In this document: positions 1 to 64,000 of the stretch, piece after piece
Numbering within the stretch: position 1 is the first letter of the stretch
Layout: every line of letters begins with the position of its first letter
Program-made: the position numbers and the translations under genes
The notes under the pieces: model-generated
What the model saw: the letters and a program-made list of their open reading frames with translations, nothing else
The model's database searches: none
Told to the model about the DNA's origin: nothing
DNA from: Myxococcota bacterium
Lineage (GTDB): Bacteria > Myxococcota_A > UBA9160 > UBA6930
Length of the DNA stretch: 64,000 bases
Reading direction: 5' to 3'
Assembly: GCA_965223415.1 (NCBI GenBank)
Contig: OZ245002.1
Coordinates: forward strand, 4,864,001-4,928,000

Positions 1-741
1 GGGCACGTTGCGCAGGTAGCGCCCCGCCAGCCGCCCGGGCTCCTGCAGCAGGCGATGGGCCCACTCGAGGCCGATCCGCTGGACCCAGCGCGGCGCCCGC
101 TGGACCTCACCGGCCACGAAGCTCAGGCTGATGCCGCAGCCCATCCACCAGGTGCGGGGGAAGCGCGCCCGGAGGGCGTCGATCAGGTACTCGGTCTTCG
201 GGGAGCCGAAGGCCACGAACACCAGGTCCGGCTGGGCCGGCGCGAGGGCCTCGGCGATGGCCGCGAGCTCTTCGCCGGTCGGCGGCGTGCTCACCCGGGG
301 CGCGAAGTGGCCGGCCACGACCAGGCCCGGGTAGTGCGAGGTGAGCTTTCGGGCGGCCTCGGAGGCGACGCCGTCGTCTCCGCCGAGCAGGAAGAGCCGG
401 TGGCCGGCGTGGGCCGCCTGCTCCGCCAGCAGCCAGACCAGGTCGGAGCCCGCCACCCGCTCCGGGAAGGGATGGCCAGCCAGGCGAGCCATCCACAGCA
501 GCGGAGAACCGTCCGGCACCCGGAGATCGGCCCGGCCGTAGAGTGCCCGCACCTCGGCGTCGCGGCTGGCCTGCTGGACGAGCTCCACGTTCGGCGTCAA
601 CACCCAGCCCCCCCGTCCCGCGGCCACGCCCTCCCGGACCCGACGACACACTTCGTTGCGATCGATCCGGTGGAGCGGAAGCCCGTGGAAGTCGAAGGTC
701 CCGTACTCGGCGGCCGCCCCTCCGGCCGGCGGCGCGGTCAC
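1..741 (-). CDS. WecB/TagA/CpsF family glycosyltransferase (3' end outside window)
   Basis: Translated by hand: WVLTPNVE, RVPDGSPLLW, ERVAGSDL, VFVAFGSPK, GLEWAHRLLQEP. The GTG start overlaps the PPTase stop (GTGA). Confidence 0.9.
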   Translation of the reverse strand, partial: MTAPPAGGAAAEYGTFDFHGLPLHRIDRNEVCRRVREGVAAGRGGWVLTPNVELVQQASRDAEVRALYGRADLRVPDGSPLLWMARLAGHPFPERVAGSDLVWLLAEQAAHAGHRLFLLGGDDGVASEAARKLTSHYPGLVVAGHFAPRVSTPPTGEELAAIAEALAPAQPDLVFVAFGSPKTEYLIDALRARFPRTWWMGCGISLSFVAGEVQRAPRWVQRIGLEWAHRLLQEPGRLAGRYLRNVP

Positions 742-1478
742 GGCCTGGGCTCCCCGCCCGGAACCCAGCGGCACACCAGCCGCTCGGCGCCGGTCGCCGC
801 CACCGCCAGGTGATGGCGGGGGGTGGGCCGCCCGTGCCAACAGCGCCAGCCCGGCCCCGCCCCGCCGGGCGCGACCGGCGAAGGCGTTCCGGCTTCGCGG
901 GCCTCGGCGTCGCCGGGCGGAAAGTGGACACGGCCCAGGAGCCCCGCCAGCCCGCCGCCCTCGGCCTTGGCCAAGGCCTCCTTCAGGCACCACAGGCGGA
1001 GGAAGCGCTCCCGCGCGAGCGCATCGTCCGAAGGCTCGCCCACCCGGCGCGCCTCGTCCGGATGGAAGAAGCGCCCGGCCAACGCCCGCGGGTCGCGCAG
1101 CCGGCGGCCACCCTCCACGTCCACGCCCACGGCCCCTCGGCCGACGGCGCAGGCAACGAGCCCGTCCGTGTGGGAGACGTTGAACGCCGGGGCGTCGGCC
1201 TGGGCGAGCTCGGGGCGCCCCCGCGCATCGCGGCGAAGGGTCCAGGCCTCCGGCCCGCGCCCGCCGTAGCAAGCGAGGACGTGGCGGAGGAGTCCCCGCC
1301 CGCAGGCGAACCGTCGCCCGGGCTCCTCCGCCATGCGCCCCAGCTCCCCGCGTTCCGCGTCGGACAGCACGCGCCGCAGACAGGCCGGCGTGTCCTCCGG
1401 CTCGGCCATCAGCCACACGTGGATCTCGTCGGGGGGCAGCCCGGTGTCGGGGGTGCTCGGCGGAGCGGGATCGGACAC
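738..1478 (-). CDS. Sfp-type 4'-phosphopantetheinyl transferase
   Basis: Motifs GRP, FNVSHT, VGVDVE and WCLKEALAKAEG. Confidence 0.92.
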   Translation of the reverse strand: MSDPAPPSTPDTGLPPDEIHVWLMAEPEDTPACLRRVLSDAERGELGRMAEEPGRRFACGRGLLRHVLACYGGRGPEAWTLRRDARGRPELAQADAPAFNVSHTDGLVACAVGRGAVGVDVEGGRRLRDPRALAGRFFHPDEARRVGEPSDDALARERFLRLWCLKEALAKAEGGGLAGLLGRVHFPPGDAEAREAGTPSPVAPGGAGPGWRCWHGRPTPRHHLAVAATGAERLVCRWVPGGEPRP

Positions 1479-1619
1479 AGCGGCGAACGGTGGGGTGCCG
1501 GAGGATGTGTGTCAACGCACGGGGCCCATTCCGCCTCGGAGCGAGGCTCGGTCGGTACCGTACCGGGAGCGAGCCGCCCACGTGGCAACCGGGCGTGGGT
1601 CCGCGATCCTCAGGCCGCC

Positions 1620-3434
1620 GTGTCGTCCCACGCCTCGACCCCTGCTCCGGGCGCCAGCCCGGAGACGCCCTGGCTCCATCCCTTTGCGGGATGCGTGGCC
1701 GCACGGGGCGCGGTGAAGGCCGCGCTCCAGCGGAGCCCCTGCGTGGCGCTCACCGGGCCCGAGGGCATCGGGAAGACGCGTCTCCTGCACGACCTGCCCG
1801 TGGTGCTCGGCGGCGCCTTCCGGGTGGCCTACGTGCCCTTCGCCGCCCTGCCGGGGAGGGAGCTCGCCGCCTGGGCGCTGGGTGCCCTGGACGAGCCCGT
1901 GGAGGGAGATCCGGCGGAGAACCTGCGGGCCCTGGCGACCCGGAGCGGACAACCGCCGCTGCTCCTCGCCATCGACGAGGCCCACGCGATGCCCCAGGCG
2001 AGCGCGCGGCAGCTGGCGGATTGGATCCCCGAGGCGAAGGGACGCCTGGCACTGGTCGCGGCCTTCAACCCGGACCCGCGCACGCCCCGGGTACGGCTCG
2101 CCTTCGGGCCGGAACGGGTGGACGTCGCTTTCGAGCGGCCCCTCACGCCGGACGAGGCCCGCGAGCTGGTCCTGGCCTTCGTCGAGCGTTGCGACCCGCT
2201 CCCGAGCCGTCGGGCACGCTTCGACGAGACGACCCTGGCCGGCCTCTTCGCCACCTCCAGCGGCCTGCCCGGCCGGCTGCTGGACCTGACGCAACACGTG
2301 CTGGAGGGCGGCCCCGCACCCGGGCCCGACGGCCGCTTCGTGCTCGGCGACGAGTTCGACCCGTTCGCCGTCACGGCCAATGCCGACGGCTACGTGGCCC
2401 GGCCCGCCACCGAGGACACGCTCCGGGCCCTCGAGGAGACCCTCGACGGCGGCGCCCCCCTGCTGGCGATCGTCGGGCCGGCGGGAATCGGCAAGACCCA
2501 GATCCTGCGCGTGCTCGCCGGCCGGGTCGGCGAGCGCTTCCAGCCCCTCCACGTGGCCTACGGCAGCCTCGAGCCCAACGAGCTCGAGCGCTGGATCGCC
2601 ACCCTGCTCGGCGCGCCGACCAGCCCCGGCGCGCTGCTGGAGACGGCGAAGAGCTCCTCCCACGCCGGGCGCCCGCTGCTGCTGATGATCGACGACGCCG
2701 GCGCCGTTCCGCCGCGCTCCCTCGAGTGGCTCCACGAGCAGGCGGTCTCGAGCGAGGGCGCCCTGCGCATCCTGTTCGCGGCCACCGACAGCGGCGGCGA
2801 TCGCCCGCTGGCGAGCCTCGACGTCCTCGAGCCGGCGCCCCAGCGGATCCCGCTCTCGGATCCTCTCGATCCCGAGGAGAGCGAGGCCTGGGTCGCGGCC
2901 CAGCTGCGGGCCGCGGCCGCACCGGAGCCGGTGCGCCGGGCGTTCCACGCCCGGGCCGTGCGCGAGCTGCACCAGGAGGCGGGGGGCAACCCGGCCGAGC
3001 TGAAGCGCCTGGCCGAGGACCGGGTGCGGGAGATCTCCGCCCTGCCCGCTCCCGCTCCGCCGACCACCCGCGCTGCCCCCTTCGACCCGGAGCTCGTCGG
3101 CCAGCCGGCGTGGCTTCGCGGACGGTGGGCCGGCCTGCTGATCGGCGCCCTCGCGCTCCTGGCCTTTGCGGCCTTCTTGTTTCCCGCCCTCACCGACTGG
3201 AGTCCGGCGGACCCGGGGCGCAGCGTCGACGCGGACATCGTGAGCGTCCACATCAACGCCACACCCTGGGCCCGGGTCTCGATCGACGGCCGCGAGCTGG
3301 GCGCCACGCCCCTCGGCAACGTCGAGCTCAGCGTGGGGCCCCACGCCCTGCGGGCCGAGCTGGCGGACGGGACCGTGATCGAACGGGAGATCCAGATCGA
3401 CACCGAGCACCGGCACGTGGTCATCACCCGGTGA
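1620..3434 (+). CDS. Tandem ExeA-like AAA ATPase with TM helix and C-terminal PEGA-like domain (start approximate)
   Basis: Two Walker A (GPEGIGKT, GPAGIGKT) and two Walker B (AIDEAH, MIDDAG) motifs; SGLPG and GGNP motifs; hydrophobic helix; INATPWARVSIDG..LGATP at the C-terminus. Confidence 0.75.
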   Translation: MSSHASTPAPGASPETPWLHPFAGCVAARGAVKAALQRSPCVALTGPEGIGKTRLLHDLPVVLGGAFRVAYVPFAALPGRELAAWALGALDEPVEGDPAENLRALATRSGQPPLLLAIDEAHAMPQASARQLADWIPEAKGRLALVAAFNPDPRTPRVRLAFGPERVDVAFERPLTPDEARELVLAFVERCDPLPSRRARFDETTLAGLFATSSGLPGRLLDLTQHVLEGGPAPGPDGRFVLGDEFDPFAVTANADGYVARPATEDTLRALEETLDGGAPLLAIVGPAGIGKTQILRVLAGRVGERFQPLHVAYGSLEPNELERWIATLLGAPTSPGALLETAKSSSHAGRPLLLMIDDAGAVPPRSLEWLHEQAVSSEGALRILFAATDSGGDRPLASLDVLEPAPQRIPLSDPLDPEESEAWVAAQLRAAAAPEPVRRAFHARAVRELHQEAGGNPAELKRLAEDRVREISALPAPAPPTTRAAPFDPELVGQPAWLRGRWAGLLIGALALLAFAAFLFPALTDWSPADPGRSVDADIVSVHINATPWARVSIDGRELGATPLGNVELSVGPHALRAELADGTVIEREIQIDTEHRHVVITR

Positions 3435-4084
3435 CCGGACCCGGGCGGAGATCCCTCGGGCTCTCTGGTGCGGCCCTGCTGCTGCTCGCGGCGGCGGCCG
3501 GGGCCCAGCCGATCCCGGGCGGGGTCTCGTCCATGGCGGTGATGTGGGCCCAGGGCGAGTACCGCTCGCCCATGATCTGCGAGATCGACGGCCAGCCCGC
3601 CCGCGCCCTTCGCCGGGTGGTGGTCCGTCCCGGCCCGCGCCGGGGCGCGCGCCTCAGCGGACGCCTGACCTTCTTCGACCTGGAGGCTCCGTCGAACACG
3701 GTCTGCTACGGCGAGACCGGCGGCGACCAGCCGAACCTGATCGGTGCCCTGTACTTCGTGCTCGAGGGGCGGGCCAACAGTGACACGGCCCGCCACGACT
3801 TCGACGAGACCCTTCGCCGCAAGGGAGGCTTCGCCTTCGACGTGACCGGCGGAAGCCTGCGCGGCGGCCCGCCCGGCGCCGCGACCGGCGGGCTTCCGGC
3901 CTTCGAGCTCGCCGAGGCCGAGCTCCGGGTCGACACCGTCGCGCGGGGCAGCGACGCCTTCCGTCGCCTGGCCGACTTCGGCGCCCGCGACAAGCGGGTC
4001 CTCACCCTCCAGCTCGCGGACGGACGCAGCTGGTCCTTCGACCTGGTGCGCTGGGATCCCCCGGACCGCCGCCGTCCGCGCTGA
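3431..4084 (+). CDS. Hypothetical secreted protein
   Basis: GTG start overlaps the upstream stop; signal-peptide-like LLLLAAAAGA; GC3-biased codons. Confidence 0.6.
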   Translation: MTGPGRRSLGLSGAALLLLAAAAGAQPIPGGVSSMAVMWAQGEYRSPMICEIDGQPARALRRVVVRPGPRRGARLSGRLTFFDLEAPSNTVCYGETGGDQPNLIGALYFVLEGRANSDTARHDFDETLRRKGGFAFDVTGGSLRGGPPGAATGGLPAFELAEAELRVDTVARGSDAFRRLADFGARDKRVLTLQLADGRSWSFDLVRWDPPDRRRPR

Positions 4085-4088
4085 GCCG

Positions 4089-5372
4089 GTGCACGGGCCC
4101 TACCGGATCGGCGCGACGCGCTGGTGGCTGCGAGACGGGGTCGATTTCGACACCGCCCGGGCGGCCCTCGTCGGGACCCAGGAGGCCCTGACCTCCGGTG
4201 CCCTCGTCGATCGCAAGCACGGCCGACGCAAGGGGCTCTTCGACCTGGCGCTGGGCGTTGGCGCCGGCGACGACGCGCCGGACCACCTGCTGAAGCGCAA
4301 CGCCTACGAAGGCATCGCGCGGCTCCGGCGCAGCCTGCGGGGGAGCAAGGCGCGGGGCGAGCTGGAGCGAGCCGAGCGCGCTGCCGCCCGCGGCATCGCC
4401 ACGCCCCTGCCTCTGGCCGCGGGGGAGGTGAGGTGGGCCGGTCTCCTCGACCACTGCCTGCTGCTGATGCCGCGGCTGGAAGGAGCCGTCGACCTCCGGG
4501 TCGTGTGGGAGAGCCGGGCCCTGGCGCCGACCGAGCGCCGTGCCGTCGCGACGGCGTTCGGCGCCCTCTCCCGGGAGGCCGTCGAAGCCGGCCTCTTCCA
4601 GGACGACTTCGCCCCCAACAACGTGCTGCTGCGCCGCGGCTCGCCGCCCGAGCTCTGGATGATCGACTTCGAGCGCGCGGAGCTGCGCGACCGGGTGACG
4701 GCGGAGGAGCGCACCCGCATGCTGGCCAAGCTCCAGCGCGAGCTGGTCGGCGCCACCCGCGCGGATCGGCTGCGCTTCCTCCGGGCCTTCGACCCGGACG
4801 ATCCTCGCGGCGGGTGGCGCCGGGCCGAAGCGGAGGCGCCGCGGCTGCTCCAGCGGGACCTGGCCCACCTCGAGCGCACCCTTCGACGCCCGGGACGACG
4901 GTTCGCCCCGCTCCGGGACGGCGCCTTCTTCGGGTGGCAACGCAGGGACGTGGCCCTAGCGGACCTCCGACATCCTCGCGATGCCTCGGCGCCGCTCCCC
5001 GGACGCCGGGATCTTCCGCCGGTCTCCCGCGCCGCCGGGCGCCGCCTGTTCGCGACCGCCGTCCTCCTGGCCCGTCGGGGCCTCGGGCCGCGGCCGCTGG
5101 CCTGGTTCGGCTCGCCGGAGCGGAGCTGCCTGCTCTCCGAGCCGGCCGACGTGCAGGCCGAGGCCCCGGAATCCCCGGCAGGCCGGGTCCTGCTTCGCAG
5201 CCTGCTCGCCCTGGCCGATCTCGAAGGTCCGGTCCGGCCCGGAGACCTGGGCCGGATGCGCGGCCCGCACGGTGAAGCCGCCGCCGTGTGGCAGGCGCCG
5301 GAGCGCCTGATCGTCACGGGCCGCAGCGCTCCGCCGGAGCGCCATCGGGAGATCCTCTCCTCCCACCGCTAG
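4089..5372 (+). CDS. Lipopolysaccharide kinase (Kdo/WaaP/InaA) family protein
   Basis: LLK, ARGELE, GIATPLPLA, QDDFAPNNVL and WMIDFE kinase-like motifs. Confidence 0.8.
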   Translation: MHGPYRIGATRWWLRDGVDFDTARAALVGTQEALTSGALVDRKHGRRKGLFDLALGVGAGDDAPDHLLKRNAYEGIARLRRSLRGSKARGELERAERAAARGIATPLPLAAGEVRWAGLLDHCLLLMPRLEGAVDLRVVWESRALAPTERRAVATAFGALSREAVEAGLFQDDFAPNNVLLRRGSPPELWMIDFERAELRDRVTAEERTRMLAKLQRELVGATRADRLRFLRAFDPDDPRGGWRRAEAEAPRLLQRDLAHLERTLRRPGRRFAPLRDGAFFGWQRRDVALADLRHPRDASAPLPGRRDLPPVSRAAGRRLFATAVLLARRGLGPRPLAWFGSPERSCLLSEPADVQAEAPESPAGRVLLRSLLALADLEGPVRPGDLGRMRGPHGEAAAVWQAPERLIVTGRSAPPERHREILSSHR

Positions 5373-5422
5373 GAGGCCCCCCGGGTCTCCAGTCGCGCGG
5401 CGAAGCTTCCGATACGAGGCGC

Positions 5423-5752
5423 ATGAGCGAGCGCCCTCCGAAAGCGATCCGCTCCCTGCGCGAGGACGACCCCGCCGTCGAGGAGCGGATCGACACGTTC
5501 ATCGCCGGTCTGGGTGAGCGCATCGACCGGCTCCAGGACCTGGAGGCCGGCGGCGACCCGAATGCGCTCCGCGACGGCGTCCTGGCCTTCGCCGCCGAGG
5601 CCCTCGAGCTCGGCTACCCGGCGCTCGCAGAGACCGCCCGACGGGTGGCCACCGCCTGCGACGAGGGAAGCGCCGAGGCCATGCGCAAGGGAGTCCTCGA
5701 CCTCACCGACGTCTCCCAGCGCGTCCGCCGCGGGCATCGCTCCGCCGCCTGA
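5423..5752 (+). CDS. Hpt-like helical protein lacking the phospho-acceptor His
   Basis: Pattern S...DP....I..F...L..R...L....D...L and LGYPAL resembles stand-alone Hpt domains; no His at the expected position. Confidence 0.55.
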   Translation: MSERPPKAIRSLREDDPAVEERIDTFIAGLGERIDRLQDLEAGGDPNALRDGVLAFAAEALELGYPALAETARRVATACDEGSAEAMRKGVLDLTDVSQRVRRGHRSAA

Positions 5753-5820
5753 GCCCGGCGCGAGGCGGGGCATCGCTCCGCCGCCTGAGCCCGGCGCGAG
5801 GCGGGGCATCGCTCCGCCGC
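5732..5820. repeat. 36-bp tandem repeat, about 2.5 copies
   Basis: GGGCATCGCTCCGCCGCCTGAGCCCGGCGCGAGGCG at 5732 and 5768, partial copy at 5804. Confidence 0.95.
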
Positions 5821-5837
5821 TCGACGGTCGCTCCGGC

Positions 5838-6533
5838 TCACAGGAACGGGCGGAGCGCCTCCGGACCCAGCAGCACGGCCACCGCGATCGCGCCGTTCGC
5901 CACGGCGTGGGCCAGCACCGGCGCCGCGAGGTGCCCGCGCCGATAGAGCCACAGGTTGAAGGCGATGCCCGTCGGCAGGGCGACCAGCCACTCCCACTGG
6001 GCGTGGGTGAAGGTGAACCAGACCACCGTCACCCAGAAGCTGCGGGCCGCATAACGCGCCATCGGCTGCTTGCGGAAATCCTCTCCGGTATCGATCACGT
6101 CGGCGTAACGAATCAGGAAGCTCCGGACGAAGAGCTCCTCGACGAAGGGCGTCACGACCACGAAGCCCACGAGCCGCAGGCCCAGGGCCAGGGACTCGCG
6201 GCCCGGACCCAGGAGCGCGGCGTCGAAGCCCTCGTCGGAGCCCGGGCGCGGCAGCTCGGCGAAGAGCAGGAACGGGCCCATCCACACGGCGGCGATCGCG
6301 AGGCCCGCCAGTACGTCGGCGAGGCTGCCCGGCCCCAGCGGATAGCCGCGGAGCTCGGGATAGCGGCCGCGCAGCGCGAAGACCACGACCAGGGCGCCGG
6401 GCAGCAGCACCCGCGCGATCAACACGTAGGGAGCGGCGGCCTCGGGAAGGCGCGAGCCGAAATCGGCGATGGCGAGGAAGAGACCGTAGGGGGCGAGATA
6501 GGGCCACCAGCCGTGATCGTTCCCCGCCGTCAT
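5838..6533 (-). CDS. CPBP (CAAX prenyl protease-related) intramembrane glutamic protease
   Basis: PFVEELFVRSFL, FTFTH and HAVAN motifs; multiple TM segments. Confidence 0.88.
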   Translation of the reverse strand: MTAGNDHGWWPYLAPYGLFLAIADFGSRLPEAAAPYVLIARVLLPGALVVVFALRGRYPELRGYPLGPGSLADVLAGLAIAAVWMGPFLLFAELPRPGSDEGFDAALLGPGRESLALGLRLVGFVVVTPFVEELFVRSFLIRYADVIDTGEDFRKQPMARYAARSFWVTVVWFTFTHAQWEWLVALPTGIAFNLWLYRRGHLAAPVLAHAVANGAIAVAVLLGPEALRPFL

Positions 6534-6588
6534 CCGCTCCCCACCATGGCGCCCCGGGCGGCGGGTGCCAACCCTCTCCGGTTCGGCG

Positions 6589-7329
6589 CTAGGCCGCCGC
6601 CACGGCGAGCAGGGGGATCAGGATCGCGAGACCGATCCCGACCGCGATGCCGACGCCGATCACGAGCAGCAGCGTCACCACCGCGATGCCCAGAGCTCGC
6701 GGGAAGGAGTCGGTGAGCATGGCCCGCAGCACCAGCGCGTTCACCAGGATGCTGAGGCCGATGCTGGCCAGCTGATAGCCGAGGGCTCCGGCGACATCGG
6801 TCGGCTCGGTGGGTCCGGCGACCAGCACCAGGCCCGGGCCTGCCAGCGCGCCGGCGACCGCCTGGACCAGCACGATGCCGTAGGCCTTCTTGAAGCCCGG
6901 GCTCTCCTGGCCGACGACACGACAGCCCATCAGCAGGAACAGGGCGGAAATCGCGACGAGAAGGCCGATCATCGCGAGGAGGGCGAACAGGATGCCGGCG
7001 ATCACGGCCGCGTCGGCGTCCTCCGTCCAGGCCTGGGCCTGCTCCAGCATGTCGCCGGAGAGCTCCGGCGTGTTCCAGCCCTCCGGGGTCTCGCCGGCAG
7101 CGGTTCCGTCCGCCTCGCCGGGAAGGACGCTGAGCCCTTCGAGCTGGCTGAACGGGAGATCCTCGATCTCCTCGCGGCCCAGCACCTGATCGCGGAAGGC
7201 CGGCGGCACCTCCTCGGCGCGGTCCGTGTAGTGGTGCGTGCCGTTGGCATCCACCCAGCGGTAGATCTCGGCCTGGGCGGCGGGAGCCGCGAGACCGGCC
7301 AGGACGAAGCTGACGACCAGGAGCTTCAC
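6589..7329 (-). CDS. DUF4124-domain membrane protein
   Basis: Signal peptide, then AEIYRWVDANGTHHYTD; several C-terminal TM helices. Confidence 0.75.
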   Translation of the reverse strand: MKLLVVSFVLAGLAAPAAQAEIYRWVDANGTHHYTDRAEEVPPAFRDQVLGREEIEDLPFSQLEGLSVLPGEADGTAAGETPEGWNTPELSGDMLEQAQAWTEDADAAVIAGILFALLAMIGLLVAISALFLLMGCRVVGQESPGFKKAYGIVLVQAVAGALAGPGLVLVAGPTEPTDVAGALGYQLASIGLSILVNALVLRAMLTDSFPRALGIAVVTLLLVIGVGIAVGIGLAILIPLLAVAAA

Positions 7330-7389
7330 CTCTCGCCTGTCGACCCCCCGGAGCGCCCCCTTGAGAGGGGGCCGTGCTACCGGTGCGCC

Positions 7390-7941
7390 ATGGTCCCGGC
7401 GCCCCGGAACGTCCCGCTCGCCTTCTGGATCCGTCCAGAGCGGCTGCTCGCCGGCGCCTTCCCCGGCCACGTCCTCCCAGAGGTCGCCGACCGACAGCTG
7501 GGCGCGCTCCTCGATGCCGGAGTGCGCCGGGTGCTCGACCTGATGGAGGAGCCCCCGCGCGGTGCTCCGCCCTACCGCCCGCGCCTCGACGAGCTCGCGG
7601 CCACCCGTGGGCTTCGGGTCGAGGTCGCGCGGATCGGCATCGAAGACCACGACGTGCCGGACGCCGCCGGCCGGGAGGCCCTGGAGCACTGGCTCGACGG
7701 CGTCGTCGCGTGCGAAGGCGCGAGCTACGTGCACTGCTGGGGCGGCCGGGGGCGAACCGGCCTGCTTACGGGGCTCGACCTGCTCCGCACCGGTCGGGCC
7801 GGCAGCGACGACGTCGCATCGGCGATCGCGGCGCTCCGCTGCGGCCTCCCCGGCGTGTCTCCAGAGAGCGACGAGCAGCGCGCGTGGCTCCGGGCCTATC
7901 CGGTCCTCAGGGCGCCAGCCACAGCTGCACGATCGCGGTGA
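7390..7941 (+). CDS. Dual-specificity/protein-tyrosine phosphatase
   Basis: VHCWGGRGRTG (CX5R loop), IEDHDVP, SPESDEQ. Confidence 0.88.
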   Translation: MVPAPRNVPLAFWIRPERLLAGAFPGHVLPEVADRQLGALLDAGVRRVLDLMEEPPRGAPPYRPRLDELAATRGLRVEVARIGIEDHDVPDAAGREALEHWLDGVVACEGASYVHCWGGRGRTGLLTGLDLLRTGRAGSDDVASAIAALRCGLPGVSPESDEQRAWLRAYPVLRAPATAARSR

Positions 7942-8479
7942 GCGTGAACAGGCCAGCGGCGCCGAACACCGCGGCCGTGAGCCGGGGCGCGCGGCGTACC
8001 GCCAGGACGAGGCCGCTCGCGGAGAAGGCGACGAGCGCGACCGCGCTCGCGTCGGCGAGGGCCGCCCACAGCACGAAGACGGCGCCCCCGCGGTAGCGAC
8101 GCTGGCCGTGCAGCTCGGCCATCCGGGTCGCCAGGCTCGGCACGCGCACCTGCACCCGGGCGTGATCGGCACCAGGGGCGACCGTCACCGTCGTGTGTCG
8201 GCCCGGACGGCGAAGCACCACCTGGACGCCGCCCTCGTCGCTCCGAACGCGATCCAGCCGGGCGCGGGGATCGAGTCCGACGCCGACGAGGCGGGCGGCC
8301 TCCTCACCGGTCTCGGCGTCGAGCAGCGGACGGCGGCCCTGCTCCGCCTCCCACCTCGTCGTGCCGAAGACGATCGCGGCGCCGGTCAGCGTGTAGAGGA
8401 GCAGCGCCCCCGCCAGCAGCACCGCCGAGAGCTGGTGGAGGGTCAAGAGGGCCCGGGTCCAGCGGAGCCGCCTCCTCAT
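7907..8479 (-). CDS. PepSY-associated TM protein (second of a pair)
   Basis: TM with LHQ..LYTLTG, ELHG motif, C-terminal TMs with SGL; ATG overlaps the upstream stop. Confidence 0.65.
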   Translation of the reverse strand: MRRRLRWTRALLTLHQLSAVLLAGALLLYTLTGAAIVFGTTRWEAEQGRRPLLDAETGEEAARLVGVGLDPRARLDRVRSDEGGVQVVLRRPGRHTTVTVAPGADHARVQVRVPSLATRMAELHGQRRYRGGAVFVLWAALADASAVALVAFSASGLVLAVRRAPRLTAAVFGAAGLFTLTAIVQLWLAP

Positions 8480-9060
8480 GCCGCGAGCCACCCGGCCAGG
8501 ACCAGGATCCCGAGGCACGCCGCGCCGGCGAGCCACGCCCAGCCGGGACGCCGCCGCCACCGGGCGCCTTCCAGCAACACGCCGCTCGCCACGAGGAACG
8601 GGAAGCCGACGAACGACAGCTGGGTGTAGAGCCCCCAGGCCGGCCCCCAGAACGATCCGGGCAACGCGTGCAGCCCGTGAAGCCCCGTCACCACGCCGAG
8701 CAGCCCTCCGTCGCGCAGGCGCACGTGAACCTCTTGCGCCGCCGGATCCCACTCCGCGTCGTAGACCCGCCCGGGCCGCACGACGCGGAACCGCAGGCGA
8801 CCGTCCGGTTCGGTCTCGACGCGCCAGGGCGGAACGTGGCCCACCCAGCCGAGCGCGTCTCTCGCGGCCACCGCCCGGGCCTCCGACGTCTCGGCAGCCG
8901 GAACCGCGAGCGGCTCCCGCCACTCCCGACGCCCGGCCGGCGCCCAATCCGGGTGGCTCAGCAGGAGCGAGCTGACGCCGTAGACGAGGGCATAGGGAGC
9001 GAGCAGCGCGCCGACGGTGAGATGCCACACGACCCAGCGCCGGCGCCAACGGGGAGACAT
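8476..9060 (-). CDS. PepSY-associated TM protein
   Basis: WHLTVG..YGVSSLLLSH, LHGLH, ASGVLL. Confidence 0.7.
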   Translation of the reverse strand: MSPRWRRRWVVWHLTVGALLAPYALVYGVSSLLLSHPDWAPAGRREWREPLAVPAAETSEARAVAARDALGWVGHVPPWRVETEPDGRLRFRVVRPGRVYDAEWDPAAQEVHVRLRDGGLLGVVTGLHGLHALPGSFWGPAWGLYTQLSFVGFPFLVASGVLLEGARWRRRPGWAWLAGAACLGILVLAGWLAA

Positions 9061-9119
9061 CCGGCGAAGAGTAGGGAGTCGCGGCCCGTCTGATAGGCTG
9101 GCTCGACCGGGAGACGAAG

Positions 9120-9785
9120 ATGACGCGTGTGCGACGCCCCGCCTGGATCCCGCTGCTGCTGCTCCTCCTCCTCGCCGCGCCGGCGCTGCCGGCACCGCCG
9201 GGCGAGACGCCCATCGAGGACGTGCTCCAGATCGTCGCCCTCGACCGGGAGCTCATCGCGATCGACGGGGCAAGCGGCCACGAGCTGTCCCTGCGGCTCG
9301 AGATCGGCGAGCGGCTGATCGGCCGACACACCCGGGGCCGCGTCGGCGTGGTCGTGACCGATCGCCGCATCCTCGCCGTCGGGGTCGGCTCGGGCAGCTG
9401 GCAGCGGGAGCGCCTTCGCCACGGCGAGGCGCTCCTGGAGCCGCCGCTGCTGGGCGATCGGGTGGCCCTCGTCCTCACCACCCGCCGCGCCCTCGGCTTC
9501 GACGGCGGCAGCCGCAACCTCGTGGAGAAGGACCTCGGGCCCCGGGAGAAGCCCCGCCTGCGTGCGGTGGGGGCGAACGTCGCGATCCTGGCGACCGGGC
9601 GGCGCGCGCTCGGCCTCTCTCCCTTCCGCGGCGGCTTCTTCGAGATCGGGCTGCGCCTGAACGAGGCGCTGGAGGGCGCCGAAGCCGGCGGGAACCTGGC
9701 CACTCTCACCACCTCCCAGCGGCTGCTCACCTTCAAGGCGGCCAGCGGCCATTGGAGCGAGCGCCAGCTGGGCCTCGGCTTCTAG
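9120..9785 (+). CDS. Hypothetical secreted beta-repeat protein
   Basis: Signal peptide; about four internal repeats of V..T.RR.L(A/G). Confidence 0.65.
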   Translation: MTRVRRPAWIPLLLLLLLAAPALPAPPGETPIEDVLQIVALDRELIAIDGASGHELSLRLEIGERLIGRHTRGRVGVVVTDRRILAVGVGSGSWQRERLRHGEALLEPPLLGDRVALVLTTRRALGFDGGSRNLVEKDLGPREKPRLRAVGANVAILATGRRALGLSPFRGGFFEIGLRLNEALEGAEAGGNLATLTTSQRLLTFKAASGHWSERQLGLGF

Positions 9786-9792
9786 GTGGCGG

Positions 9793-10893
9793 TCACAGCC
9801 CGCTCAGGTCCTCCGGCGGGCCGGCGCGGAGGTCCACCCGGGCACCGGTGCGCGCCGATTGGTAGGCGGCGGCGATCACCTCGAGCACGTCGCGCCCGGC
9901 CTGGCCGTCGGCGGGAAGCTCGCCGCCGCCGCGGAAGGCCTCGAGAGTCGCGTCGATCAGGCGACGGGTAGCATCCATGGGCGCGTTTCGCGGATTGCGC
10001 TCCAGGTGACTGCGGTCGGTGCCGCACTCGCTCCAGGCGATGCCCTCGGCGCCGAGCTCGACGCGCAGGTGGGGCCGGGTGGAGCGGTAGAGCCCGGCTG
10101 ACACCCGGGCGCGGCCGCCGTAGGAGGCGCGCAGGGTGGTCTCCTCGCAATCGGCCCGCACCTCGAAGTACTGGGTGTTCACGTGGGAGAGCCGGTTCTG
10201 GGTCACCTGGGCGAGCCGGCCGCCGGAGAACTCGAGGGTGACGAAGGCGACGGCGTCGCTCGCTTCCTCGCGGGCGCCGCAGCTCGACGTCGCCGCGGAG
10301 ACTGCGACGGGCTTCTCCCCGAATAGGAAGAGCAGATAGTCCACCAGGTGGAGGCCTGCCTCGTAGAGCACGCCGGAGAGCAGCTGGCCGCGCCAGCCCG
10401 GCTCCCTCCAGGGCGGCAGGTCCATGCACTGCCACGCCTGCGCCGTGACCAGGCCGCCGACCCCGGCCTCCCCGATGCGATCCTGGAGAGCGCGGAAGAT
10501 GGGCATGCAGCGGAACTCGTGGTTCAGGGCCAGGCGCCCGGTACCGGCGTCGGCAGCCGCCAGGATGCGATCCGCCTCGGCCAGGCTCGGCGCGAGGGGC
10601 TTCTCGCAGAGCACGTGGACGCCGGCCTCGAGGGCGGCGATGCAGACCGGCACGTGAGCCGCCGGCGGGGTCGCCACGACGATCACCTCGGGGGCCGTCG
10701 CGGCGAGCATCTCGGACAGGTCGGCGAAGGTGCGCAGACCGAAGTCCCGGCCGGCGGCCTCCCGCAGCGCTCCATCGAGATCGCAGCCACCCAGCAGCTC
10801 CGCGCCGGGAAGCGAAGCCAGGGCCGGCAGGTGCATGGCCCTCGCCGCGTTGCCGAGGCCCACCACGGCCACCTTCGTCATCGATTCCCCCAT
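9793..10893 (-). CDS. Gfo/Idh/MocA family oxidoreductase
   Basis: VAVVGLG, VATPP, HVLCEKP, HLVD. Confidence 0.93.
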   Translation of the reverse strand: MGESMTKVAVVGLGNAARAMHLPALASLPGAELLGGCDLDGALREAAGRDFGLRTFADLSEMLAATAPEVIVVATPPAAHVPVCIAALEAGVHVLCEKPLAPSLAEADRILAAADAGTGRLALNHEFRCMPIFRALQDRIGEAGVGGLVTAQAWQCMDLPPWREPGWRGQLLSGVLYEAGLHLVDYLLFLFGEKPVAVSAATSSCGAREEASDAVAFVTLEFSGGRLAQVTQNRLSHVNTQYFEVRADCEETTLRASYGGRARVSAGLYRSTRPHLRVELGAEGIAWSECGTDRSHLERNPRNAPMDATRRLIDATLEAFRGGGELPADGQAGRDVLEVIAAAYQSARTGARVDLRAGPPEDLSGL

Positions 10894-10897
10894 GGCT

Positions 10898-11800
10898 TCA
10901 ACACACCCGGGCCAGCGCGCCGCCATCACCGAGCCAGGCCCCGACCACCTCGCCCGCGGCCCAGGACGACACGAAGAGCGCCAGGAGCGGCAGCGACTTG
11001 ACGAGGTCTCCCTGCAGCCGGCCGGAGGCTCGCACCGCCTTCACCGTCCGCCACAGGAGCAGCGGCGGGAGTGCGAACGCGGCGGCGCCGTAGGCGAGGC
11101 GCCCGGCCGCGCTCTGACCCTCGGCCCGCATGGCGGCGTAGGAGCGCGCGTAGAGGAAGCGCTGGGAGAAGTACTCCCAGAACGTGTAGTGCTTCTTGTG
11201 GCCCACGCCGATCTCGGGGTGCGAGTGCAGGGTGACGCCCGCCTCGCGCATCGCGTCGTGGAGCCGGTTCTCCCAGCGACCCTCGGCGAGCACCGGGGCG
11301 AAGCGCTCGAGGAGCGCCCGCCGGTAGGTGACGTTGTTGCCCGTGAGCCACTCCGAGGGCCCCTCCGGCGGCGCCAGGCATGCGGCGTACTCGCAGAGGA
11401 ACGCGGCGCGGTCGATGAAGCGCACGTCGGCGGCGTTGTCCACGCGCCCGCCCACCACTTCCTCACCGGCGGCCTGGAGGACGAGCATGCGCCCGGCCCA
11501 GTCGGGAGGCACGCGCACGTGGTCTTCGATCACGCCGACCACCTCTGCCCGGGCGGCCTCGAAGGCGAGGCGGCGCATCTCGGGGATCGTGGTGGGCGGC
11601 GGGACCTCGAGAACGCGCACGTCGGGAAAGCGCTCGCGAAGGGGCGCCCTCACCGCTTCGCCGAGCCGGTCGACCACGAGCAGCTCGAGGGCGTGCCCGC
11701 CTTCCTGGGCCTGGAGCGCCTCCACTGCACCCTCCAGGTCCCCCCAGCCGTTGACCGAGGGAATCACGACGCTGAGCTGCGGCGGGGTCTCAGGCGGCAC
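10898..11800 (-). CDS. Glycosyltransferase family 2
   Basis: LSVVIP, VIEDH, VVGG, GNNVTY. Confidence 0.85.
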   Translation of the reverse strand: MPPETPPQLSVVIPSVNGWGDLEGAVEALQAQEGGHALELLVVDRLGEAVRAPLRERFPDVRVLEVPPPTTIPEMRRLAFEAARAEVVGVIEDHVRVPPDWAGRMLVLQAAGEEVVGGRVDNAADVRFIDRAAFLCEYAACLAPPEGPSEWLTGNNVTYRRALLERFAPVLAEGRWENRLHDAMREAGVTLHSHPEIGVGHKKHYTFWEYFSQRFLYARSYAAMRAEGQSAAGRLAYGAAAFALPPLLLWRTVKAVRASGRLQGDLVKSLPLLALFVSSWAAGEVVGAWLGDGGALARVC

Positions 11801-12668
11801 GCGCCACCTCGGCCGGCCCGCGGGCGTAACCGGCGGCCTCTCCGACCGACCAGGCCGCGAGGAAGGTCAGCGTGAAGGGCAGCGCGCGCAGGAACTCGCC
11901 TTCGCGCCCGTGGCGGGCGGCCGCCGCGACCCGGCGCAGCAGCAGGAACGGCAGGAGGGGTGTCGCGGCCAGGTAGGGCCAGCGGCGAATGGAGCCCTCG
12001 TCCACCAGGCGGCGGCGGGCGTAGGCGAAGCCGTGGTCGAAGCGGTCCCGGCAAAAAGCGCCCAACGCATAGCGGTGGTTCTGGTGGACGAGGGCGTCCG
12101 GCGCGAAGGCCACGGCGGTGTCCCTCGCCGCGAGACGCTCGTTCGCGACGTTCTCCCACAACCCCTCCCGGAACCAGCCGCCGATCTCCCGGGCGAGCTC
12201 GCCCGCGTAGGAAACGTTGGCCCCGGTCGGTGCAATCGGGGCTCCCGGCCCGGCAGCCTGCGGACCGAAGAAGCCGTACTCGGCGAAGAAGGCGCCGCAG
12301 TCGATGGCCCGATCGGTGCGCGCGTTGCCCATGGCGCCGCCGACCACCCGGGCGCCGGCGTCGTGGGCTCGCTCCAGGGCTTCGAGCCAGCCGGGCTGGG
12401 GCACGCAGTGATCCTCGGTGAGGGCGACCCTCTCGCCGGCGCAGGCGCCGAGGGCGAGGCCCCGCAGAAGCGGCACCGAGGCGTCGCCCGGCGCCTCCAC
12501 GAAACGCACCCCTGCGGGCTCCGGGGGGACGGCCGGCCCGTCGCCGGCCCGGGCGACCACGACCTCCGCCCCGCGCGCGCGCGCCTGGGGGAGGATCCCC
12601 TCCAGGCATGCGTCCAGCAGGCCGCGTTCGCGAAACGACGCGACGGCCACGGACCAGCTGCTGCCCAC
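11790..12668 (-). CDS. Glycosyltransferase family 2 (paralog of neighbour; start approximate)
   Basis: LTEDHC, VVGG, GANVSY; same architecture as 10898-11800. Confidence 0.82.
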   Translation of the reverse strand: MGSSWSVAVASFRERGLLDACLEGILPQARARGAEVVVARAGDGPAVPPEPAGVRFVEAPGDASVPLLRGLALGACAGERVALTEDHCVPQPGWLEALERAHDAGARVVGGAMGNARTDRAIDCGAFFAEYGFFGPQAAGPGAPIAPTGANVSYAGELAREIGGWFREGLWENVANERLAARDTAVAFAPDALVHQNHRYALGAFCRDRFDHGFAYARRRLVDEGSIRRWPYLAATPLLPFLLLRRVAAAARHGREGEFLRALPFTLTFLAAWSVGEAAGYARGPAEVARAA

Positions 12669-12801
12669 CAGGAAGGAACCTCCAGGCTGCGAGGCGAGGG
12701 GAGAGTAGTGGTTTCGGTACGGCGGCGAGAGCGCTGAAGCCTGTCGCGAGCGCCGCCGGCGCCGTGCTGAAGCCGCCGCGCCGATCGGCCGACCGGGAGG
12801 C

Positions 12802-13725
12802 ATGCGATGTCCGCGCTGTGACCACGAGCAGGTCTTTCCGGGCGCCGAGTGCGAGCGCTGCGGGATCGTGTTCGCGCGCTGGCGGACGGACGCCCCCGGC
12901 GACACGCGCAGGAGGAAGGACGCCCCGGGCGACGCGCCCGGGCCGATCCGGCACGCGGCTTCCGCTTCCCGACCGCCCCTCGAGCCCGCCGCTCGCCGTG
13001 CACTCGGAGTCGGCCTCACCCTCGCGCTCGCGACGCAGCTCGCGCCCGTGCTCCAGATGCTCATCCAATACATGGTCGTGCTGGTCCACGAGCTGGGTCA
13101 CGCGGCCGCCGGTTGGCTGTTCGGGTTCCCCTCGGTTCCCGCCTTCGACTTCATGTACGGCGGTGGGGTGACCACCCATGCGGAGCGCTCCAAGACCCTG
13201 GTGCTGCTCGTGCTCGGGGCTGGGGGCTTCGGCCTATGGAGCCTCCGCGAGCACCCGCGCCTCATGCGCTTCGGGCTCGCCACTTGCGGTCTCTACCTGC
13301 TCGCGATCGGCGTGGGCGCGGACGAGGCCCTGATCCTCGCCATGGGGCACGGGGCGGAGCTCGGGTTCGCGGGGCTCTTCTTCTACCGGGCCCTCACCGG
13401 CTCGGGCTGTCACCTGGAGGCGGAGCGTCCGCTCTACGCCTGGCTCGCCGGCCACATCGTGCTGTTCGACCTGCGCTTCGCCTGGGGTCTGGCGACCAGC
13501 GCCGCGGAGCGCGCTCGCTACGGGGCCGCCAAGGGCGGCGGCCACTGGATGGACTTCTCCCGGCTGGCGGACGAGGTGCTCCACGTGCCCCTCGAGGGCC
13601 TGGCGGTCGCCTTCGGCCTGCTATGCCTGGTGCCGCTTCCGCTGGCCTGGCGCCTGGCGCGACGCCCGCGCGGGAGCGAGGAGCTGCCCGCGGTCGCCGA
13701 CGAGCCGATCCCTTCGCTGGGCTAG
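12802..13725 (+). CDS. Zinc-ribbon membrane metallopeptidase (M50-like)
   Basis: CPRC..CERC zinc ribbon, HELGH motif, TM helices. Confidence 0.7.
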   Translation: MRCPRCDHEQVFPGAECERCGIVFARWRTDAPGDTRRRKDAPGDAPGPIRHAASASRPPLEPAARRALGVGLTLALATQLAPVLQMLIQYMVVLVHELGHAAAGWLFGFPSVPAFDFMYGGGVTTHAERSKTLVLLVLGAGGFGLWSLREHPRLMRFGLATCGLYLLAIGVGADEALILAMGHGAELGFAGLFFYRALTGSGCHLEAERPLYAWLAGHIVLFDLRFAWGLATSAAERARYGAAKGGGHWMDFSRLADEVLHVPLEGLAVAFGLLCLVPLPLAWRLARRPRGSEELPAVADEPIPSLG

Positions 13726-13759
13726 GCTCGCCCGCCATGCCGGCGACGACCGCGGGACC

Positions 13760-15073
13760 ATGAGCGACGCGCCGGACGAACAGGTCGCGCACACCGCCGA
13801 GACCCCACCCGGCTGGCGGCGCGAGGGCGTGGCCGGAATCACCACGTTCCTCACCCTCGCCTACATCGTCGTGGTCAACCCGACCATCCTCGCGGCGGAG
13901 GGCACCGGCATTCCCTTCGACGGCGCCGTCACCGCGACGGTGCTGCTGGCGGCGGGTGCGACCCTCCTGATGGGAATCCACGCCCGCCTGCCCTACGCGG
14001 TGGCGCCGGGCATGGGGCTGAACGCCTTCCTCGCCTACGGCCTCGTGCTGGGCCGCGACATCCCATGGCCGGTCGCCCTCGGCATGGTCTTCTGGTCCGG
14101 CGTCGTCTTCCTCGTGCTCTCGCTCACGCCGCTGCGCGAGGCGATCGTCCGCGCCATCCCGCCCTCGCTGCGGGCCGCGGCGGCGGCGGGGATCGGGCTC
14201 TTCCTGGCCTTCCTCGGTCTCCGCAACGGTGGCGTCGTCGTCGCACACCCGAGCACCCTGGTCGCTTTCGGCGGGCTCTCCTTCCCGGTGTTGATGACCG
14301 TCGCCGGCGTGGCCACCGCCCTCTTCGGCCTGCAACGTCGCAGTCCGTGGGCGTTCCTGGGCAGCGTGGCCCTCACGACGGCCCTCGCCGCCGGCACGGG
14401 CCGCATCGACCTGCCCGAGACTTGGCTCCGTGCTCCGGACTTCTCCCTGCTGGGCGCCCTCGATCCGGTCGGCGCCCTCGAGCTGGCGCTGCTCCCGGCC
14501 ATCGTCGCCCTCTTCTTCACCGACCTCTTCGACTCCCTCTCCACCTTCGTGGGCGTGTCGAAGGCCACGGGGATGGTCGACGGACGGGGCGAGCCGCTCC
14601 GGCTGCGAGAGGGCCTGCGGGTGGACGCGCTGGCCACCCTCGGAGCCGGGCTCCTGGGGACGTCGTCGGGGACGACCTTCATCGAGAGCGCCGCGGGCAT
14701 CGAGGCCGGCGGCCGGAGCGGGCGGACGGCCATCGTCACCGCGGCCTGCCTGCTCCCCTGCCTGTTCGTCGCGCCATTGGCAGCGGCCGTGCCGGCCTAC
14801 GCGACGGCCCCGGTGCTGATCGTGGTCGGCGGCCTGCTGTTCCGCAGCGTGGCGGAGCTCTCGGGGGCGACGCCGGAGGAGCTCTTCCCGGCCTTCCTCA
14901 CCGTGATCCTGATCCCGCTCACCTTCTCGATCACCCAGGGCGTCCTGTGGGGCCTCGTCGCCCACGCTGCGCTCTTCGCCCTGGCGGGCCGGCGTCGGGA
15001 GCTCTCCCCGGTGACGATGGCCCTCGCCGTCCTGTGCGCCCTGCTCCTCGCGCTCGACGCCATCGCGCGCTGA
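13760..15073 (+). CDS. NCS2/AzgA family nucleobase permease
   Basis: AGITTFLTLAYIVVVNP, APGMGLNAF, TFIESAAG, IPLTFSI. Confidence 0.93.
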   Translation: MSDAPDEQVAHTAETPPGWRREGVAGITTFLTLAYIVVVNPTILAAEGTGIPFDGAVTATVLLAAGATLLMGIHARLPYAVAPGMGLNAFLAYGLVLGRDIPWPVALGMVFWSGVVFLVLSLTPLREAIVRAIPPSLRAAAAAGIGLFLAFLGLRNGGVVVAHPSTLVAFGGLSFPVLMTVAGVATALFGLQRRSPWAFLGSVALTTALAAGTGRIDLPETWLRAPDFSLLGALDPVGALELALLPAIVALFFTDLFDSLSTFVGVSKATGMVDGRGEPLRLREGLRVDALATLGAGLLGTSSGTTFIESAAGIEAGGRSGRTAIVTAACLLPCLFVAPLAAAVPAYATAPVLIVVGGLLFRSVAELSGATPEELFPAFLTVILIPLTFSITQGVLWGLVAHAALFALAGRRRELSPVTMALAVLCALLLALDAIAR

Positions 15074-15075
15074 CG

Positions 15076-15633
15076 CTAGGCGGAGACCGGGGCGAAGCAG
15101 ACCACGGTCACCGCGACGGCGGGCCTTCGGGCGTCGAGGTTGCGGTAGACGTGGCGCTGGTCGCCGCGGAAGACCAGGGCGTCGCCGGCGGCGAGCTGCC
15201 AGCGCTCGCCGGAGGCGACCAGCTCGAGCTTGCCGCGCTCGCAGGTCAGGTACTCCCGGGTGCCCGCGGTGTGCGGAACGCCCGGCATCTGCCCGCCCGG
15301 CGCGAGCTCCATGCGGGAGATGTCGAGGCCGGGAATGGGCTCGGGGAGAAGCGGCCGCAGGGTCGCGCCCGAGCGCTTGCGCGCCTTCACGTCGGCGGCC
15401 TTCACCAGTCGCGCCGCCGTGCGCGGAGCGCCGATCAGCTCCTCGATCGAGACCTGGAGGGCCGCCGCCGCCCGGCTCAGCACGCTCAGCGTCGGATTCG
15501 CCGAGCCCGACTCCAGACTGGCCCAGGTCGGCCGGGGAATGCCGGAGAGCTGCGCCATCTTCTGCTGGGAGAGGCCACGGGCCTCCCGCAGCCGGCGGGC
15601 GTTGGTGGCCAAGTTGGCTCGTGAATCGTCCAT
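15076..15633 (-). CDS. XRE-family HTH-cupin transcriptional regulator
   Basis: LREARGLSQ..LESGSANPTL plus cupin (H..GTREY, GD.L.F.GD..H.YRN). Confidence 0.9.
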   Translation of the reverse strand: MDDSRANLATNARRLREARGLSQQKMAQLSGIPRPTWASLESGSANPTLSVLSRAAAALQVSIEELIGAPRTAARLVKAADVKARKRSGATLRPLLPEPIPGLDISRMELAPGGQMPGVPHTAGTREYLTCERGKLELVASGERWQLAAGDALVFRGDQRHVYRNLDARRPAVAVTVVCFAPVSA

Positions 15634-15733
15634 CCGGACGATGAAGTAGCATCCTGCCAGCGAAATAGCCATTCGGTCGAAACAGCGACCATCTCGACCG
15701 ATGCTCCCGGAGCGCACCCAGGGAGAACCACCA

Positions 15734-16168
15734 ATGACCCTCCGCCTCGAACACGCCAACCTCGCCGTCCGCGACGTCGACGCCGCCGTCCACTTCCTCC
15801 AGACCGCCTTCCCCTCGTTCCGCATCCGGAGGGAAGGCAAGACCTGGCAGGGCTGGCGCTGGGTCCACGTGGGCACGGACGACACCTACGTCGCCGTCAC
15901 CGAGGCCCCGGAAGATCCCGCGGAGGCCTGGCAGCCCTATGCGGGCAAGCCCGGCCTGAACCACCTGGGCTACGAGGTGAACGACGTGGAGGCTCTCCGG
16001 CGCCGGCTCGCCGCCGCCGGGTACCGGGACTCGACCGTCCCCAACGACCACCCTCATCGCCGGCGGGTCTACTTCCACGACGCCGAGGGCAACGACTGGG
16101 AGTTCGTGGAGTACCGCTCCGACGATCCGGACGAGCGCAACGACTACGACCTGCCCGACGCCACCTAG
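15734..16168 (+). CDS. VOC/glyoxalase family protein
   Basis: LEHANL.V, LNHLGYEV, YFHD.EGN.WE; GGAG RBS. Confidence 0.9.
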   Translation: MTLRLEHANLAVRDVDAAVHFLQTAFPSFRIRREGKTWQGWRWVHVGTDDTYVAVTEAPEDPAEAWQPYAGKPGLNHLGYEVNDVEALRRRLAAAGYRDSTVPNDHPHRRRVYFHDAEGNDWEFVEYRSDDPDERNDYDLPDAT

Positions 16169-16171
16169 ACC

Positions 16172-16204
16172 TTGACAAGAGATAATGTTTCCATAATTAT
16201 GGAA
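16172..16204 (+). promoter_or_regulatory. Sigma70-like promoter with 16-bp palindromic operator upstream of arsM
   Basis: TTGACA at 16172, 17 bp spacer, AATTAT at 16195; perfect palindrome TTCCATAATTATGGAA at 16189-16204 in an AT-rich patch. Confidence 0.75.
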
Positions 16205-16206
16205 CT

Positions 16207-17031
16207 ATGAGTTCTAGCCACTCTCCGAGACGACCCGACGACCCCGACCAGCTCCGCGCCCTCGTCCGTGAGGGATACACCCGGGTGGCCACCGGCCAGG
16301 ATGCCGCGGGCCAGGCCGCGGAGACGGCCCGCCGCATCGGATACAGCCAGAGCGAGCTCGACGCCGTGCCCGAGGGGAGCAACCTCGGGGTCGGCTGCGG
16401 CAATCCCACGGCCATCGACCGGCTGCGCGCGGGCGAGACGGTGGTCGACCTGGGCTCCGGGGCCGGCATGGACGCCTTCCTCGCCGCTCGCCAGGTCGGG
16501 CCGACGGGCCGGGTGATCGGCGTCGACATGACCGAGGCCATGCTCGAGAAGGCCCGACGGGGGGCCCGCAGCGTGGGCGTCGACGGCATCGTTGAGTTCC
16601 GGCGGGGCCAGATCGAGGCGCTCCCGATCGAGGACGAGAGCGTCGACGTGATCCTCTCCAACTGCGTGATCAACCTCTCTCCGGAGAAGGACCGGGTCTT
16701 CGCCGAGGCCTACCGTGTGCTCCGCCCGGGCGGCCGGCTGATGATCTCGGACGTGGTGCTGGATCGGCCCCTGCCCGAGGCGGTGCTAGGCGCGGTCGAC
16801 GCCTATCTGGGCTGCGTGGGCGGCGCCAGCCTGCGCGGCGCCTACCTCGAGGCCATCGCCGAGGCCGGCTTCTCCGGGATCCGCGTGGATCGGGAGGCGA
16901 GCTTCGTGGACGCGATCTCGCTCGACGATCCCCAGGTCCGCGAGGCGATGGACCGCCTCGGGATCTCCGACGAGGAGGCCCGCGGTTATGCCGACGCCGT
17001 CACGAGCCTTCACGTCTTCGCCGTGAAGTAG
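16207..17031 (+). CDS. arsM: Arsenite S-adenosylmethionine methyltransferase
   Basis: NLGVGCGNP, VDLGSGAG.D, ILSNCVINLSPEK, GCVGGA. Confidence 0.85.
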   Translation: MSSSHSPRRPDDPDQLRALVREGYTRVATGQDAAGQAAETARRIGYSQSELDAVPEGSNLGVGCGNPTAIDRLRAGETVVDLGSGAGMDAFLAARQVGPTGRVIGVDMTEAMLEKARRGARSVGVDGIVEFRRGQIEALPIEDESVDVILSNCVINLSPEKDRVFAEAYRVLRPGGRLMISDVVLDRPLPEAVLGAVDAYLGCVGGASLRGAYLEAIAEAGFSGIRVDREASFVDAISLDDPQVREAMDRLGISDEEARGYADAVTSLHVFAVK

Positions 17032-17083
17032 GGGGGGCCTGCCGGGATTGCGGCGCCCCGGCGCCGCGTGCGACCATGGCGCG

Positions 17084-18943
17084 ATGGAGCCCGGGTCGTT
17101 CGACGAGCGGCTGGACCTCGGCATCGAGCGAGCCCTGGCGGGCCTGCTCGCCGACCAGCTGCCGAGCGGGCGTTGGTCGGGGGAGACCCACGCCGGCCCC
17201 GCCTACACGGCCATGGTGCTGATCACCGAGGCCAGGCTCGGCGTGCTGTCCAAGAGCGACGCCGACGAGGGCGCCCGCTGGCTCCGCCACCATCAGGAGG
17301 AGGACGGCTCCTTCGCGCCGTCGGCCACCCTTCCCGGCACGCCCAACGCCACGGCCCTCTGCTGGGGCGCCCTGTGCGCCGTCGGCCACGGCGAAGACGA
17401 CCCCACGGTGCGCGCCGCGCGGACCTGGCTCGACGCCCACGGCGGGCTGGCGGAGCTCGACCTGCTGACCCGCGTCTGGCTCGCCCTGGCCGGAGAGCTG
17501 GAGCCGAAAGGCCTCGGCACGAGCACCCTCTTCCCCCTGCTCCTGCCGGGCTTCCACCGCTCCCTCGGGCGGCGCTTCCTCTTCTTCGTGCCGCTCATGG
17601 CGACCCTCTTGCCCGCCGTGGTGCGCGGCCTGCGAAGGGGCGCACCGCTGCGCGGTGGCCCCCTCTTCGGCCTCGAGCGGAACGCGGCACTCCGCTATCT
17701 CAGCGACCGCCAGAACCCGGATGGCAGCTTCGCATCGCTGGCCACTACCACCTGCTTCGGCGCCCTGGCCCTGCACGCCCTCGGCGTCCCCCGTACGGAT
17801 CCGCGCTTGCACGGCGCCGTGCGCTACCTGCATCACCTCAAATCCTACGAGGGCGCGGGCATGTACGTCATGCCCTACACGGCCGAGGTCTGGAACACGG
17901 CCGAGGCGGTCCGGGCGCTCCTGATCGAGGGCGGCGAGGAGGCGCACCGGGCGGCGGCCCGGGGCGTGGCCTACCTGGTGGGCCAGCAATGCGACGACCC
18001 GGAGCCCGAGGACTGGCAGAACCCGGCCGCGGGCGCTCCGCGCACCGGCGCCTTCCCCTTCGAAGCGGGCAACGAGCTCGCCCCGGATTGCGACACCACC
18101 GCGGCGGTGCTCGCGGCCCTGCGCATGGCCGCCGCGGCCGGCCAGGGCGATGCCCTGGCGGCGCCCCGCGAACGGGCGTGGCGCTGGCTCGTGGCCATGC
18201 AGAACCCAGGCGGCGGCTGGCCGGCCTTCACCCACGGCCTGCCCGAGAAGCCCCCGAGGCCACTCTTCCTGGACGGCACGCCGGAGCTTCCGGGCACGGT
18301 CTTCGGCATGGCGAAGCTCCTGCTGCGGCCGCCGGCCGAGCTCTCGGACCCGGCCTGGGAAGACGTCACCGGGCGCCTGCTCCGCGCCCTCGGCGAGGAA
18401 GGCCGGCGCCTCGACGACCCGATCGTCGCCGAGGCCATCCTCTTCCTGCAGCGCCAGCAGGCCCCGAGCGGCGCCTGGTGGGGCCGCTGGCAGGTGAACT
18501 ACCTCGGCGCCACCTCCTACGTGCTGCTCGGGCTCATCGCCGTGGGGCAGGATGCGCGCGAGGCCTGGGTGCAGCGCGCGGTGGCCTTCCTCCTCGAGCA
18601 CCAGAACGAGGACGGCGGCTGGGGCGAGTCCCTCGAGAGCTACCGCGATCCCGACCAGGCCGGGCGGGGACCGAGCGGCGTCCTGCAGACGGCGACGGTG
18701 CTGCTGGCCCTCCAGGCCGTACGCCACCAGGGCGACGACGTCGGGGTTCCCGACGAGGCGCTCCGCCTCGGGATCGAGCACCTGCTCGACCGGCAGGACG
18801 CCTCGGGGCTGTGGCCGATCCGTGAGCCGACCGGCGTGATGACGCCGCCCTTCGACTTCTACTGCAATCCGCTCTACGGCCGGAGCGTCGCCTTCGAGGC
18901 CCTGCTGATCCACCGGAGCCTGAGGCGGGGCACCCACGCTTGA
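17084..18943 (+). CDS. Squalene-hopene-cyclase-like class II triterpene cyclase, variant acid motif
   Basis: QW repeats (QNPDGSF, QNPGGGW, QNEDGGWGE), VWNTA, PDCDTTA, DVTG, WWGRWQVNY. Confidence 0.85.
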   Translation: MEPGSFDERLDLGIERALAGLLADQLPSGRWSGETHAGPAYTAMVLITEARLGVLSKSDADEGARWLRHHQEEDGSFAPSATLPGTPNATALCWGALCAVGHGEDDPTVRAARTWLDAHGGLAELDLLTRVWLALAGELEPKGLGTSTLFPLLLPGFHRSLGRRFLFFVPLMATLLPAVVRGLRRGAPLRGGPLFGLERNAALRYLSDRQNPDGSFASLATTTCFGALALHALGVPRTDPRLHGAVRYLHHLKSYEGAGMYVMPYTAEVWNTAEAVRALLIEGGEEAHRAAARGVAYLVGQQCDDPEPEDWQNPAAGAPRTGAFPFEAGNELAPDCDTTAAVLAALRMAAAAGQGDALAAPRERAWRWLVAMQNPGGGWPAFTHGLPEKPPRPLFLDGTPELPGTVFGMAKLLLRPPAELSDPAWEDVTGRLLRALGEEGRRLDDPIVAEAILFLQRQQAPSGAWWGRWQVNYLGATSYVLLGLIAVGQDAREAWVQRAVAFLLEHQNEDGGWGESLESYRDPDQAGRGPSGVLQTATVLLALQAVRHQGDDVGVPDEALRLGIEHLLDRQDASGLWPIREPTGVMTPPFDFYCNPLYGRSVAFEALLIHRSLRRGTHA

Positions 18944-21912
18944 TCTGTCCCGGCTGCGGCAAGGCGGCAGACGCGGGCAACCTCTACTGCTCCGGGTGCG
19001 GCGAGCGCCTCCAACCCCCCGAGGCCGACCGCCGTCAGCTCACTGCGATGTTCTGCGAGATGGCCGACTCGGCCGAGATCTCGAGCCGCCTCGATCCGGA
19101 GGAATGGCAGGCGCTCCTCCACGCGGTGCAGGCCGAAGCGGCCACCGTGGTCGAGCGCCATGGCGGGTTCATCGCCCAGTACCTGGGGGACGGACTCCTC
19201 GTCTACTTCGGCTACCCCCTCGGGCACGAAGACGATGCCGAGCGTGCCATGCGCGCCGCGATCCAGGCGGTGGAGCGGATCGACGGCGCCCGGCCGCGAC
19301 TGGGCACCCGCTTCGGGGTGCAGCCGCGGCTCCGCATCGGCGTCCACACCGGACCGGTGGTGGTCGATGCGCCCGCGACCGGGACGAGGCGCGAGCCCCT
19401 CGCCGTCGGTGACGCGATGAACCTGGCCGCCCGGGTCCAGGCAGAGGCCGAACCGGGCACCGTCGTCGCCAGCGCCGCCTCCTGCGCGCTCGCACCCGGC
19501 GTGTTCGAGCTGGAGAGCCTGGGGACGCGCCGGCTGCGCGGGGTCCGCGATCCCGTGGCGCTCTTCCGGGTGCGGGCCGCGCGAGAGGGAGCCCGCTTCG
19601 ACCTGGCGACGTCCCGCGGCCTGAGCCCTCGCGTGGGCCGGGAGGCCGAGCTGCGAACCCTTCGCGTGAGCTGCGAGAAGGTGGCCCAGGGCGAGGGCCA
19701 GATCGTTCAGGTCGCCGGTGAGCCCGGGATCGGCAAGTCGCGCTTGATCGAGGAGCTGCGCAGCGAGCTGGCACCGGACGCCCCTCGCTGGCTCTCCTGC
19801 CCCTGCTCGGAGCTCCAGCGGAACCACCCGTTCCACGCGATCTCGGCGGGCCTCCGCTCGTGGCTCGGCGATCGCGCCGACCCGGTAGAAGCCCTGGGCT
19901 CGCTCGGTGTCGACCGATCCGGCGCGGCCGTCGTGCTCCGTGCCCTGGACCGACCGCTCCCCGAGGGCCTCGAGCCGCCCCAGGGGCCGCCGGACGAGCT
20001 GCGCGAGCGCACCCTCGAAGCGCTCACCAGCTGCCTGCTCGGCTTCGCTGCCGAGTCCCCCTTCGTGCTGCTCGTCGAAGACCTGCACTGGGCGGATCCC
20101 TCCAGCCTCGAGCTCCTCCGCGGCCTGCTCCCGGCGGTGGCCGGGCGGCACCTCCTGCTCCTGCTGACGCGCCGGCCCGCGCCTCCCACCTCCCTGCCGC
20201 TCCCGGACGGCGCGTTGGAGATCACCCTCGACGCCCTGGATCCGCGCGACACGGCGACGCTGATCGAGTCCGTGGCCGGGCGACCCCTCGCACCGGGCCT
20301 GGTCGAGCAGCTGGTGGCCCGAAGCGACGGCGTGCCGCTGTTCGCCGAGGAAGTGACCCGCCTGCTACTCGCGTCCGGCCACGACCTGGACCGGCCGCTG
20401 GCCCAGGCCGACGTGCCCATGACACTGCAGGATTCCCTCGAAGCCCGTCTCGACCAGCTGGGCCCGGCCAAGCCCGTCGCCCAGGTGGCCGCGGCCATCG
20501 GCCGCGAGTTCCCGGCCGGTCTCCTCGCCCGCGTCGTCGACCTCTCCGGGGAGGCGTGCGCCCGGGCGCTGCGCAGCCTGGCCCGGGCCCGCCTGATCGA
20601 GGCGGTCGACGAGGACGTCTGGACCTTCCGCCACGCACTGGTCCAGGAGACGGCCTACCGATCCCTGCTGCGCCGGACACGGCGGGAAATCCACGGGCGC
20701 ATCGCGGACGCCCTGCAAGGCCACTTTGCCGACCGGGTCGAAGGCGAGCCCCAGCTCCTCGCCCATCACGCCACCGAAGCCGGCCGCACCCTGCCGGCGC
20801 TTCACGGGTGGCTCGCGGCCGCCGGTGCCGCCGTGCATCGCGCGGCCCGCGTCGAGTGCGAGGCCTTCCTCGATCGCGGCGTCCCCCTCCTCGCTGACGT
20901 CGAAGACGGCGACACGCGGGCCTCTCTCGAGCTGACCCTGCTCCTCATGCGGGTCACCTGCCGTCTCGCGCGGGAGTGGTTCAGCGAGGCCGTCGTCGAC
21001 GATGCCCGGCGCGCCGAGCAGGTCTCGCGTCGCTTCGGGGACGATCCACGGCGGGTCTCGGTACTGAGCCTCCTGTGCATGAGCGAGTCCGCCCGCGGTC
21101 GCTACCGGGCGTCGCGCGGCGTGGGCGAGGAGGCGGTCCGGGCCGCCGACGCGCTCGGCTTCAGCCAGTCGCGGGCCGGGGCCTGGATGCCGCTCTCCCA
21201 GACCCTGCTCGCGACGGGAGACCTGCCCGGCACCCTGGAGGCCCTGGCCCAGGTCGAGCGCCTCGACCTCCCCGCCGAGACGAACGTCGCCGGCCTCGGG
21301 ATCTCCCATCCGCGGGCCCAGTGTCTCGCGATGGCAGCCCTGGCGGAGCACGCCCGGGGCGCCGACGACCGGGCGGACGCGCACCTCGATGCGGCGACTC
21401 GGATCCGGGCGGCCGATGGTGGCCCCCTGCCCGATCCCCTGCGCCACCAGGCCGTCGTGCGGCTGCTGCAGGGACGGGAGGAGGAGGCGCTCGAGTGTGC
21501 GGCCCTGGCGGTCGAGCGGCTTCGCGAGGCTGGTCAGCCCTGGGCGCTCTTGCTGGCACGGACGACCGAGCTGGCGGCTCGGGTCTGCGCGCGGAACGCG
21601 GCGGCGGCGCTCCCGGACCTCGAGCGCCAAGTGGAGCGACTCGAGGAAATCGGCCAATGCTCCCTCTCGCCCCTGCTCCGCGGCTCTGCCGCCCAGGGCT
21701 ACGCGCGGCAAGGCGACGACACGGCCGCCCAGGGCGCCCTCGACCAGGCCCTCGCCGCGGCCCGGGCGATCGGCGAACGTTATTCGGAGGCCTGGCTCCT
21801 CACCCTCGGCGCGGAGCGGCTGGGCCGGGATCCGGACGCCGCCGCCGGCGCCGCGGAGGCGATCGGAGCCTACGGCTGGGTGACGCGCGCCCGGGCCCTC
21901 GCCCGGCGCTGA
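18940..21912 (+). CDS. Zinc-ribbon / class III nucleotide cyclase / AAA (STAND) / TPR-like protein
   Basis: CPGC..CSGC, YLGDG, RIGVHTG, GDAMNLAAR, GEPGIGKS, VEDLHWAD, GVPLF.EE, FRHALVQE. Confidence 0.88.
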   Translation: MICPGCGKAADAGNLYCSGCGERLQPPEADRRQLTAMFCEMADSAEISSRLDPEEWQALLHAVQAEAATVVERHGGFIAQYLGDGLLVYFGYPLGHEDDAERAMRAAIQAVERIDGARPRLGTRFGVQPRLRIGVHTGPVVVDAPATGTRREPLAVGDAMNLAARVQAEAEPGTVVASAASCALAPGVFELESLGTRRLRGVRDPVALFRVRAAREGARFDLATSRGLSPRVGREAELRTLRVSCEKVAQGEGQIVQVAGEPGIGKSRLIEELRSELAPDAPRWLSCPCSELQRNHPFHAISAGLRSWLGDRADPVEALGSLGVDRSGAAVVLRALDRPLPEGLEPPQGPPDELRERTLEALTSCLLGFAAESPFVLLVEDLHWADPSSLELLRGLLPAVAGRHLLLLLTRRPAPPTSLPLPDGALEITLDALDPRDTATLIESVAGRPLAPGLVEQLVARSDGVPLFAEEVTRLLLASGHDLDRPLAQADVPMTLQDSLEARLDQLGPAKPVAQVAAAIGREFPAGLLARVVDLSGEACARALRSLARARLIEAVDEDVWTFRHALVQETAYRSLLRRTRREIHGRIADALQGHFADRVEGEPQLLAHHATEAGRTLPALHGWLAAAGAAVHRAARVECEAFLDRGVPLLADVEDGDTRASLELTLLLMRVTCRLAREWFSEAVVDDARRAEQVSRRFGDDPRRVSVLSLLCMSESARGRYRASRGVGEEAVRAADALGFSQSRAGAWMPLSQTLLATGDLPGTLEALAQVERLDLPAETNVAGLGISHPRAQCLAMAALAEHARGADDRADAHLDAATRIRAADGGPLPDPLRHQAVVRLLQGREEEALECAALAVERLREAGQPWALLLARTTELAARVCARNAAAALPDLERQVERLEEIGQCSLSPLLRGSAAQGYARQGDDTAAQGALDQALAAARAIGERYSEAWLLTLGAERLGRDPDAAAGAAEAIGAYGWVTRARALARR

Positions 21913-23765
21913 CGCAGGGCCCCGAGGAGCGGGAGCAGCAGCCCCAGCTCCGGTCCCAGCCCGCAGCCGCCGCCGGTGTTCGCGGCCTCCTTGTTCCGCG
22001 TCGCCGTCGTGCATTGGGGATCCGCGCCGTTCGGGTCACCGTTGCCCACGCCGTGGATCGACTCGCCGCCGTCGAAGTCGGTGCCGACCTGGCCGTCGTT
22101 GTCGATGCCGTCCTGGCACTGGGGGTCCTCGAGAATGCCGGCGGCCGAAGCGCAGCCCGGGTCCGACGGAAAGTCGGTAGAGCCGTCGCCGTCGTTGTCC
22201 ACGCCGTCGGCGCAGGCCGCCGGAAGGGGGAGCGCCGCCAGGGCGGCCGGCGTGAAGGCGTCCAGCCCGGCCTCCTCGCCGGTGGTCACGGCGACGGGAT
22301 CGATGACGTTGTAGAGGAGCCGCCGGCCGAGCGGCGCGACGCCCGACTGGGTCCCGACCAGGTACAGGCGGCCGGTGTGGCTCGAGTAGGCCAGGCTCGC
22401 ATCCCAACGGGCGACACCGAGACCGACGAGCTGGTTGAGGCCGCAGAAGGAGCCACAGGTCGAGGTGTCGATCTCGTAGATGCCGTCGACCAGCGGACTG
22501 GCCGTGTAGATCCTGGCGTTGGCGCTGTCGTAGGCGAGCCCGCGGAAGCCGTTCGCGGCCCCGAAGGCCAGGGGCCCGATGAGGGTGGTCGAGCTCGGCG
22601 ACGCGGGGTCGATCTCGACCAGGTCCTCGAACGTGCCGTCGGATTCGAGGGCCAGGAGCCGATCGTCGCTGGTGGCCGAGGTCGCGCCGGGATCGTAGGC
22701 GAGCGCCACCAGCAGGTCGGTCCCGTTCGCGATGGTGCCGACCGTCGCGAGGATGTCGCCGGTCGCCCGGTCGACGGTCACCACCGAATCGTCGCCGGAG
22801 GTCGGCACGACGCCGTAGAGGATGCCCGCGTCCGTGGACCAGGCGAGGCCCTCGACCACGTCGCCGGCCCCGTTCAGCGGGCCCAGATCGGTCCAGTTTC
22901 CGGGCAGGCCCGCGATGCGCAGGGCGTCGTCCGGGGTCGCGCCGTCGGCGTTCTCCGGCCCCGCGGCGCCCAGCAGCTCCACGCCCGCGTGGCTGACGTC
23001 GTTGCCGCAGACCCCTCCCGAGCAGACGCCGTTCGTGATCTCGTTGCAGCTCCGGCGGTCCGGCTCGATCCCCCCGAGGCCGTCGTGACAGCTGCACACG
23101 CCGCCGGTGGCGTTGCGGCCCGCGCTCAGGTTCGCGCACTCGGTGGCGTCGACACAGCCACCGCCACCGGCCGGCCGCATGATCTGGCACTCGTCCACAT
23201 CGACGTGGGGGAGACAGGCGTTGTGGCCGCGCTCGTGGGCGGTGACGCCGCCCAGGTCGCCGGAGTCGAGGGCGTCGACGGTGACGACCATGTACAGGTC
23301 CGGATCGTCGTTCGGGTTGCCGTCGCACGTGGGCCGCTGGGCGCAGCCGATCGCGCTGGGCGCCGCGCCCCCGCAGTAGGTCATGCTGTCGACCAGGAAG
23401 GCCCGGGAGCCGGGAAGGCCGGTTCCGCCGATCGTGGTGTACTCCGCCGCGCTGTCGAGCACGTCGAGGCCGTCGCCGGGCGTCCCGAAGGTCACGACCG
23501 GGACGCTGCGTTCGATGCGCGTGCAGCAGGGCGTATCGAACGGCCCGTGCCCGGCCTCGTACAGGCGCGTCGCGGTCGCCATCGCCTCGTCGATCCGCGC
23601 CTGCCAGTACGCCAGGTCCGTGCCGGCCCCCGCGTCGATCAGGTCCACGTGGACGAACCACGGGAGCTGGTGGAGATCGGCGGTGGGCGGCGCCGCTCCC
23701 AGGGGATGCGGCGCCAGGACCGACGCGCCGAGGACGAGGGCCAGGACGAGACCGGGGCGGCTCAT
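21870..23765 (-). CDS. Secreted Cys-rich zinc metalloprotease-like surface protein with C-terminal sorting signal
   Basis: Signal peptide; HERGHNACLPH (HExxHxxxxxH); propeller-like repeats; C.DG.DNDG repeats; C-terminal GGGCGLGPEL, TM helix, Arg-rich tail. Confidence 0.75.
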   Translation of the reverse strand: MSRPGLVLALVLGASVLAPHPLGAAPPTADLHQLPWFVHVDLIDAGAGTDLAYWQARIDEAMATATRLYEAGHGPFDTPCCTRIERSVPVVTFGTPGDGLDVLDSAAEYTTIGGTGLPGSRAFLVDSMTYCGGAAPSAIGCAQRPTCDGNPNDDPDLYMVVTVDALDSGDLGGVTAHERGHNACLPHVDVDECQIMRPAGGGGCVDATECANLSAGRNATGGVCSCHDGLGGIEPDRRSCNEITNGVCSGGVCGNDVSHAGVELLGAAGPENADGATPDDALRIAGLPGNWTDLGPLNGAGDVVEGLAWSTDAGILYGVVPTSGDDSVVTVDRATGDILATVGTIANGTDLLVALAYDPGATSATSDDRLLALESDGTFEDLVEIDPASPSSTTLIGPLAFGAANGFRGLAYDSANARIYTASPLVDGIYEIDTSTCGSFCGLNQLVGLGVARWDASLAYSSHTGRLYLVGTQSGVAPLGRRLLYNVIDPVAVTTGEEAGLDAFTPAALAALPLPAACADGVDNDGDGSTDFPSDPGCASAAGILEDPQCQDGIDNDGQVGTDFDGGESIHGVGNGDPNGADPQCTTATRNKEAANTGGGCGLGPELGLLLPLLGALRQRRARARARVTQP

Positions 23766-24397
23766 CGCAGGCGCTCCGCTGCGCGCTCGGCGTGGCGTGC
23801 CCGCATGGCGGCCAGGTGGGCCTCGAAGTCCGGATCCGCGCTGCGGCCGCCGCGCAGGGAGGCGGCGGCGGCAGGCAGGCCGGTCTCGGCCAACGACGTG
23901 GCCGCTGCCCGGCGTTGGAGCGTCTGCAGCTCCGCACCGTGATTCCGGCCGAAGCTCCACGTGGGGGCCGGGGCATTCAGGAGCCCGGCCAGCCGTCCGA
24001 GCGCGCGGGGATCCCGATCGGCCAGGTAGCCCAGGGCATGGGGAAGGGCCTGCCAGGCGCGGAAGGTGGCGCGATCTACCTGGCCGGTCCGGGGCACGGC
24101 GGCCCAGGCGTCGATGGCCTCGAAGGCGCCCGGCGCCCCGCAGTGGCCGAGGGCCACCAGGATCTTCCCGTGGTGCGCCGCCTCGGCCGCATCCGCCAGC
24201 ATCTCCGCCAGACGCTCGGCGCCCTCAGGCCCGATCCGCCGCGCCTCGGCGGCCGGGAGCCCCTCGTACCAGGTCAGGCGGACGAGCTCCTCGGCCTCGC
24301 CCGCATCCAGGGGCTGCCCTGCCGCGGCGACCGCCAGACCGAAGAGAAGGACGACGAGAGCACGGGCCGAGCGCAAGGTGAGCCTCCGGGTGGCCAC
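23762..24397 (-). CDS. Hypothetical secreted helical (HEAT-like) protein (start approximate)
   Basis: Signal peptide; ALG repeats; stop overlaps the next ATG. Confidence 0.55.
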   Translation of the reverse strand: MATRRLTLRSARALVVLLFGLAVAAAGQPLDAGEAEELVRLTWYEGLPAAEARRIGPEGAERLAEMLADAAEAAHHGKILVALGHCGAPGAFEAIDAWAAVPRTGQVDRATFRAWQALPHALGYLADRDPRALGRLAGLLNAPAPTWSFGRNHGAELQTLQRRAAATSLAETGLPAAAASLRGGRSADPDFEAHLAAMRARHAERAAERLR

Positions 24398-24450
24398 CCT
24401 AGCAGGTCGCGCCTGTTCCCTGGCACACGTTTGTGCCAATGTCCGCGGCC

Positions 24451-25689
24451 ATGGAGCCGGGGGCGGCGCGAGCGGTGGTCTTCCTCACGTCGAACGGTGT
24501 GGGGAACGCCTGGGTTCCGGACCAGGTCCTCGGCCTGCGCGCGCGCGGCGTCCCCGTCGAGCTCCACGCCCTGCACGCCGCGGAGCAGGACTTCCACGGC
24601 TCGGAGCGCATCGAGGCGCTGCGCGCCGAGACGCACCGCGTGTATCCCGTCGCATGGGCGGCGGTGGTCCGGGACCTGCTGCTCGCGCCCTTCCGCTTCC
24701 GCGGGCGCCTGCTCGGCGCCCTCGCCTCCGCCCTGCGTCCCGGTGAGCCGACCGCGCCGACGGATCGCCTGCGCCTCCTCGTCCAGCTGGCCGTCGCCGT
24801 GTCCTGGGCTTCGGGCCCGGGCGCACGAGCCGCCCACGTGCACGCGGACATGGCGCACTCCCCGGCCAGCGTCGGCATGCTGGTCGCCCAGCTCATGGGC
24901 GTGGGCTTCAGCTTCACGGGACACGCCAACGACCTGTTCGAGCGCCGCGTGGCCCTGCGGCGCAAGCTCGCCCGAGCGAACTTCGTGCACTGCATCTCCC
25001 GCTTCCACCGCGACCTCTACCTCCGTGAAGGCGGTCGGCCCGAGCAGATGGAGCTCGTCTACCTGGGGACCGAGGTGGCGCGATTCGCCCGGGTCGCCCC
25101 GTTCGAGCCCGCGCCGGGCACGGCACCGGTGGTGCTGGCCGCCGGCCGTCTCGTTCCCAAGAAGGGCTTCGACGTCCTCCTCGAGGCCTGCGCCCTGCTC
25201 CGCGGGCGCGACGTCCCGTTCCGGCTCCTGATCGCCGGCTCGGGCCCGGAGCGGGACCGCCTGCGCACGCGCGCCGCGGCTCCGGACCTGGCGGGGGTGG
25301 CCGAGATCACGGGCGAGGCCCTGCTGCAGAGGGAGCTCCCGGCCTTCCTCGGCGCCGGCAGCGTCTTCTGCCTGCCCTGCGTGCGGTCGCCGGACGGCGA
25401 CATGGACGGCCTTCCCCTCGTGCTGGTCGAGGCGATGGCGGCCGGCCTACCCTGCGTCTCGACGCGTCTCGTGGGCATCCCCGACCTCATCGCCGACGGC
25501 GAGACCGGCCTGCTGGCGGAGCCCGACGACGCCAGTGGGCTCGCCGACCGACTCGAGGTGTTGCTCGGCGACGCCGAGCAACGACGGCGCCTGGGCGAAG
25601 CCGGTCGCCGAGCCGTGACCGCCGGCTTCGACCAGGCCCAGCTCCTCGATCGCCTCGCCGCCCTGTTCCGCGAACGCCTAGCGACCTAG
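24451..25689 (+). CDS. Glycosyltransferase family 4 (WcaL-like)
   Basis: SFTGHAND, AGRLVPKKG, DGLPLVLVEAMAAG. Confidence 0.92.
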   Translation: MEPGAARAVVFLTSNGVGNAWVPDQVLGLRARGVPVELHALHAAEQDFHGSERIEALRAETHRVYPVAWAAVVRDLLLAPFRFRGRLLGALASALRPGEPTAPTDRLRLLVQLAVAVSWASGPGARAAHVHADMAHSPASVGMLVAQLMGVGFSFTGHANDLFERRVALRRKLARANFVHCISRFHRDLYLREGGRPEQMELVYLGTEVARFARVAPFEPAPGTAPVVLAAGRLVPKKGFDVLLEACALLRGRDVPFRLLIAGSGPERDRLRTRAAAPDLAGVAEITGEALLQRELPAFLGAGSVFCLPCVRSPDGDMDGLPLVLVEAMAAGLPCVSTRLVGIPDLIADGETGLLAEPDDASGLADRLEVLLGDAEQRRRLGEAGRRAVTAGFDQAQLLDRLAALFRERLAT

Positions 25690-27141
25690 TACGTCTCGCC
25701 ACTCCCCCCGGAGCAGGAGGGCCGCCATGAGGCCCCAGCTGAGCCCCGAGGCCCCGAGGGCCGCGAGCAGCTGCATCCAAGCAGGAGAGCCCGCATCGGC
25801 GACGAGGCGCGCCGCGCCGAGGCCCAGTGCCCCCGCTGCCGCCAACGCCGCGGTCGCCAGCAGGTCGCCCCGCAGACCGCGGAGCTGGAACTGGCGGGTC
25901 GCCCAGACGGCCACCCCGTAGCGCACCACGTCGGCGCACACGAGCGCGACGATCAGGCCCTGCAGACCGCCGAGCCGATAGCCGGCCGCGAGGAACGCCA
26001 CCAGGGCGGCGAGCTTCACGCCGTTGCTGAGCGCCATGAAGCGCGGCGCGCCGTGGGCCAGGAGCGCCGACTGGTGCGGGACCTGGACGACGTTGAACCA
26101 GGCCCGGATCGCGAGCAGCCCGAGCATCCAGCCGGCCTCCGCGTAGCGCGCGTCGTAGAGCGTGGCGATCAGCGGCTGGGCCGAGGCGCCCATGCACACC
26201 ACGACCAGGCCGCCCATCGCGAGCAGCGCCCGGCGGGTGCGCTGGAACACCGCCGCGAAGTCGTCACCGCGCTCCATGCTGCGGCTGAAGGCAGGGAAGG
26301 CCACCAGGGCGCCGAGCTTCGTCATCAGCTGGACGGGCAGGTGCGCGAACATGGCGGCGATGCTGTAGGCACCCAGCAGGTCCAGGGCGATGAGCTTGCC
26401 GAGCACCAGCCGATCCGTCTGGTCGGCGAGGAACGTGAGGAGCGTGCTCAGGAAGACCCATTTCCCGAAGCCGATCAGCTCCGAGAGCGCCGACCGGTCC
26501 CAGGCGGGGCGCGCGCGGTGCTCCGGCACCAGCCAGAAGCCCAGCGCCACCCGGGCGAGCTGTCCCGCCACGCCACCGATCACCAGCGCCCAGACCGTGG
26601 GCGACACCCACGCCCAGGCCACCATCGCCAGGGCCGGCGCCACCTGGCCGGCCAGCTCGATCGCCTCGAAGCGCGCCAGGGACATGTGCCGCTGGAGCCG
26701 GTAGACGCCGGTCGAGAAGAAGCCCTGCACCAGCAGCGCGAGCCCCGCCACCGGGAGCATGGCCCGCAGCTCCGGCAGCTCGTAGAAGGCGGCCACCGGC
26801 CAGGCGAAGGCGCAGACCAGGCCGAAGAGCGCGAGCCCGCGCAGGATCTGCACGCTGTAGGCCGTGTCGAGGAAGCGGGGATCGTCGCCGCGGGGGCTCT
26901 GGATGACGTTCAGGCTGAGCCCCAGGTCCGAGAACATGTGCACGCCGATCAGGAAGACGTTGACGATGGCCATCAGGCCGAACGCCTCGGGGAAGAGCAG
27001 GCGCGCCAGCACCAGGTTCGCGCCGAGGCGGATCGCCTGGCGCAGCAGGAAGCCGCCGGCGGTCCAGGCCGTGCCCGTCGCCGCGCGCGCGCGCAGCGAG
27101 CCCGGCGCGCCGCGAGTCCCCTCCCCCGTCTCCTCGCTCAC
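25678..27141 (-). CDS. Oligosaccharide flippase (Wzx-like)
   Basis: LARLLFPEAFG, FSDLG, DRLVLGK, LGAYSIA; many TMs. Confidence 0.9.
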   Translation of the reverse strand: MSEETGEGTRGAPGSLRARAATGTAWTAGGFLLRQAIRLGANLVLARLLFPEAFGLMAIVNVFLIGVHMFSDLGLSLNVIQSPRGDDPRFLDTAYSVQILRGLALFGLVCAFAWPVAAFYELPELRAMLPVAGLALLVQGFFSTGVYRLQRHMSLARFEAIELAGQVAPALAMVAWAWVSPTVWALVIGGVAGQLARVALGFWLVPEHRARPAWDRSALSELIGFGKWVFLSTLLTFLADQTDRLVLGKLIALDLLGAYSIAAMFAHLPVQLMTKLGALVAFPAFSRSMERGDDFAAVFQRTRRALLAMGGLVVVCMGASAQPLIATLYDARYAEAGWMLGLLAIRAWFNVVQVPHQSALLAHGAPRFMALSNGVKLAALVAFLAAGYRLGGLQGLIVALVCADVVRYGVAVWATRQFQLRGLRGDLLATAALAAAGALGLGAARLVADAGSPAWMQLLAALGASGLSWGLMAALLLRGEWRDVLGR

Positions 27142-27169
27142 GCCCGGGAGAGTAGCCGTCCGGCGGGCG

Positions 27170-28165
27170 TCACGAGCCGGTGGCCTGCTCCCAGCGGCTG
27201 CGCTGGCGGCCGCGCACGGTGCGCAGCAGCTTGTTGACCACCCGCCACTGGGGCCGTTCCGGGTTGACGATGGGCCCCTTCGCGGCGAGCCAGGCGTGCA
27301 CCTCCGGGCGCACGGCCTCGAAGTGGGCGAGGAAGGCCGGCCACTTCTCCGGCCACATGGACCCGCGGTAGTGGACGACCCTGGCCTTCTCCAGGATCCG
27401 GGGATCCGGGTGGGGAACCTCCGGCCGCATGGTCACGTTGTGGGTGCCCGGCAACGCCCGCCACTCGAGACCCGCGCGCAGCATCGCGAGCCCGAGCCCG
27501 ATCTGCTCGGAGTAGAAGACGCCGGCATCGGGGTGCCGCACGTCGCTGTCGAGGATCTCGACGATCACGTCGAAGTAGTGGCGACCGAGCCCCCGCCCCT
27601 TGCGGAACGCGAAGACACCGGAGTTGAAGTAGCAGCGGATGCGCTCGCCGGTCTCCTCGGTGGTGACCCAGGGCAGGTCGTCCAGCGACAGCCCCACCAG
27701 CTCGCAGATCGCCTTCCAGTAGCCGTCGTAGGGATCGGCGGGTCCGGAGGTGCCCGCGTTCTTCTCGTTGGGACAAGCGGCGAAGGCCTCGCCGGCCTCG
27801 AGCCGGACGGCGCCCGGCTCGCCGAGCACGAGCGTGTCGCTGTCCAGCCACACGATACAGTCGTGGCTCGCTTCGCGCTCGGCGACGAGGATCGCCTTCG
27901 GCTTGTTCATGAGGCCGAACCAGGCATAGCGAGGGTCGACCCGCTCCCGGATGTGCCGCACGCCGTGCGTGCGGAACACCGCGTGGGTCGATGGCAAGAG
28001 CGGACAGCCGCCCCGCGGCGTGACCGCCAGGATCTCCGCGTTCCGAAGCGCCCCGCCCCACGTCCGCAGGCTCTCGATCATCCGCACCGTCTGCGCCTCG
28101 AGGGGCCCGGACTCGACGCAGCACACGAAGCTCAGCGGGAAGGGCTCGTCCACGAGGCTCCTCAT
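27170..28165 (-). CDS. Putative GT-A fold glycosyltransferase (GT8-like)
   Basis: NKP, WLDSDT (DxD), YFNSGV, EQ, HY motifs. Confidence 0.65.
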   Translation of the reverse strand: MRSLVDEPFPLSFVCCVESGPLEAQTVRMIESLRTWGGALRNAEILAVTPRGGCPLLPSTHAVFRTHGVRHIRERVDPRYAWFGLMNKPKAILVAEREASHDCIVWLDSDTLVLGEPGAVRLEAGEAFAACPNEKNAGTSGPADPYDGYWKAICELVGLSLDDLPWVTTEETGERIRCYFNSGVFAFRKGRGLGRHYFDVIVEILDSDVRHPDAGVFYSEQIGLGLAMLRAGLEWRALPGTHNVTMRPEVPHPDPRILEKARVVHYRGSMWPEKWPAFLAHFEAVRPEVHAWLAAKGPIVNPERPQWRVVNKLLRTVRGRQRSRWEQATGS

Positions 28166-28364
28166 CGGCGATTGGCGGTGGGCGCTGAAGATGGCCCTCG
28201 CGAGCCGTGTCGGCATGCGAGGGAACGCTCGGTTCCTTGCGCGAGTCGACGGAGCGTAGCGGGGCCGGGGCCGACCGGCGGCCGTCCCGGGCGAAACCGG
28301 CGAGAGCGGCGCCCCCGCGCGAGACGTGGCACGCTCGGCTCCTCCCCCAACCGAGGAGCAAGCC

Positions 28365-29390
28365 ATGCGCGCCGCCCGCCTCGAAGCCGGCACCCTCCAG
28401 ATCCAGGACCTCCCCACCCCCGACCCCGGGCTCGAGGAGGCCCGGGTACGCATCCACGCCGCCGGCGTCTGTCACTCGGACCTCCACATCGTGCGCGGCG
28501 ACTGGGTCGGCGTGCCGGACACGATGCCCGTCGGGCACGAGGCGATCGGCACCGTCGAGGCCCTGGGCCCCGGCGCCGAGCGCTACATCGCCGTCGGCGA
28601 TCGCGTGATCCTCGGCCTCGGCGGCAGCGGCGGCGGCTACTGGTGCGGCGCCTGCGAGTACTGCCTCGGCGGCCAGCCCCGCCTGTGTGCCCAGACTCAG
28701 GGCATCATGGGCACCTTCTCCGAGCAGTTCTGCGTCTACGCCAAGTCCCTCGTGAAGCTCCCCGACAGCGTGGGCGACGAGGAGGCACCGCTCGCCTGCG
28801 GCGGCCTCACCGCCTACGGCGCCGTCAAGAAGCTCTGGCAACACCAGGTGCGCCCGGGCAGCCCCGTCGCCATCGTCGGCGCCGCGGGCGGCCTCGGTCA
28901 CTACGCGATCCAGATCGCCAAGGCCTTCGGCTACACCGTCGTGGGCGTCGACGTCGGCGAGGAGCGACTCAAATTCGTCGAGTCCCTGGGCGCCGATCTG
29001 GCCGTCAGCCCGGAGGACGCACCGGCCGCCGCCGAGAAGCTCGGCGGCGTCACCGCGAGCCTCGCCTTCACCGCGAAGATCGCAGGCTTCCAGCTCGGCC
29101 TGCAGCTCCTGCGCCGCAGCGGCCTGTTCGTCGCCGTCGGCATTCCGGCGACCAGCGAAGGCCCGCTCCAGATCAACCCCTTCGAGTTCTTCTACAAGGA
29201 CCCCACCCTGATCTACTCCGCCGTCGGCAACGTCCAGGACATGCGAGAGCTCGTCGACATGGCGGCATCCGGCCAGGTCAAGAGCCACATCGGCCGGGTT
29301 GCCAAGCTCTCGGAGCTGCCCGAGGTGTTCGACGACCTCGAGGCGGCTCGTTACGTGGGGCGCGCAGTGATCACGGACCTGGCGGGGTAG
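28365..29390 (+). CDS. Zinc-dependent alcohol dehydrogenase
   Basis: GVCHSD, GHE, CGACEYC..C, GAAGGLG; GAGGAG RBS. Confidence 0.93.
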   Translation: MRAARLEAGTLQIQDLPTPDPGLEEARVRIHAAGVCHSDLHIVRGDWVGVPDTMPVGHEAIGTVEALGPGAERYIAVGDRVILGLGGSGGGYWCGACEYCLGGQPRLCAQTQGIMGTFSEQFCVYAKSLVKLPDSVGDEEAPLACGGLTAYGAVKKLWQHQVRPGSPVAIVGAAGGLGHYAIQIAKAFGYTVVGVDVGEERLKFVESLGADLAVSPEDAPAAAEKLGGVTASLAFTAKIAGFQLGLQLLRRSGLFVAVGIPATSEGPLQINPFEFFYKDPTLIYSAVGNVQDMRELVDMAASGQVKSHIGRVAKLSELPEVFDDLEAARYVGRAVITDLAG

Positions 29391-29405
29391 CCAGGCGGGG
29401 CGATC

Positions 29406-30434
29406 TCACCCGGCGCCGAAGCGAAGCTCCAGCCGGTGGACGTACCGTTCTCCCGGCCGGAGCACCGGCGACGGCGCCCAGGGCTGGTTCGGCGCGTCGG
29501 GCAGGTGCCCCGGCTCCACGCAGAGGGCGGAGAACCGGTCGTGACGGCGGCCGCGGCCGCTCGCGGTGCCGTCGAGGAAGCCGCCCGTGTAGAGCTGCAC
29601 CCCGGTCATGTCGGACCCCACCTCCAGCCAGCGCCCGCTGCGCGGATGCTCGACCCGGGCGTGGCGGCGGAACCCCTCGCCGTCGGGCAGGAAGCAGTGG
29701 TCGTAGCCCGCGGGAAGGGCCGAGCCGATGCGGTCGCCGAGACGCGTCCCGGTGCGCAGGTCGAAGGCGGTTCCGTCGACCGGGATCGGAGGACCGGAGG
29801 GAAGCGCGGCCGCGTCCACCGGGAGGACACGGCTCGCCGGCAGGATCACGTGGTGGTCGGCGACCCCGGGCTCGGCGGGGCCGCCGAGGTTCCAGTAGGT
29901 GTGGTTCGTGAGCGAGACGACGGTGGGGGCATCGCTGGTCGCCTCGAAGCGGATGGACAGGGCTCCCGCGGTGAGCCGGTAGGTCACCTCCGTCTCGAGG
30001 CATCCCGGGAAGCCCATCTCGCCAGCCGGACTCGTCCGCCGGAAGCGCACGCCCCCCGTCACGGGCTCGGCGTCCCACACCACTTGATCGAATCCGACCG
30101 GCCCGCCGTGGAGCTGGTTCGGCCCTTCGTTCGCGTGGAGGCGGTGGACCCGACCGTCGATCGCCAGGCGGGCCCCGGCGATCCGGTTGGCATAGCGGCC
30201 GACCGTCACGCCGAGGTAGGGGTTGCGCTGCGGATCCTGGTGATCGGAGAGGGAGTCGAGGGCGAGGCACACGTCGGCCGGCTCGCCGCGGGCGTCCGGG
30301 ACGCGGACGAGATCGATGGCGGCACCGAGGTCGAGCAGGTCGACCGTCGCACCGCCGCCGTCGTCGAGTGAGTAGCGGTGCACGTCCGTCGGCCCTTGCA
30401 GGGCGTTGCCGGCCGTCGTGCCCACGTGCGTCAC
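29406..30434 (-). CDS. galM: Aldose 1-epimerase (galactose mutarotase; start approximate)
   Basis: GRYANRI, LHGG, TNHTYWNL, YDHCF, QLYTG. Confidence 0.9.
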   Translation of the reverse strand: MTHVGTTAGNALQGPTDVHRYSLDDGGGATVDLLDLGAAIDLVRVPDARGEPADVCLALDSLSDHQDPQRNPYLGVTVGRYANRIAGARLAIDGRVHRLHANEGPNQLHGGPVGFDQVVWDAEPVTGGVRFRRTSPAGEMGFPGCLETEVTYRLTAGALSIRFEATSDAPTVVSLTNHTYWNLGGPAEPGVADHHVILPASRVLPVDAAALPSGPPIPVDGTAFDLRTGTRLGDRIGSALPAGYDHCFLPDGEGFRRHARVEHPRSGRWLEVGSDMTGVQLYTGGFLDGTASGRGRRHDRFSALCVEPGHLPDAPNQPWAPSPVLRPGERYVHRLELRFGAG

Positions 30435-30608
30435 GGGGTCCAAGGTGGGCCCCAGCGTACGGGAGGCCACGCTCCGGTTCACCTCCGCGCCGGCGCCGAG
30501 GCGGGTCGCCGCCGCAGCGCCGGTGGGATCCGTCACCGACGGCCGCGGCCGATCCGATAGCCTCCCCCCGATGACGGCTGGCGCCCGCCGCGCCGAAGAG
30601 GAGGATGC

Positions 30609-31124
30609 ATGAACGCCCTGGCCCGCCGCGGATGCACGATCCTGCTCGCTGCGACCCTGTCCCTGGTCCCGACCGCCAGCGGTGCCGAGGCCGAGGACGG
30701 GGCGGGGGAGGGGCATCATCCCCTGCACGTCTTCCTCTTCTACGTGCCGAATCGCATCTTCGACACCCTCGACGTGTTCCGGGCCCGGGTCCGCGTGGGC
30801 CCCGGCATCGCCGTCGGCGCCCGGGCCACCGAGGTGGCCGACGTCTTCCTGGGCACCTACACGACGCTCTACACCGGCATCCCCGGGCCGCGCGGGAAGC
30901 CGGTTCCGAGCCTGCCGATCGGCTTCGAGGCGAACCACGGCCTGGAGGTGAGCGTGGCCGACGCCTCGACCGGGCTCGGCTTCGCGCCCGAGTACGGCCT
31001 GCTCGAGGTCGGTGCCGGCGCCCAGGCGGTGCTGGTGGGCTTCGACCTGGGCGTCGACCCCCTCGAGCTGCTGGACCTGCTCGTGGGCATCGTCGGCCTC
31101 GACATCGTCGGCGACGACCTGTAG
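30609..31124 (+). CDS. Hypothetical secreted protein
   Basis: GAGG RBS, signal peptide, GC3 bias. Confidence 0.7.
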   Translation: MNALARRGCTILLAATLSLVPTASGAEAEDGAGEGHHPLHVFLFYVPNRIFDTLDVFRARVRVGPGIAVGARATEVADVFLGTYTTLYTGIPGPRGKPVPSLPIGFEANHGLEVSVADASTGLGFAPEYGLLEVGAGAQAVLVGFDLGVDPLELLDLLVGIVGLDIVGDDL

Positions 31125-31131
31125 GTCGGAG

Positions 31132-32343
31132 CTAGGCCGCCAGCAGGCGCTCCGCGTTGCCGCGCAGGATCGCGGCGCGGACGTCCGGGCTCCCCTCGGT
31201 GACGATCAGCACCTTCGCCAGCGTCGACGCGAGGTGGTAGAAGGGCCAGTCGGTCCCGAAGAGCATCCGCTCCCCGCCGGTCTGGCGGATCATCTCGTGG
31301 AGATGGGTCACGCCCTGGCCGTGGATCCCGAACCAGGCGTTCTCGTACCGCCGGCCCAGCTCGAGCATCCCGTCGCCGTCCCGCGCACCGGAGTGGCCGA
31401 GCACGAAGGGGAGCTTCGGGAAGGCCGCGAGTGCTCCTTCGTAGTGGCGCGGCAGGGCATAGCGATGGGAAGACTCCGGCTCGATGCCTGCGCGCCCCGC
31501 GTGGAAGAAGACCACCATCCCCAGCCGTTCGCACCCCTGGTAGAGCTCCATCATCTCGGGATCGTCGGGATAGAAGCGCTGCATGGGCGGATGCAGCTTG
31601 AGCACCCGGGCGCCGGCGGCGGCGTACCGCTCCAAAGCCGCGAGGCGATCGGGATCGCGCGGATGCACCGAGGCGCCCATCCGCAGGCGATCGCCCTTCC
31701 CGGCCCGCTCGATCGCGGCCCGCCAACGCTCGTTCAGGTCGTCGCCGAACGGAAAGCCGAACACGATGGGCAGGATCAGCGCCCGCTCGACGCGCGTGGC
31801 ATCCATCTCTGCGAGCAGGCTCGGGATCGTATGGGTGGCGGCCGCGCGGCTGCCCCACAGGCCTTGCGCCACGGCCCCCCAGCGCAGCTTTCGCAGCGCC
31901 GCCTCGCTGAAGTTGCCGTTCATGTAGATGTCGAGGTCGATCTCGCAAGGCGGCTCGCTGCCGTCACAATCCAGCAGGTGCTCGACCCGGGGCGGACGCG
32001 CCGCCAGGTCGAGCTCCGGCGCCATCAGGAGCGACATTCCCAGGTGGCAGTGCATGTCGATGGCCGGGGGGAACTCGTCCGCCACGCAGCGCAGGGTCCC
32101 GGCCGCATCGACCTCGAACCAGGGGAGCTCAGCGAGGCCGCGGTAGCCCGGGTAGCGCTGCGGGCCGAACGGGCCTTGCCCCGAGGACGCCACCTCCCGG
32201 GCCCATTTCTCGGCCAGGCTGGCGATGTCCGCGTCGGTGTAGCGGCCCGGCTCCGATCGGCCGCCACAGCCGTGCAGCAGGAAGCCCGCCGTGCCCGCGG
32301 CCAGCAGTCCGAGGAAGGCTCTACGATCGATCGGGTGCGCCAC
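31132..32343 (-). CDS. Tat-exported amidohydrolase (Amidohydro_2 family)
   Basis: DRRAFL twin-arginine signal; IDMHCH, KLHP, FHAG, LGH, FGTDWP. Confidence 0.88.
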   Translation of the reverse strand: MAHPIDRRAFLGLLAAGTAGFLLHGCGGRSEPGRYTDADIASLAEKWAREVASSGQGPFGPQRYPGYRGLAELPWFEVDAAGTLRCVADEFPPAIDMHCHLGMSLLMAPELDLAARPPRVEHLLDCDGSEPPCEIDLDIYMNGNFSEAALRKLRWGAVAQGLWGSRAAATHTIPSLLAEMDATRVERALILPIVFGFPFGDDLNERWRAAIERAGKGDRLRMGASVHPRDPDRLAALERYAAAGARVLKLHPPMQRFYPDDPEMMELYQGCERLGMVVFFHAGRAGIEPESSHRYALPRHYEGALAAFPKLPFVLGHSGARDGDGMLELGRRYENAWFGIHGQGVTHLHEMIRQTGGERMLFGTDWPFYHLASTLAKVLIVTEGSPDVRAAILRGNAERLLAA

Positions 32344-32485
32344 GGCCGGAACGATAGGGCATGGCGCGGGGCGGCTCTTGTCGGCCCCTACACCGGGGAA
32401 GCGAGCGCCCCGTCGCAGAGCGATCGACCGCGCCTAGGCACTGGCCGCGGAGGGCGAGGTGCGCGCTCCCCCCGGTCGGATGGAC

Positions 32486-33196
32486 TCAGGACAGAAACCG
32501 CGCGCGAACCGCGAAGGCGTACCAGCGCAGGTACGTCGGCAGCCATTTCATCAGCCGGAACCGGCTCTCACCGGCGGTGCGATCCCGCCAGGTCGCCGGC
32601 ACCTCCTCGACTCGTCCGCCCCCGTAGTGTGCCTTCACGGCGAGCTCCATGCCGAGCGCGAAGCCCGCCTCGGTCTCGATCGGGGTCCGCGCGAGGAAAT
32701 CGGCTCGGTACGCCTTGAAGCTGTTGGTCGGGTCGTGCGTCGGCAGGCCGCACAGGGCGTGCAGAGACACACCCGCCACCCGCGAGAGCAGCCCCTTCAG
32801 CCGAGGCCCACCGATCTGACGGCCCCCGCGCATGTAGCGACTCGCGCACACGACGTCTGCGCCCGCCTCGGCACGCGCAACCATATCCTCGAGCCGGACC
32901 AGATCGTCGGAAAGGTCGGCCATCGCGACGACAACCACCGGGGCCCGCGACGCCCGCATCCCGGCCTCGATCGCGTGGCGGACGCCGGGCCCCAGGTCGT
33001 TTCTGATGAAGCGAAGCGTCTCCGGACGCGCTTCCGCAGGCACCGCCCGGGCGACAGGCAGCGTCGTGTCGATCTCGTGGTCGTAGCAGAGCAGCACCTC
33101 CCCGGCGTCCGGGAGATGCTCCCGCAGCCGTCGCAGCGTCTCCTCGATGAGCTCTGCCTCGTTGAAGACTGGGATCACGACCGAGTAGCGGAGCAT
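32486..33196 (-). CDS. Polyprenol-phosphate glycosyltransferase (DPM1/ArnC-like GT2)
   Basis: VVIPVFNE, MADLSD, ASRY, D.TNSFKAY, R..GES. Confidence 0.88.
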   Translation of the reverse strand: MLRYSVVIPVFNEAELIEETLRRLREHLPDAGEVLLCYDHEIDTTLPVARAVPAEARPETLRFIRNDLGPGVRHAIEAGMRASRAPVVVVAMADLSDDLVRLEDMVARAEAGADVVCASRYMRGGRQIGGPRLKGLLSRVAGVSLHALCGLPTHDPTNSFKAYRADFLARTPIETEAGFALGMELAVKAHYGGGRVEEVPATWRDRTAGESRFRLMKWLPTYLRWYAFAVRARFLS

Positions 33197-33197
33197 C

Positions 33198-33944
33198 TCA
33201 GGGCTCCGCCGGTCGGCGCCCAGCGGTCACCACGAACGAGCCGAATACCCGCCCCGCACCGGAGAGGTGCATCGCGCGGTCGAGCGCATTGTAGACCCGC
33301 AGCACCGCGTTGAGACCGCCTGGTGCAACCTTCCGATACGGAATGCCGGCCTGCGCGTGCTGCATCACCGGCCCGAGGCCCGCATCCTCGAATGCGCGGC
33401 GAAGCTCTCCCGGCGTGAGCGGCCGCTCGTTCGGGCTCACGCCCTCGGCCCGGTAGAGCGGGCTCTTCGGATGCCGAAACAGCGCCATCGCGGGATGCAG
33501 CAGATTCGGATCGAACGCAAAGACCGCGCCTCCCGGCCGAAGCACGCGCCGGGCCTCCCGCAGTGCCAGAGCGAATTCGGGGATGTGGTGCAGCACGCTC
33601 GAGAACGCCACCGTATCCACGCTCGCCTTGGCGAACGGGAGAAGGCAGGCGTCCGTCCGAAGGTGGTCGTCTCCGGGAAAGCGCGCCTGCGCGTGCCGCA
33701 ACGCCGCGCCAGACAGGTCGATCGCCACCCTTCGCTCGAAACGCCCGGCATAGACGGGATGCGCGCTCCCCGTGCCACAGCCCACCTCGAGAAGCAGGTC
33801 CACCGGAACTTCACCGACGAGCTCCCCGAAACACCTGCGCAACGTGTTCCATCCCGTCGGCAGGAACGGGTCGAAGCCCCCTTCTGCTTCGATCAACCCG
33901 TCGAAGTAGTCGCGTTCGATCTCGGCGACGTCCGGGGGGGCCAC
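33198..33944 (-). CDS. Class I SAM-dependent methyltransferase
   Basis: LEVGCGTG, DA..LPF, VLHH, RVLRPGG. Confidence 0.9.
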   Translation of the reverse strand: MAPPDVAEIERDYFDGLIEAEGGFDPFLPTGWNTLRRCFGELVGEVPVDLLLEVGCGTGSAHPVYAGRFERRVAIDLSGAALRHAQARFPGDDHLRTDACLLPFAKASVDTVAFSSVLHHIPEFALALREARRVLRPGGAVFAFDPNLLHPAMALFRHPKSPLYRAEGVSPNERPLTPGELRRAFEDAGLGPVMQHAQAGIPYRKVAPGGLNAVLRVYNALDRAMHLSGAGRVFGSFVVTAGRRPAEP

Positions 33945-33946
33945 CG

Positions 33947-34978
33947 TCAGATCCGCCCCAGCCCGATCTCCTCGCGGACCCAAGGGATCACCTCGTCGAG
34001 GACCTGCTCGATCGGCGTGCTCGCCTCATAACCGAGGACGCTCTTTGCTTTCGACACGTCGGGAATGCGCCGCTGCACGTCGTGCGCGAAGGGCTCGTCG
34101 GAAACGGTCACGAACGCCGGCGCATCGGGGCCCTCGCCATGGACCTTGTGCCAGATCGCCTCGGCGAGCTCGAGCACCGTCGTCGGTACCGGCGTCGAGA
34201 GGTTGAAGTCCTCGTTCTTCGCACCGGGATGCGTGAGCGAGCCTACGATGCCCCTCGCCAGATCGCCGCCGTAGGTGTAGCAGCGAACCTGGCTGCCGTC
34301 GCCGAGGATGTGCAGCGGATCCTGCCCCTTCAGCACCTTCTGCACAAGATCGGGTACGACGTGGCTCATGGCCAGGCTGACGTTTCCGCTCGGAATCTCC
34401 CGCCCGCCGAGCGCGCGGCGCTCTCCGATACCGATGCAGTTGAAGGGACGCAGGATCGTGTACGGGAGGCCGTACTGCTCGAGCGCACCCTTCGCGAAGT
34501 ACTCCACTGCCAGCTTCTGGAAGCCGTAGGTCGAGAACGGCACCGGACACTCGTCCACGTGGCTCTCCGGCGTCGGGAAGACCCCTGCATTCTCGAAGAC
34601 CATGCTGCTCGAGAGAACCGTGATCTTCTGGAGCACCCCGTCCCGGTGGGCGGCGACCGCAGCATCGAAGGTCGAGGCGGTGATCCGCTCGTTCTCGGCG
34701 AGCAGATCATAGGCGTACTCGTGGAAGTAGGAGATGCCGCCGATCATCGCGGCGCCGGCGACGAGCTGGTCGCAGTCCATCGCGAGCTCGGTGAGCAGCG
34801 GCACGTCCTTGGCATCCCCGAGCACGAAGCGATAGCGGGGATGACCCTGGTAGCTCTTCTCGATCGGCCCGTACTTCGAGTGGTTGTCCACGCCCACCAC
34901 CTCGTGGCCCGCCTCGAGCAGCTCGTGGACCAGGTAGCCGGAGATGAAGCCAGCGGATCCCGTCACGAGCACCCTCAC
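33947..34978 (-). CDS. NAD-dependent nucleotide-sugar epimerase/dehydratase
   Basis: VTGSAGFI, SSS, YGFQK, RPFN. Confidence 0.92.
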   Translation of the reverse strand: MRVLVTGSAGFISGYLVHELLEAGHEVVGVDNHSKYGPIEKSYQGHPRYRFVLGDAKDVPLLTELAMDCDQLVAGAAMIGGISYFHEYAYDLLAENERITASTFDAAVAAHRDGVLQKITVLSSSMVFENAGVFPTPESHVDECPVPFSTYGFQKLAVEYFAKGALEQYGLPYTILRPFNCIGIGERRALGGREIPSGNVSLAMSHVVPDLVQKVLKGQDPLHILGDGSQVRCYTYGGDLARGIVGSLTHPGAKNEDFNLSTPVPTTVLELAEAIWHKVHGEGPDAPAFVTVSDEPFAHDVQRRIPDVSKAKSVLGYEASTPIEQVLDEVIPWVREEIGLGRI

Positions 34979-36147
34979 CGGATACAGCCCCACACGTCGA
35001 CGACGAGCTTGTCTTCCGGGATCGCCAGGCCGCGATACTCAGCGTGGGGCGTGGCGACGAAGAGCACATCAGCCTCTTCCAGCACACGGGAGAGCGTCAC
35101 GAAGGTGGGATCGGCGACCAGTGGATCGTGGCAGAGAACGCGCCTCGACTCCATCGTGAGCAGCTTGCGCAGCTTGTAGCTGAGTGAGTCGCGGGGATCG
35201 TCCGAGCCGGCCTTGAACGCCATCCCCAGCACACCCGTCGTGGCCTCCCACAGGTCTCGCTCGCGTTTCGCGAGGCGAACGAGGTGTGCCGGAAGCCCCT
35301 CGTTCACGAGCATCGCGGCGTGGCCTAGCGCGAAGCGGTCCTGCGAGAAGGCCGCGAGCTGCATCGTATCCTTCACGAGGCACGGCCCGGCCGTCAGGCC
35401 CGCGCTCGGCATGTGCTCCATGCGTGGATAATCGGTCCGGCAGCCATCGAGGATGCGATCGAAATCGAGACCGTGCTCCGTCGCGATCATGTAGAACTGG
35501 TTGACCGTAGCGAACTCCACATAGCGCCAAGCGTTGGTCATGAGCTTGCAGAGCTCTGCCTCCATCGGCGCCATCTCGATCATGCGGTTCGTCAGACGCG
35601 AGAAGAGCAGGCGTACCATGTCCAGCGTGCCTTCGTCGAAGGCAGAGATGATCTGAGGCAGCTCGCGAAACTCACGGAGGCTATCGCCCTGCGCGACGCG
35701 CTCTGGACAGAACGCGACCCGGACGTCCAGACCGCGATCCCGCAGGTAGCGCTGGGTGTGCTCGCTGATTCCGGGATACACGGTGCTCCGCAGGACCAGC
35801 ACCTGGCCATCGCGCAGGTGCTCGACACAGCCGTCGATCGCGCGTCGCATCTCCGTGAGACCCGGGTTCAGGTGCTCGTCGACGGGGGTGCCGATCACAA
35901 CGATGATCACGTCGCACGCCGCGAGCCCTTCGGGATCGGAGCCCGCCGTCAGCGTTCCGGCCTTCAAGGTGCGCTGGAGCAGGGGTTTGGCGCCGTTCTC
36001 CAGGAATGGCATCTCGCCGGCCCGGATCACCTTGATGCGGTCGTCATCGATATCGTGGATGTAGGTGGGAAGACCGCTGTCCGCGAAGGCGAGCGCCAGG
36101 GGCAACCCCACGCGGCCGCCGCCCCCAATGATCCCGAGACGTGTCAA
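34975..36147 (-). CDS. Nucleotide-sugar dehydrogenase (UDP-glucose/GDP-mannose DH family)
   Basis: G.G.VGLP, RSTVYPG, PER, K..N, GPCLVKD, G.AFK..DD.R.S. Confidence 0.93.
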   Translation of the reverse strand: MTRLGIIGGGGRVGLPLALAFADSGLPTYIHDIDDDRIKVIRAGEMPFLENGAKPLLQRTLKAGTLTAGSDPEGLAACDVIIVVIGTPVDEHLNPGLTEMRRAIDGCVEHLRDGQVLVLRSTVYPGISEHTQRYLRDRGLDVRVAFCPERVAQGDSLREFRELPQIISAFDEGTLDMVRLLFSRLTNRMIEMAPMEAELCKLMTNAWRYVEFATVNQFYMIATEHGLDFDRILDGCRTDYPRMEHMPSAGLTAGPCLVKDTMQLAAFSQDRFALGHAAMLVNEGLPAHLVRLAKRERDLWEATTGVLGMAFKAGSDDPRDSLSYKLRKLLTMESRRVLCHDPLVADPTFVTLSRVLEEADVLFVATPHAEYRGLAIPEDKLVVDVWGCIR

Positions 36148-36174
36148 GAGCGTGGTCCTCCGCCGCGCAACCGA

Positions 36175-38121
36175 TCAGAGTACCGCGAGGCCTGCGGGAT
36201 CGCAGGTCGGCCCGTCGTGAGGCATCGGCGGAGGCCGGACCTCGAGCTCGATGTCGAGCACGTCACCGATCCCGCCGGCCGAGGCTTTCACGGGCAGGAA
36301 CGCAACCCGCGTGACCGCGCTTCCAGGCCAACGCCCGGCGGATAGTGCGGCGGCGTCCTCAGCGGTCTCGAGCAGGGGACTGAGCAGAAACCCCGGCTCG
36401 CCCATTCCGGCCGGCAGCCGATAGGCGCGCGCCCGCGAGCGACCCACGCTCCTGACCTGGAGTCGGATGTCGGGACGTCGATGCAACACTCTGCGCACGG
36501 CGCCCCAAGGGGTCGTCCGGGTGCCCACACGAAGCCACACGAGGCAGCCGCGCAGCTCGCCGAGCGCGATCCCCGTACCGAGGTTCAGCGCGAGTGTCCG
36601 CGTGGCGAGCGGCTCGGCGGGCGTCACGCCCGCCCGGCGCTGCATCAGCCAGAAGCCGTTCTCGGTGAAGAGCGGTTCGTAGCGGTGCAGGACCTCCCAC
36701 CAGGCCAGCGCGTCCGCGAGCAGCGGCGGCCGACCGTCGATCGGCTGGAATCTCGTCATCAAGTAGGGAGGCGCTGAGGGGCGGCGGTACCAGGCCGCGT
36801 TCCGCTCCATCAGGCCGCTGGAGTATGCCGCGTAGCTCTGAAACACCGGCGGGTGCACGATCCGGAGCCCGTTCAATAGCGCTGCCCCCTGCAGGTTGCC
36901 CTGCACGACCACGGCGCTGGTCCCGACACGTGCGGCGATCCGCGGAAGCTGGACGCGCGCGCCAACCTCGGCTTGGCGCCGCTCAGCGGCGGCCTGCCAG
37001 GACGACGGGGACGCCACCGCCCCGACCACCCCGGCGACGCGCCGTGCTGGAGCTGAGGCGCCTGCGCGCCAGGTGAGAGGAGCCTCCGCGACCAGGGTCG
37101 ATGCACCGATCGCTGCGCATGCCACGAGGGCCGTAGCTGCGCCGCGCATCGCCGTGCGCGGCTCCGGGAACGCGATGCAAAGGGCTCCGGAGAGGAACGG
37201 AAGGGCCCCGAAGAAGAAGATCGCATGATCCTCTCGCGTGAAGCCGAACTTCCACCACTGGATCGTGAAGAGGCAGATGAGCCCGGCCATGAGGATCTGC
37301 CGGCCGGCCAGGGCGGGCCCGGCGGATCGCAGCGGAGCCAGCGCGATGATCTGGGCAACCGCAGCGATGGCCAGCGCTGCGAACGCGAACTCGAACACCC
37401 GGCGCGATACACCGGCGCCGCCCATCGCCTCATAGCCGGACGTGATCTCGACCATGCCGCGAACGAAGTCCGGGAACGCCCCCGGCGGCTGGCCTGCAAC
37501 GATCCAGAGGGCGGCCAGCGCGGCGCTGGCGCCCGCGATCGAGGCCACACTGGGCCACACCCGACGCCGACGGAAAGGAGCCACCGCGAGCCACCAAGCG
37601 AGGCAGATCGGACCCAGGACCAGAAAGGTCGTCTTCGTCAGAGCCAGCCCGAGTCCGAGCACGACGAGCGCCGTGCCCAGGACGAGGCTCGTCGCTCCCC
37701 CAACGCCCACGAGGGTCACGAGACCGAGGAGGAGCGCCGCCTGATTGCCGACATCGAACTGGGCGCCTGCATACACCACGCCCGCGGCGATGGCGATGCG
37801 CGGCACCCATCCCGGCGCCCGCAAGAACGCCACCGCCAGGATGCCGCTGACGAGGACCGCACGGGCAACACCGAACGCGACCTTCCACGGAAGCCACGTG
37901 GCGTCGTACAGGGGCGTGATCAAGTGGCCGTACGGGCCGTAGCTGAAAACGAGATCGCGTCCGAACGTGAGATCCGTGCTGGCGGCGTTCGCGAGGAGCC
38001 CCATCCACGACGGATCCAGCCGGGCTGTCAGCACATCCCCGGGAAACGAGAGGACGAACGGCAGGAACACCACGGCCACCGCGGCGCCGGTGCCCGCGCG
38101 TCTCGGCCACGGCTCCATCAT
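36175..38121 (-). CDS. Polytopic membrane protein, putative GT-C-like transferase
   Basis: LDPSW..FGRDLVFSYGP N-terminal loop; about 10 TMs; soluble C-terminal domain. Confidence 0.6.
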   Translation of the reverse strand: MMEPWPRRAGTGAAVAVVFLPFVLSFPGDVLTARLDPSWMGLLANAASTDLTFGRDLVFSYGPYGHLITPLYDATWLPWKVAFGVARAVLVSGILAVAFLRAPGWVPRIAIAAGVVYAGAQFDVGNQAALLLGLVTLVGVGGATSLVLGTALVVLGLGLALTKTTFLVLGPICLAWWLAVAPFRRRRVWPSVASIAGASAALAALWIVAGQPPGAFPDFVRGMVEITSGYEAMGGAGVSRRVFEFAFAALAIAAVAQIIALAPLRSAGPALAGRQILMAGLICLFTIQWWKFGFTREDHAIFFFGALPFLSGALCIAFPEPRTAMRGAATALVACAAIGASTLVAEAPLTWRAGASAPARRVAGVVGAVASPSSWQAAAERRQAEVGARVQLPRIAARVGTSAVVVQGNLQGAALLNGLRIVHPPVFQSYAAYSSGLMERNAAWYRRPSAPPYLMTRFQPIDGRPPLLADALAWWEVLHRYEPLFTENGFWLMQRRAGVTPAEPLATRTLALNLGTGIALGELRGCLVWLRVGTRTTPWGAVRRVLHRRPDIRLQVRSVGRSRARAYRLPAGMGEPGFLLSPLLETAEDAAALSAGRWPGSAVTRVAFLPVKASAGGIGDVLDIELEVRPPPMPHDGPTCDPAGLAVL

Positions 38122-38262
38122 GCCGCCCTCCGGAAAGCACGGCTCACGATCTCCGCGACCATTCTGCGAGGCGCGAGCCCGCTGGCAGCGAACACGACTC
38201 TCACCCTCGAAAGGGCACGGGAGCGGGCTCCGAGGTTTTGGCGTTCGGCTAGACTCTCGACC

Positions 38263-39714
38263 ATGTCTTCGATGCGCTGGTGGCTCGCGGCGTCATGCCT
38301 TGCAATCACGCCCCTGCTCTCGACCCATCGTTCCACGGCGGCATCCGCAGAGCCGGAGCCGCCCAATGTCGTGCTGATCTCCATCGATAGCCTAAGGCTC
38401 GATCACCTCGGCGCCTATGGCTACACCCGCCCTACCAGTCCGACGATCGACCGCCTCGCCCGGGAGGGCGTGGTCTTCGAGCAGGCGATCTCGACTTCTT
38501 CCTGGACGCTGCCTTCCCATGTCTCGCTGCTCACGTCTCAGGACGTGTCGACCCACGGAGTGGACGAGCCTCACGACAAGCTCTCGGCGGGACTCCCTTT
38601 CCTGGCGGAGGCGATGCGAGCGGCCGGCTATGCCACGGCAGGCTTCTACAGCGTCGCCATGCTCGGCGCCGACTACGGTTTCGCTCGCGGGTTCGATCGC
38701 TACTACAACTGCACCAACCTCGTCAAGCCCGAGGACCACGCCCTGGAGGAATTCAAGAAGGCGTTCGCCCCCGGAAGCCCACAGAGGAAGCGGGCCGCCT
38801 TTCTCGACGTGAGCAGCCCACGAATCCATGAGAGCGTGGCGCATTGGTTCGGGCATGAGCGCAGCGAGCCCTTCTTCCTCTTCGTCCACTACTATGACGT
38901 CCACTGGGATTTCATCCCGCCGCCTCCCTACGACTCGATGTTTCGTGGGCTCCCCGCTCCGGCCACCGCCGGAAAGCGGCGATTGCTGCGCAACACCGGC
39001 TACCGCGCGAATCCATCCGTTCCGAGCATCGACGAGTTGATCGCTCTCTACGATGGAGAGATCCGTTGGACCGACGATTGGATCGGGAAGTTGATGGGGC
39101 TGCTACAGGACGAAGCGTTGCTGGCCAACACCCTCGTGGTCCTGACCTCGGACCACGGCGAGGAGTTCGGCGAACACGGCGCGATGTACCATGGCAACAA
39201 CCTCTTTGACGACTCGATTCGCGTTCCGCTCATCATGCGGCTTCCCGGCAAGTCCCGCGCCGGCCAGAGGGTCTCGCAGCAGGTCCGGTTGATCGACGTC
39301 GCCCCGACGATCCTCGACATCGCGGAAGTCGAGGCCGGCCCGGATCTTCAAGGAACGAGTCTCGTGCCCCTTCTCGAGGGGCGCGATCTGGCGCTCCCGC
39401 CAGCGCATGCCTCCCTCGTGAAGATCCCGTGGCACCGGAAGAACGTGCCCAGCGAATCCCTTCGCACCGAGGGTGCAAAGCTCATTCGAAACACCGAAAC
39501 GGGAGAGGTGCTCTTCTTCGACCTCCTGACGGATCGAGGAGAGCAGGCGGGGACCCAGATCCGCAAGCAAGGCGAGGTTCCGGCACAAGCCGAGGCGCTT
39601 CTGCACCTCCTGCGCTCCAGAGACGAATCGCCGCGGAACGATCGGGCGCACGAGAAGGTCGACATGAGCCCGGAAGTGCGCGAGCAGCTGCGCGCCCTTG
39701 GGTATGTGGAGTGA
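38263..39714 (+). CDS. Sulfatase-like protein (alkaline phosphatase superfamily)
   Basis: NVVLISIDSLR.DH, SSWTLPSH, HYYDVH, YDGEI, SDHGE, VPLI. Confidence 0.88.
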   Translation: MSSMRWWLAASCLAITPLLSTHRSTAASAEPEPPNVVLISIDSLRLDHLGAYGYTRPTSPTIDRLAREGVVFEQAISTSSWTLPSHVSLLTSQDVSTHGVDEPHDKLSAGLPFLAEAMRAAGYATAGFYSVAMLGADYGFARGFDRYYNCTNLVKPEDHALEEFKKAFAPGSPQRKRAAFLDVSSPRIHESVAHWFGHERSEPFFLFVHYYDVHWDFIPPPPYDSMFRGLPAPATAGKRRLLRNTGYRANPSVPSIDELIALYDGEIRWTDDWIGKLMGLLQDEALLANTLVVLTSDHGEEFGEHGAMYHGNNLFDDSIRVPLIMRLPGKSRAGQRVSQQVRLIDVAPTILDIAEVEAGPDLQGTSLVPLLEGRDLALPPAHASLVKIPWHRKNVPSESLRTEGAKLIRNTETGEVLFFDLLTDRGEQAGTQIRKQGEVPAQAEALLHLLRSRDESPRNDRAHEKVDMSPEVREQLRALGYVE

Positions 39715-40055
39715 GCGTGGCGAGCCAACCGGCGCTCCCGACGCCCCGGGACTTCCGGCGACGTCCCGAGCGACGCGCCCGCTGGGGATCCCTTGCACAG
39801 AGCCCCCAGATCCCCGCATGTCCCACTCTCGCTCGAATCCGGTTGCGGTCACACCGATGGCCGTTCCGGATCGAGGAGCCCCGGGCCAGCCCTCAGGGCC
39901 AATCGCCGGAGCCACGAGAGTCACACTGCCGCCGACACCGAGGAGGAGCAGCGCGCCCGGTTCGGGGGTGAGGCTGAGTGCAAGGCTGACCTGCGTCCCG
40001 CCTAAGCCTCCCGGATCGGCTGGCCGAAACGGCAGGAACCGGGAGGGACACGGAC

Positions 40056-41465
40056 ATGTGGCGGCTGCGCGCGACGACGCGGATCGGATGGCTGGGGGCG
40101 CTGCTGCTGGCGCTGGCGACCGCCTCGGGAGCGGAGACGGACCCGGGCAGGGTCCTGCTGGTGCTCGACGCCTCCGGCAGCATGTGGGGCCAGATCGGCG
40201 GCGAGCCGAAGATCGGTATCGCGCGCGAGGTGGTGCGCGACCTGATGGAGGACTGGGACGAGAGCCTGGCCCTCGGTCTCAGCAGCTACGGGCACCGGCG
40301 CGAGGGCGACTGCGAGGACATCGAGCTGTTGATCCCGACCGCCGCCGGCAACGCCGCGGCGGTGGCCGAGCGGGTGGAGGCTCTGAGCCCGAAGGGGAAG
40401 ACGCCCCTCAGCGAGGCGGTGAAGCGTGCCGCCGAGCACCTCGCCTACACCGAGGATCCGGCGGTGGTCGTGCTGGTCAGCGACGGCGAGGAGACCTGCG
40501 GCGCCGATCCCTGCGCGGTGGCCGAGGCGCTCGAAGCCGCCGGCGCGGACTTCACCGCCCACGTGATCGGCTTCGACGTGGCCCTGGAGAAGCAGGCCGG
40601 ACTGCGCTGCCTCGCCGAGGCCACCGGCGGTGAGTTCCTGGCGGCTGCCGACGCGGGGGAGCTGCGTACTTCCCTGGGACGGGCCCTCGAGAAAGCGAAG
40701 GAAGGCGTCGGCCCCCCGCTCCACTTCCAGGCGTCGCTGGTGGAGGGCGGGCCCGCGCTCCGCAAGGAGGACCTGACCTGGATGGTCGCCTGGAGCGTCG
40801 CCCGCGACGACGGAGCCGGCGCACCGGCCAAGGCTCGCGACGCGAAGGTCGGCTTCGAGCTCGAGCCGGGTGCCTACACGGCGGAGCTCCAGTGGGACGT
40901 GGTGAGGCGCAGCCTTCCCTTCGACGTCGTGGAGGGAGAGCGTGCGACCCACACGATCGCGATGGAGGCGGGTGTCGTGAGCTTCGTCGCCGCCCTGACC
41001 GACGGCGGCCCCCGGATCACGGAGCCGCTCGGCTGGACCTTCTACGCGGCGAACCCTGACGGGAGCCTCGGCGAGAAGCTGGCCTACAAGAGCGGATCGA
41101 CGCGCTCCTTCGTCGTACCCGCGGGCTCGAACACGGTCGTGGCGAAGCTCGGCGACGCCGTGCGTCACTACTCCTTCTCGATCGAGGCGGGCGTCCGGGA
41201 CGAGCACGTCGTGTCGCTGCGAGCCGGCCGGGCCCGCTTTTCTGCCGTCGCGTCCGACGGCACGGGCCGACGCGGCTACAAGACCTGGACGATCCGCGCC
41301 GAGCCGGACGGACAGCGGGCCGGCTTCAAGGCCGACGAGAGCCCCACGTTCGTGCTCGCGGCCGGGCGTTATGTCGCCGAGCTCGGCTTCGACGGGCAGA
41401 AGATCACGCAGGTGTTCGAGGTGAAGCCCGGCGAGACGGGCGAGCACCAGCTCACGCTGCCCTAG
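40056..41465 (+). CDS. Secreted VWA-domain protein
   Basis: Signal peptide; DASGS (MIDAS), G.TPL, SDGEETC. Confidence 0.88.
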   Translation: MWRLRATTRIGWLGALLLALATASGAETDPGRVLLVLDASGSMWGQIGGEPKIGIAREVVRDLMEDWDESLALGLSSYGHRREGDCEDIELLIPTAAGNAAAVAERVEALSPKGKTPLSEAVKRAAEHLAYTEDPAVVVLVSDGEETCGADPCAVAEALEAAGADFTAHVIGFDVALEKQAGLRCLAEATGGEFLAAADAGELRTSLGRALEKAKEGVGPPLHFQASLVEGGPALRKEDLTWMVAWSVARDDGAGAPAKARDAKVGFELEPGAYTAELQWDVVRRSLPFDVVEGERATHTIAMEAGVVSFVAALTDGGPRITEPLGWTFYAANPDGSLGEKLAYKSGSTRSFVVPAGSNTVVAKLGDAVRHYSFSIEAGVRDEHVVSLRAGRARFSAVASDGTGRRGYKTWTIRAEPDGQRAGFKADESPTFVLAAGRYVAELGFDGQKITQVFEVKPGETGEHQLTLP

Positions 41466-41469
41466 CAGG

Positions 41470-42264
41470 CTACTCGGCGTGAGGCTCGCACCCGGGCCGG
41501 TTGCAGCCGACCTGCATGCGGGACGCGAACTCGTTGCGGTAGCCGTCGAAGATGAAGCCCATCACGCGCAGGTCGCTCTCGTAGCGGGGCAGCACGGCGT
41601 GCTCGTACCAGAGGGCGATCTCGCGCTTCGCGAGGGCGTTGCCGATCAGGTCCCGCATGCGGTTGCTCTCGCGGATCGCGGTTCCGACGCCCGCCAGCGC
41701 GGAGGTGGTCGCGCTGATCGCGCCCACCACGGGGACGCATCGCGAGCCGTCCGCGAGCCAGCCGAGCAGCCGACCCGCGCCGATGGTCCCGCCCTTGTTG
41801 GCCGCCGCGCTCTGGAACTCGATCAAGGGGAGTTCGACGAGCTGGTCGATCTCGTACTCGTGCTCGTCGATCTCCCGACGGATGAAGGCGAGGTCGTCGA
41901 TCGCCTGCTGGTGCTCGGCCTCGAGCTGGCTGCGGATCTGCTGGAGGCTGCTCATGGCGTCGGCGTAGATCTGGCTGTCGCAGCGCTCGATCCCCTGCTT
42001 GACGATGTCGGCCGCGAAGAAGTAGCTCGACCAGAGCGCGTCGAGGCCGCCGAAGTTTCGGTCCGCCGCCGCGCCGGCCGCGTTGCCGCGCGTGCGGTTC
42101 CAGAAGCGGCCACCCCGGTCGCTGATCGTGACGCCGAGCGGGATGCCGCGGAACTCGGGGGCGATGGTGTAGCCGTCCATCCGGCCGGACTGATACCGCA
42201 GCGTCTCGGCGGACGCGGGGCCCGTCAAGAGCGCGTAGACGACGAGCAGGAGGGCCGCTCTCAT
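41470..42264 (-). CDS. Hypothetical secreted helical protein
   Basis: Signal peptide; coiled-coil-like segment; hydrophobic stretch; start overlaps the upstream stop. Confidence 0.6.
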   Translation of the reverse strand: MRAALLLVVYALLTGPASAETLRYQSGRMDGYTIAPEFRGIPLGVTISDRGGRFWNRTRGNAAGAAADRNFGGLDALWSSYFFAADIVKQGIERCDSQIYADAMSSLQQIRSQLEAEHQQAIDDLAFIRREIDEHEYEIDQLVELPLIEFQSAAANKGGTIGAGRLLGWLADGSRCVPVVGAISATTSALAGVGTAIRESNRMRDLIGNALAKREIALWYEHAVLPRYESDLRVMGFIFDGYRNEFASRMQVGCNRPGCEPHAE

Positions 42265-43064
42265 TCCGCACAGGTCTCCGCGGCGGCGGCCAGCTCCAGT
42301 CGCTTGGCCTCGTGGAAGGCGCGCACCTGCTCCTCGACATAGGCGCGGTAGTCGGTCGCCTGGTAGGGCGGAGGCTCCTCGCAGGTCTCCTCCTCCTCCG
42401 CGAGGGCGATGCGCTCCTCGGCTTCCAGGGCGGAGAACAGCTCGAGACCCGCGTAGTGGCGGTGGAGTGCGTCCGCCTCCGAGCGCAGGGTGTCGACGAC
42501 GCGCTGGCGTTCCGCGGAGACGCGCCGGGTCTCGGCCTGGATCCGCTCGCGCTCCTCGCTCCCGGCGTCCCGGTAGCGCGCGTGGAGCGCCATCACCTGG
42601 GCCTGGAGCTGGCCCCGCTCCTGTGTGCGGCGGACCTGGCCCTCGAGGCCCTCCCGCATCGCGGCGTGCTCACGCTCGAGGGCCTGCATCCCCTGCTCCA
42701 GGTAGGCGATGTCCTCGGGGTCCGCGAAGCCCTGCCTCGTGAGCGCGGTGAGCGAGCGGCGGAGCCTCCCGCAGTGGGGCTCGACGAACGACTCCTTGAG
42801 CGCCTGCCAGCGAAGCCAGAGGCCATTCGTCCCCCAGTCCCTCGCGTACTTCTCGCCGACCTCGGCGGGGAGAACGGCGCGCAGCGTGGCCTCGGCGGCG
42901 GTCGGGCCGAAGCGCTCCTGGCAGCTGGCCACGAGGCCGTCGCAGGTGCGGATCAGCTCCCGGACCTGCGCGGTCCCCTCCTCCAGGGGCATCGGGTCCC
43001 GGGCGCCGGCGGGGGTGGCGCCCCACAGGCCGATCATCAGGCAGGCGAGAGCGCCACGCATCAT
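42261..43064 (-). CDS. Hypothetical secreted coiled-coil protein
   Basis: Signal peptide; E/Q/R-rich helices; several Cys. Confidence 0.6.
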   Translation of the reverse strand: MMRGALACLMIGLWGATPAGARDPMPLEEGTAQVRELIRTCDGLVASCQERFGPTAAEATLRAVLPAEVGEKYARDWGTNGLWLRWQALKESFVEPHCGRLRRSLTALTRQGFADPEDIAYLEQGMQALEREHAAMREGLEGQVRRTQERGQLQAQVMALHARYRDAGSEERERIQAETRRVSAERQRVVDTLRSEADALHRHYAGLELFSALEAEERIALAEEEETCEEPPPYQATDYRAYVEEQVRAFHEAKRLELAAAAETCAE

Positions 43065-43154
43065 GAACGGCGCTGTCGGGAGGCCGGCGGAAATTCTTGA
43101 ATGGCCGCCGGCCTCCCGGTGCGGACCTACTCGTAAAGGATGCCCTTCTTTGCG

Positions 43155-43207
43155 GCCTGCTCGTGTCGCGGACGAAGTCCATCGACCAACGCTCGTTCGG
43201 GCCCAGG
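43155..43207 (-). pseudogene. Short IS3-family transposase (integrase core) fragment
   Basis: Minus strand reads GPNERWSMDFVRD, the typical start of the IS3 OrfB DDE domain. Confidence 0.5.
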
Positions 43208-44071
43208 GATGAACGCCTCCGCTTCGTAGCTCGCCTCCTCGAGGGCGAGAAGATGGCGCCGCTCTGCCGCGAGTTCGGGATCTCCCGGGTCACCGGGTAC
43301 TAGATCTACCAGCGCTACAAGGCTTGCGGCCTGGAAGGCCTCCAGGACCGATCCCGGCGCCCCGATCGCCACGCAACCAGCTCCCGTACCAGCTCGAGCG
43401 GGCGATCCTCGGGATCAAGAAGGAGCATACCTCCTGGCGCGCCGAAGATTCGCGACAAGCGGATCCGCGACTTCCCGATGATCAGGCCTCCGGCGGTGAG
43501 CACGGTGCATGCCGTGCTGGATCGCAACGGTCTCGTCAAGCGTCGCAGACGCGGTCGCCCGACGGCGATCCGCACCGACACCGGGGTTCCCTTCGCATCG
43601 CCCAACGCACTCGGTCTCTCGAAAGCTCTCCCTCTGGTGGCTCAAGCTCGGCATCCAGATCCAGCGCATCAAGCCGGGTTGCCCTCAGCAGAACGGACGG
43701 CACGAACGCATGCATCTCACGCTCAAGAAAGAAGCCACCAAGCCCGCGTCGTTCAACTTCCTGCAGCAGCAGGAGCGCTTCGACCGGTTCACGGGCGTCT
43801 ACAATCACGAGCGACCGCATCAGGCCCTGGGCGGTGCGTACCCCGGCGACCTCTATACATCTTTGCCGCGCGCCTACGAGCCACCCGACGAGCCGGAGTA
43901 CCCGTTCCACGACCGGTCCGTTCGGGTGACTCAGTGCGGCCGCATCTGCATGGGGCGACGCAAGATCAACCTCAGCACGGTCTTCCGAGCCGGCTCCGAA
44001 CCCCTTCGGGCCCCAGAAAGTGTCAACCATGTCCCCGGAATGATCTGTAAACCATGTGCCCGGAATGGACC
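43208..44071 (+). pseudogene. Degraded IS481-family element
   Basis: DERLRFVARLL..LCREFGISRVTGY then an in-frame stop; frameshifts; PQQNGRHERMH.TLK, YNHERPHQAL. Right end carries two ~22-bp direct repeats TGT(C/A)AACCATGT(C/G)CCCGGAATG at 44021 and 44046. Confidence 0.85.
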
Positions 44072-44081
44072 CGCGAAAACC

Positions 44082-44126
44082 TGGCGCCCCCGGCACGACT
44101 CGAACGTGCGACACCCGGTTTAGGAA
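44082..44126 (-). other. 3' half of tRNA-Arg(CCU), att-like site
   Basis: Minus strand TTCCTAAACCGGGTGTCGCACGTTCGAGTCGTGCCGGGGGCGCCA: anticodon loop, T-arm and CCA end; no D-arm or 5' acceptor strand. Confidence 0.85.
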
Positions 44127-44269
44127 GTGCCGGACCGTAGCCCTCCCACGCCGTTGGTTGCCCTACCCCGCAGCAGATTCCAGGATTGCTCGCGTTCAAT
44201 GCCATACCGAAGACGGCCGATGTTGTACCTCGCCGCCTTCCCATGGCCTTACTCGCGAGGACCTCGAGG

Positions 44270-44726
44270 ATGCCCGGCCGCAACAAGCTCAAGCTGACGA
44301 AGACCGCCGTCGAGACGCGCTGCCGCTTGCCGGAGGGGCGGCGCCAGGCCATCTACTGGGACACGGAGATCCCGGGCTTCGGGCTCCGGGTCGGTCAGAG
44401 GACCCGGACCTACATCCTCCAGCGGGACCTTCCGGGAGGCCGGACCCGGCGCGTGACGATCGGCCGCCACGGCGCCTGGACCGTTCAGCAGGCGCGGAAG
44501 AAGGCCCGCGAGCTGATCGCCCGCATCGACGAGGGCGAGGACCCCAACGCCACCCGGCGGGCCCGGGCGGCCCGGGGCGTCACACTCCGGCAGGCCCTGG
44601 ACATCCACCTGAGGCGGCTGGAGGCAAAGGATGCAAGCGAGCGAACGAAAGAGACCCTCCAGGACGAGGTCCCCCGCCACCTGGGCGACTGGCTGGACCG
44701 GCCCCTGATCGAAATCCGGCGACAGC
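44270..44726 (+). pseudogene. Tyrosine integrase N-terminal part (arm-binding domain), truncated by IS21
   Basis: KLTKTAV..YWDTEIPGFGLRV..RRVTIGRHG..AR..A..G.DP arm-binding signature; catalytic domain absent. Confidence 0.85.
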
Positions 44727-44861
44727 TGTCGAGGGACGTCATCTCTTGCGCGCTAAGAGGACGGCTAGTTTTGCGCACCCCCCTGGGTTGATGTTCGGTT
44801 CTTCCTTCTTCTCTTCCGCTCTCCGAAGGAGAGCACGGCCGTCAGGCCGCCCTCTGGGGCC

Positions 44862-45662
44862 TCAACGCTGGGCGCTTTGCCCCGCGGCCTGCTCGAGCTC
44901 GCGGAGCCGGTAGCTCCGCCCCGAGATGTTGAGCACCTGGCTGTGGTGGAGGAGGCGATCGAGGATGGCGGTGGCCAGCACCTCGTCGCCCGCCAGCACC
45001 TCGGGCCAGTCGGCGATGCCCTTGTTCGTGGTGATCAGGATCGAGCCCCTCCCATAGCGGTAGGAGACGAGCCGGAAGAAGAGGCTCGCCTCCTGGCGCG
45101 TCATGGGCTCGAAGCCGACCTCGTCGATGACGAGGAGCGCCACGTTCATGTGCTTGCGCCGCCGCAGCCGTTGCGGGCTGATCTCGGCGTCGCGCTTGAG
45201 GGCCGCCAGCAGGTCCTCGAGGCGATGGAAGGCCACGGAGAAGCCGTTCTCCACGGCCCGCACCCCCAGGGCCACCGCCAGGTGGGTCTTGCCCACTCCC
45301 GGCGGACCCTGGATCAGCAGACTCTCCTTGGCCCGGATCCACGCGCAGGTGCCCAGCGTCTCGATCCGGCTCCGCTCCACACTCGGCTGGAAGGCGAAGT
45401 CGAAGTTGCCGAGGGTCTGCCCCGTGGGAAGGCCCGAGAGACGGAGCGAGGTCTTCATCCTCCGCTCCTCGCGGTGCTGCAGCTCGGCCTCGAGCAGCAG
45501 GTCGAGGAAGCGGTGGGGCACGAGGTCGTCCTTGGTCGCTCGGGCCAGCTCCTCGCCGATGTGCTCGGCCGCGTGATGGAGGCCGAGGCGCACGAGCCGC
45601 TCGCGGGTCGGGTCGAGATCCACCTTGCCGCCCTTCTTGGGCACCGGGTTTCCCGCCGTCAT
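44862..45662 (-). CDS. istB: IS21 helper ATPase
   Basis: FDFAFQP, GPPGVGKTHLA, IDEVG, ITTN, ILDRLLHH, G.SYR. Confidence 0.95.
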   Translation of the reverse strand: MTAGNPVPKKGGKVDLDPTRERLVRLGLHHAAEHIGEELARATKDDLVPHRFLDLLLEAELQHREERRMKTSLRLSGLPTGQTLGNFDFAFQPSVERSRIETLGTCAWIRAKESLLIQGPPGVGKTHLAVALGVRAVENGFSVAFHRLEDLLAALKRDAEISPQRLRRRKHMNVALLVIDEVGFEPMTRQEASLFFRLVSYRYGRGSILITTNKGIADWPEVLAGDEVLATAILDRLLHHSQVLNISGRSYRLRELEQAAGQSAQR

Positions 45663-46930
45663 CGCGCCACCTCCGCCAGATCGGCATAGAGGTCGATCGG
45701 CCGCTGCTCCGGCTCCATCGCCCACAGCTCCTGGAGGCGTCGACCCATGCGCCCGAGCGGTACGGGCGCCTCCACCCCCTCCGTGCTCGGCCCCTCGTAG
45801 TGGCTCGGGTCCAGCAGCAGGCGGCTTCGCGTGTGGCGCGGGTGCGCGGCCACCACCGAGCCCTCGGCCCAGACCTGCACCTGCCGGGCGCAGCCGCGCA
45901 CCTCGACGCTCTGCTCGACGAAGCGGAAGGGGACGCTGTAGGTACGCCCCTCGAAGCGCACCGTGGCGTCGCGCCCGACACGTCGCATCACGGCCAGGTC
46001 GAAGGGCTCGGGAAGCCGCTCGGGCAGGGCCCCGAGATGGGGCTTCTCCGCCTCCCACGCCTGGAAGACCGTCGTGCCCGTCGCCGGGCACTGCCGCCGG
46101 TGGCTCGAGCGCGCCACCTGGCCGTCCGTCCACGCTTGCAGCGACTCCAGGCTCTCGTGCTCCCGCCGACGCGGATCGAAGCCCCGCCGGTGCCCCAGGA
46201 TCCGACGCTCCACCTTCCCCTTCTCCTGCGGCTGGCGGGGACGGGTGGCGTCCACGTGGAAGCGAAGGGCCCCGGCATAGCTCGCGTAAGCCGGGTTCAC
46301 CGTCCCCCATGGCCCCGCCCCCTTCGCCACCGCTGTCTTCACGTTGTCGACCCGCAGCACCGCCGGCACCCCGCCCAGCCGCTCGAAGGCCCGGTTGTGC
46401 ACGTCCAGCCACGCCAGCGTGTCCGCCCGCTCCGACCACACCACCGCTTCTCGCCGCGAGTGCGAGAGCACCAGGTGGAAGGCATGCAGGTCCACCTCCT
46501 GGCCCCCGATCCGCACGCCCGGAAACTCGCCCCAGTCCACCTGACCCTGCGCCCCGGGCGGTGTCTCCACCCGACGCCGGCTCCGCACCTTCGGTCTCGG
46601 GAACCGGGCCCGCACGTACCGCTGCACGCTCTTGGAGCTCCCCGTGTACCCGTGCTCCTCCACCAGGAACTCGTGAAGCTCCTGCAGGTTCACGCCACGG
46701 CCTCCCGAGCTCGCCTCCAGCCACTCCGCGATCACCTCGTGGACCGCCTCGGCCAGGAAGGGCTTCCCGCTCCGGCCGTCTCGCGCCCCCTCCGCCAGCC
46801 GCTTCAGCCGGTAGCGCACCGCGCTCTCCCGGATCCCCAGCTGGCGGGCGATCTCCCGGTTCGAGCACCCCCGCTCGTGCAGCACTTCGATCGTCATCAC
46901 TTCCTCCTGCCTCAGTCGCCGCTGCCCCAC
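45659..46930 (-). CDS. istA: IS21 transposase
   Basis: N-terminal HTH, ETPPG.QGQVDWG, DN.K, EKGKVER, YSVP. Confidence 0.95.
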   Translation of the reverse strand: MGQRRLRQEEVMTIEVLHERGCSNREIARQLGIRESAVRYRLKRLAEGARDGRSGKPFLAEAVHEVIAEWLEASSGGRGVNLQELHEFLVEEHGYTGSSKSVQRYVRARFPRPKVRSRRRVETPPGAQGQVDWGEFPGVRIGGQEVDLHAFHLVLSHSRREAVVWSERADTLAWLDVHNRAFERLGGVPAVLRVDNVKTAVAKGAGPWGTVNPAYASYAGALRFHVDATRPRQPQEKGKVERRILGHRRGFDPRRREHESLESLQAWTDGQVARSSHRRQCPATGTTVFQAWEAEKPHLGALPERLPEPFDLAVMRRVGRDATVRFEGRTYSVPFRFVEQSVEVRGCARQVQVWAEGSVVAAHPRHTRSRLLLDPSHYEGPSTEGVEAPVPLGRMGRRLQELWAMEPEQRPIDLYADLAEVAR

Positions 46931-47028
46931 GCCCCCCTCCCTCACGGGGAACGTGCCGCGCAGCGGCTCAACAGGAGGTGCGCAAATCTACGTGTCCTCT
47001 TAGCCCTCGAATATCACGTCCTGCGACA

Positions 47029-47520
47029 ACGCTCGAAGCGCACGGCATCTCGGTCGTGCTCTCGGGTGGAGCCGTCGTCTCGATCTACTCCGATGCGGAG
47101 TACGTCTCGTACGATCTCGATTTCATTCCCACGGGCCTCGCACGGAAAGTCGACACCGCCATGGAATCCCTCGGCTTCAAGAAGACCCAGCGGCACTGGA
47201 CGCATCCAAAGAGCCGCTACTGAGTCGAGTTCCCACCCGGCCCGGTGGCGATCGGAGACGAAACGATCCGCAGCTTCGCCGAGCGCGAGACGCGAATGGG
47301 GACGCTGCGACTGCTGGCTCCGACCGAGTGCGTCATGGACCGGCTCGCCGGGTACTTCCACGATGCGGACACGCAGTGCCTCGAACAGGCGATCCAGGTC
47401 GCGACGCGGCATCCCGTCGATCTGAAGCGCATCGCGAGGTGGGCGCGCGCTGAGCGGCCTCATGGTGAGGAACGCTACCGGGAGTTCGAGCGGCGGCTAC
47501 GCGAGACCGCGGGTCGGTAG
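47029..47520 (+). pseudogene. 5'-truncated nucleotidyltransferase, paralog of 60244-60795
   Basis: Begins at the IS21 end with TLEAHGISVVLSGGAVVSIYSD; TGG>TGA stop at 47221-47223; otherwise aligns with the intact copy. Confidence 0.88.
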
Positions 47521-47569
47521 CCGCTCTGACTGGCAGGATTCGAACCCCCGACCCTTGTATCTACTCCAC

Positions 47570-47745
47570 TCACCCGGATCTGGTTCAATAGGGTCAGAAC
47601 GGGTTTCGGGGGAGGGTCGCCGTCCCGACCCAGAGGCATGGTCCTCGTACCTGAGAGAGGCGCCCTCGCCCGATCTCGCAAGCTCGAACGGTATCCCGAG
47701 GCAGCGGTCTGCCGCTCGTCCTCGCATGCACAAGGAAGAGCACCG
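47570..47745 (+). ncRNA. Predicted IS110 bridge RNA, copy 1 (ends approximate)
   Basis: 5' hairpin; target loop with CCCGACCC (47624-31) and ACCTGAG (47649-55); donor loop with ACGGTATC (47688-95) and ACAAG (47730-34). Each guide matches the target or donor junction. Confidence 0.85.
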
Positions 47746-47794
47746 AGGTCGGCACCGAGGCTCCCGACGCTCCCGTTCGAGGAGGAAGAAGGGG

Positions 47795-48970
47795 ATGCGC
47801 TTCGTTGGGATCGACATCGCCTCGGAAACGCACGTCGTCGCGATGGTGGGAGAAGACGGGGGCGTGCTGCTGAAGCCGGTCTCGTTCCGGGAGGAGGCGG
47901 CTGGCTACGCACTGCTGTGGGAGAAGCTGGGAGGCCCCGAGGACACGCTCGTAACGCTCGAGGCAACGGGGCACTACTGGAAGAACCTGTTCGCGGCGCT
48001 TGCGGCGAGGGGTTTTGCCGTGGCGTTGATCAACCCGCTGCGCAGTCGCCGGTTCGCACAAGAAGACTTGGAGCGGACGAAGACCGACGCAATCGATGCG
48101 CTCGGCCTGGCTCGCTTCGGAGCACAGAAGCGTCCGAGGGTGACTCGCCTTCCGGACGCGGCGACAGAAGAGCTTCGTGAGCTCGTCCGGCTCCGCGATC
48201 GTCTGGTTCAGGACTTCGGGGACTGCACCCGGCGGCTCCACCGCATGGTCGATCTGGGCTTCCCAGAGCTCAAACGGTACGTGAAGCACCTCGATAGCCA
48301 GCTGTCGACGGGGCTGCTGCGGGAGTACCCCACGGCAAGAGCCTTCCAGGAAGCCTCTGTGGGGCGCGTGGCAAAGCTTCGCTACGACGGTCGTCATCGT
48401 GTAGGCGATGCGCTCGCGAAGCAGCTCGTCGAGGCTGCGCAGAACTCGGTGGGCGCCCATCATGGCCCGGCCTACCAGGTGCAGGTGCGTTACCTGTGCG
48501 AAGACATGGACGTCTTGCGCAAGAGACTCGGCGACATCGACCGCGACATCGCGGATCAGCTATCCGCGCACGAGGTCGGAAGCTTGCTGACGACGATCGA
48601 TGGGATCGGGCCGACGACGGCAGCACGGCTCATCGCGGAGCTCGGTGACCCGGCCGACTTCGCCACGGCCGCAGCCCTCGCCGCCTACGTGGGCGTCGTT
48701 CCAGGCCTAAAGCAGTCGGGCAAGCGCCAAGGCAAACGCGGGAACCTCTCGCCAATCGGTCACGCGCGGCTACGTCGCGCACTGTGGATGCCGACGTTGG
48801 TCGCCGTTCGGAAGAACCCCTGGGTGCGGGCCCACTACGAGCGGCTGCGCGACAACGGCAAGCCCGCAAAGGTCGCGCTGATCGCCTCGACGAGGAAGCT
48901 GCTCATCGCGGTTCACGTCGTGGCGAGGACCCGCAAGCCCTTCGTTCCACAGCTAGAGACCAACCCATGA
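47795..48970 (+). CDS. IS110 DEDD recombinase (391 aa)
   Basis: GIDIA, LEATG, KTDAID (DEDD); IDGIG; QSG serine loop; GAGGAGG upstream. Confidence 0.96.
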   Translation: MRFVGIDIASETHVVAMVGEDGGVLLKPVSFREEAAGYALLWEKLGGPEDTLVTLEATGHYWKNLFAALAARGFAVALINPLRSRRFAQEDLERTKTDAIDALGLARFGAQKRPRVTRLPDAATEELRELVRLRDRLVQDFGDCTRRLHRMVDLGFPELKRYVKHLDSQLSTGLLREYPTARAFQEASVGRVAKLRYDGRHRVGDALAKQLVEAAQNSVGAHHGPAYQVQVRYLCEDMDVLRKRLGDIDRDIADQLSAHEVGSLLTTIDGIGPTTAARLIAELGDPADFATAAALAAYVGVVPGLKQSGKRQGKRGNLSPIGHARLRRALWMPTLVAVRKNPWVRAHYERLRDNGKPAKVALIASTRKLLIAVHVVARTRKPFVPQLETNP

Positions 48971-49605
48971 ACCGAGAAAACCGGGCCCAGCCCCTTGCTG
49001 AAGATCACGGTATCTCAGGTTCGAAGCCTGATGCTCGATGTCGAGCCACCGGACAGCGCACTTCGAAGAACCGCGTGCATCCAGGCGTCAAGGGTCCGAG
49101 ATCAGGCGCTCCGCGCAACAACCAAGCACGACCAAAGTGCGGAACCAAGCACCGCCAGAACGCGAATTCCTCAGCGAATCCGGCGGCTTCTGGCGGGGCG
49201 GACGGGACTCGAACCTACAACCTCCGGCTGTAAGTCCGCGGAAACGCAGGGGTCCGAAGAGGTGAAGCTTGTATCCCGTTGTATCCCAACCGGGGCACGC
49301 CGGGCCAGGTAGGGCGATGGGGCGGCGGCGGGTAGCCGCCATCCCTCGGGTCCGCGAGCGAGCCCCCTTGCCAGCGCCTCGACGTGAGCTAAATCGGCAT
49401 TGGATCGCACGCAGACATCCCGGGGTCGAGGCCAAGGCGGCGTAGCCCCGGCATGGCTCTTGCGCGCGCCTTGTTGAGGATGTCGCCCGGGTCCGGGTGA
49501 GCTTCGCGTCCCCGCACTGCGGGGGCACGCATCTCCATCTCTTCAGGGCGCCACCGGTCCGCGATCGCGGCGCCCTGTCCCCTCGGCCGGGCGACGTGGG
49601 CCGGC

Positions 49606-50886
49606 TTGCGCGTCTTCTCCGTCTCGCTCTCGCTGCTCGTCGCCGTCGGGCTCTCGCTCGCAGGCAACGGCCTCCTCGGTACGCTGTCGGCACTTCGCCT
49701 CGCCGACGCAGCCCTGCCCGACGAACTGACCGGCCTCGTCCTCGCGGCGTACTTCGCAGGCCTCATGGCCGGCACGCTCGGGCTCGGGAGGACAGTGGCT
49801 CGGGTCGGTCACATCCGGTCCTTCGCGGCCTTCACGGCACTCGCCGTGTTCGCGGCGCTCGCCCAGGGCCTCACCTCGCCGGGCATGCTCTGGCTTCCGC
49901 TTCGGGCGATGACCGGACTGTGCATGGCCGGGACCTACCTGACCGTCGAGTCCTGGCTCCACGCGGAGGCCGGCCCGGAGAGCCGCGGCCGTGTGCTGGC
50001 CGCCTATCTCGTCGCACTCTACCTGGGTACCGGGGCCGGTCAGCTCCTGCTGCCGCTCGCGCCTACCGAGACCCTCGACGCGTTCGCGCTGGCTGCCCTG
50101 CTGACGAGCCTCGCAGTGGTCCCGGTCTGTCTGACGCGCGTTTCTGCACCTCGCCTCGAGCAAGCGGCGACCAGGGCGACCTCCGGGCTCGTGCGCGACG
50201 CGCCCCTCGGGCTCGGCGGGGCCCTCGTCTCGGGATTCGTCGCGGGCACCATCTACGCGAACGCACCGCTCCTTGGGCGCGCGACCGGCATGGAGTCGAC
50301 CGACGTTGCCGGCCTGATGGCCGCCTTCTTCGCGGGCGGCCTCGCCGGACAATGGCCGCTCGGCCGGCTTTCGGACCGCATGGATCGTCGGCTCGTTCTC
50401 TTGGGGGCGATGTTGGGTCTCGCTGGGCTCTGCGCCGCGTTCCTCTTAGTGGCCGCCACGCCTTCCACCATCTGGTGGGCGCTCGCCTTCGCGTTCGGCG
50501 CCCTGGCCTTTGCCCTCTACCCGCTGGCCGTGGCGCACACCATCGACCGGGTGGGTGCGAATCACTCGCTCCCGGCAACGAGTCAGCTCCTGCTGGCTTC
50601 GTCGATCGGCGCGTTCTCGGCACCGGTGCTCGTCGGCGCGGCGAGCCCCTGGCTCGGTGCTTCCGCGTTCCTCCAGCTCGACGCGCTGCTTCTGGTCGGC
50701 TTCAGCCTCGCGGCCTCGCTGCGGATCCTCCGTGTCGATCCGGTCCGCCAGGGTCCGTTCCAGCCCATGGCGAGGACGACACAAGCGGCGCACGAGCTCG
50801 ATCCGCGCCACAGCGGTGACGCTTCATCCCCCGGGCACCAAGCCTCGGTTCCCGCTCGACCCGCGACGGTCGGAGACACCCCATGA
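49606..50886 (+). CDS. MFS transporter (YcaD-like)
   Basis: GNGL, RVGHIR.F, VESWL, QWPLGRLSDR.DRR, LYP; about 12 TMs. Confidence 0.9.
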   Translation: MRVFSVSLSLLVAVGLSLAGNGLLGTLSALRLADAALPDELTGLVLAAYFAGLMAGTLGLGRTVARVGHIRSFAAFTALAVFAALAQGLTSPGMLWLPLRAMTGLCMAGTYLTVESWLHAEAGPESRGRVLAAYLVALYLGTGAGQLLLPLAPTETLDAFALAALLTSLAVVPVCLTRVSAPRLEQAATRATSGLVRDAPLGLGGALVSGFVAGTIYANAPLLGRATGMESTDVAGLMAAFFAGGLAGQWPLGRLSDRMDRRLVLLGAMLGLAGLCAAFLLVAATPSTIWWALAFAFGALAFALYPLAVAHTIDRVGANHSLPATSQLLLASSIGAFSAPVLVGAASPWLGASAFLQLDALLLVGFSLAASLRILRVDPVRQGPFQPMARTTQAAHELDPRHSGDASSPGHQASVPARPATVGDTP

Positions 50887-50944
50887 AGAACCGCCGGCCC
50901 GGCGACATCCCCCTCAGCCAGATTGCGAGCGCGAGGGCGGCAGC

Positions 50945-52132
50945 GTGAAGCTCGCCATCCTCTCGAGAGAACCGCGGAGCTACAGCACGCGCCGCCTGAA
51001 GGAAGCCGCGCGGGAGCGCGGCCATCGGGCCCGCGTACTCGATCCGACGCTGTTCTCGATCGAAGTCGCGAGCGGGAACCCACACCTCTACTACAGAGGG
51101 CGCGCGCTGGAGCGTTTCGACGCGGTGATCCCGCGTATCGGCGCCTCCATCACCTTCTTCGGAACGGCGGTCGTGCGTCAGTTCGAACAGATGGGCGTGT
51201 TCTGCGTGAACACGTCCACGGCCATCTCGACGTCGCGCGACAAGCTCCGGGCGCTCCAGATCCTGAGCCGGCACCACGTCGGCATCCCGAAGACGTCCTT
51301 CGTTCGCGAGAAGAACGCGATGCTCGAAACGGTGGAGCGGATGAAGGGCCCGCCGGTCATCGTGAAGTTGCTGGAAGGGAGTCAAGGTCTGGGTGTGATC
51401 CTCGCCGAGACGAAGAAGTCCGCGGAGGCGATCGTCGAAACGCTCCAGTTTGCGACGGGCAACAATGTCCTCATCCAGGAATTCGTGGCCGAGTCGCGCG
51501 GCCGCGACATCCGCGCCTTCGTTGTCGACGGCCGGGTCGTCGCGGCCATGCGGAGAACGGCGCAGGAGAGCGAGTTCCGGAGCAACGTCCATCGCGGCGG
51601 GCTGGCCGACGCGGTGGAGCTCGATCCTGTGTACGAGCGCACCGCCATCCACGCTGCCCAGATCCTCGGGCTCCGGGTCGCCGGCGTGGACATGCTCGAG
51701 GGCGCCGATGGCCCGATGCTGATGGAGGTGAACTCGTCGCCCGGCCTCGAGGGCATCGAAGGGGCGACTGGCGTCGACATCGCGGCGACCATTCTCGAGA
51801 TGATCGAAGATCAGGTGCTCTTCCCCGAGATCGACATCCGGCAGCGACTCACACTGCAGAGCGGGTACGGCGTGCTCGAGATCCCGATCGACCGCGGGTC
51901 CGAGCTGTGCGGGCGGACGATTCGCGAGTCCGGTCTGAAGGGTCGGGACGTCCTCGTCCTCCAGATCCAGCGTGGCAGCGTCACGATCCCCAACCCGAAG
52001 ACGAGCCGGGAGATCCTGGCTGGCGACGTGCTGCTCTGTTTCGGCAAGACGTTGACCCTCCGCACCCTGGCGCCGGCACCGCGACGTCGCAATCGGCGTC
52101 GCGGCTCGGCCGTGGGGGCCGCCGATGGCTGA
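50945..52132 (+). CDS. rimK: RimK-family ATP-grasp alpha-L-glutamate ligase with C-terminal RCK-C (TrkA-C) domain
   Basis: YSTRRL, IPRIGAS, SRDKLR, EFRSNVHRGG, EVNSSPGLEGIE; tail SEL.G.TI.E..L...V.VL.I.R..IPNP...I.AGD.L. Confidence 0.88.
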   Translation: MKLAILSREPRSYSTRRLKEAARERGHRARVLDPTLFSIEVASGNPHLYYRGRALERFDAVIPRIGASITFFGTAVVRQFEQMGVFCVNTSTAISTSRDKLRALQILSRHHVGIPKTSFVREKNAMLETVERMKGPPVIVKLLEGSQGLGVILAETKKSAEAIVETLQFATGNNVLIQEFVAESRGRDIRAFVVDGRVVAAMRRTAQESEFRSNVHRGGLADAVELDPVYERTAIHAAQILGLRVAGVDMLEGADGPMLMEVNSSPGLEGIEGATGVDIAATILEMIEDQVLFPEIDIRQRLTLQSGYGVLEIPIDRGSELCGRTIRESGLKGRDVLVLQIQRGSVTIPNPKTSREILAGDVLLCFGKTLTLRTLAPAPRRRNRRRGSAVGAADG

Positions 52133-53156
52133 ATGCGTCGAGATCGCGGGAGAGACGATTCGGCGCGGGGAACGTCGGCGAATCCAGATCCCGCTGGCGC
52201 TGCGGCCGACACAGGCCGAGGTCTCGATGTCCGCGGAGGTCATCTGCGGGGCCCGGGACGGGCCGCAGCTCTTCGTGTGCGCCGGCATTCATGGGGACGA
52301 GATCAACGGGGTCGAGATCATCCGGCGCGTGTTGCGCCGCTCGTTCCGGGGGCTTCGGGGGACGCTCCTGGCGGTTCCGATCGTGAACGTCCACGGATTC
52401 GTGGCCCACAGCCGAACCCTGCCCGACCGGAGGGATCTGAACCGCGCCTTCCCGGGCTCGCCCCGAGGATCGCTCGCGGCGCGGCTTGCGCACCAGTTCA
52501 TGGAGAACGTGGTCAAGGCTTCGACGCATGGCATCGATCTCCACACGGCGGCGATCCACCGGGAGAACCTCCCGCAGATCCGCGCCTGCCTCGACGACTC
52601 CGAGACCGAAGAGCTCGCGCGAGCGTTCGGTACGCCCGTTCTGCTCAACTCCGACCTGCGCGACGGGTCGCTCCGCGAGGCGGGACAGGAGCACGGGGTT
52701 CCGGTCCTCGTCTACGAGGGCGGCGAGGCGCTGCGATACAACGAGGCCGCCATCCGCGCCGGCGTGCGCGGGGTGCTTCGCGTGATGCGCCAGCTCAGGA
52801 TGCTCCCGGATGCGGGCGATCGGGGTCGTATCATCGAGCCGTTCGTCGCCCGCAGCAGTGCCTGGGTACGTGCGCCCGAAAGCGGGCTGCTGCGGGTCCG
52901 CGCCAAGCTCGGTGCTCGCGTCAAGAAGGGGTTCGTCCTCGGCGTCATCTCCGACCCGCTGGGCACGGAGGATACGACCGTCAGCGCGAGCCGCGCCGGA
53001 ATCGTGGTGGGCCGCACGCGTCTTCCCGTCGTGAACGAGGGCGATGCACTCTTCCATGTCGCGAGCTTTGACGCGGTGCAATCCGTGGCGCGGGAGGTCG
53101 AGTCCTTCCACGATGAGCTGTTTGATTCCGGCGTTTCGCCCCCCATGGCGGACTGA
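52125..53156 (+). CDS. Succinylglutamate desuccinylase/aspartoacylase (M14-like) family protein
   Basis: IHGDEING, DLNRAFPG, IDLHT, YEGGEALR. Confidence 0.92.
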   Translation: MAECVEIAGETIRRGERRRIQIPLALRPTQAEVSMSAEVICGARDGPQLFVCAGIHGDEINGVEIIRRVLRRSFRGLRGTLLAVPIVNVHGFVAHSRTLPDRRDLNRAFPGSPRGSLAARLAHQFMENVVKASTHGIDLHTAAIHRENLPQIRACLDDSETEELARAFGTPVLLNSDLRDGSLREAGQEHGVPVLVYEGGEALRYNEAAIRAGVRGVLRVMRQLRMLPDAGDRGRIIEPFVARSSAWVRAPESGLLRVRAKLGARVKKGFVLGVISDPLGTEDTTVSASRAGIVVGRTRLPVVNEGDALFHVASFDAVQSVAREVESFHDELFDSGVSPPMAD

Positions 53157-53170
53157 GAAGGAGCAGATCG

Positions 53171-54361
53171 ATGCGCGGTTGGATCCTCGACGGCAAGCCC
53201 GTCCCGGACCCCTCACTCGAAGGCTACGAAGTTCGTCGGTTCCTGGAGGTCGGCGAGAGAGTCGGCATCGATGTCGACCTGGTCACGCCCGAGCAGCTCG
53301 ATCTCGTGGTGACGAGCAGTGGCCGCCCGAGCATCGCGCGGAACGGCAGATCCGTTCCGCTCCCCGACTTCCTGCTTCCGCGCATGGGTGCTTACACGAC
53401 CTACTTCGGGCTTGCCGTGATCCGGCACCTGGAACGCCTGGGAGTGCTGACGGTCAACTCGGCCGAGAGCATCGACACCGTGAAGGACAAGCTCTTCACC
53501 CACCAGATCCTCGCTCAGAACGAGCTGCCGATCGCGCGAACGATGCTCGCCAAACATCCGCTCGACGTCGCCTTCGTGGAGAAAGAGATCGGATTCCCGG
53601 TCGTCGTGAAGACGATCACCGGATCCCAGGGGGCCGGTGTCTTCCTTTGCGAGGATCGTCACCACTTCGAGGATCTGATGGAGCTCGTTCTCGCCGCGCG
53701 CAGCAACGCGAACCTGATCCTCCAGGAGTACGTGGCCTCGAGTCGAGGGCGCGATCTCCGCGTGTTCACGGTCGGCGGCCGCGCCGTGGCCGCGATGGAA
53801 CGTTCTTCGCAGGACGGCTCGTTCAAGGCGAATGTCTCGAGGGGCGGACGGGCCACCGCCTACTCGTTGGACGCCGAGAGCGAGTGGCTGGCGCTCGAAG
53901 TCACGCGCTTGCTGGGTCTCGACGTGGCGGGGATCGATCTGCTCTTCGACGGCGACCACTACCTCGTCTGCGAGGCGAACTCGTCGCCCGGTTTCCGCGG
54001 TCTCGAGTCGTGCTGCGCCGTCAGCATCCCGCACGAGATCCTGCGCTTTGCTGCGCTCCGCCTCGGTCGCCACGACGTCGCCGACCGGCTCGAGGTGGAT
54101 CTCGCGGAGTCGTTCGGCGACCCGCCGGTCGGCGTTGCGAGCACATGGTCCAACGCGCACTGTGCGGTGAGCGCTAGCGGCACCAGCGACGCAGAGCGCG
54201 CGCTCGCCGAGGTGGGCGCGGTCAAGGGCCAGGGTGGCTGCATGGCGATCGATGGGCGGGGTCGCATCACGACGGTCCTGAACAGCCCGCAGATGGTGCG
54301 AGCATCGCTCGTCGAGGGCGAGCCCATGCGTCTCGGGATCTGGACGGATGACGATGCGTGA
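53171..54361 (+). CDS. Second RimK-like ATP-grasp ligase with C-terminal isoaspartyl-peptidase-like extension
   Basis: PRMG, KDKL, GSQGAGV, FKANVSRGG, CEANSSPGF; tail GDPPVG..TW...CAVSASG...GG..AID..G....NS..M.RA. Confidence 0.82.
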   Translation: MRGWILDGKPVPDPSLEGYEVRRFLEVGERVGIDVDLVTPEQLDLVVTSSGRPSIARNGRSVPLPDFLLPRMGAYTTYFGLAVIRHLERLGVLTVNSAESIDTVKDKLFTHQILAQNELPIARTMLAKHPLDVAFVEKEIGFPVVVKTITGSQGAGVFLCEDRHHFEDLMELVLAARSNANLILQEYVASSRGRDLRVFTVGGRAVAAMERSSQDGSFKANVSRGGRATAYSLDAESEWLALEVTRLLGLDVAGIDLLFDGDHYLVCEANSSPGFRGLESCCAVSIPHEILRFAALRLGRHDVADRLEVDLAESFGDPPVGVASTWSNAHCAVSASGTSDAERALAEVGAVKGQGGCMAIDGRGRITTVLNSPQMVRASLVEGEPMRLGIWTDDDA

Positions 54362-54420
54362 CCACGACCTGCCTGGGCTGCCGCCCGGACTCACCCGCCG
54401 AACCCGACTTGGAGGCCGCC

Positions 54421-54765
54421 GTGGAAATCGCAAGAACTGGTGAGATCGTCCACATCATCGAGCGGCGCCTGTTCGTCGGTGATGTCCGCCGCCACTTCGT
54501 CGGAGAGGTCGAGGCGTGCGCCGACCGTGCGCTTCGGGTTCGTGGTTATCTCTTCGTCTATGACTCCTCCGAGAGCGCGTTCACGAAGAAGCCCGAGCTC
54601 CGCACTCGAATCTTCCCGCTCGACAATCGGCTGATCCTGAGCCTTTTGCCGCAGGGGACACACCTGGAACAGGTCCGATACGACCACGACGACGAGGGCA
54701 ACCTGTCCCTGGTCGACGGAGCCGACCTCGAGCTCGACATCAGCGAGTTCAGCTCCCGGGAGTAA
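54421..54765 (+). CDS. Hypothetical protein (start approximate)
   Basis: GGAGG RBS before GTG; last gene of the cassette operon. Confidence 0.6.
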   Translation: MEIARTGEIVHIIERRLFVGDVRRHFVGEVEACADRALRVRGYLFVYDSSESAFTKKPELRTRIFPLDNRLILSLLPQGTHLEQVRYDHDDEGNLSLVDGADLELDISEFSSRE

Positions 54766-54843
54766 CGGCCGCTCCGGAACCCCTCAGGCCGCGCGGGGCG
54801 TCCGTTGCACGGAGGCCTTCACCCCGCGTGCATGGAAACGGGG

Positions 54844-55140
54844 CACCACCCCCAGGTTCGAAGCCTGGTGCTCAACCTCGCTCCGCGCGGACACGAGCGC
54901 GCGTGTCGGCGAAGCTGGAACCCGCTTGGTTCCCGGATGTATCCCGCGCGCGTCGCGGCTCGACAACCGCTGCTCGCGCGTGGACTTACGCGCGAAGCGT
55001 GCGGGTTCCGAGAAACCCGAAAAGCTGAATGAAATCAGCTTGATGGCGGGGCGGACGGGACTCGAACCTACAACCTCCGGCTGTAACCTCCCGGAAACAC
55101 AGGGGTCCGAAGAGATGAAGCTTGTATCCCGTTGTATCCC
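54844..55140. repeat. tRNA-derived spacer repeat B
   Basis: CCCAGGTTCGAAGCCTGGTGCTC; divergent middle; core 55044-55086; TTGTATCCCGTTGTATCCC tail. Confidence 0.9.
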
Positions 55141-55258
55141 GACTTCGCCGGATCGCCATCGGGATGCTTGGCCACCGGCCTTCCGCCAGGACCGAGCCCG
55201 TGCGGAGCCGTGTGGCGCGCGCCTTGCCGTCATGACTGAATCCAACTATCGTACGTAC

Positions 55259-55486
55259 ATGACGAAGAGGCTGACGCGCTCTGGAAACAGCCTGGCCCTC
55301 GTGATCGATCGGCCTCTCCTGGAAGCGCTGGAAATCGACGCGGACACGGAGCTGGAGCTCTCCACCGATGGAGACGTCCTAGTCGTGACCCCGCTGCGCG
55401 ACCCCAAGCGGAGGCGTCGGGTCGCCGAGCTCGTTGCCGAAGCCCACGAGCAGTACGGCGGCGTGTTCCGACGCCTCGCCGAGTGA
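55259..55486 (+). CDS. AbrB/MazE-fold antitoxin
   Basis: KRLTRSGNSLALVID; stop overlaps the toxin GTG. Confidence 0.88.
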   Translation: MTKRLTRSGNSLALVIDRPLLEALEIDADTELELSTDGDVLVVTPLRDPKRRRRVAELVAEAHEQYGGVFRRLAE

Positions 55487-55875
55487 CCGACCCGCTCTTC
55501 CTGACCCTCGACGAGGTTCTGGCGATCCACGCCGATCAGATCCGGCGCTACGGCGGGCGGACTGGGCTGCGAGACATCGGCTTGCTGCAATCGGCGTTGG
55601 GCATGCCCGAGGCCACCTTCGAGGGCGAGTTCCTTCACGGGACGGTCTTCGAAATGGCCGCCGCCTACCTGTTCCACATCGCCCGCAACCACCCGTTCGT
55701 GGACGGCAACAAGCGAACAGCACTCATGTGCGCACTGGTGTTCCTCGGACTGAGCGGTTGGCGACTCGAGGCGGAGTCGGAGGCGCTCTACGAGCTGGTC
55801 GACGGCGTTGCCGCGGGGTCGATCGACAAGGCCGGGGTCGCGGTCTTCCTGCGCCAGAACTCCGTCAGCCGCTAG
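55483..55875 (+). CDS. doc: Doc (Fic-family) toxin
   Basis: HPFVDGNKRTA; G.RD..LL.SA...P. Confidence 0.92.
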   Translation: MTDPLFLTLDEVLAIHADQIRRYGGRTGLRDIGLLQSALGMPEATFEGEFLHGTVFEMAAAYLFHIARNHPFVDGNKRTALMCALVFLGLSGWRLEAESEALYELVDGVAAGSIDKAGVAVFLRQNSVSR

Positions 55876-55917
55876 TCGGGCCCAGCGCACGGGTGATTCG
55901 CTTGCCCCAACGCAGGC

Positions 55918-56190
55918 GACTCGAACCCCCGACCCCCCGGTTCGAAGCCTGATGCTCAACCCCGTGCGGCGAGTCGCGTGGATGCAGGCGTCAGGAGTCC
56001 GAGATCAGGCGCTCGCCGCGACAACCAAACGCAACCAAAGGCCGGAACCAAGCACCGCCAGAATGCGAATTCCCCTGCGAATCCGGCTACTTCTGGCGGG
56101 GCGGACGGGACTCGAACCTACAACCTCCGGCTGTAACTCCGCGGAAACGCAGGGGTCCAGGGAGCTGAAGCTGGTATCCCGTTGTATCCC
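55918..56190. repeat. tRNA-derived spacer repeat C (intact, empty)
   Basis: TCGAACCCCCGACCCCCCGGTTCGAAGCCTGATGCTC; middle shared with A, D and E; core 56094-56136; GTATCCC pair. Confidence 0.92.
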
Positions 56191-56206
56191 GACCTCCGAT
56201 CGCGCT

Positions 56207-56235
56207 CCGACATCTGATAGCCAATTGGCTATTAT
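56207..56235 (+). promoter_or_regulatory. Promoter with palindromic operator for the HTH-NTase pair
   Basis: CCGACA-17-TATTAT; perfect palindrome ATAGCCAATTGGCTAT at 56217-56232; ATG 6 nt after the -10. Confidence 0.7.
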
Positions 56236-56241
56236 TCGAGC

Positions 56242-56568
56242 ATGTCGATCGCGAGCATCGTCCGCGAGGCCCGCCGCCGCGCGGGCCTCACCCAGGCCGC
56301 GTTGGCGGAGAAGGCGGGCGTTCCCAAGTCCACCGTCGGCCGGATCGAGTCTGGGGCGCGAACACCTTCGGTGGAGCTCGTGGAGCGACTCGTCGAGGCG
56401 GCTGGTCTGGAGGTCACGATTGCCCTGTCGGAACCCGATCCCGGCACCGACTCGATGTTCGAACGCACGCTGCGCCGCACCCCTGCAGAGCGGCTCGCCG
56501 ATGCGACGCGAGTCGCGCGCTTCGTCTTGCGCGGCAAGCGCCAGATCGCGGCCGCTTCCGATGGCTAG
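56242..56568 (+). CDS. XRE-family HTH protein (putative antitoxin/regulator)
   Basis: REARRRAGLTQAALAEKAGV..STVGRIESG..PS. Confidence 0.88.
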   Translation: MSIASIVREARRRAGLTQAALAEKAGVPKSTVGRIESGARTPSVELVERLVEAAGLEVTIALSEPDPGTDSMFERTLRRTPAERLADATRVARFVLRGKRQIAAASDG

Positions 56569-57076
56569 CGCCGACTTCGACCCGGAGAGAATGCTCTCCG
56601 CTCTGGCCGCGGAAGGCGTGCAGTTCGTGCTGATCGGTGGGATGGGGGCCATCCTGCACGGCGACGTCGGCGTCACCGTCGATCTGGACGTGGTCCCCGA
56701 CCGCGACGCCGCGAACCTCCAACGTCTCGCGCGAGCTCTCCGGACACTTGGAGCGCGCATCCGAACCGAGGGCGAGCCGGAGGGACTGGCCTTCGACTGC
56801 TCGGCACAGTTCTTCGCCAACCTGTCACCCGACTCGATCGTGAACATGACCACGGAGGCGGGCGATCTGGACGTCACGTTCTGCCCGAGCGGAACCCAAG
56901 GCTTCAAGGACCTTCGGCGCGATGCGATCGAGATCGAAGCGGCGAAGCGCCTCCACATCCTGGTCGCATCACTCGGAGACATCATCCGCTCGAAGGAAGC
57001 CGCCGGCCGCGACAAGGACCGCCTCGCCCTTCCCCGCCTTCGCAGGCTGCTGGACCGCCTCGGCGAGAGCGAGTAG
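56561..57076 (+). CDS. Nucleotidyltransferase-fold protein (putative toxin; AbiEii/DUF6036-like)
   Basis: VLIGG.G..HG..T.DLD, later D, SK..AGR.KD. Confidence 0.8.
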   Translation: MASADFDPERMLSALAAEGVQFVLIGGMGAILHGDVGVTVDLDVVPDRDAANLQRLARALRTLGARIRTEGEPEGLAFDCSAQFFANLSPDSIVNMTTEAGDLDVTFCPSGTQGFKDLRRDAIEIEAAKRLHILVASLGDIIRSKEAAGRDKDRLALPRLRRLLDRLGESE

Positions 57077-57120
57077 CCGCGACCTGGGACTCGAACCCCC
57101 AACCCTTGTATCTACTCCAC

Positions 57121-57296
57121 TCACCCGGATCTGGTTCAATAGGGTCAGAACGGGTTTCGGGGGAGGGTCGCCGTCCCGACCCAGAGGCATGGTCCTCGTA
57201 CCTGAGAGAGGCGCCCTCGCCCGATCTCGCAAGCTCGAACGGTATCCCGAGGCAGCGGTCTGCCGCTCGTCCTCGCATGCACAAGGAAGAGCACCG
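57121..57296 (+). ncRNA. Predicted IS110 bridge RNA, copy 2 (ends approximate)
   Basis: Same sequence as copy 1, offset 9551. Confidence 0.85.
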
Positions 57297-57345
57297 AGGT
57301 CGGCACCGAGGCTCCCGACGCTCCCGTTCGAGGAGGAAGAAGGGG

Positions 57346-58521
57346 ATGCGCTTCGTTGGGATCGACATCGCCTCGGAAACGCACGTCGTCGCGATGGTGG
57401 GAGAAGACGGGGGCGTGCTGCTGAAGCCGGTCTCGTTCCGGGAGGAGGCGGCTGGCTACGCACTGCTGTGGGAGAAGCTGGGAGGCCCCGAGGACACGCT
57501 CGTAACGCTCGAGGCAACGGGGCACTACTGGAAGAACCTGTTCGCGGCGCTTGCGGCGAGGGGTTTTGCCGTGGCGTTGATCAACCCGCTGCGCAGTCGC
57601 CGGTTCGCACAAGAAGACTTGGAGCGGACGAAGACCGACGCAATCGATGCGCTCGGCCTGGCTCGCTTCGGAGCACAGAAGCGTCCGAGGGTGACTCGCC
57701 TTCCGGACGCGGCGACAGAAGAGCTTCGTGAGCTCGTCCGGCTCCGCGATCGTCTGGTTCAGGACTTCGGGGACTGCACCCGGCGGCTCCACCGCATGGT
57801 CGATCTGGGCTTCCCAGAGCTCAAACGGTACGTGAAGCACCTCGATAGCCAGCTGTCGACGGGGCTGCTGCGGGAGTACCCCACGGCAAGAGCCTTCCAG
57901 GAAGCCTCTGTGGGGCGCGTGGCAAAGCTTCGCTACGACGGTCGTCATCGTGTAGGCGATGCGCTCGCGAAGCAGCTCGTCGAGGCTGCGCAGAACTCGG
58001 TGGGCGCCCATCATGGCCCGGCCTACCAGGTGCAGGTGCGTTACCTGTGCGAAGACATGGACGTCTTGCGCAAGAGACTCGGCGACATCGACCGCGACAT
58101 CGCGGATCAGCTATCCGCGCACGAGGTCGGAAGCTTGCTGACGACGATCGATGGGATCGGGCCGACGACGGCAGCACGGCTCATCGCGGAGCTCGGTGAC
58201 CCGGCCGACTTCGCCACGGCCGCAGCCCTCGCCGCCTACGTGGGCGTCGTTCCAGGCCTAAAGCAGTCGGGCAAGCGCCAAGGCAAACGCGGGAACCTCT
58301 CGCCAATCGGTCACGCGCGGCTACGTCGCGCACTGTGGATGCCGACGTTGGTCGCCGTTCGGAAGAACCCCTGGGTGCGGGCCCACTACGAGCGGCTGCG
58401 CGACAACGGCAAGCCCGCAAAGGTCGCGCTGATCGCCTCGACGAGGAAGCTGCTCATCGCGGTTCACGTCGTGGCGAGGACCCGCAAGCCCTTCGTTCCA
58501 CAGCTAGAGACCAACCCATGA
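57346..58521 (+). CDS. IS110 DEDD recombinase (391 aa)
   Basis: Protein identical to 47795-48970. Confidence 0.96.
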   Translation: MRFVGIDIASETHVVAMVGEDGGVLLKPVSFREEAAGYALLWEKLGGPEDTLVTLEATGHYWKNLFAALAARGFAVALINPLRSRRFAQEDLERTKTDAIDALGLARFGAQKRPRVTRLPDAATEELRELVRLRDRLVQDFGDCTRRLHRMVDLGFPELKRYVKHLDSQLSTGLLREYPTARAFQEASVGRVAKLRYDGRHRVGDALAKQLVEAAQNSVGAHHGPAYQVQVRYLCEDMDVLRKRLGDIDRDIADQLSAHEVGSLLTTIDGIGPTTAARLIAELGDPADFATAAALAAYVGVVPGLKQSGKRQGKRGNLSPIGHARLRRALWMPTLVAVRKNPWVRAHYERLRDNGKPAKVALIASTRKLLIAVHVVARTRKPFVPQLETNP

Positions 58522-58887
58522 ACCGAGAAAACCGGGCCCAGCCCCTTGCTGAAGATCACGGTATCTCAGGTTCGAAGCCTGGTGCACAAGCCGGTTCAGA
58601 GAGGCTCGCGGATGCAGGCGTCAGGGGTCCGAGATCAGGCGCTCGCCGCGACAACCGAGCGCGACCAAAGAGCGGAACAAACCGCTGCCAGAGCGCGAAG
58701 CGAAAAGCTGAATGAAATCAGCTAGACGGCGGGGCGGACGGGCTCGAACGCGCGGAGCCCGGCGATAAGGGCCCGGAATCGTGAGGGTTTTCCTCGCCGG
58801 TGCTCAAGCTGTGCTCAAGGAAGCCTCGGAGGCCAGGCCGGCGGGATCGTGTTGTTGGAGTACGGTCCTGACGATATGGTTACCCGT

Positions 58888-59133
58888 ATGAAGACGACAG
58901 TCGAGATTCCGGATCCGCTGGCCGACGAAGCCAAGGCCGTCGCGCAGCGCGACAAGACCACGCTTCGCGAGCTCATCGAGACGGGACTTCGACTGGTGCT
59001 TCGAGAGCGACGGCGCAAGACCCGCTTTCGCCTTTGCGACGCCAGCTTCCGAGGACGCGGGCTTCAGCCGGAGTACCAGGACGAAGACTGGCAGCGGATT
59101 CGAAACGCTGCCTACAAGGGCCGCGGCGGTTGA
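58888..59133 (+). CDS. VapB-like RHH antitoxin (DUF2191-like)
   Basis: MKTTVEIPD.L..EAK..A..TLRELIE.GLR. Confidence 0.85.
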   Translation: MKTTVEIPDPLADEAKAVAQRDKTTLRELIETGLRLVLRERRRKTRFRLCDASFRGRGLQPEYQDEDWQRIRNAAYKGRGG

Positions 59134-59564
59134 TCGCCGTCGACACGAATCTCCTCGTCTACGCCCACCGCGCAGAATCCGATTGGCACGGTCGAGCTGC
59201 GGCATGCGTTCGCGAGCTCGCAGACGCGAGAGCGCCGTGGGCCATCCCGTGGCCATGCATCCACGAGTTCCTCGCCATCGCGACCCATCCCAGGATCTGG
59301 GACCCGCCCTCGCCCACGGAGGCGGCGCTCGACCAGGTCGAAGCCTGGATCGAATCGCCCGGGCTGGTCTTGCTCGCGGAGGGCGCGGATCACTGGAGCG
59401 AGCTTCGCGGCCTGGTCGAGGCCAGTCGCATCGTGGGGCCGCGGGTCCACGACGCGCGCATCGCAGCTCTTTGCCGCGCGCATGGCGTACGCGAACTATG
59501 GACAGCGGACCGCGACTTCAGCCGGTTCTCGAGCCTCGTCACGGTGAACCCGCTGACTCGCTAG
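59130..59564 (+). CDS. vapC: VapC PIN-domain toxin
   Basis: IAVDTNLLVYA, EF, HDARIAA, TADRDF. Confidence 0.92.
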   Translation: MIAVDTNLLVYAHRAESDWHGRAAACVRELADARAPWAIPWPCIHEFLAIATHPRIWDPPSPTEAALDQVEAWIESPGLVLLAEGADHWSELRGLVEASRIVGPRVHDARIAALCRAHGVRELWTADRDFSRFSSLVTVNPLTR

Positions 59565-59591
59565 CCGGGGCATCGCACGCTGCAACAGGCG

Positions 59592-59795
59592 ATCCCCAAC
59601 CCTCGGGGTTGGAGCCCAACCAGGCGCTCGTGGCGACAACCGAGCACGACCAAAGCGCGGAACCAAGCGCCGCCAGAACGCGAATTCCTCAGCGAATCCG
59701 GCGGCTCGTGGCGGGTCGGACGGGACTCGAACCTACAACCCCCGGCCGTAACCCCTCGGAAACGCAAGGGTTCGTAGGACTGCAGCTTGTATCCC
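59592..59795. repeat. tRNA-derived spacer repeat E (shortened left part)
   Basis: CCCCAACCCTCGGGGTTGGAGCC; middle close to repeat A; core 59709-59751; TTGTATCCC. Confidence 0.88.
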
Positions 59796-59840
59796 GCCAT
59801 CGCCCCGCCCTCCCTGGGCCTTGCGCCCGGGCTTGGGCCA

Positions 59841-59885
59841 ATAACCCAAGAATAAGGTTATAAAACCTATTATTTGGGTTATACT
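59841..59885 (+). promoter_or_regulatory. AT-rich 42-bp inverted repeat (operator) overlapping a -10 box
   Basis: ATAACCCAA..AGGTT / AACCT..TTGGGTTAT at 59841-59882; TATACT at 59880. Confidence 0.75.
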
Positions 59886-59914
59886 TCACGCCGGAATCGA
59901 CGGGTGGACCCAGC

Positions 59915-60247
59915 ATGCTCGAAGGCATCTTCGGAAACGCCAGCGCGGAAAAGGTCCTCCTCTATCTGGAGCAGTACGAGGAAGGGTACGCGACGGCGAT
60001 GGCTCGAACTTTCGACGACCTCTCGCTGAACATGGCCCAGCGGCAGCTCGAGCGGTTCGAGCGGGCCGGTGCGCTTGTGAGCTCACTCCGAGGCCGAACC
60101 CGCCTCTACACATGGAATCCTCGCTACCCGTTTCGCCGGGAGCTGCGGGCCCTGCTTCGCAAGGCCCTCGACCAACTGCCCGCCTCCGAGCGGAAGCGCT
60201 ACTTCACCGAGCGCAGACGGCCGCGCCGTGCGGGCAAGCCACTGTGA
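59915..60247 (+). CDS. Winged-helix protein (putative antitoxin/regulator)
   Basis: LEGIFGN..EKVLLYL..Y...A..Q.QL.RFE..G.L.S..G.TRLY..NP.YPF. Confidence 0.75.
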   Translation: MLEGIFGNASAEKVLLYLEQYEEGYATAMARTFDDLSLNMAQRQLERFERAGALVSSLRGRTRLYTWNPRYPFRRELRALLRKALDQLPASERKRYFTERRRPRRAGKPL

Positions 60248-60795
60248 ACGCGCAGCATCGGATCGACGAGGACACCTCCCTCGAGGAGGTCGCCGCTCTC
60301 GTCTGCACGACCCTCGAGGCGCACGGCATCTCGGTCGTGCTCTCCGGCGGCGCCGTCGTCTCGATCTACTCCGACGCCGAATACGTCTCCTACGACCTGG
60401 ACTTCATCCCGATCGGACTCGCTCGGAAAGTCGATGGCGCCATGGAGTCACTCGGCTTCGAGAAGCGGCAGCGCCACTGGACGCATCACCGAAGCCGGTA
60501 CTGGGTCGAGTTCCCTCCCGGCCCCGTCGCCATCGGGGAAGAGACGATTCGCAGCTTTGCGGAACGCGAGACCCGGGCAGGGACCCTGCGCCTCCTCGCT
60601 CCGACCGAGTGCGTGATGGATCGGCTGGCCTGGTATTTCCATGACGCGGACACGCAGTGCCTCGAGCAGGCGGTTCGTGTTGCGACGCTCCAGCCGGTGG
60701 ACCTGAAGCGCATCGAACGGTGGGCGCGCGGCGAAGGGCCTCGTGGCGAGGAGCGATTTCGGGAGTTCGAGCGGAGGCTGCACGAGAAGAAATGA
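60244..60795 (+). CDS. Nucleotidyltransferase-fold protein (putative toxin)
   Basis: VLSGGA..IYS..Y.S.DLDF, EFP, DRLA; GTG overlaps the upstream stop. Confidence 0.78.
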   Translation: MNAQHRIDEDTSLEEVAALVCTTLEAHGISVVLSGGAVVSIYSDAEYVSYDLDFIPIGLARKVDGAMESLGFEKRQRHWTHHRSRYWVEFPPGPVAIGEETIRSFAERETRAGTLRLLAPTECVMDRLAWYFHDADTQCLEQAVRVATLQPVDLKRIERWARGEGPRGEERFREFERRLHEKK

Positions 60796-60816
60796 CGCGG
60801 ACTTGCGCGTCGTCGC

Positions 60817-61028
60817 GGTGCAGGGGGGTGCAATAGGGTGCAGGGAGGTGTCGTTTCGACGGCACCGAACCGCGGGACGGCACCATACAGAGCGCGAACG
60901 GGTAGGTTCCGGACCTGCCCGAGCGGGATTCGAACCCCCGACCCCCAGGTTCGAAGCCTGAACGGACCCGTAGGAAATCCAAATGGTTGCGCGATTCCGA
61001 GCGGGAATGAACGGGAATACGCGGGAAT
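60817..61028. repeat. tRNA-derived repeat F: tRNA-Arg(UCG) 3' fragment flanked by phased direct repeats
   Basis: Fragment at 60916-60960 (minus strand CAGGCTTCGAACCTGGGGGTCGGGGGTTCGAATCCCGC); GGTGCA at 60817/60827/60837; CGGGAAT at 61002/61012/61022. Confidence 0.85.
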
Positions 61029-61209
61029 ACGGGCACAAAATGGTCACGCGAGAGAGAGCGTTCCGGGACCTTACTCGATGACCCTTTTGCGCGGCGACTC
61101 GGCGTGAGTCACGCCTCGGAGCGAGAGTCCTGGCCGATGATTCACGGGTGCCGCACGGCGAAGAAGGCGAGGCCCGGCCGAGCAGTAAGTAAGGCGTTGG
61201 TACGGTCCC

Positions 61210-61674
61210 CTATCCGTCCCGGGACTTCGAACGCACTTGCTCGAAGGCCTTCTTGATATGTGGCGAACTGTCCGCGCGAACCTGCGGAACGCCTTCCTGC
61301 AGTTGTATCCAGCCCGGGAGATGGTCCTCGACCCCGAAATAGAACGAAGGGGACTCGATCTCGAGCGGCTCATCCAGCGTGCCGATAAAGATGCTCTCGA
61401 GGTTGCTCATGTCCCCGGTCGCATAGCTGTGCCCGATGTGCGTCCCACACTCCGGACAGAAGTGCCTCTCGAGAATTGGTGAGGTCATGAACCGGGCCGG
61501 TTCCCCCTTCGTGAACCGGAAGCTGTCGAGATCGAAGAAGGCGCCCGTTCCTGCAGCCATCCCCGTCCAACGCTGGCACATCCGGCAATGGCACATGCCG
61601 GTCGTGACGGGCGATTCCGTCGATTCATATCGGATCGCCCCACAGTAACAGCCCCCGGAGAATGTTCTGGGCAT
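61210..61674 (-). CDS. GFA (CENP-V) family protein
   Basis: GGCYCG..CHCRMCQR..FCPECGT. Confidence 0.9.
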   Translation of the reverse strand: MPRTFSGGCYCGAIRYESTESPVTTGMCHCRMCQRWTGMAAGTGAFFDLDSFRFTKGEPARFMTSPILERHFCPECGTHIGHSYATGDMSNLESIFIGTLDEPLEIESPSFYFGVEDHLPGWIQLQEGVPQVRADSSPHIKKAFEQVRSKSRDG

Positions 61675-61862
61675 GGCTCTCCCCGATGCGACGTCTATTC
61701 GTAAGTCCTCGTCCATTGTCGCCTCTGCACCGGCAGCCTGTCCACCGGGGTTGCTTCTCACGCACTGATGGTTCGGACGAGGCCTTCCTCGGCGTGCGGA
61801 GATGAGTCACCGCGGGCGGGTGCCGAATCCCTTCGGACCTCGGTGACGGGTTGGTCATCGCT

Positions 61863-62522
61863 TCAGGAGCTTGGTCCCTCCTCGTAGTCGAGCGCATCGC
61901 GCGCCCGCTCGGCGATCGCTTCGTACACCGAGCGCGCCCAGGCCTCCTTCTCGTCATCGAGCTCGATGGTCTCCCAGTCTGAGACCGCCGCCTGGGCCCA
62001 CTCCCCCCACTCGCCGAGCGCGGTCGCCAAACGCGCGACCAGCTCGGCCACGAGCGCCGCCGTGTGGATCCGCTCGGGCACCGCGAAACCGTCTTCCAGC
62101 AGCGCCTCGGTCCCCGCGACGGCCTGGTGCAGCCACTCGGACCGACGTTGCCGCCCGCGCGCGAGCGTCTCGCGAAGCTGTTCGATGTCGCTGGCGGTCG
62201 CGTAGGCAATCTTGAGCGCGAACTCGAGTTCGAACGAGGCGGGGGGCGCCGGAACCGAGAGCCAGTGCGCGAGAGCGCGACGGCCGGCCGGCGTGATGCG
62301 ATACACGGTGCGCTCGCGTGCTCCCGAGCGCTCCTTGCGGCTCTTCGCGTAGCCCGCTGCCTCGAGGTCCTTGGGCGCCTGATAGATCTTGCTCTCGGCT
62401 CGCGGCCAGACGAAGCGGAGATTGCTGCTGGTCTTCATGTGGCGCGCGAGCTCGTAGGCGGACCAGGGGCGCGCGGCGAGCAGGCCGAGGATCGCGTAGG
62501 CGTTCGGACTCAGGTCGGGCAT
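61863..62522 (-). CDS. PadR-family transcriptional regulator
   Basis: AILGLL..SAYEL..W...S.IY..LE..G..R.VY.IT..GR..L..WL. Confidence 0.9.
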   Translation of the reverse strand: MPDLSPNAYAILGLLAARPWSAYELARHMKTSSNLRFVWPRAESKIYQAPKDLEAAGYAKSRKERSGARERTVYRITPAGRRALAHWLSVPAPPASFELEFALKIAYATASDIEQLRETLARGRQRRSEWLHQAVAGTEALLEDGFAVPERIHTAALVAELVARLATALGEWGEWAQAAVSDWETIELDDEKEAWARSVYEAIAERARDALDYEEGPSS

Positions 62523-62532
62523 CGCAGAAATA

Positions 62533-62566
62533 TACTCCCTTAGGGAGTAATCTGTGTATACTCCCA
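62533..62566. promoter_or_regulatory. Palindromic operator between padR and the CoA ligase gene
   Basis: TACTCCCT-T-AGGGAGTA at 62533-62549, plus a second TATACTCCC half-site at 62557. Confidence 0.7.
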
Positions 62567-62606
62567 ATGGAAGCAGATCTTCCAGCCCTCCGAGGAGGCG
62601 ACTGCG

Positions 62607-64000
62607 ATGACGAGCCCCGAGTCGATGATCCCGCCCGCCGTGGGCGATTATGAGGTCGACCGCCAGCGCCATTGCGCAGCGATGGGCGCGGGTCTTGGCG
62701 AGGAGGTCGCCCGGCTCGGTGCCGGCCCGGTCGAGATCGCCCGGATCCGGGACGAGCGCCTGCGCGGCCTGCTGGCCCACGCCCGCACTCACTCGCCGTG
62801 GCATCGCGAGCGCCTCGCCGGGCTCGAGGTCGACCGTATCTCTGCGGCCGACGTGAGCGCGCTGCCCTCCATGACGAAGGCCGACCTCATGGAGTACTGG
62901 GACGAGATCGTCTGCGACCCGCAGCTCGACCTGAAGCAGGTCGAGGCCCACATCGAACGCATCGCACACGACGGTCCGTCTTACCTGCACGACCGGTACC
63001 ACGCGCTCGCGACGGGCGGGTCGACGGGCAGGCGGGCCGTCGTCGTCTGGGACTTCGACGGCTTCAGGATCACCGGAACACGCTCGCCGGCGTGGAGCCT
63101 GTCGTGTAGCGTGCACCTGGGTCTGCCGACATCGTTGCCGATCGTCGCCTGCATCGTCGCGTCCAAGGGCGCGACACACCTCGGCGGCGCGGTGAACGCC
63201 TGCTTCTCCAACCCCGAGAGGGCAACCTACGTCTCGGTCGCCGCGTCCCAGCCGATGGAAGAGATCGTCCGGATCCTCGAGGAGGCGCAGCCGGTCGTCC
63301 TCAGCGGCTACGCGTCGACGCTGCAGCAGCTCGCGGAGCTGAAGCTCGCCGGTCGCCTCGATATCGCGCCGGCCCAGGTTGTCCAGGGAGGCGAGCCCTT
63401 CCTTCCCGAGGCGCGCGCCGCGGTCGACGCCGGCTTCGGATGTCCCGTACGCGACCAATGGGGAGCGTCGGAGATCGGCTGGGGCGGCTCGTCGTTCCCC
63501 GGGACGGAAGGCATCGTGCTCTGCGAGGATCTCGTGACCGTCGAGCCTGTCGATGGCGACGGGCGCCCTGTCGGCCTCGGTGAGCCGGCCGCGAAGCTGT
63601 TCGTCACCAACCTCGTCAACCGCGTGCTGCCGGTCATCCGCTACGAGATCAGCGACGAAGCGACGATGGTCGCCCCCGATCCCGACTGCCCCTGGACGGG
63701 GCATCGCCTCCTCGCGATTGAGGGCCGACGGGACGACGTGTTCACGTACGGCGATCGCACGGTCCATCCCCACGCGTTTCGCAGCGTGCTCACGACCCAC
63801 GGAGCCATCGCCGAGTACCAGGTGCGACAGACCGAGCACGGAGCCGATGTCGACGTCGTCGGAGCCGCACCCGGCGCGTGTGATGCGCTCGAAGGGTCGA
63901 TCGCGGGCGCGCTCGCCCGCGCGGGCCTCGACTCGCCCCTCGTCCGCGTCACGCCGGTCGAGTCGATCCCACGCCAGCCGAATAGCCACAAGCTGAGGCG
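62607..64000 (+). CDS. Phenylacetate-CoA ligase (PaaK-like) family protein (3' end outside window)
   Basis: GAGGAGG RBS; LP.MTKADL, TGGSTG, GGEP, WGASE, TNL..PVIRY, EGRRDD. Confidence 0.85.
   Translation, partial: MTSPESMIPPAVGDYEVDRQRHCAAMGAGLGEEVARLGAGPVEIARIRDERLRGLLAHARTHSPWHRERLAGLEVDRISAADVSALPSMTKADLMEYWDEIVCDPQLDLKQVEAHIERIAHDGPSYLHDRYHALATGGSTGRRAVVVWDFDGFRITGTRSPAWSLSCSVHLGLPTSLPIVACIVASKGATHLGGAVNACFSNPERATYVSVAASQPMEEIVRILEEAQPVVLSGYASTLQQLAELKLAGRLDIAPAQVVQGGEPFLPEARAAVDAGFGCPVRDQWGASEIGWGGSSFPGTEGIVLCEDLVTVEPVDGDGRPVGLGEPAAKLFVTNLVNRVLPVIRYEISDEATMVAPDPDCPWTGHRLLAIEGRRDDVFTYGDRTVHPHAFRSVLTTHGAIAEYQVRQTEHGADVDVVGAAPGACDALEGSIAGALARAGLDSPLVRVTPVESIPRQPNSHKLR

Follow-up and report, generated by a model that had tools for sequence, protein, structure and literature searches.

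Small gene cassettes alternating with putative tRNA-Asp-derived attachment-site remnants in a Myxococcota genome

How does a run of small gene cassettes come to alternate with repeated, tRNA-derived sequence? The locus that raises this question lies in a 64,000-nucleotide stretch of a Myxococcota bacterium genome (contig OZ245002.1, positions 4,864,001 to 4,928,000; hereafter the window). Over 14 kb, five small cassettes, mostly toxin-antitoxin pairs, alternate with five co-oriented units, A–E, that look like conserved remnants of integrase attachment sites from a tRNA-Asp gene (Table 1). An earlier reading, made from the sequence alone (the sequence-only reading), had listed six related units; five of these stand, and the sixth, F, is a different site. 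The orientations given in that reading were confirmed, with all cassette genes on the plus strand and all unit matches on one strand (gene list and nhmmer).

Table 1. Features of the array and its left flank, in window coordinates.
Feature	Position	Strand	Content
tRNA-Arg(CCU) 3' fragment	44082..44127	-	Anticodon loop to CCA; directly upstream of integrase gene, diverging
Tyrosine integrase 5' part	44270..44751	+	About 160 codons with arm-binding domain; ended by IS21
IS21-family insertion sequence	44752..47004	-	istA, istB on minus strand; Pfam IstB_IS21 E 1.7e-70, rve, Mu-transpos_C_2
Truncated NTase paralogue	47021..47520	+	Lacks 5' part; related to NTase-like gene of last cassette
Unit A left part	47534..47554	-	T-arm end of tRNA-Arg(UCG)-like piece, separated by IS110
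IS110-family element copy 1	47555..49015	+	Pfam DEDD_Tnp_IS110, Transposase_20; NCBIfam IS110 RNA-guided transposase 252 bits
Unit A right part	49016..49290	-	Rest of Arg piece, middle, core, spacer, two GTATCCC repeats
Cassette 1	49606..54765	+	MFS transporter, RimK-type ATP-grasp, AstE/AspA-type deacylase, second RimK, 135-aa protein
Unit B	54848..55143	-	Arg piece, divergent middle, Asp core, two GTATCCCG repeats
Cassette 2	55232..55875	+	MazE/AbrB-type antitoxin, Doc (Fic) toxin; Pfam MazE_antitoxin, Fic
Unit C	55918..56193	-	Arg piece (D loop to T loop), middle, Asp core, two GTATCCCG
Cassette 3	56242..57076	+	Xre-type HTH protein (HTH_3, E 4e-15) and small NTase-like protein
Unit D left part	57086..57105	-	T-arm end of Arg piece
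IS110-family element copy 2	57106..58566	+	Occupies the position of copy 1 in Arg piece
Unit D right part	58567..58820	-	Arg piece, middle, hairpin and T-run, Asp segment, type 2 arm
Cassette 4	58876..59564	+	VapB-like antitoxin and VapC (PIN) toxin
Unit E	59602..59806	-	Partial middle, variant Asp core (3 mismatches), one GTATCCCG; no Arg piece
Cassette 5	59915..60795	+	Winged-HTH protein and small NTase-like protein
Site F	60820..61030	-	tRNA-Arg(UCG) fragment, anticodon arm to acceptor 3' strand, ~60915-60961

The repeats are real and far beyond chance. A window scan found three exact copies of the 43-nt core (at 49191, 55044 and 56094) and a further copy with 3 mismatches (at 59709), in keeping with the claim that it is identical in A, B and C and variant in E; 100 of 100 shuffled sequences gave 0 matches. 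The shared blocks of the units were also recovered by self-BLAST and repeat finding. All window matches to nhmmer profiles of the core/tail, the middle and the Arg piece fall within 47–61 kb on one strand, so that the units are clustered and co-oriented, not dispersed, as the sequence-only reading had proposed to check. The middle is common to A, C, D and E and not B, as originally described. The window contains 11 copies of the motif GTATCCCG, where 1.2 would be expected, and 7 of the 11 lie inside A, B, C and E, the four units to which a GTATCCC tail had been assigned.

Other parts of the initial description required revision. The 1.7-kb non-coding units reported for A and D are each a normal unit split by an IS110-family element; the two elements agree at 1461 of 1461 positions, whereas their flanks agree at only 19/30 and 21/30. 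The core spans 49191–49233 in unit A. Unit D, said to carry a truncated core, belongs to a distinct type with other paired repeats, matched in two related loci of a Myxococcota MAG (L003 and L005): its Asp acceptor/T-loop segment (58727–58749) has a T loop one base short, its type 2 arm consists of two GTGCTCAAG repeats (58800–58819), and its hairpin was flagged as terminator-like on the minus strand. The Arg piece ascribed to A–E is present in four of the five, and also at F, but not in E; in A, C and D it stops sharply just past its own T loop. In unit B, the middle holds one extra GTATCCCG as well as a hairpin and T-run immediately past the CCA of the tRNA, and repeats flank the core on both sides in an attP-like arrangement. 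Site F has only a roughly 35–45-nt tRNA-Arg(UCG) fragment in common with the units and no Asp core, and is flanked by two sets of three repeats, GGTGCA-type on one side and GGGAATAC-like on the opposite side; we regard it as a putative Arg-type att junction, not an Asp-type unit. The T-loop deletion in D and the arm repeat lost from E may mean that some of the sites are dead.

Judged by its sequence, the 43-bp core derives from the 3' part of tRNA-Asp(GUC). An intact tRNA-Asp(GUC), called by ARAGORN and by Rfam at 70.8 bits, stands at the head of a related array (locus L002), and its last 43 nt differ from the core at 3 positions within the ~37 nt that begin with the 3' strand of the anticodon stem and end in CCA, in our reading of the alignments. 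Two units follow this tRNA on the same strand, the last adjoining high-GC3 acyl-CoA dehydrogenase genes. We aligned 19 units of all types and, separately, 12 type-1 units. All unit types in the 19-unit alignment share with the real tRNA-Asp no more than the T loop, the 3' strands of the T stem and of the acceptor stem, and CCA; similarity ends on either side of the T loop, varying by copy. Type 2 units (window D and its aligned counterparts at L003 ~17593 and L005 ~5068; the type occurs twice in a Myxococcota MAG) and a type 3 unit (L003 ~1501) diverge just past the T loop; the unit at L003 ~11619 keeps the P side and the T loop, with its acceptor strand replaced by unrelated sequence. The repeat motif switches along with the unit type, and in B-type units (window B, L004, L006 ~10032 and L002 ~6713) GTATCCC motifs flank the core on either side.

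The best reading, held with moderate confidence, is that CIME-like modules lacking an integrase accreted in tandem at a tRNA-Asp-type site, the array being a presumptive stack of att junctions left by repeated site-specific integration there. In the tRNA direction, which is the window minus strand, a unit would run from an integrase "P arm" through a ~35-nt spacer to the tRNA-Asp-derived core ending in CCA and on to a far part. The P arm contains two 10-bp-spaced direct repeats, GTATCCCG in type 1 and GTGCTCAAG in type 2. The paired GTATCCCG repeats resemble the arm sites of an integrase, and the two kinds of pair would be arm-type sites bound by integrases with at least two specificities. Beyond the core lies an attP-like far arm (in B) or else sequence resembling the DNA downstream of tRNA-Asp, and this downstream part often continues into the tRNA-Arg(UCG) fragment. 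Strand exchange would take place at or beside the T loop: the crossover probably falls between CCA and the T loop because this is the only part common to all unit types and the real tRNA. Each cassette would be one promoter-bearing operon of 0.8–5.6 kb, a module without integrase bounded by att sites, and the cassettes were probably added successively by integrases encoded elsewhere.

The earlier view of tRNA-derived att-type junctions separating small, co-oriented, integrase-less cassettes survives, whereas the active "capture platform" served by an integrase in trans found no support. The window has neither an intact tRNA-Asp nor an intact integrase. Action in trans remains an assumption, because no integrase able to use these sites was found anywhere. 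Several features argue against accretion. The middle present in units A, C and E, and partly in D, is the sequence that adjoins the chromosomal genes ending the L002 array; under simple serial integration this flank should appear a single time, at the far end. A model based on Asp sites only also leaves the tRNA-Arg(UCG) piece unexplained. The T stem of the type-1 core is mismatched, so that a crossover 5' of it would not yield a good tRNA.

The cassettes are cleanly bounded, with 10–118 bp between genes and units for cassettes 2–5. The first gene after the P arm reads away from it in all five window cassettes and in 8 of 12 related units (2 opposite, 2 ambiguous, according to our GC3-based gene calls, backed by Pfam). 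Most gene names given earlier held: the two RimK proteins, AstE, MFS, the MazE-like/Doc pair (NCBIfam doc_partner, and DOC_P1 at 61.8 bits), the Xre-type HTH protein and VapC (Pfam PIN; NCBIfam TIGR00028, 90.3 bits against a cut-off of 73.6). VapB is a weak match (Pfam VapB_antitoxin, E 0.0029, 17.9 bits against a cut-off of 23.4), and the 135-aa protein of cassette 1 matches no known family in Pfam or NCBIfam. The "NTase" names are softer. They come from a G-G...D-x-D pattern read by eye in both translations, a below-cut-off DUF6036 match in cassette 3 (E 3e-4), and Atlas neighbours, taken as leads only, in DUF6036/DUF2204/AbiEii clusters for cassette 3 and including DUF2204/DUF6036 clusters for the second protein of cassette 5. 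Cassette 3, which has a palindrome upstream (56217–56232), is toxin-antitoxin-like judged from its layout; the winged-HTH protein of cassette 5 matches PADLOC PDC-M05A (E 6e-6). The truncated NTase gene is 81% identical to 60303–60787 in DNA and 81% in amino acids (tblastn). The two paralogous NTase cassettes, each ending beside an Arg piece, are the only cassette seen twice, both within the window; between genomes, none was seen in two contexts.

At its left, the array is bordered by the remains of a tyrosine integrase gene (Pfam Arm-DNA-bind_3, E 3.7e-15). Most of the 120 homologues listed are ~380–450 aa long (full range 310–510) and most also carry Phage_integrase; the gene at 44270 has only about 40% of the full length. 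It is a poor candidate for the enzyme of the array: it is truncated, lies beside a tRNA-Arg(CCU) fragment and has no GTATCCCG copy nearby. This fragment, called by neither ARAGORN nor Rfam, has a T arm, acceptor 3' strand, G73 and CCA at standard spacing and lacks the 5' half. The IS21 element, with 31-nt terminal inverted repeats (84% complementary, one beginning at 44752), bridges the integrase stump and the truncated NTase gene. An IS3 element is present as well, alongside the IS21 and two IS110 elements. The only window "tRNA" called by ARAGORN (59085–59169) falls within vapBC and is spurious; no intact tRNA-Asp was found in the window, so the array cannot be placed at a demonstrable attB. 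The window array is an orphan, without intact tRNA-Asp or linked integrase and since cut by IS21 and IS110.

Co-oriented units recur in four MAGs. On scaffold CAMYLJ010000017.1, a stretch of about 50 kb (7.1 kb of it outside the examined loci) contains 8 Asp-type units, all on the same strand. BLASTN matches between the window and the related loci are confined to the units, and the 13 window cassette proteins and the IS110 transposase gave 0 tblastn matches in L001–L006. The cargo of the related arrays, mostly ordinary metabolic genes, is wholly unlike that of the window. Thus, conserved units separate completely different cargo in other genomes, a variation that the sequence-only reading had suggested looking for, and the enrichment in toxin-antitoxin and defence genes that it proposed applies to this window but not to the related arrays. 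Two MAG units match unit A at 96% and 94% identity, against 80–94% for its neighbours in the window, a between- versus within-genome comparison weakened by the inconsistent taxonomic labels of the MAGs. No integrase domain was found in any cassette (Pfam, NCBIfam), as had been claimed; Phage_integrase was likewise absent from the ~77 kb of related loci, where the integrase stump used as a tblastn query had no match.

The same observations bear on three other explanations. It is possible, if rather unlikely, that full-size integrase-bearing islands or prophages at tRNA-Asp were deleted down to att junctions and addiction modules, which resist loss, and that nothing here ever moved as a mini-element. 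Decay is indeed evident in the IS3, IS21 and two IS110 elements, the truncated integrase and NTase genes and the damaged sites in D and E; toxin-antitoxin modules are the expected survivors, the cassettes on the MAG scaffold are larger and metabolic, and CIMEs are described as usually arising by decay of ICEs or IMEs (PMC5704250). However, four cassettes are single intact operons lying 10–118 bp from units with no pseudogene debris, so that eight deletions ending at unit edges would be needed. In addition, 13 of 17 first genes past the P arm share one orientation, a bias unlikely to outlast random decay, and both paralogous NTase cassettes end beside an Arg piece.

We consider it improbable that the units act mainly as 100–280-bp repeats for RecA-dependent recombination, with incoming two-unit DNA adding or replacing cargo, unit-by-unit recombination deleting it, and site-specific recombination required for the founding event only. 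Such exchange has been proposed for "minimal mobile elements". It would easily explain the repeated, native-flank-like middle and suits units 80–96% identical over at least 100 nt within and between genomes, with no integrase present. Against it, conservation is highest at the T-arm segment and the paired repeats, lower in the spacer, and ends sharply with the last repeat, a pattern better suited to protein-binding sites than to plain homology; two arm types, each with its own paired repeats, are intact in two genomes, and the recombinant joints lie at the T loop. A genome-wide MITE/REP-like element or a repeat-driven misassembly is hardly credible: although an assembler could swap the segments to the right of the IS110 copies, which are 100% identical over 1461 bp, such a swap would leave the alternating pattern unchanged, and the units differ mutually by 6–20% (hence are not collapsed repeats), lack terminal inverted repeats, have 0 copies in the other 50 kb of the window, all lie on one strand, and show the same clustering and single strand in four independent MAG assemblies.

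Tandem accretion has precedent in published descriptions of tandem t(m)RNA-site islands, some without integration modules, and of the CIME/accretion model (PMC3146451, PMC5704250, PMC4383910). The Dehalococcoides ssrA islands, as described by McMurdie et al. 2011 (PMC3146451), resemble the window array in their many co-oriented t(m)RNA 3'-end repeats downstream, the extra conserved sequence beside each repeat and an insertion point inferred in the T loop, with strain-specific cargo; fifteen of them have no integration module and were proposed to be cis-mobilizable. According to the same account, those arrays begin at an intact ssrA, with a serine recombinase and a 20-bp repeat, and sixteen islands have a six-gene integration module. 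In contrast, the window array has a tRNA-Asp-derived site, a 100–280-bp repeat, paired arm-type repeats of at least two kinds and cassettes that are mostly a single 0.8–1.1-kb operon, with no intact tRNA and no integrase. CIMEs, in the ICESt1/CIME account for Streptococcus (PMC5704250), likewise retain attL and attR but carry no genes for integration or transfer; they stand in tandem at a target gene's 3' end, and a neighbour's integrase can mobilize them. They are described there as decayed ICEs or IMEs of several kb, usually single or paired, with cis-mobilization proven experimentally, whereas the window has five or more very small putative modules with two heterologous arm types.

Sedentary chromosomal integrons and CALINs, as portrayed in PMC8618304, resemble the array in several respects: small cassettes stand in tandem and in one orientation, a conserved recombination site bounds each of them, two-gene toxin-antitoxin cassettes occur, some arrays (CALINs) have no integrase, and related sites appear across diverse hosts. 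Integron identity was nevertheless rejected on integrase, attC and cassette structure: the window has no IntI, attI or Pc promoter, its sites are tRNA-derived, double-strand att-type sites with arm repeats, not folded attC hairpins, and each cassette has an upstream region of its own and at most five genes. Among islands catalogued by Islander (PMC4383910), element ends are also marked by tRNA-oriented 3' tDNA fragments, the known crossover classes include both T-stem/T-loop and anticodon-loop, and tandem arrays are recognised, with 4 arrays of three or more reported among 3919 islands.

Serial site-specific insertion is a known process, which here looks unusually compact. Excision would be possible in principle through recombination between neighbouring cores, and toxin-antitoxin cargo would counter loss through such direct-repeat recombination. 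Since the window array passes none of the three filters described for Islander (an intact tDNA, an integrase per island and a length of at least 2 kb; PMC4383910), arrays of this kind would escape cataloguing.

The repeated units at 47–61 kb proposed in the sequence-only reading are real. Three exact copies of the 43-nt core, the 3' part of a tRNA-Asp ending in CCA, and one copy with three mismatches lie in the window; 100 shuffles produced no match at all. Repeat finding, self-BLAST and alignment also recovered a 'middle' segment and a tRNA-Arg(UCG)-like piece (the Arg piece) common to the units, and in profile searches of the window every match to the core, middle and Arg piece fell within 47–61 kb on a single strand. 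The region is a tandem array of five cassettes, each bounded by a recombination site (the non-coding units A–E).

The anatomy of individual units differs from that reading in several respects. Units A and D, taken as long non-coding wholes, are each a unit split by an IS110-family element, and no Arg piece was found in unit E by alignment or profile search. Unit D does not have a truncated core; it belongs to a second site type, matched at two positions in related loci (L003 ~17593 and L005 ~5068). F, listed as a further related unit, has only a tRNA-Arg(UCG) fragment in common with the units that carry an Arg piece; it lacks the Asp core, and the triple repeats on its flanks are its own. In the units, Rfam detected neither a tRNA nor any other family, at gathering or at E ≤ 10, and no intact tRNA gene was found in the window by ARAGORN or Rfam, at the array end or elsewhere. 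The sole 'tRNA' called by ARAGORN in the window is spurious, sitting within vapBC, and a weak sX15-like Rfam match within IS110 was ignored (23 bits against a cut-off of 55). Unit C had no informative BLASTN matches in phage and plasmid collections. For a 55-nt core query against phages, the 30 records listed of 390 showed matches to phage tRNA genes only, and no myxophage was among them.

Features of the array and its left flank, in window positions
Feature	Position	Strand	Content
IS3-type remnant	43097-44120		HTH_28 fragment and rve_3 fragment in different ORFs
tRNA-Arg(CCU) 3' half	44082-44127	minus	Anticodon loop to CCA, well formed; directly upstream of the truncated integrase gene, diverging
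Tyrosine integrase stump	44270-44751		Arm domain (Arm-DNA-bind_3-type), first ~160 codons
IS21-family element	44752-47004		31-nt terminal inverted repeats; joins integrase stump to truncated NTase gene
IS110-family element, copy 1	47555-49015		5' non-coding part at ~47606-47656
Cassette 1	49606-54765	plus	MFS transporter, RimK, AstE, RimK, protein without known family
Cassette 2		plus	MazE/AbrB-like antitoxin, Doc
Cassette 3		plus	Xre-HTH protein, small NTase-like protein
Palindrome	56217-56232		Perfect, 16 bp; just upstream of the Xre-HTH gene of cassette 3
Promoter-like match	56207-56235		Spans the palindrome
IS110-family element, copy 2	57106-58566
Cassette 4		plus	VapB-like protein (weak; Pfam E 0.0029, under cut-off), VapC (solid)
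Cassette 5		plus	Winged-HTH protein, second NTase-like protein

A genome scan with 23 nt of the core gave six related loci (L001–L006) from four MAGs, whose contigs carry inconsistent labels. One of these, L002, has an intact tRNA-Asp(GUC) gene (ARAGORN; 70.8 bits in Rfam), and we read the alignments as showing only three mismatches between its 3' end and the core. The alternative assignment of the core to tRNA-Val(UAC) was dropped after this gene was found. From the tRNA gene, L002 runs through an acyltransferase gene, a unit, epimerase and Maf genes and a second unit into high-GC3 acyl-CoA dehydrogenase genes, with all features on the tRNA strand and no integrase. Such an order is classical for elements that have stacked up beside a tRNA gene, and it reveals the nature of the window units.

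We aligned 19 units overall and, separately, the 12 units of type 1. The only segment common to all units and the real tRNA extends from CCA through the 3' strands of the acceptor and T stems to the T loop. Beyond the T loop in the 5' direction, the units fall into at least three types: type 1 terminates in a pair of GTATCCCG repeats at a 10-bp spacing; type 2, comprising window unit D and its two counterparts in L003 and L005, terminates in two GTGCTCAAG repeats; and type 3 is represented by L003 ~1501. At least four kinds of sequence occur in the 3' direction. In the unit at L003 ~11619, the type-1 side and T loop are retained and unrelated DNA replaces the acceptor strand. Since similarity breaks at the T loop from both directions, strand exchange probably took place there. 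In the B-type units (window B, L004, L006 ~10032 and L002 ~6713), the GTATCCC motif is also found across the core on the other side, as in an attP whose two arms both carry arm sites.

Conservation among type-1 units peaks in the tRNA-derived segment and the repeats, is lower in the spacer and ends abruptly past the second repeat. In four related units, ~95 bp past the second GTATCCC repeat are also conserved (L001 ~3410-3500, L003 ~9840-9930, L005 ~9840-9930 and L006 ~6840-6930); this extension is absent from the window units. The myxophage Mx8 integrates into tRNA-Asp genes. For this phage, an attP inside int and two attB sites are described. We considered whether the P arm likewise encodes the last part of an integrase gene and rejected this for the conserved extension, because its four copies are distinguished by indels of 1 and 3 nt and it is therefore non-coding.

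The middle adjoins chromosomal genes where the L002 array ends, yet units A, C, D and E each have a copy. In A, C and D, the Arg piece stops sharply a little beyond its own T loop, and it runs on into the acceptor strand in F and two L005 copies. Either a native tRNA-Asp–spacer–tRNA-Arg pair or a second, Arg-type exchange site would account for the repeated middle and the Arg-piece end. The IS110-family elements that split A and D are identical at 1461 of 1461 positions, and their 30-nt flanks match at 19 and 21 positions; they are two insertions that hit one position in diverged copies of the Arg piece. Use of the same position despite diverged flanks indicates that IS110 insertion is target-specific. 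The 5' non-coding part of the element contains 7-8-nt matches to both insertion-site flanks, as a guide ('bridge') RNA would; with about one 8-mer match expected by chance, we take this as a lead only.

The gene names given to the cassettes in the sequence-only reading were borne out by Pfam and NCBIfam, with a solid VapC and a weak VapB. The two NTase calls are based on a sub-threshold DUF6036 match, Atlas neighbours (DUF6036/DUF2204/AbiEii clusters, used as leads only) and a G-G...D-x-D pattern that we read in the translations; PDB sequence searches with both proteins returned nothing. Four of the five cassettes are 0.8–1.1 kb in size, and their boundaries are clean (10–118 bp). Each cassette carries 2–5 genes with 48–118 bp of its own upstream DNA (~300 bp for cassette 1). 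No integrase domain was found in any cassette, nor were relics of conjugation or integrase genes found inside cassettes 1–5. In cassette 1, the two RimK-type ATP-grasp ligases are ~40% identical to each other and accompany an AstE/AspA-type deacylase, the MFS transporter and the familyless protein of 135 aa, possibly forming a small peptide- or amino-acid-modifying operon. The palindrome upstream of the Xre-HTH gene looks like an autoregulation operator of cassette 3. The promoter/terminator scan as a whole was at the chance level (one promoter-like site against 0.8 expected; eight terminator-like sites against 7.3).

The G+C content of the window falls from ~75% to ~65% from ~33 kb onward (~0.72–0.77 in 1-33000 and ~0.63–0.73 in 33000-64000), well before the array, and the low-GC part opens with polysaccharide-synthesis, sulfatase and VWA genes. 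A conserved protein used to place the organism taxonomically had matches of at most 42% identity. To the left of the array lie, in order, the IS3-type remnant, the tRNA-Arg(CCU) fragment, the integrase stump, the IS21 element and a truncated NTase gene, which is a 5'-truncated paralogue of the NTase gene in the last cassette. The tRNA-Arg(CCU) fragment probably belongs to a different island as its att fragment. Among the 120 listed homologues of the integrase stump, most have a length of ~380–450 aa. The stump is separated from the array by the IS21 element, whose position between it and the truncated NTase gene implies that the intervening DNA was lost or rearranged. That this integrase served the array is unlikely, because the stump lies beside the fragment of another tRNA and there is no copy of GTATCCCG nearby.

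Cargo in the related arrays differs wholly from that in the window, as expected if content varies between conserved units. None of 13 window cassette proteins was matched in the related loci by tblastn of defined proteins, which was used in place of an unfiltered tblastx of the array, discarded for high-GC noise; in BLASTN, the units alone match. For unit A, identity is 96% and 94% with two MAG units, compared with 80–94% with its own neighbours. On scaffold CAMYLJ010000017.1, eight Asp-type units, all on the same strand, are spread over ~50 kb (7.1 kb of it outside the fetched loci), together with an F-like Arg fragment and ordinary cargo (nitrile hydratase, flavin monooxygenase, methyltransferase, cytochrome P460 and regulators). 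In ~77 kb of related loci, a scan of 53 GC3-called ORFs and of 51 out of 120 stop-to-stop gap ORFs, picked by length, detected no tyrosine-integrase domain. The first gene past the P arm reads away from the arm in five of five window cassettes; by our own gene calls for 12 related units, it reads away in eight, in the opposite direction in two and ambiguously in two. One MAG-scaffold unit is split ~3 kb apart (L006 6931-10032) by an insert that contains a cytochrome P460 gene and a transposase of the IS3 family (rve).

As the best account, we propose that integrase-less modules accreted in tandem at a tRNA-Asp-type site through integrases of at least two arm specificities; the toxin-antitoxin cargo would hold the array together. 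Among the closest known elements are cis-mobilizable elements (CIMEs), which are att-flanked and lack integration and transfer genes, as do the array cassettes. Earlier reports describe the CIME/accretion model and also tandem islands at t(m)RNA genes, some of which have no integration module (PMC3146451, PMC5704250, PMC4383910). Compared with the Islander signature, the array has 3' tRNA fragments in tRNA orientation at element ends (five Asp fragments, all on the minus strand), whereas an intact tRNA gene at one array end is present in L002 but not in the window, and the signature's own integrase and at least 2 kb per member contrast with no integrase and four of five cassettes of 0.8–1.1 kb.

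The array shares with integrons tandem cassettes that are each bounded by a recombination site. However, integron cassettes generally consist of one ORF and a recombination site under a common promoter, whereas those of the array contain several genes with their own upstream regions. No intI with an adjacent attI was found at the array head in the window, where the stump is the sole integrase, or in the related loci. The units are not attC sites, as they have no spanning inverted repeat, and their single-strand DNA folds are no stabler than shuffles (z = 0.15, 0.37, -1.44 and -1.14). The array is not an integron and resembles one in function only; its closest counterpart among integrons is the CALIN, an integron-like cassette array without an integrase, as described in PMC8618304. 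Dispersed MITE/REP-like repeats are scattered in both orientations and have terminal inverted repeats or target duplications, whereas the units, in the window and related loci alike, are clustered on a single strand without terminal inverted repeats. That the units are tRNA-like decoys for tRNA-targeting toxins was rejected, since the same kind of unit flanks ordinary metabolic genes in related arrays.

Relative to known tandem islands and CIMEs, what is unusual about tandem accretion at this tRNA-Asp-type site is the cassette size, the clean boundaries, the long conserved junction, the two site types within one array and the absence of both the tRNA and the integrase. Full-text literature searches yielded no account of comparable cassette arrays derived from tRNA-Asp. 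A more far-reaching proposal, which we consider improbable, is that Myxococcota-like high-GC bacteria possess a second, non-integron gene-cassette system, in which dedicated tyrosine integrases encoded elsewhere in the genome would shuffle single-operon cassettes between arrays at a conserved 100–280-bp site made of the tRNA-Asp T-loop end and paired arm repeats, with at least two site specificities sharing one array; a tRNA-Arg-derived second site across each cassette might then allow two-site exchange.

Tools that demand an integrase, an intact tRNA gene and a size above 2 kb would filter out such arrays, and their frequency would be underestimated. If the cassettes are immobile, the array is still a clear record of the repeated use of one tRNA T-loop site, and the toxin-antitoxin pairs would be the last survivors of element decay. 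If they move, the units would constitute a natural set of short, sequence-defined att sites with two specificities on one target, and the arrays would be a compact way to collect and exchange single operons that would escape island finders.

What the first reader, a model, noticed from the sequence alone, without database searches (positions are those of the whole stretch)
47547..49020. IS110 bridge RNA is visibly programmed against the array's tRNA-Arg-derived repeat
Seen: removing the IS gives target CCCGACC-CT-CAGGT and circle junction CACGGTAT-CT-TGTAT. In the left end, a stem (GAGGGtCGCC/GGCGCCCTC) encloses an internal loop with CCCGACCC (47624-31, equal to the left target plus core C) and ACCTGAG (47649-55, reverse complement of CTCAGGT) around an inner GAGG/CCTC hairpin. 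A second stem (GCTC/GAGC) encloses ACGGTATC (47688-95, left donor) and ACAAG (47730-34, reverse complement of CTTGT). Established: this is the target-loop/donor-loop architecture of IS621-type bridge RNAs, and the donor resembles the IS621 donor ACAGTATCTTGTAT. Inference: a natural bridge recombinase aimed at a tRNA-Arg(UCG) anticodon-stem/variable-loop sequence, using the island's att-like repeats as landing pads. Two apparently identical copies suggest recent activity and a candidate programmable recombinase.
Basis: partly seen in the sequence, partly recalled or inferred. Interest (0 to 1): 0.85.

Follow-up and report, generated by a model that had tools for sequence, protein, structure and literature searches.

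The report
IS110 bridge RNA targeting tRNA-like repeats
Two identical copies of a small jumping gene sit at the same spot in two tRNA-like repeats, and the guide RNA encoded in its left end matches that spot, so this is a clean natural example of a known RNA-guided recombinase, not a new mechanism.

Summary
A 1460-bp IS110-family element (47556-49015; identical second copy 57107-58566) is flanked by CT cores. Its transposase has both IS110 Pfam domains and all five IS621 catalytic residues. Its left end matches, at 133.8 bits (E 2e-26), a covariance model built from 67 homologues without the window.

Across 78 aligned left ends the two-loop architecture is backed by compensatory changes. The target-loop slots vary and covary with the flanks. 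The donor-loop guide tracks the element's own right end in 64 of 67 loci.

In the window the left target guide equals the left target plus the first core base (8/8). The right target guide is complementary to core plus right target (7/8, the family norm). A handshake base fits target position 7. With the IS removed, ARAGORN at default settings calls a degenerate tRNA-Arg(tcg) at site 1; site 2 needs a relaxed threshold.

Both occupied repeats read CT at the core. The three unoccupied ones read CC, where IS621 needs T. Copy 2's only target difference is a G.T wobble at position 4, as in IS621.

Verdict: new member of a known kind. RNA expression and recombination activity are untested, and other genomic copies could not be examined.

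The parts
47547..47555 (+). Left target (CCCGACC) plus CT core of insertion 1
   Evidence: Continuous with 49016-49020 in the uninterrupted repeat copies.
47556..49015 (+). IS110-family element, copy 1 (1460 bp, counted with one CT core)
   Evidence: Ends conserved across homologues: TGTAT... and ...ACGGTAT-CT. Identical to copy 2.
47558..47563 (+). TATCTA, -10-like hexamer at the position conserved in the family
   Evidence: In 36 of 65 loci the best hexamer pair lies at this position. The window's pair scores 6/12 by my own count from the sequence.
47572..47604 (+). 5' stem-loop of the predicted bridge RNA
   Evidence: Fold of 47566-47606: z -2.35, 5 of 200 shuffles as good.
47604..47757 (+). 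Bridge RNA core (target-binding loop plus donor-binding loop)
   Evidence: Model R1, built from 67 homologues without the window: 133.8 bits, E 2e-26, full length 1-154.
47612..47667 (+). Target-binding loop closed by GAGGG(T)CGCC / GGCGCCCTC
   Evidence: Helix 2 is 100% paired across 75 distinct rows. The fold of the isolated RNA reproduces it.
47624..47631 (+). Left target guide CCCGACCC (left target positions 1-7 plus first core base)
   Evidence: 8/8 identical to the top strand of the flank.
47633..47646 (+). Inner hairpin of the target loop (GAGG / CCTC)
   Evidence: Helix 3: 3 of 5 pairs show compensatory change.
47649..47655 (+). Right target guide ACCTGAG (reverse complement of CT+CAGGT)
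   Evidence: 7 of 8 slot positions match; only the distal one differs, as in 35 of 59 loci.
47656..47657 (+). Target-loop handshake positions (AG)
   Evidence: The first base, A, pairs with donor T7. The second does not pair; the family has AT in 58 of 67 loci.
47670..47752 (+). Donor-binding loop with basal stem CCGATCTCG / CGAGGTCGG and stem GCTC / GAGC
   Evidence: Helices 4 and 5: 7 of 9 and 4 of 6 pairs show compensatory change.
47688..47695 (+). Left donor guide ACGGTATC
   Evidence: Equals the right-end ACGGTAT plus C. In the family the guide 7-mer equals the left donor in 64 of 67 loci, and in 14 of 15 loci with a variant left donor.
47730..47734 (+). Right donor guide ACAAG (reverse complement of CT+TGT)
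   Evidence: Nearly invariant in the family. L023 has ATAAG together with a left end CTTATAT.
47735..47736 (+). Donor-loop handshake positions (GA)
   Evidence: G pairs with target position 7 (C). Family: 49 of 58 Watson-Crick, against 57.5% in mismatched pairs.
47795..48970 (+). Transposase / bridge recombinase gene (391 aa)
   Evidence: PF01548 3.4e-36 and PF02371 3.3e-28. IS621 8wt6 1.2e-35. D7, E56, D98, D101 and S308 align to the IS621 catalytic residues.
48995..49000 (+). TTGCTG, -35-like hexamer in the right end
   Evidence: Conserved TTGAC/TTGCT block 21 nt before the junction.
49007..49015 (+). Left donor ACGGTAT plus CT core (right end of the IS)
49016..49020 (+). Right target CAGGT of insertion 1
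57098..57106 (+). Left target (CCCAACC) plus CT core of insertion 2
   Evidence: Position 4 is A, which gives a G.T wobble with the guide.
57107..58566 (+). IS110-family element, copy 2, identical to copy 1
   Evidence: Model hit at 57155-57308.
58567..58571 (+). Right target CAGGT of insertion 2
55928..55941 (+). Unoccupied repeat copy CCCGACC-CC-CCGGT
60937..60950 (+). Unoccupied repeat copy CCCGACC-CC-CAGGT
54844..54857 (+). Unoccupied, more diverged repeat copy CACCACC-CC-CAGGT

Best explanation
This is an IS621-type (IS110-group) insertion sequence. Its left end encodes a bridge RNA of about 190 nt, made of a 5' stem-loop, a target-binding loop and a donor-binding loop.

By analogy with IS621, the element would excise as a circle whose right-end/left-end junction reads ACGGTAT-CT-TGTAT. 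That junction rebuilds a weak sigma-70-like promoter (TTGCTG-17-TATCTA) that would drive the RNA. The donor loop holds the junction. [quoted passage not shown] The DEDD/Ser recombinase then exchanges strands at the CT core.

The programmed 14-mer lies on the opposite strand of a degenerate tRNA-Arg(UCG)-like sequence, spanning the 3' side of the anticodon stem, the variable loop and the start of the T stem. That sequence is repeated in a genomic-island array. The two repeat copies that carry CT at the core each received a copy. The copies with CC did not, because T at core position 2 is needed.

Shown here: element boundaries, domains and catalytic residues, RNA architecture and covariation, and the guide-flank and guide-end matches.
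Inferred: transcription, the circle, catalysis and the order of events.
For: Boundaries and identity:
- The two copies are identical over 1460 bp, while their flanks diverge beyond about 20 bp on each side.
- Uninterrupted repeat copies show the target is continuous.

Protein:
- PF01548 and PF02371.
- PDB hits ISCro4 4.6e-37 and IS621 1.2e-35. D7, E56, D98, D101 and S308 align to IS621 D11, E60, D102, D105 and S241 (the residues are named in a PMC11208158 passage).

RNA structure:
- Consensus structure of 78 left ends: 41 pairs, 97.6% of cells paired against 90.0% when shuffled, 25 pairs with compensatory change against 12.0+/-1.4, and 0 of 500 shuffles as high. Slid controls pair 39.5-49.3%.
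- A model built without the window hits both copies at 133.8 bits.
- Target-guide slots vary (1.3-1.4 bits), while scaffold (0.05) and donor guides (0.02-0.30) are conserved.

Guide logic in the family:
- Right target guide, variable positions: mean 3.05/4 against 1.28/4 in mismatched pairs (59 loci).
- Left target guide: 5.16/8 against 3.64/8 (58 loci).
- Donor-loop handshake base pairs with target position 7 in 49 of 58 loci, against 57.5%.
- Left donor guide equals the left donor in 64 of 67 loci, including 14 of 15 variants.

The window itself:
- Left target guide 8/8 and right target guide 7/8; handshake G opposite target C7.
- Strand assignment agrees with the definitions in PMC11208160 (passage).
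- Copy 2's only left-target difference is at position 4 and gives G.T. IS621 tolerates the same mismatch at the same position (passages).
- IS621 needs T at core position 2 (passage), and all three empty repeats have C there.
- ARAGORN at default settings calls tRNA-Arg(tcg) at restored site 1.
Against: - No expression, circle or activity data exist.
- Folding the whole left end alone does not give the architecture and is no better than shuffles (z -0.24). The isolated core does give it, but only at z -1.19.
- The window's left target guide is displaced one base towards the inner hairpin compared with 45 of 58 loci. Its base opposite core position 2 is A, which cannot pair. L066 has the same register at the same target as L016, so the variant seems to be tolerated.
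- Left-guide matches in the family are modest: 22 of 58 loci score 4/8 or less.
- The second target-loop handshake base does not fit.
- The junction promoter is weak (6/12 by my count). The script's best pair for the window was a different one, at 7/12.
- Only two insertions are visible. The T at the cores could in principle have come from the donor.
- Rfam has no matching family.
Confidence: 0.85

Rival explanations
1. There was only one insertion. The second copy arose when a repeat unit that already carried the IS was duplicated, so two copies say nothing about target choice.
For: Both copies lie in members of one repeat family, 9551 bp apart and in the same orientation.
Against: The IS copies have 0 differences over 1460 bp, yet the surrounding repeat units are only 73-93% alike. 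The flanks become unalignable about 20 bp to the left and 15 bp to the right of the IS. The left targets differ at position 4. A duplication old enough to diverge the flanks this much would also have diverged the IS. Gene conversion between the copies is not excluded.
Confidence: 0.05
2. The insertion site is chosen by protein or DNA-structure recognition of the tRNA-like hairpins, and the match to the left-end loops is coincidental.
For: The target lies in a sequence with strong hairpin potential. A preprint abstract (10.64898/2026.03.19.712850, search listing only) proposes a structure layer on top of RNA pairing for ISPpu10.
Against: Guide-flank covariation across 58-59 loci with unrelated targets. 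The window's guides match no other locus's flanks comparably. A structural contribution in addition to pairing is not excluded.
Confidence: 0.04
3. The element is a recently silenced relic. The guides record past targeting, but the weak junction promoter or the shifted left guide now prevents movement.
For: Junction hexamers score 6/12 (and the sequence itself). The left guide's register is unusual, and the second handshake base is mismatched.
Against: The ORF is intact with all catalytic residues. The two copies are identical. L066 shows the same register at a well-matched target.
Confidence: 0.1

Closest known systems
IS621 of Escherichia coli (IS110 family, IS110 group), bridge recombinase plus bridge RNA (PMC11208160, PMC11208158; passages read)
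   Same: - Both Pfam domains and all five catalytic residues.
- CT cores at both ends.
- RNA in the left end with target and donor loops.
- The left guide reads like the top strand and the right guide is its complement.
- Handshake positions.
- The donor differs at 1 of 14 bases from the IS621 donor.
- G.T wobble at target position 4.
- It targets a multi-copy repeat.
   Different: - The protein is only distantly alike (phmmer 1.2e-35, two separate stretches) and is longer (391 aa against a 328-residue PDB chain).
- The target is a tRNA-like repeat, not a REP element.
- The left guide sits one base closer to the inner hairpin.
- The donor loop has a 9-bp basal stem with strong covariation.
- The host has about 71% G+C.
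ISCro4 transposase (PDB 9t56)
   Same: Best solved-structure match (4.6e-37), with the same two domains.
   Different: I know it only from the PDB molecule name. Its RNA and target were not examined here.
The 80 homologous elements fetched from public genomes (L001-L080; Myxococcota, Burkholderiales, Alphaproteobacteria and others)
   Same: Same end sequences, same RNA scaffold and the same CT-CA target rule. Several of them sit in a shared GC-rich repeat (GGCCCTGCGGCG-CT in L016, L028, L029 and L066).
   Different: They are 54-71% identical in protein. None has the window's guides or its target.
IS110/IS1111 elements with fixed natural targets: IS4321/IS5075 in Tn21 inverted repeats, REP-targeting IS (titles in the reference list), and IS1111-attC elements in integron attC sites (recalled, not checked)
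   Same: A site-specific IS that lives in the repeated recombination or repeat sites of other genetic elements.
   Different: IS1111-group elements carry their RNA in the other end (recalled). The array here is not an integron.

Membership tests
IS110 family, IS621-type bridge recombinase system | RuvC-like DEDD domain (PF01548) and Tnp domain (PF02371) in one protein | tested here: met
   3.4e-36 and 3.3e-28, both above the curated cut-offs.
IS110 family, IS621-type bridge recombinase system | Catalytic D, E, D, D and Ser (IS621 D11, E60, D102, D105, S241) | tested here: met
   D7, E56, D98, D101 and S308 align to them. The chain numbering is offset by 2 from the paper's numbering (passage).
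IS110 family, IS621-type bridge recombinase system | Element flanked by the same core dinucleotide (CT), with no long terminal inverted repeats | tested here: met
   CT at 47554-55 and 49014-15. The ends TGTAT... and ...ACGGTAT are not inverted repeats of each other.
IS110 family, IS621-type bridge recombinase system | Non-coding RNA in the left end with two internal loops closed by conserved stems | tested here: met
   covariation; model hit without the window in the training set; fold of the isolated core.
IS110 family, IS621-type bridge recombinase system | Target loop: the left guide equals the top strand of the left target plus core, and the right guide is complementary to core plus right target | tested here: met
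   8/8 (9th position, opposite core T, mismatched) and 7/8. Family controls are in the same calls.
IS110 family, IS621-type bridge recombinase system | Donor loop: guides match the element's own right-end/left-end junction | tested here: met
   ACGGTAT in both the guide and the right end, and ACAAG opposite CTTGT. Family: 64 of 67.
IS110 family, IS621-type bridge recombinase system | Handshake guides next to the right guides | tested here: inconclusive
   the first position fits in both loops (G opposite target C7; A opposite donor T7). The second position fits in neither.
IS110 family, IS621-type bridge recombinase system | Sigma-70 promoter rebuilt across the circle junction | tested here: inconclusive
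   the hexamers lie at the family's conserved place but score only 6/12 in the window.
IS110 family, IS621-type bridge recombinase system | Circular intermediate, RNA expression, RNA-dependent recombination | not testable with these tools
   Needs RNA-seq, junction PCR and a recombination assay.
tRNA-Arg(UCG)-derived sequence as the target | Recognised as a tRNA once the IS is removed | tested here: inconclusive
   site 1 is called tRNA-Arg(tcg) by ARAGORN at default settings, but with a mismatched acceptor, a 3-bp D stem and a weak T stem. Site 2 is called only at -ps90, and one empty copy only at -ps85. Rfam gives no hit at E up to 1 on the interrupted and empty copies.

The most novel reading that the evidence does not exclude
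The two identical, directly oriented copies and the 8.1 kb between them (49016-57106) may form one expanded IS110 unit. That segment carries an MFS transporter, two RimK-like ligases, an AstE/AspA-like enzyme and two toxin-antitoxin-like cassettes.

Recombination between the left junction of copy 1 and the right junction of copy 2 would release an 11-kb circle with a normal ACGGTAT-CT-TGTAT donor junction. The same bridge RNA could then place that circle into any other CT-bearing tRNA-Arg-like site.

More broadly, the IS would be a specialised parasite of the att-like sites of a tRNA-linked island array, as IS1111-attC elements are of integrons. The array units also carry a CT+TGTATC half-site identical to core plus left end.
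Probability: 0.12. Interest if true: 0.5.

Novelty: new member of a known kind. Interest (0 to 1): 0.3.

Why it matters
It is a tidy natural case in which every element of the bridge-RNA code can be read off one window: both guides of each loop, one handshake base, the position-4 wobble and the need for T in the core. Occupied and unoccupied target variants sit side by side.

It adds a high-G+C orthologue with a near-IS621 donor and a left guide in a shifted register. That may be useful for those who screen orthologues, and it shows the guide-to-hairpin spacing is not rigid.

It also shows an IS110 element using tRNA-like island repeats as its niche. None of this changes the known mechanism.

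Tried and rejected
- **Rfam.** Searches at gathering threshold and at E up to 1 gave no hit, either for a bridge RNA family or for the tRNA fragments.
- **Whole left-end fold.** The minimum-free-energy fold of the whole left end did not show the architecture.
- **First restoration was wrong.** My first restoration of the pre-insertion sites was one base short. Its ARAGORN result is void and is replaced. The unit alignment has the same one-base fault in units 1 and 4, and I used it only for the layout of the units.
- **Near-identical copies.** None were found in plasmids (megablast). There was no relative above 71% protein identity in genome contigs. The target motif is absent from all 80 fetched loci. 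ARAGORN found one tRNA in the 36 of 80 loci scanned, a tRNA-Met in L009, which I did not relate to the IS there.
- **Ribosome-binding-site hairpin.** A hairpin masking the ribosome-binding site upstream of the transposase looked plausible in the family alignment, but it is not supported in the window (z 0.24).
- **Literature.** Searches for IS110 elements aimed at tRNA-derived sequences and a term search in one 2026 preprint (0 occurrences of 'tRNA') found no such report. Supplementary tables of the Nature paper were not opened and may list such targets.
Full report
**What is there.** The element runs from 47556 to 49015 (1460 bp, counted with one CT core). The left junction reads CCCGACC-CT-TGTAT (47547-47560) and the right junction ACGGTAT-CT-CAGGT (49007-49020). 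A second copy at 57107-58566 has no difference from the first. Outside the element the two loci stay alike for only about 20 bp on the left, with differences at 47539 and 47550, and 15 bp on the right, with the first difference at 49031. Beyond that they cannot be aligned. The window has 71% G+C.

**The protein.** The ORF 47795-48970 (391 aa) carries DEDD_Tnp_IS110 (3.4e-36) and Transposase_20 (3.3e-28). Among solved structures it matches the ISCro4 transposase (9t56, 4.6e-37) and the IS621 transposase (8wt6, 1.2e-35). In the IS621 alignment, D7, E56, D98, D101 and S308 stand opposite chain residues 13, 62, 104, 107 and 243. With a constant offset of 2, these are the D11, E60, D102, D105 and S241 that PMC11208158 names as the composite active site (passage).

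**Relatives.** One scan of genome contigs found 278 pattern matches, of which 135 encode a relative. The best 80 were kept, at 54-71% protein identity. They come from Myxococcota, Burkholderiales, Alphaproteobacteria and other phyla. Nothing close to the window's own element was found there, nor in plasmids. The source genome could therefore not be examined for further copies.

The relatives share these features:
- the left end, CT|TGTAT or TGTAA;
- the right end, ACGGTAT|CT, preceded by a TTGAC/TTGCT block;
- CA as the first two bases of the right flank.

**The RNA.** Alignment A1 holds 78 left ends. Its RNAalifold consensus has these elements:
- an outer stem, GAGGG-CGCC / GGCG-CCCTC, around a first internal loop with a small inner hairpin;
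- a 9-bp basal stem and a 5-bp stem around a second internal loop with a longer inner hairpin;
- a 4-bp long-range helix.

On 75 distinct rows, 97.6% of cells pair, against 90.0% in shuffles. Compensatory change is seen in 25 of 41 pairs, against 12.0+/-1.4, and no shuffle of 500 reaches any of the five measures. Sliding the partners by 1-3 columns drops pairing to 39.5-49.3%. These sequences are related, so the shuffle control overstates significance; the slid control and the number of pair types are the safer measures.

A covariance model was built from 67 homologues. The window was left out, as were the five loci with a long insertion in the donor hairpin and six duplicate sequences. It hits both window copies over its full length at 133.8 bits, E 2e-26. 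The next best hit in the window scores 18.4 bits.

Thermodynamics alone is weak evidence. The whole left end folds no better than shuffles and not into this shape (z -0.24). The isolated core does fold into it (z -1.19), and the 5' stem-loop has z -2.35. Rfam 15 has no family that matches.

**The guide code in the family.** PMC11208160 defines the guides as follows. [quoted passage not shown] The donor loop works the same way, and the core is included in each pairing (passage). The relatives obey this.

- The four variable positions of the right-guide slot match the reverse complement of the right flank at a mean of 3.05/4 in 59 loci, against 1.28/4 in 3296 mismatched pairs. The usual miss is the distal position (35 loci score 3/4).
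- The left-guide slot matches the left flank at 5.16/8 in 58 loci, against 3.64/8. This signal is real but modest, and 22 loci score 4/8 or less.
- The base after the right donor guide, the handshake position described in PMC11208158 (passage), pairs with target position 7 in 49 of 58 loci, against 57.5%.
- The left donor guide equals the last seven bases of the right end in 64 of 67 loci, including 14 of the 15 loci whose right end departs from ACGGTAT. L023 has ATAAG opposite a left end CTTATAT.
- The target-guide slots are the variable part of the RNA (1.3-1.4 bits per column). The scaffold (0.05) and the donor guides (0.02-0.30) are conserved.

**The window's own programming.**
- Left target guide CCCGACCC (47624-31) equals the left target plus the first core base, 8/8. 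Against the left flanks of the 57 other loci the same guide reaches at most 6/8.
- Right target guide ACCTGAG (47649-55) is the reverse complement of CT+CAGGT, 7/8 over the slot. Its variable positions match the 58 other right flanks at most 2/4.
- The donor-loop handshake base is G, opposite target C7. That is the minority class: 7 G-C loci against 40 C-G.
- The donor guides ACGGTATC and ACAAG match the element's own ends.
- The donor ACGGTATCTTGTAT differs at one base from the IS621 donor printed in PMC13396178 (passage).

**Two details that depart from the family.** First, the window's left guide lies one base nearer the inner hairpin than in 45 of 58 loci. Its base opposite core position 2 is A, and the hairpin has four pairs instead of five. 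L066 has the same register and is inserted at the same GGCCCTGCGGCG-CT sequence as L016, L028 and L029, which use the usual register. The shift therefore appears to be tolerated. Second, the second handshake base of the target loop is G where 58 of 67 loci have T.

**The target.** On the opposite strand the 14-mer reads ACCTGAGGGTCGGG. With the IS removed, ARAGORN at default settings calls a 72-nt tRNA-Arg(tcg) at site 1. In that model the core AG falls at the last pair of the anticodon stem and the first base of the variable loop. The model has two acceptor mismatches, a 3-bp D stem and a weak T stem, so it looks like a pseudogene. Site 2 is called only at -ps90, one empty copy only at -ps85, and the other two sequences give no tRNA-Arg call. 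My earlier attempt used a restoration one base short and is void.

The repeat has five copies in the window. Two are occupied, and both read CT at the core. Three are empty, at 54844, 55928 and 60937, and all read CC. PMC11208158 states that the second core base, T, is almost invariant and is read by the protein (passage), which explains the occupancy.

The T could instead have been brought in by the donor. Against this, L053 and L061 keep TT at the left junction and CT at the right. That suggests the left junction reports the target's own core, and here both left junctions read CT.

Copy 2's left target differs from the guide only at position 4 (A for G), which gives a G.T pair with the bottom strand. 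IS621 shows the same tolerated mismatch at position 4 of its natural REP targets (passages).

**Promoter.** In 36 of 65 loci the best -35/-10 pair across a computed right-end/left-end junction starts 21 nt before the junction and at the third base of the left end, for example TTGACA-17-TATGTT. In the window these places hold TTGCTG-17-TATCTA, 6/12 by my count. The script's top pair for the window was a different one, at 7/12. A junction promoter as in IS621 (legend passage) is therefore plausible but weak.

**Context.**
- Upstream lie an rve_3 fragment (43509-44120), the arm-binding domain of a P4-type integrase (44186-44788) and an IS21 element with IstA and IstB (44862-46945, minus strand).
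- The repeat is part of a unit of about 275 nt that also holds a tRNA 3'-end-like piece ending in CCA on the minus strand (family D3, four copies).
- Between the units lie two-gene cassettes with Doc, HTH and PIN domains.
- This fits an island built at tRNA-type attachment sites. No intact tRNA is called in the window; the single odd ARAGORN call at 59085-59169 lies inside the PIN gene.

**Rivals.**
- A single insertion followed by duplication is unlikely, because the IS copies are identical while the repeat units are 73-93% alike.
- Target choice by structure alone is contradicted by the covariation.
- A recently silenced element cannot be excluded.
- The boldest reading left open is that the two copies and the 8.1 kb between them move as one unit, as a 2026 preprint describes for expanded IS110 loci (passages).

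**Verdict.** This is a new member of the IS621-type bridge recombinase class with a tRNA-like natural target, not a new kind of system. Literature searches found no report of an IS110 element aimed at a tRNA-derived sequence.

Noticed in passing
window 49268-49289, 55121-55142, 56181-56190, 59786-59795: The array's repeat unit carries a tandem motif (C/G)TTGTATCCC. In 3 of 4 units it begins CTTGTATC, which is identical to the CT core plus the first six bases of the IS left end, on the same strand, about 250 nt downstream of the target. CTTGTAT occurs 5 times in the window against about 1 expected. It could be a right-donor-like half-site, or simply an arm-type protein-binding repeat.
   Followed up: partly
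window 49191-49290, 55044-55143, 56094-56193, 59709-59808: Four copies of a 100-nt repeat. On the minus strand it ends in a tRNA 3'-end-like sequence (T loop, T-stem 3' strand, acceptor 3' strand, CCA). The homology to a tRNA breaks at the T loop, as it does for the tRNA-Arg-like piece.
   Followed up: partly
window 43509-47000: A cluster of mobile-element remains: an rve_3 transposase fragment, the Arm-DNA-bind_3 domain of a P4-type integrase that stops after about 200 aa, and a full IS21 with IstA and IstB on the minus strand.
   Followed up: partly
window 55240-55872, 56242-57075, 58890-59561, 59915-60795: Two-gene cassettes between the repeat units: a small ORF plus Doc; an HTH_3 protein plus an unnamed ORF; a small ORF plus a PIN protein; and an unnamed pair. 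The second gene of that last pair is 81% identical in DNA to the fragment at 47026-47325.
   Followed up: partly
window 49606-54762: An MFS transporter, two RimK-type ATP-grasp ligases and an AstE/AspA-like enzyme lie between the two IS copies, inside the repeat array.
   Followed up: no
L053 and L061 (left junction TT, right junction CT): Two related elements from different genomes keep TT at the left core and CT at the right. Their left guide also reads TT. This is a natural case of unlike cores at the first core position.
   Followed up: partly
L022, L027, L039, L042, L048 (Azospirillum, Nitrospirillum, Parvibaculum): These relatives carry an extra GC-rich hairpin of about 25 nt inside the inner hairpin of the donor loop.
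   Followed up: no
alignment A1 columns 86-89 with 290-293 (window about 47608-11 with 47762-65): A 4-bp long-range helix (GGGA / UCCC) would close the whole two-loop RNA. It is 99.3% paired, but almost all of its variation is on one side only.
   Followed up: no
window 5732-5803: A perfect tandem duplication of 36 nt.
   Followed up: no
window 59085-59169: ARAGORN's only call in the untouched window is a 'tRNA-???' with a two-base anticodon, lying inside the PIN-domain gene. It is probably a false positive.
   Followed up: partly

Follow-up and report, generated by a model that had tools for sequence, protein, structure and literature searches.

Probable guide-directed occupancy of tRNA-like repeats by a two-copy IS110-family element from a Myxococcota bacterium

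In two reports (PMC11208160, PMC11208158), IS621 is described as an IS110-family element with a DEDD and Ser recombinase. It carries in its left end a bridge RNA with target- and donor-binding internal loops, and circularization of the element restores its promoter. In the target of IS621, 7 nt are followed by the core CT and then by a right target; bottom-strand pairing is made by the left guide, and top-strand pairing by the right guide, which is 4 nt in length. IS621 targets one repeated, hairpin-forming sequence, the REP element. Its natural insertion was found at ATCAGGCCTAC while the guide specifies ATCGGGCCTAC, so that position 4 holds one rG:dT pair (PMC11208160). In the core, the main chain of G63 reads the second T, which is described as "almost invariant"; cleavage follows the core on the top strands and lies further into the left target on the bottom strands (PMC11208158). 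Both the tolerance of rG:dT at position 4 and the core-T rule are already published for IS621. For ISPpu10, another IS110 element, one preprint (bioRxiv 10.64898/2026.03.19.712850) places all copies in the copies of one intergenic repeat, and a GC-rich stem-loop is required in the target 5' of the site.

We analyzed one 64,000-nt stretch of contig OZ245002.1 (hereafter the window), which contains two IS110-family elements (Table 1). The two copies are 100% identical in the pairwise comparison, and the core CT is present at the left and right junctions of both; they are fresh insertions of one IS110-group element. Profile search of the recombinase identified PF01548 (E 3.4e-36, residues 4-157) and PF02371 (E 3.3e-28, residues 263-349). 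Its best match among solved structures is the ISCro4 transposase (PDB 9t56, E 4.6e-37), which has the same two domains, as compared by name and alignment only. The IS621 recombinase (8wt6) is a distant relative, which was aligned in two blocks only (phmmer E 1.2e-35). The GID, EATG, KTDxxDA (here KTDAIDA) and SG motifs are kept between the two proteins, and QSG lies opposite the ESG of IS621 in the catalytic-serine region. Scanning of genome contigs with the recombinase gave 80 loci of 54-71% identity, the closest relative among representative genomes being 71% identical in amino acids. None of the 80 loci is a further copy of the same element, and a megablast search of plasmids with copy 2 and its flanks gave no match.

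Table 1. Positions of the sites, element copies and predicted RNA features in the window
Feature	Position	Strand	Remark
Site A, left target CCCGACC + core CT	47547..47555	+	left junction of copy 1
IS110-family element, copy 1	47556..49015	+	1,460 bp, right-hand core CT included; recombinase CDS 47795-48970
Site A, right target CAGGT	49016..49020	+	3' of copy 1
Empty site B, CACCACC-CC-CAGGT	54844..54857	+	two left-target mismatches and C at core position 2
Empty site C, CCCGACC-CC-CCGGT	55928..55941	+	C at core position 2; right-target position 2 mismatched
Site D, left target CCCAACC + core CT	57098..57106	+	left junction of copy 2
IS110-family element, copy 2	57107..58566	+	1,460 bp, identical to copy 1
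Target-binding module of bridge RNA	57159..57222	+	consensus fold and guide-to-flank covariation
Outer stem, target-binding module	57159-72 / 57210-22	+	alignment fold
LTG (left target guide) CCCGACCCA	57175-83	+	pairs with left target; also written CCCGACCC(A)
Inner hairpin, target-binding module	57184-97	+	alignment fold
RTG (right target guide) ACCUGAG	57200-06	+	pairs with core and right target
Donor-binding module of bridge RNA	57239..57285	+	LDG, inner hairpin, RDG
LDG ACGGUAUCC	57239-47	+	matches RE end ACGGTAT-C
RDG GCACAAG	57279-85	+	ACAAG complementary to CT-TGT at LE start
Recombinase, 391 aa	57346..58521	+	DEDD_Tnp_IS110 and Transposase_20 domains
-35-like TTGCTG in right end	58546..58551	+	pairs with TATCTA 57109-57114 across circle junction
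Site D, right target CAGGT	58567..58571	+	3' of copy 2
Look-alike E, CCCAACC-CT-CGGGG	59595..59608	+	part of hairpin after vapC
Most complete tRNA-like fragment (F)	60911..60980	-	anticodon arm loop CUUCGAA, variable region, T arm, 3' acceptor strand
Empty site F, CCCGACC-CC-CAGGT	60937..60950	+	only core position 2 departs from guide-specified target

Like IS621, the element is predicted to carry its bridge RNA in the non-coding left end, which is 239 nt in length. We aligned 50 left ends, that of the window and those of 49 of the 61 usable related loci; the other 12 were omitted as near-duplicates or because of long insertions. The consensus fold contains two modules, each composed of a stem, an internal loop and a hairpin, and compensatory changes were observed in 15 of its 32 pairs. 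Folded by itself, the left end does not reach a better minimum free energy than shuffled sequences do (z -0.24), and the loops are not cleanly visible; the architecture rests on the alignment. An Rfam scan of 44000-64000 at E<=1, the left end included, returned zero matches. In the target-binding module, the LTG reads CCCGACCC followed by one A that faces the core T. Together with the RTG, CCCGACCC would specify the 14-bp target, with the left guide on the bottom strand and the right guide on the top strand, as in IS621. The donor-binding loop would recognise the joined ends of the element, ACGGTAT-CT-TGT; the LDG segment ACGGUAUC fits the right end and the ACAAG of the RDG fits the left end. 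One putative promoter, TTGCTG-17-TATCTA with a 17-nt spacer, is present only across the computed circle junction, and relatives carry TTGAC in place of TTGCTG. As described for IS621, the promoter would be rebuilt only on the excised circle, and the bridge RNA is probably expressed. Compared to IS621, the right guide is longer (5+2 nt versus 4 nt), and the left guide ends in CA instead of CU, lacking the pairing base opposite the core T. Taken together, these features support the assignment of the two-copy element as a putative bridge-RNA element of the IS110 family.

All six 14-mers of the original prediction are present as quoted, and sites A and D are occupied by the identical elements; the range assigned to the series, 54844..60950, covers the start of B to the end of F, with site A (47547-49020) lying outside. 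Our pairing table of the six sites confirmed that A pairs perfectly with the guides, that D differs by one single rG:dT wobble, at left-target position 4, and that B, C, E and F each deviate from the guide-specified target. No other site with two or fewer mismatches exists in the 64-kb window. When three mismatches are allowed, 20 matches of the 14-mer were observed and 14.9 ± 3.6 were expected, which is the chance level; B and E, with three mismatches each, are not significant as bare 14-mers. Different results were obtained for the flanking motif AGGTTCGAAGCCTG: at two or fewer mismatches it occurs five times on the + strand and six times on both strands, with 0.40 expected, and six matches were reached in none of 100 shuffles. 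This excess indicates that A, B, C, D and F form a real repeat family. The flanking repeat backs B, not E. In B, homology can be recognised from about the core to the right only, and the T-arm part is unrecognisable. Site E is one 7-bp hairpin directly after the vapC stop. In the register of the 220-nt repeat D1, in which 59590 is equivalent to 55975 and 49072, E aligns 52 nt downstream of the position of the tRNA-like fragment in unit C; E was therefore rejected as a repeat copy. The six sites had been presented as a natural specificity series. Their sequences and deviations are real, but E is not homologous, and two or three positions are changed in each of B and C, which leaves F as the sole site that isolates one variable.

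We propose that the element entered both repeats that satisfy the core CT and the right target CAGGT, A by perfect pairing and D through the rG:dT at position 4. B, C and F, the other homologous repeats, all have C at core position 2, which most likely blocks them, because the recombinase would read the T directly, the A of the RTG would face C, and the cores of target and donor would differ. We regard guide-directed occupancy of A and D with a core-T requirement, taken as a whole, as probable, and CC sites are presumably unusable. The guide alone, which had been put forward as the explanation, does not account for the choice on the left side. The left guide faces the core T with A instead of U and cannot read CT versus CC. 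Discrimination is thus left to the RTG A together with the donor core and the protein, and of the two RNA readings of the core that have been published, one is missing here.

The requirement for a CT core was also claimed originally, and the two insertions do not establish it. An empty site does not show that it cannot be used, and F (perhaps also C) may be usable and simply unhit in two transposition events. By chance, F would be empty in 1 of 3 cases among the three best sites and in 1 of 10 cases among the five homologous repeats, and it departs from the target at one base that the left guide does not read. However, the second base of the left junction is T in 59 of 61 relatives and CC was observed in none, so that insertion at a CC core, the contrary case raised beforehand, was not seen at the related left junctions. 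In addition, F would place C opposite the RTG A, and in IS621 the second core T is almost invariant and contacted by the protein (PMC11208158). We therefore consider chance occupancy unlikely.

The related loci also report on the target outside the core. Right-target positions 1-5 agree with the guide in 50, 50, 47, 47 and 42 of 50 loci, respectively, positions 1-2 (CA) being invariant; at positions 6-8 the agreement falls to 14, 7 and 9 of 50. The left target matches its guide at 4.10 of 7 positions on average, compared to 2.98 in shuffled pairings (none of 2000 shuffles was as high), and at least five of seven positions match in 25 of 61 loci. This covariation fits a strict right target and a tolerant left target. 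For the claim that a left-target wobble is tolerated, site D and the precedent of IS621 speak in favor. Among the left-target mismatches of the relatives, however, no enrichment of the wobble type was found (7 of 32 versus 0.20 expected, p 0.45); at position 4 three of five mismatches are of this type, and beyond that position wobble tolerance has no clade-wide support.

It could be argued that the CT at A and D was made by insertion, the repeats having formerly been CC and the donor core having been copied in. All three remaining homologous repeats are CC, and at site D the tRNA-like positions 27:43 form a C:A mismatch in the stem, as if G43 (CC core) were ancestral. At site A, however, the Watson-Crick pairing of T27:A43 is consistent with native CT, and CT stands at both junctions of both copies. 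The left junctions of the relatives vary (GT, TT, AT) whereas the right junctions are CT in 50 of 50, which indicates that the sequence at the left junction reflects the target. By analogy with the cut positions reported for IS621 (PMC11208158), and with target-type positions 6-7 (CC) at the left junction, the left junction should keep the target's own core. Copying-in of the core is thus very unlikely, and we retain native CT cores at A and D.

Target structure was weighed as another determinant. Besides base pairing, recombination may need hairpins on both sides of the crossover, the T-arm one on the left and the anticodon one on the right; B and E would then be excluded irrespective of how they pair. 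The T-arm-like part is kept in A, C, D and F and is lacking in B and E, and E is empty even though it pairs at 12 of 14 positions when wobbles count. The GC-rich, T-arm-like hairpin 5' of the left target also resembles the stem-loop that ISPpu10 requires (bioRxiv 10.64898/2026.03.19.712850); compared to ISPpu10, the repeat family is different, and the hairpin is at best a candidate determinant here. However, F is empty with its full context, and the invariant right-target CA in the relatives may by itself exclude E and C. We consider a requirement for such context improbable, and prefer the reading from guides and core T.

The repeats themselves resemble 3' parts of tRNA genes. For the loop CUUCGAA and the T arm GGGGGUUCGAAUCCC of fragment F, alignments were obtained with two tRNA-Arg(tct) genes of phages, and tRNA-Arg genes underlie 12 of the 15 best phage matches, with weak E-values of 8e-3 to 0.3. 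The repeats may derive from tRNA-Arg(UCG). The 14-bp target would lie at the junction of the variable region and the anticodon stem (tRNA positions 38-51), and the tRNA-Arg-like 3' fragments stand between the toxin-antitoxin cassettes of the island. Fragment F was not detected as a tRNA gene; Rfam gave only sub-threshold matches on F alone (tRNA-Sec model, 16.9 bits, cut-off 47) and nothing meaningful on unit C. No intact tRNA was found in the 64-kb window by ARAGORN, nor in 44000-64000 by Rfam at E<=1; one "tRNA-???" call at 59085-59169 lies inside vapBC and was rejected as dubious. On 60 of the 80 related loci, ARAGORN identified no tRNA-Arg(UCG), only one tRNA-Met and one tRNA-Arg(tct). An 8-nt CTTGTATC in the D3 repeat, considered as a remnant of an IS end, was rejected as unsupported, the identity being 8 nt only.

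It is conceivable that the guide is tuned to scars of tRNA-Arg(UCG), with the core T (A43) versus C (G43) separating dispensable scars from the working gene, but we give this idea little credence. If true, the element would be an RNA-guided transposon with a built-in safe harbour that spares an essential tRNA, and, the left guide having lost its base opposite the T, the choice would fall to the protein together with the right guide.

As a natural, in-genome illustration from a distant relative, this locus follows the targeting rules derived from IS621 and leaves the known mechanism unchanged; the case is neat but unexceptional. With IS621 (PMC11208160, PMC11208158) it shares the organization of the target, the rG:dT at left-target position 4 and the core T, here read from two insertions and relatives. 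Both elements target a repeated, hairpin-forming sequence, which is a tRNA-like fragment here and a REP element in IS621. Two points are added: a family of tRNA-like fragments can host an IS110 element as its repeat, and a natural bridge RNA may forgo left-guide pairing to the core T. The surroundings may resemble another class of locus. Integrative elements that target tRNA genes leave arrays of partial tRNA genes, for example in tycheposon islands. Different from those arrays, no tyrosine integrase was found beside the array of the window, and each unit contains two different tRNA-like fragments; as in those arrays, cargo cassettes are separated by tRNA 3' fragments.

Two copies of one IS110-family element, with every base identical, split the 14-bp sites A and D. 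The junctions read ...CCCGACC-CT, TGTATC...GGTAT-CT, CAGGT... at site A and ...CCCAACC-CT, TGTATC...GGTAT-CT, CAGGT... at site D, each with CT on both sides of the element. Outside the 14-bp site, the sequences around the two copies are not the same; they therefore represent two separate insertions, not one duplicated block. Between non-coding ends of 239 nt (left end, LE) and 45 nt (right end, RE), each copy contains one ORF of 391 aa with DEDD_Tnp_IS110 (PF01548, 3.4e-36) and Transposase_20 (PF02371, 3.3e-28) domains. The recombinase aligns to the solved structures of ISCro4 (9t56, 4.6e-37) and IS621 (8wt6, 1.2e-35), and the GID, EATG, KTDxxDA and SG motifs are kept. At the sequence level, every feature that defines the IS110-group bridge elements is present.

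The putative bridge-RNA region matched no Rfam family, and the left end folded alone was not more stable than shuffled sequences (z -0.24); the case for a bridge RNA was therefore built from relatives. Scanning representative genomes with the recombinase gave 80 loci of 54-71% identity, none of which holds the same element. At least 290 nt upstream were available in 65 of the 80; the left-end start (TGT...) was recognisable in 61 of these, and the right end (...ACGGTAT-CT) also in 50 of the 61. The left ends of the window element and 49 of the 61 loci were aligned, 12 being omitted as near-duplicates or for long insertions. The consensus fold contains two modules, each composed of a stem, an internal loop and a hairpin, and 15 of the 32 pairs keep pairing via changes on both sides. 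In the relatives, the two sides of the module 1 loop follow different flanks: the 5' side changes together with the left flank, the 3' side together with the right one. Reverse-complemented, the 3' side gives the core plus the right target: positions 1-5 match in 50, 50, 47, 47 and 42 of the 50 loci, and matches drop to 14, 7 and 9 at right-target positions 6-8. For the 5' side, the mean number of matches to the seven non-core left-target bases is 4.10, compared to 2.98 for shuffled pairings (0 of 2000 shuffles as high). Module 2 bears ACGGUAUCC and ACAAG, which fit the ends of the element itself, ACGGTAT-CT and CT-TGT. The predicted anatomy is that of the published bridge RNA (PMC11208160). 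When RE is joined to LE computationally, the junction reads TTGCTG, a 17-nt spacer and TATCTA; a circle-junction promoter is known for the family (PMC11208160), and this is its predicted counterpart.

The original prediction, that occupied and empty sites follow the guides, was confirmed as an observation, and its description of the six sites is correct. Site A pairs at 7/7 left-target bases, the first core base, both core pairs of the right target guide (RTG) and 5/5 right-target bases, and site D differs by one rG:dT at left-target position 4. The sole deviation of the empty site F is C at core position 2. Site C has this C together with a mismatched right-target position 2; in site B it is accompanied by two left-target mismatches. 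Site E has the D-type wobble and a CT core; in its right target, position 2 forms rU:dG and position 5 is mismatched. Nowhere else in the 64-kb window does a site differ from the specified target at two positions or fewer. E had been counted as an empty member of the repeat family, but it is not homologous: copies of the 220-nt repeat D1 align in register at 49072, 55975 and 59590, which puts E 52 nt downstream of the tRNA-like fragment position in unit C. Unit E lacks the fragment, and its vapC stop directly adjoins the repeat. E forms a 7-bp hairpin; its 9-mer CCCAACCCT is about as frequent as chance predicts (CCCRACCCT: 4 matches, 1.9 expected). The homology of B to the repeat starts only at about the core and extends rightwards.

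Read on the minus strand, the repeats look like part of a tRNA, with an anticodon arm (loop CUUCGAA, anticodon UCG) followed by a variable region of 5 nt and a T arm; the F fragment also includes the 3' acceptor strand. ARAGORN and Rfam detected none of them as tRNA. Over the anticodon arm-T arm part they align with two phage tRNA-Arg(tct) genes, and 12 of the 15 best phage matches fall on annotated tRNA-Arg genes, with weak E-values of 8e-3 to 0.3. We infer that the repeats are att scars of tRNA-targeting elements. The IS target corresponds to tRNA positions 38-51 and the core to 43-44, CT giving A43 and CC giving G43. ARAGORN found no intact tRNA-Arg(UCG) in the window or in the 60 of the 80 relative loci that were scanned. 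The F fragment also has matches at the very ends of two Ralstonia phage genomes, ON170318.1 and ON170358.1 (84% over 43 nt), suggestive of a tRNA-Arg-type attachment core located at the phage termini. One ARAGORN call, 'tRNA-???' at 59085-59169 (-), has a 2-base anticodon, overlaps the vapB/vapC junction and is most likely false.

The core-binding bases of the left target guide (LTG) are CT in 33 of the 61 relatives, TT in 16, GT in 5, TC in 4, and CA, CC and GC in one each; the nearest left-end relative, L006, has the same final A as the window element. Because the last base of the guide is A in these two rather than the U of other relatives, base pairing opposite the core T is missing in both, and the left guide cannot read CT versus CC. 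In IS621, the main-chain amide of G63 recognises the second core T, described as 'almost invariant' (PMC11208158), and the first core base is changeable (PMC11208158 and PMC11208160). The EATG motif, which holds the corresponding glycine, is conserved here. The right junction is CT in 50/50 relatives. The left junction is CT in 48 of 61, GT in 7, TT in 3, GC in 2 and AT in 1, with T second in 59 and CC never; both GC cases come from a subgroup with another left-end start, where the boundary call is less certain. At a CC site, C would stand opposite the RTG A and the target core would cease to match the donor core; CC sites are probably unusable by the element. Left junction and left guide are both TT in L053, L061 and L076, and both GT in L057, L069 and L070. 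Five of these six have a readable right end (not L070), and in all five a CT right junction goes with AG in the right guide; thus, the two guides specify different first core bases in nature.

It is unlikely that the CT at A and D was created by insertion itself. In IS621, top-strand cleavage falls directly behind the core and bottom-strand cleavage further into the left target; we deduced these positions from the pairings stated in PMC11208158. Left-target positions 6-7 of the left junction carry target-type bases, so the target's own core should remain there, and the variable left and constant right junctions of the relatives agree with this. The tRNA-like pair 27:43 is T:A at site A, fitting a native CT, and C:A at site D, which leaves a little room for doubt.

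The original prediction read the sites as a natural specificity series, with CT core and right target needed and a left wobble tolerated. This reading is credible because of IS621, which has a natural insertion at ATCAGGCCTAC with a guide specifying ATCGGGCCTAC, giving rG:dT at the same position 4 (PMC11208160); the pair is G53:tT11* in PMC11208158. The interpretation is partly supported and was already anticipated in these papers. As statistics the series is weak, with only two insertions: among A, D and F, all within one mismatch, the chance of F being the empty one is 1 in 3, and among five homologous repeats exactly both CT ones would be hit with a chance of 1 in 10. Emptiness of a site is no proof that the element cannot use it. 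As a general rule, wobble tolerance has no support across the clade: 25 of the 61 relatives match the guide at 5/7 or more left-target positions, and of the 32 mismatches in these, 7 are wobble-type (0.20 expected, p 0.45). Positions 1-2 account for 20 of the 32; of the 5 mismatches at position 4, 3 are of the wobble type.

The element probably works like IS621. Different from IS621, its recombinase being a distant relative, it has a right guide of 5+2 nt, lacks left-guide pairing to the core T, and targets tRNA-like fragments rather than REP elements. A literature search of limited coverage turned up no publication in which an IS110 element targets tRNA-derived repeats.

The sites lie in an array of small cassettes (47000-61000) separated by the tRNA-Arg-like repeats. 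The boundary of each cassette consists of a tRNA-Arg-like fragment, a conserved spacer of 130-220 nt (repeats D1/D5; no Rfam match) and a second, CCA-ending tRNA-like fragment that precedes the cassette. No integrase was found near the array.

Features of the element, its guides and the cassette array
Feature	Position	Remarks
IS110-family element copy 1	47556-49015	1,460 bp
IS110-family element copy 2	57107-58566	1,460 bp
LTG	57175-83	CCCGACCCA
RTG	57200-06	ACCUGAG
LTG end CA	57182-57183 (and 47631-47632)	CU in 33/61 relatives
MazE-Doc cassette	55258-55875	
XRE-nucleotidyltransferase (XRE-DUF6036) cassette	56242-57076	
VapBC cassette	58891-59564	
HTH + unknown pair cassette	59915-60795	
MFS/RimK/AstE/RimK block	49497-54765	
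Repeat D3	49191-49290, 55044-55143, 56094-56193, 59709-59808	4 copies, 80-100% identical
IS21-type element	44862-46945 (-)	IstA 45659-46945; IstB domain in 44862-45660
Truncated copy of 60112-60795 gene	47014-47520 (+)	adjoins IS21-type element; stop inside
rve_3 fragment	43509-44123	

On the minus strand, repeat D3 finishes like the 3' end of a tRNA, with T loop GGTTCGAGTCC, acceptor strand and CCA, and is weakly similar to the 3' ends of phage tRNA-Trp and tRNA-Asp; no matching 5' half was found. Its end (55120-55143 and equivalent places in other copies) reads CT-TGTATCCCG-T-TGTATCCCG, and the first 8 nt, CTTGTATC, are identical to the IS core plus left-end start. With 8 nt, this may be chance or a donor-like half-site, the latter considered because 'half-match' recombination is reported for IS621 (bioRxiv 10.64898/2026.08.31.748434).

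The truncated gene copy is 81% identical to its counterpart (repeat D4, covering 47026-47325); with the IS21-type element beside it, this region is a sink for mobile elements. Elsewhere, D16 is a perfect 36-bp tandem duplication (5732-5803). Seven relatives (L008, L010, L012, L015, L020, L026, L032) form a Myxococcaceae/Archangium subgroup with left ends starting TGTGG or TGTTGG. All seven adjoin one motif in the left flank, GGGGT.CAGGGGGAGA(C/T), so this subgroup also resides in a repeat family.
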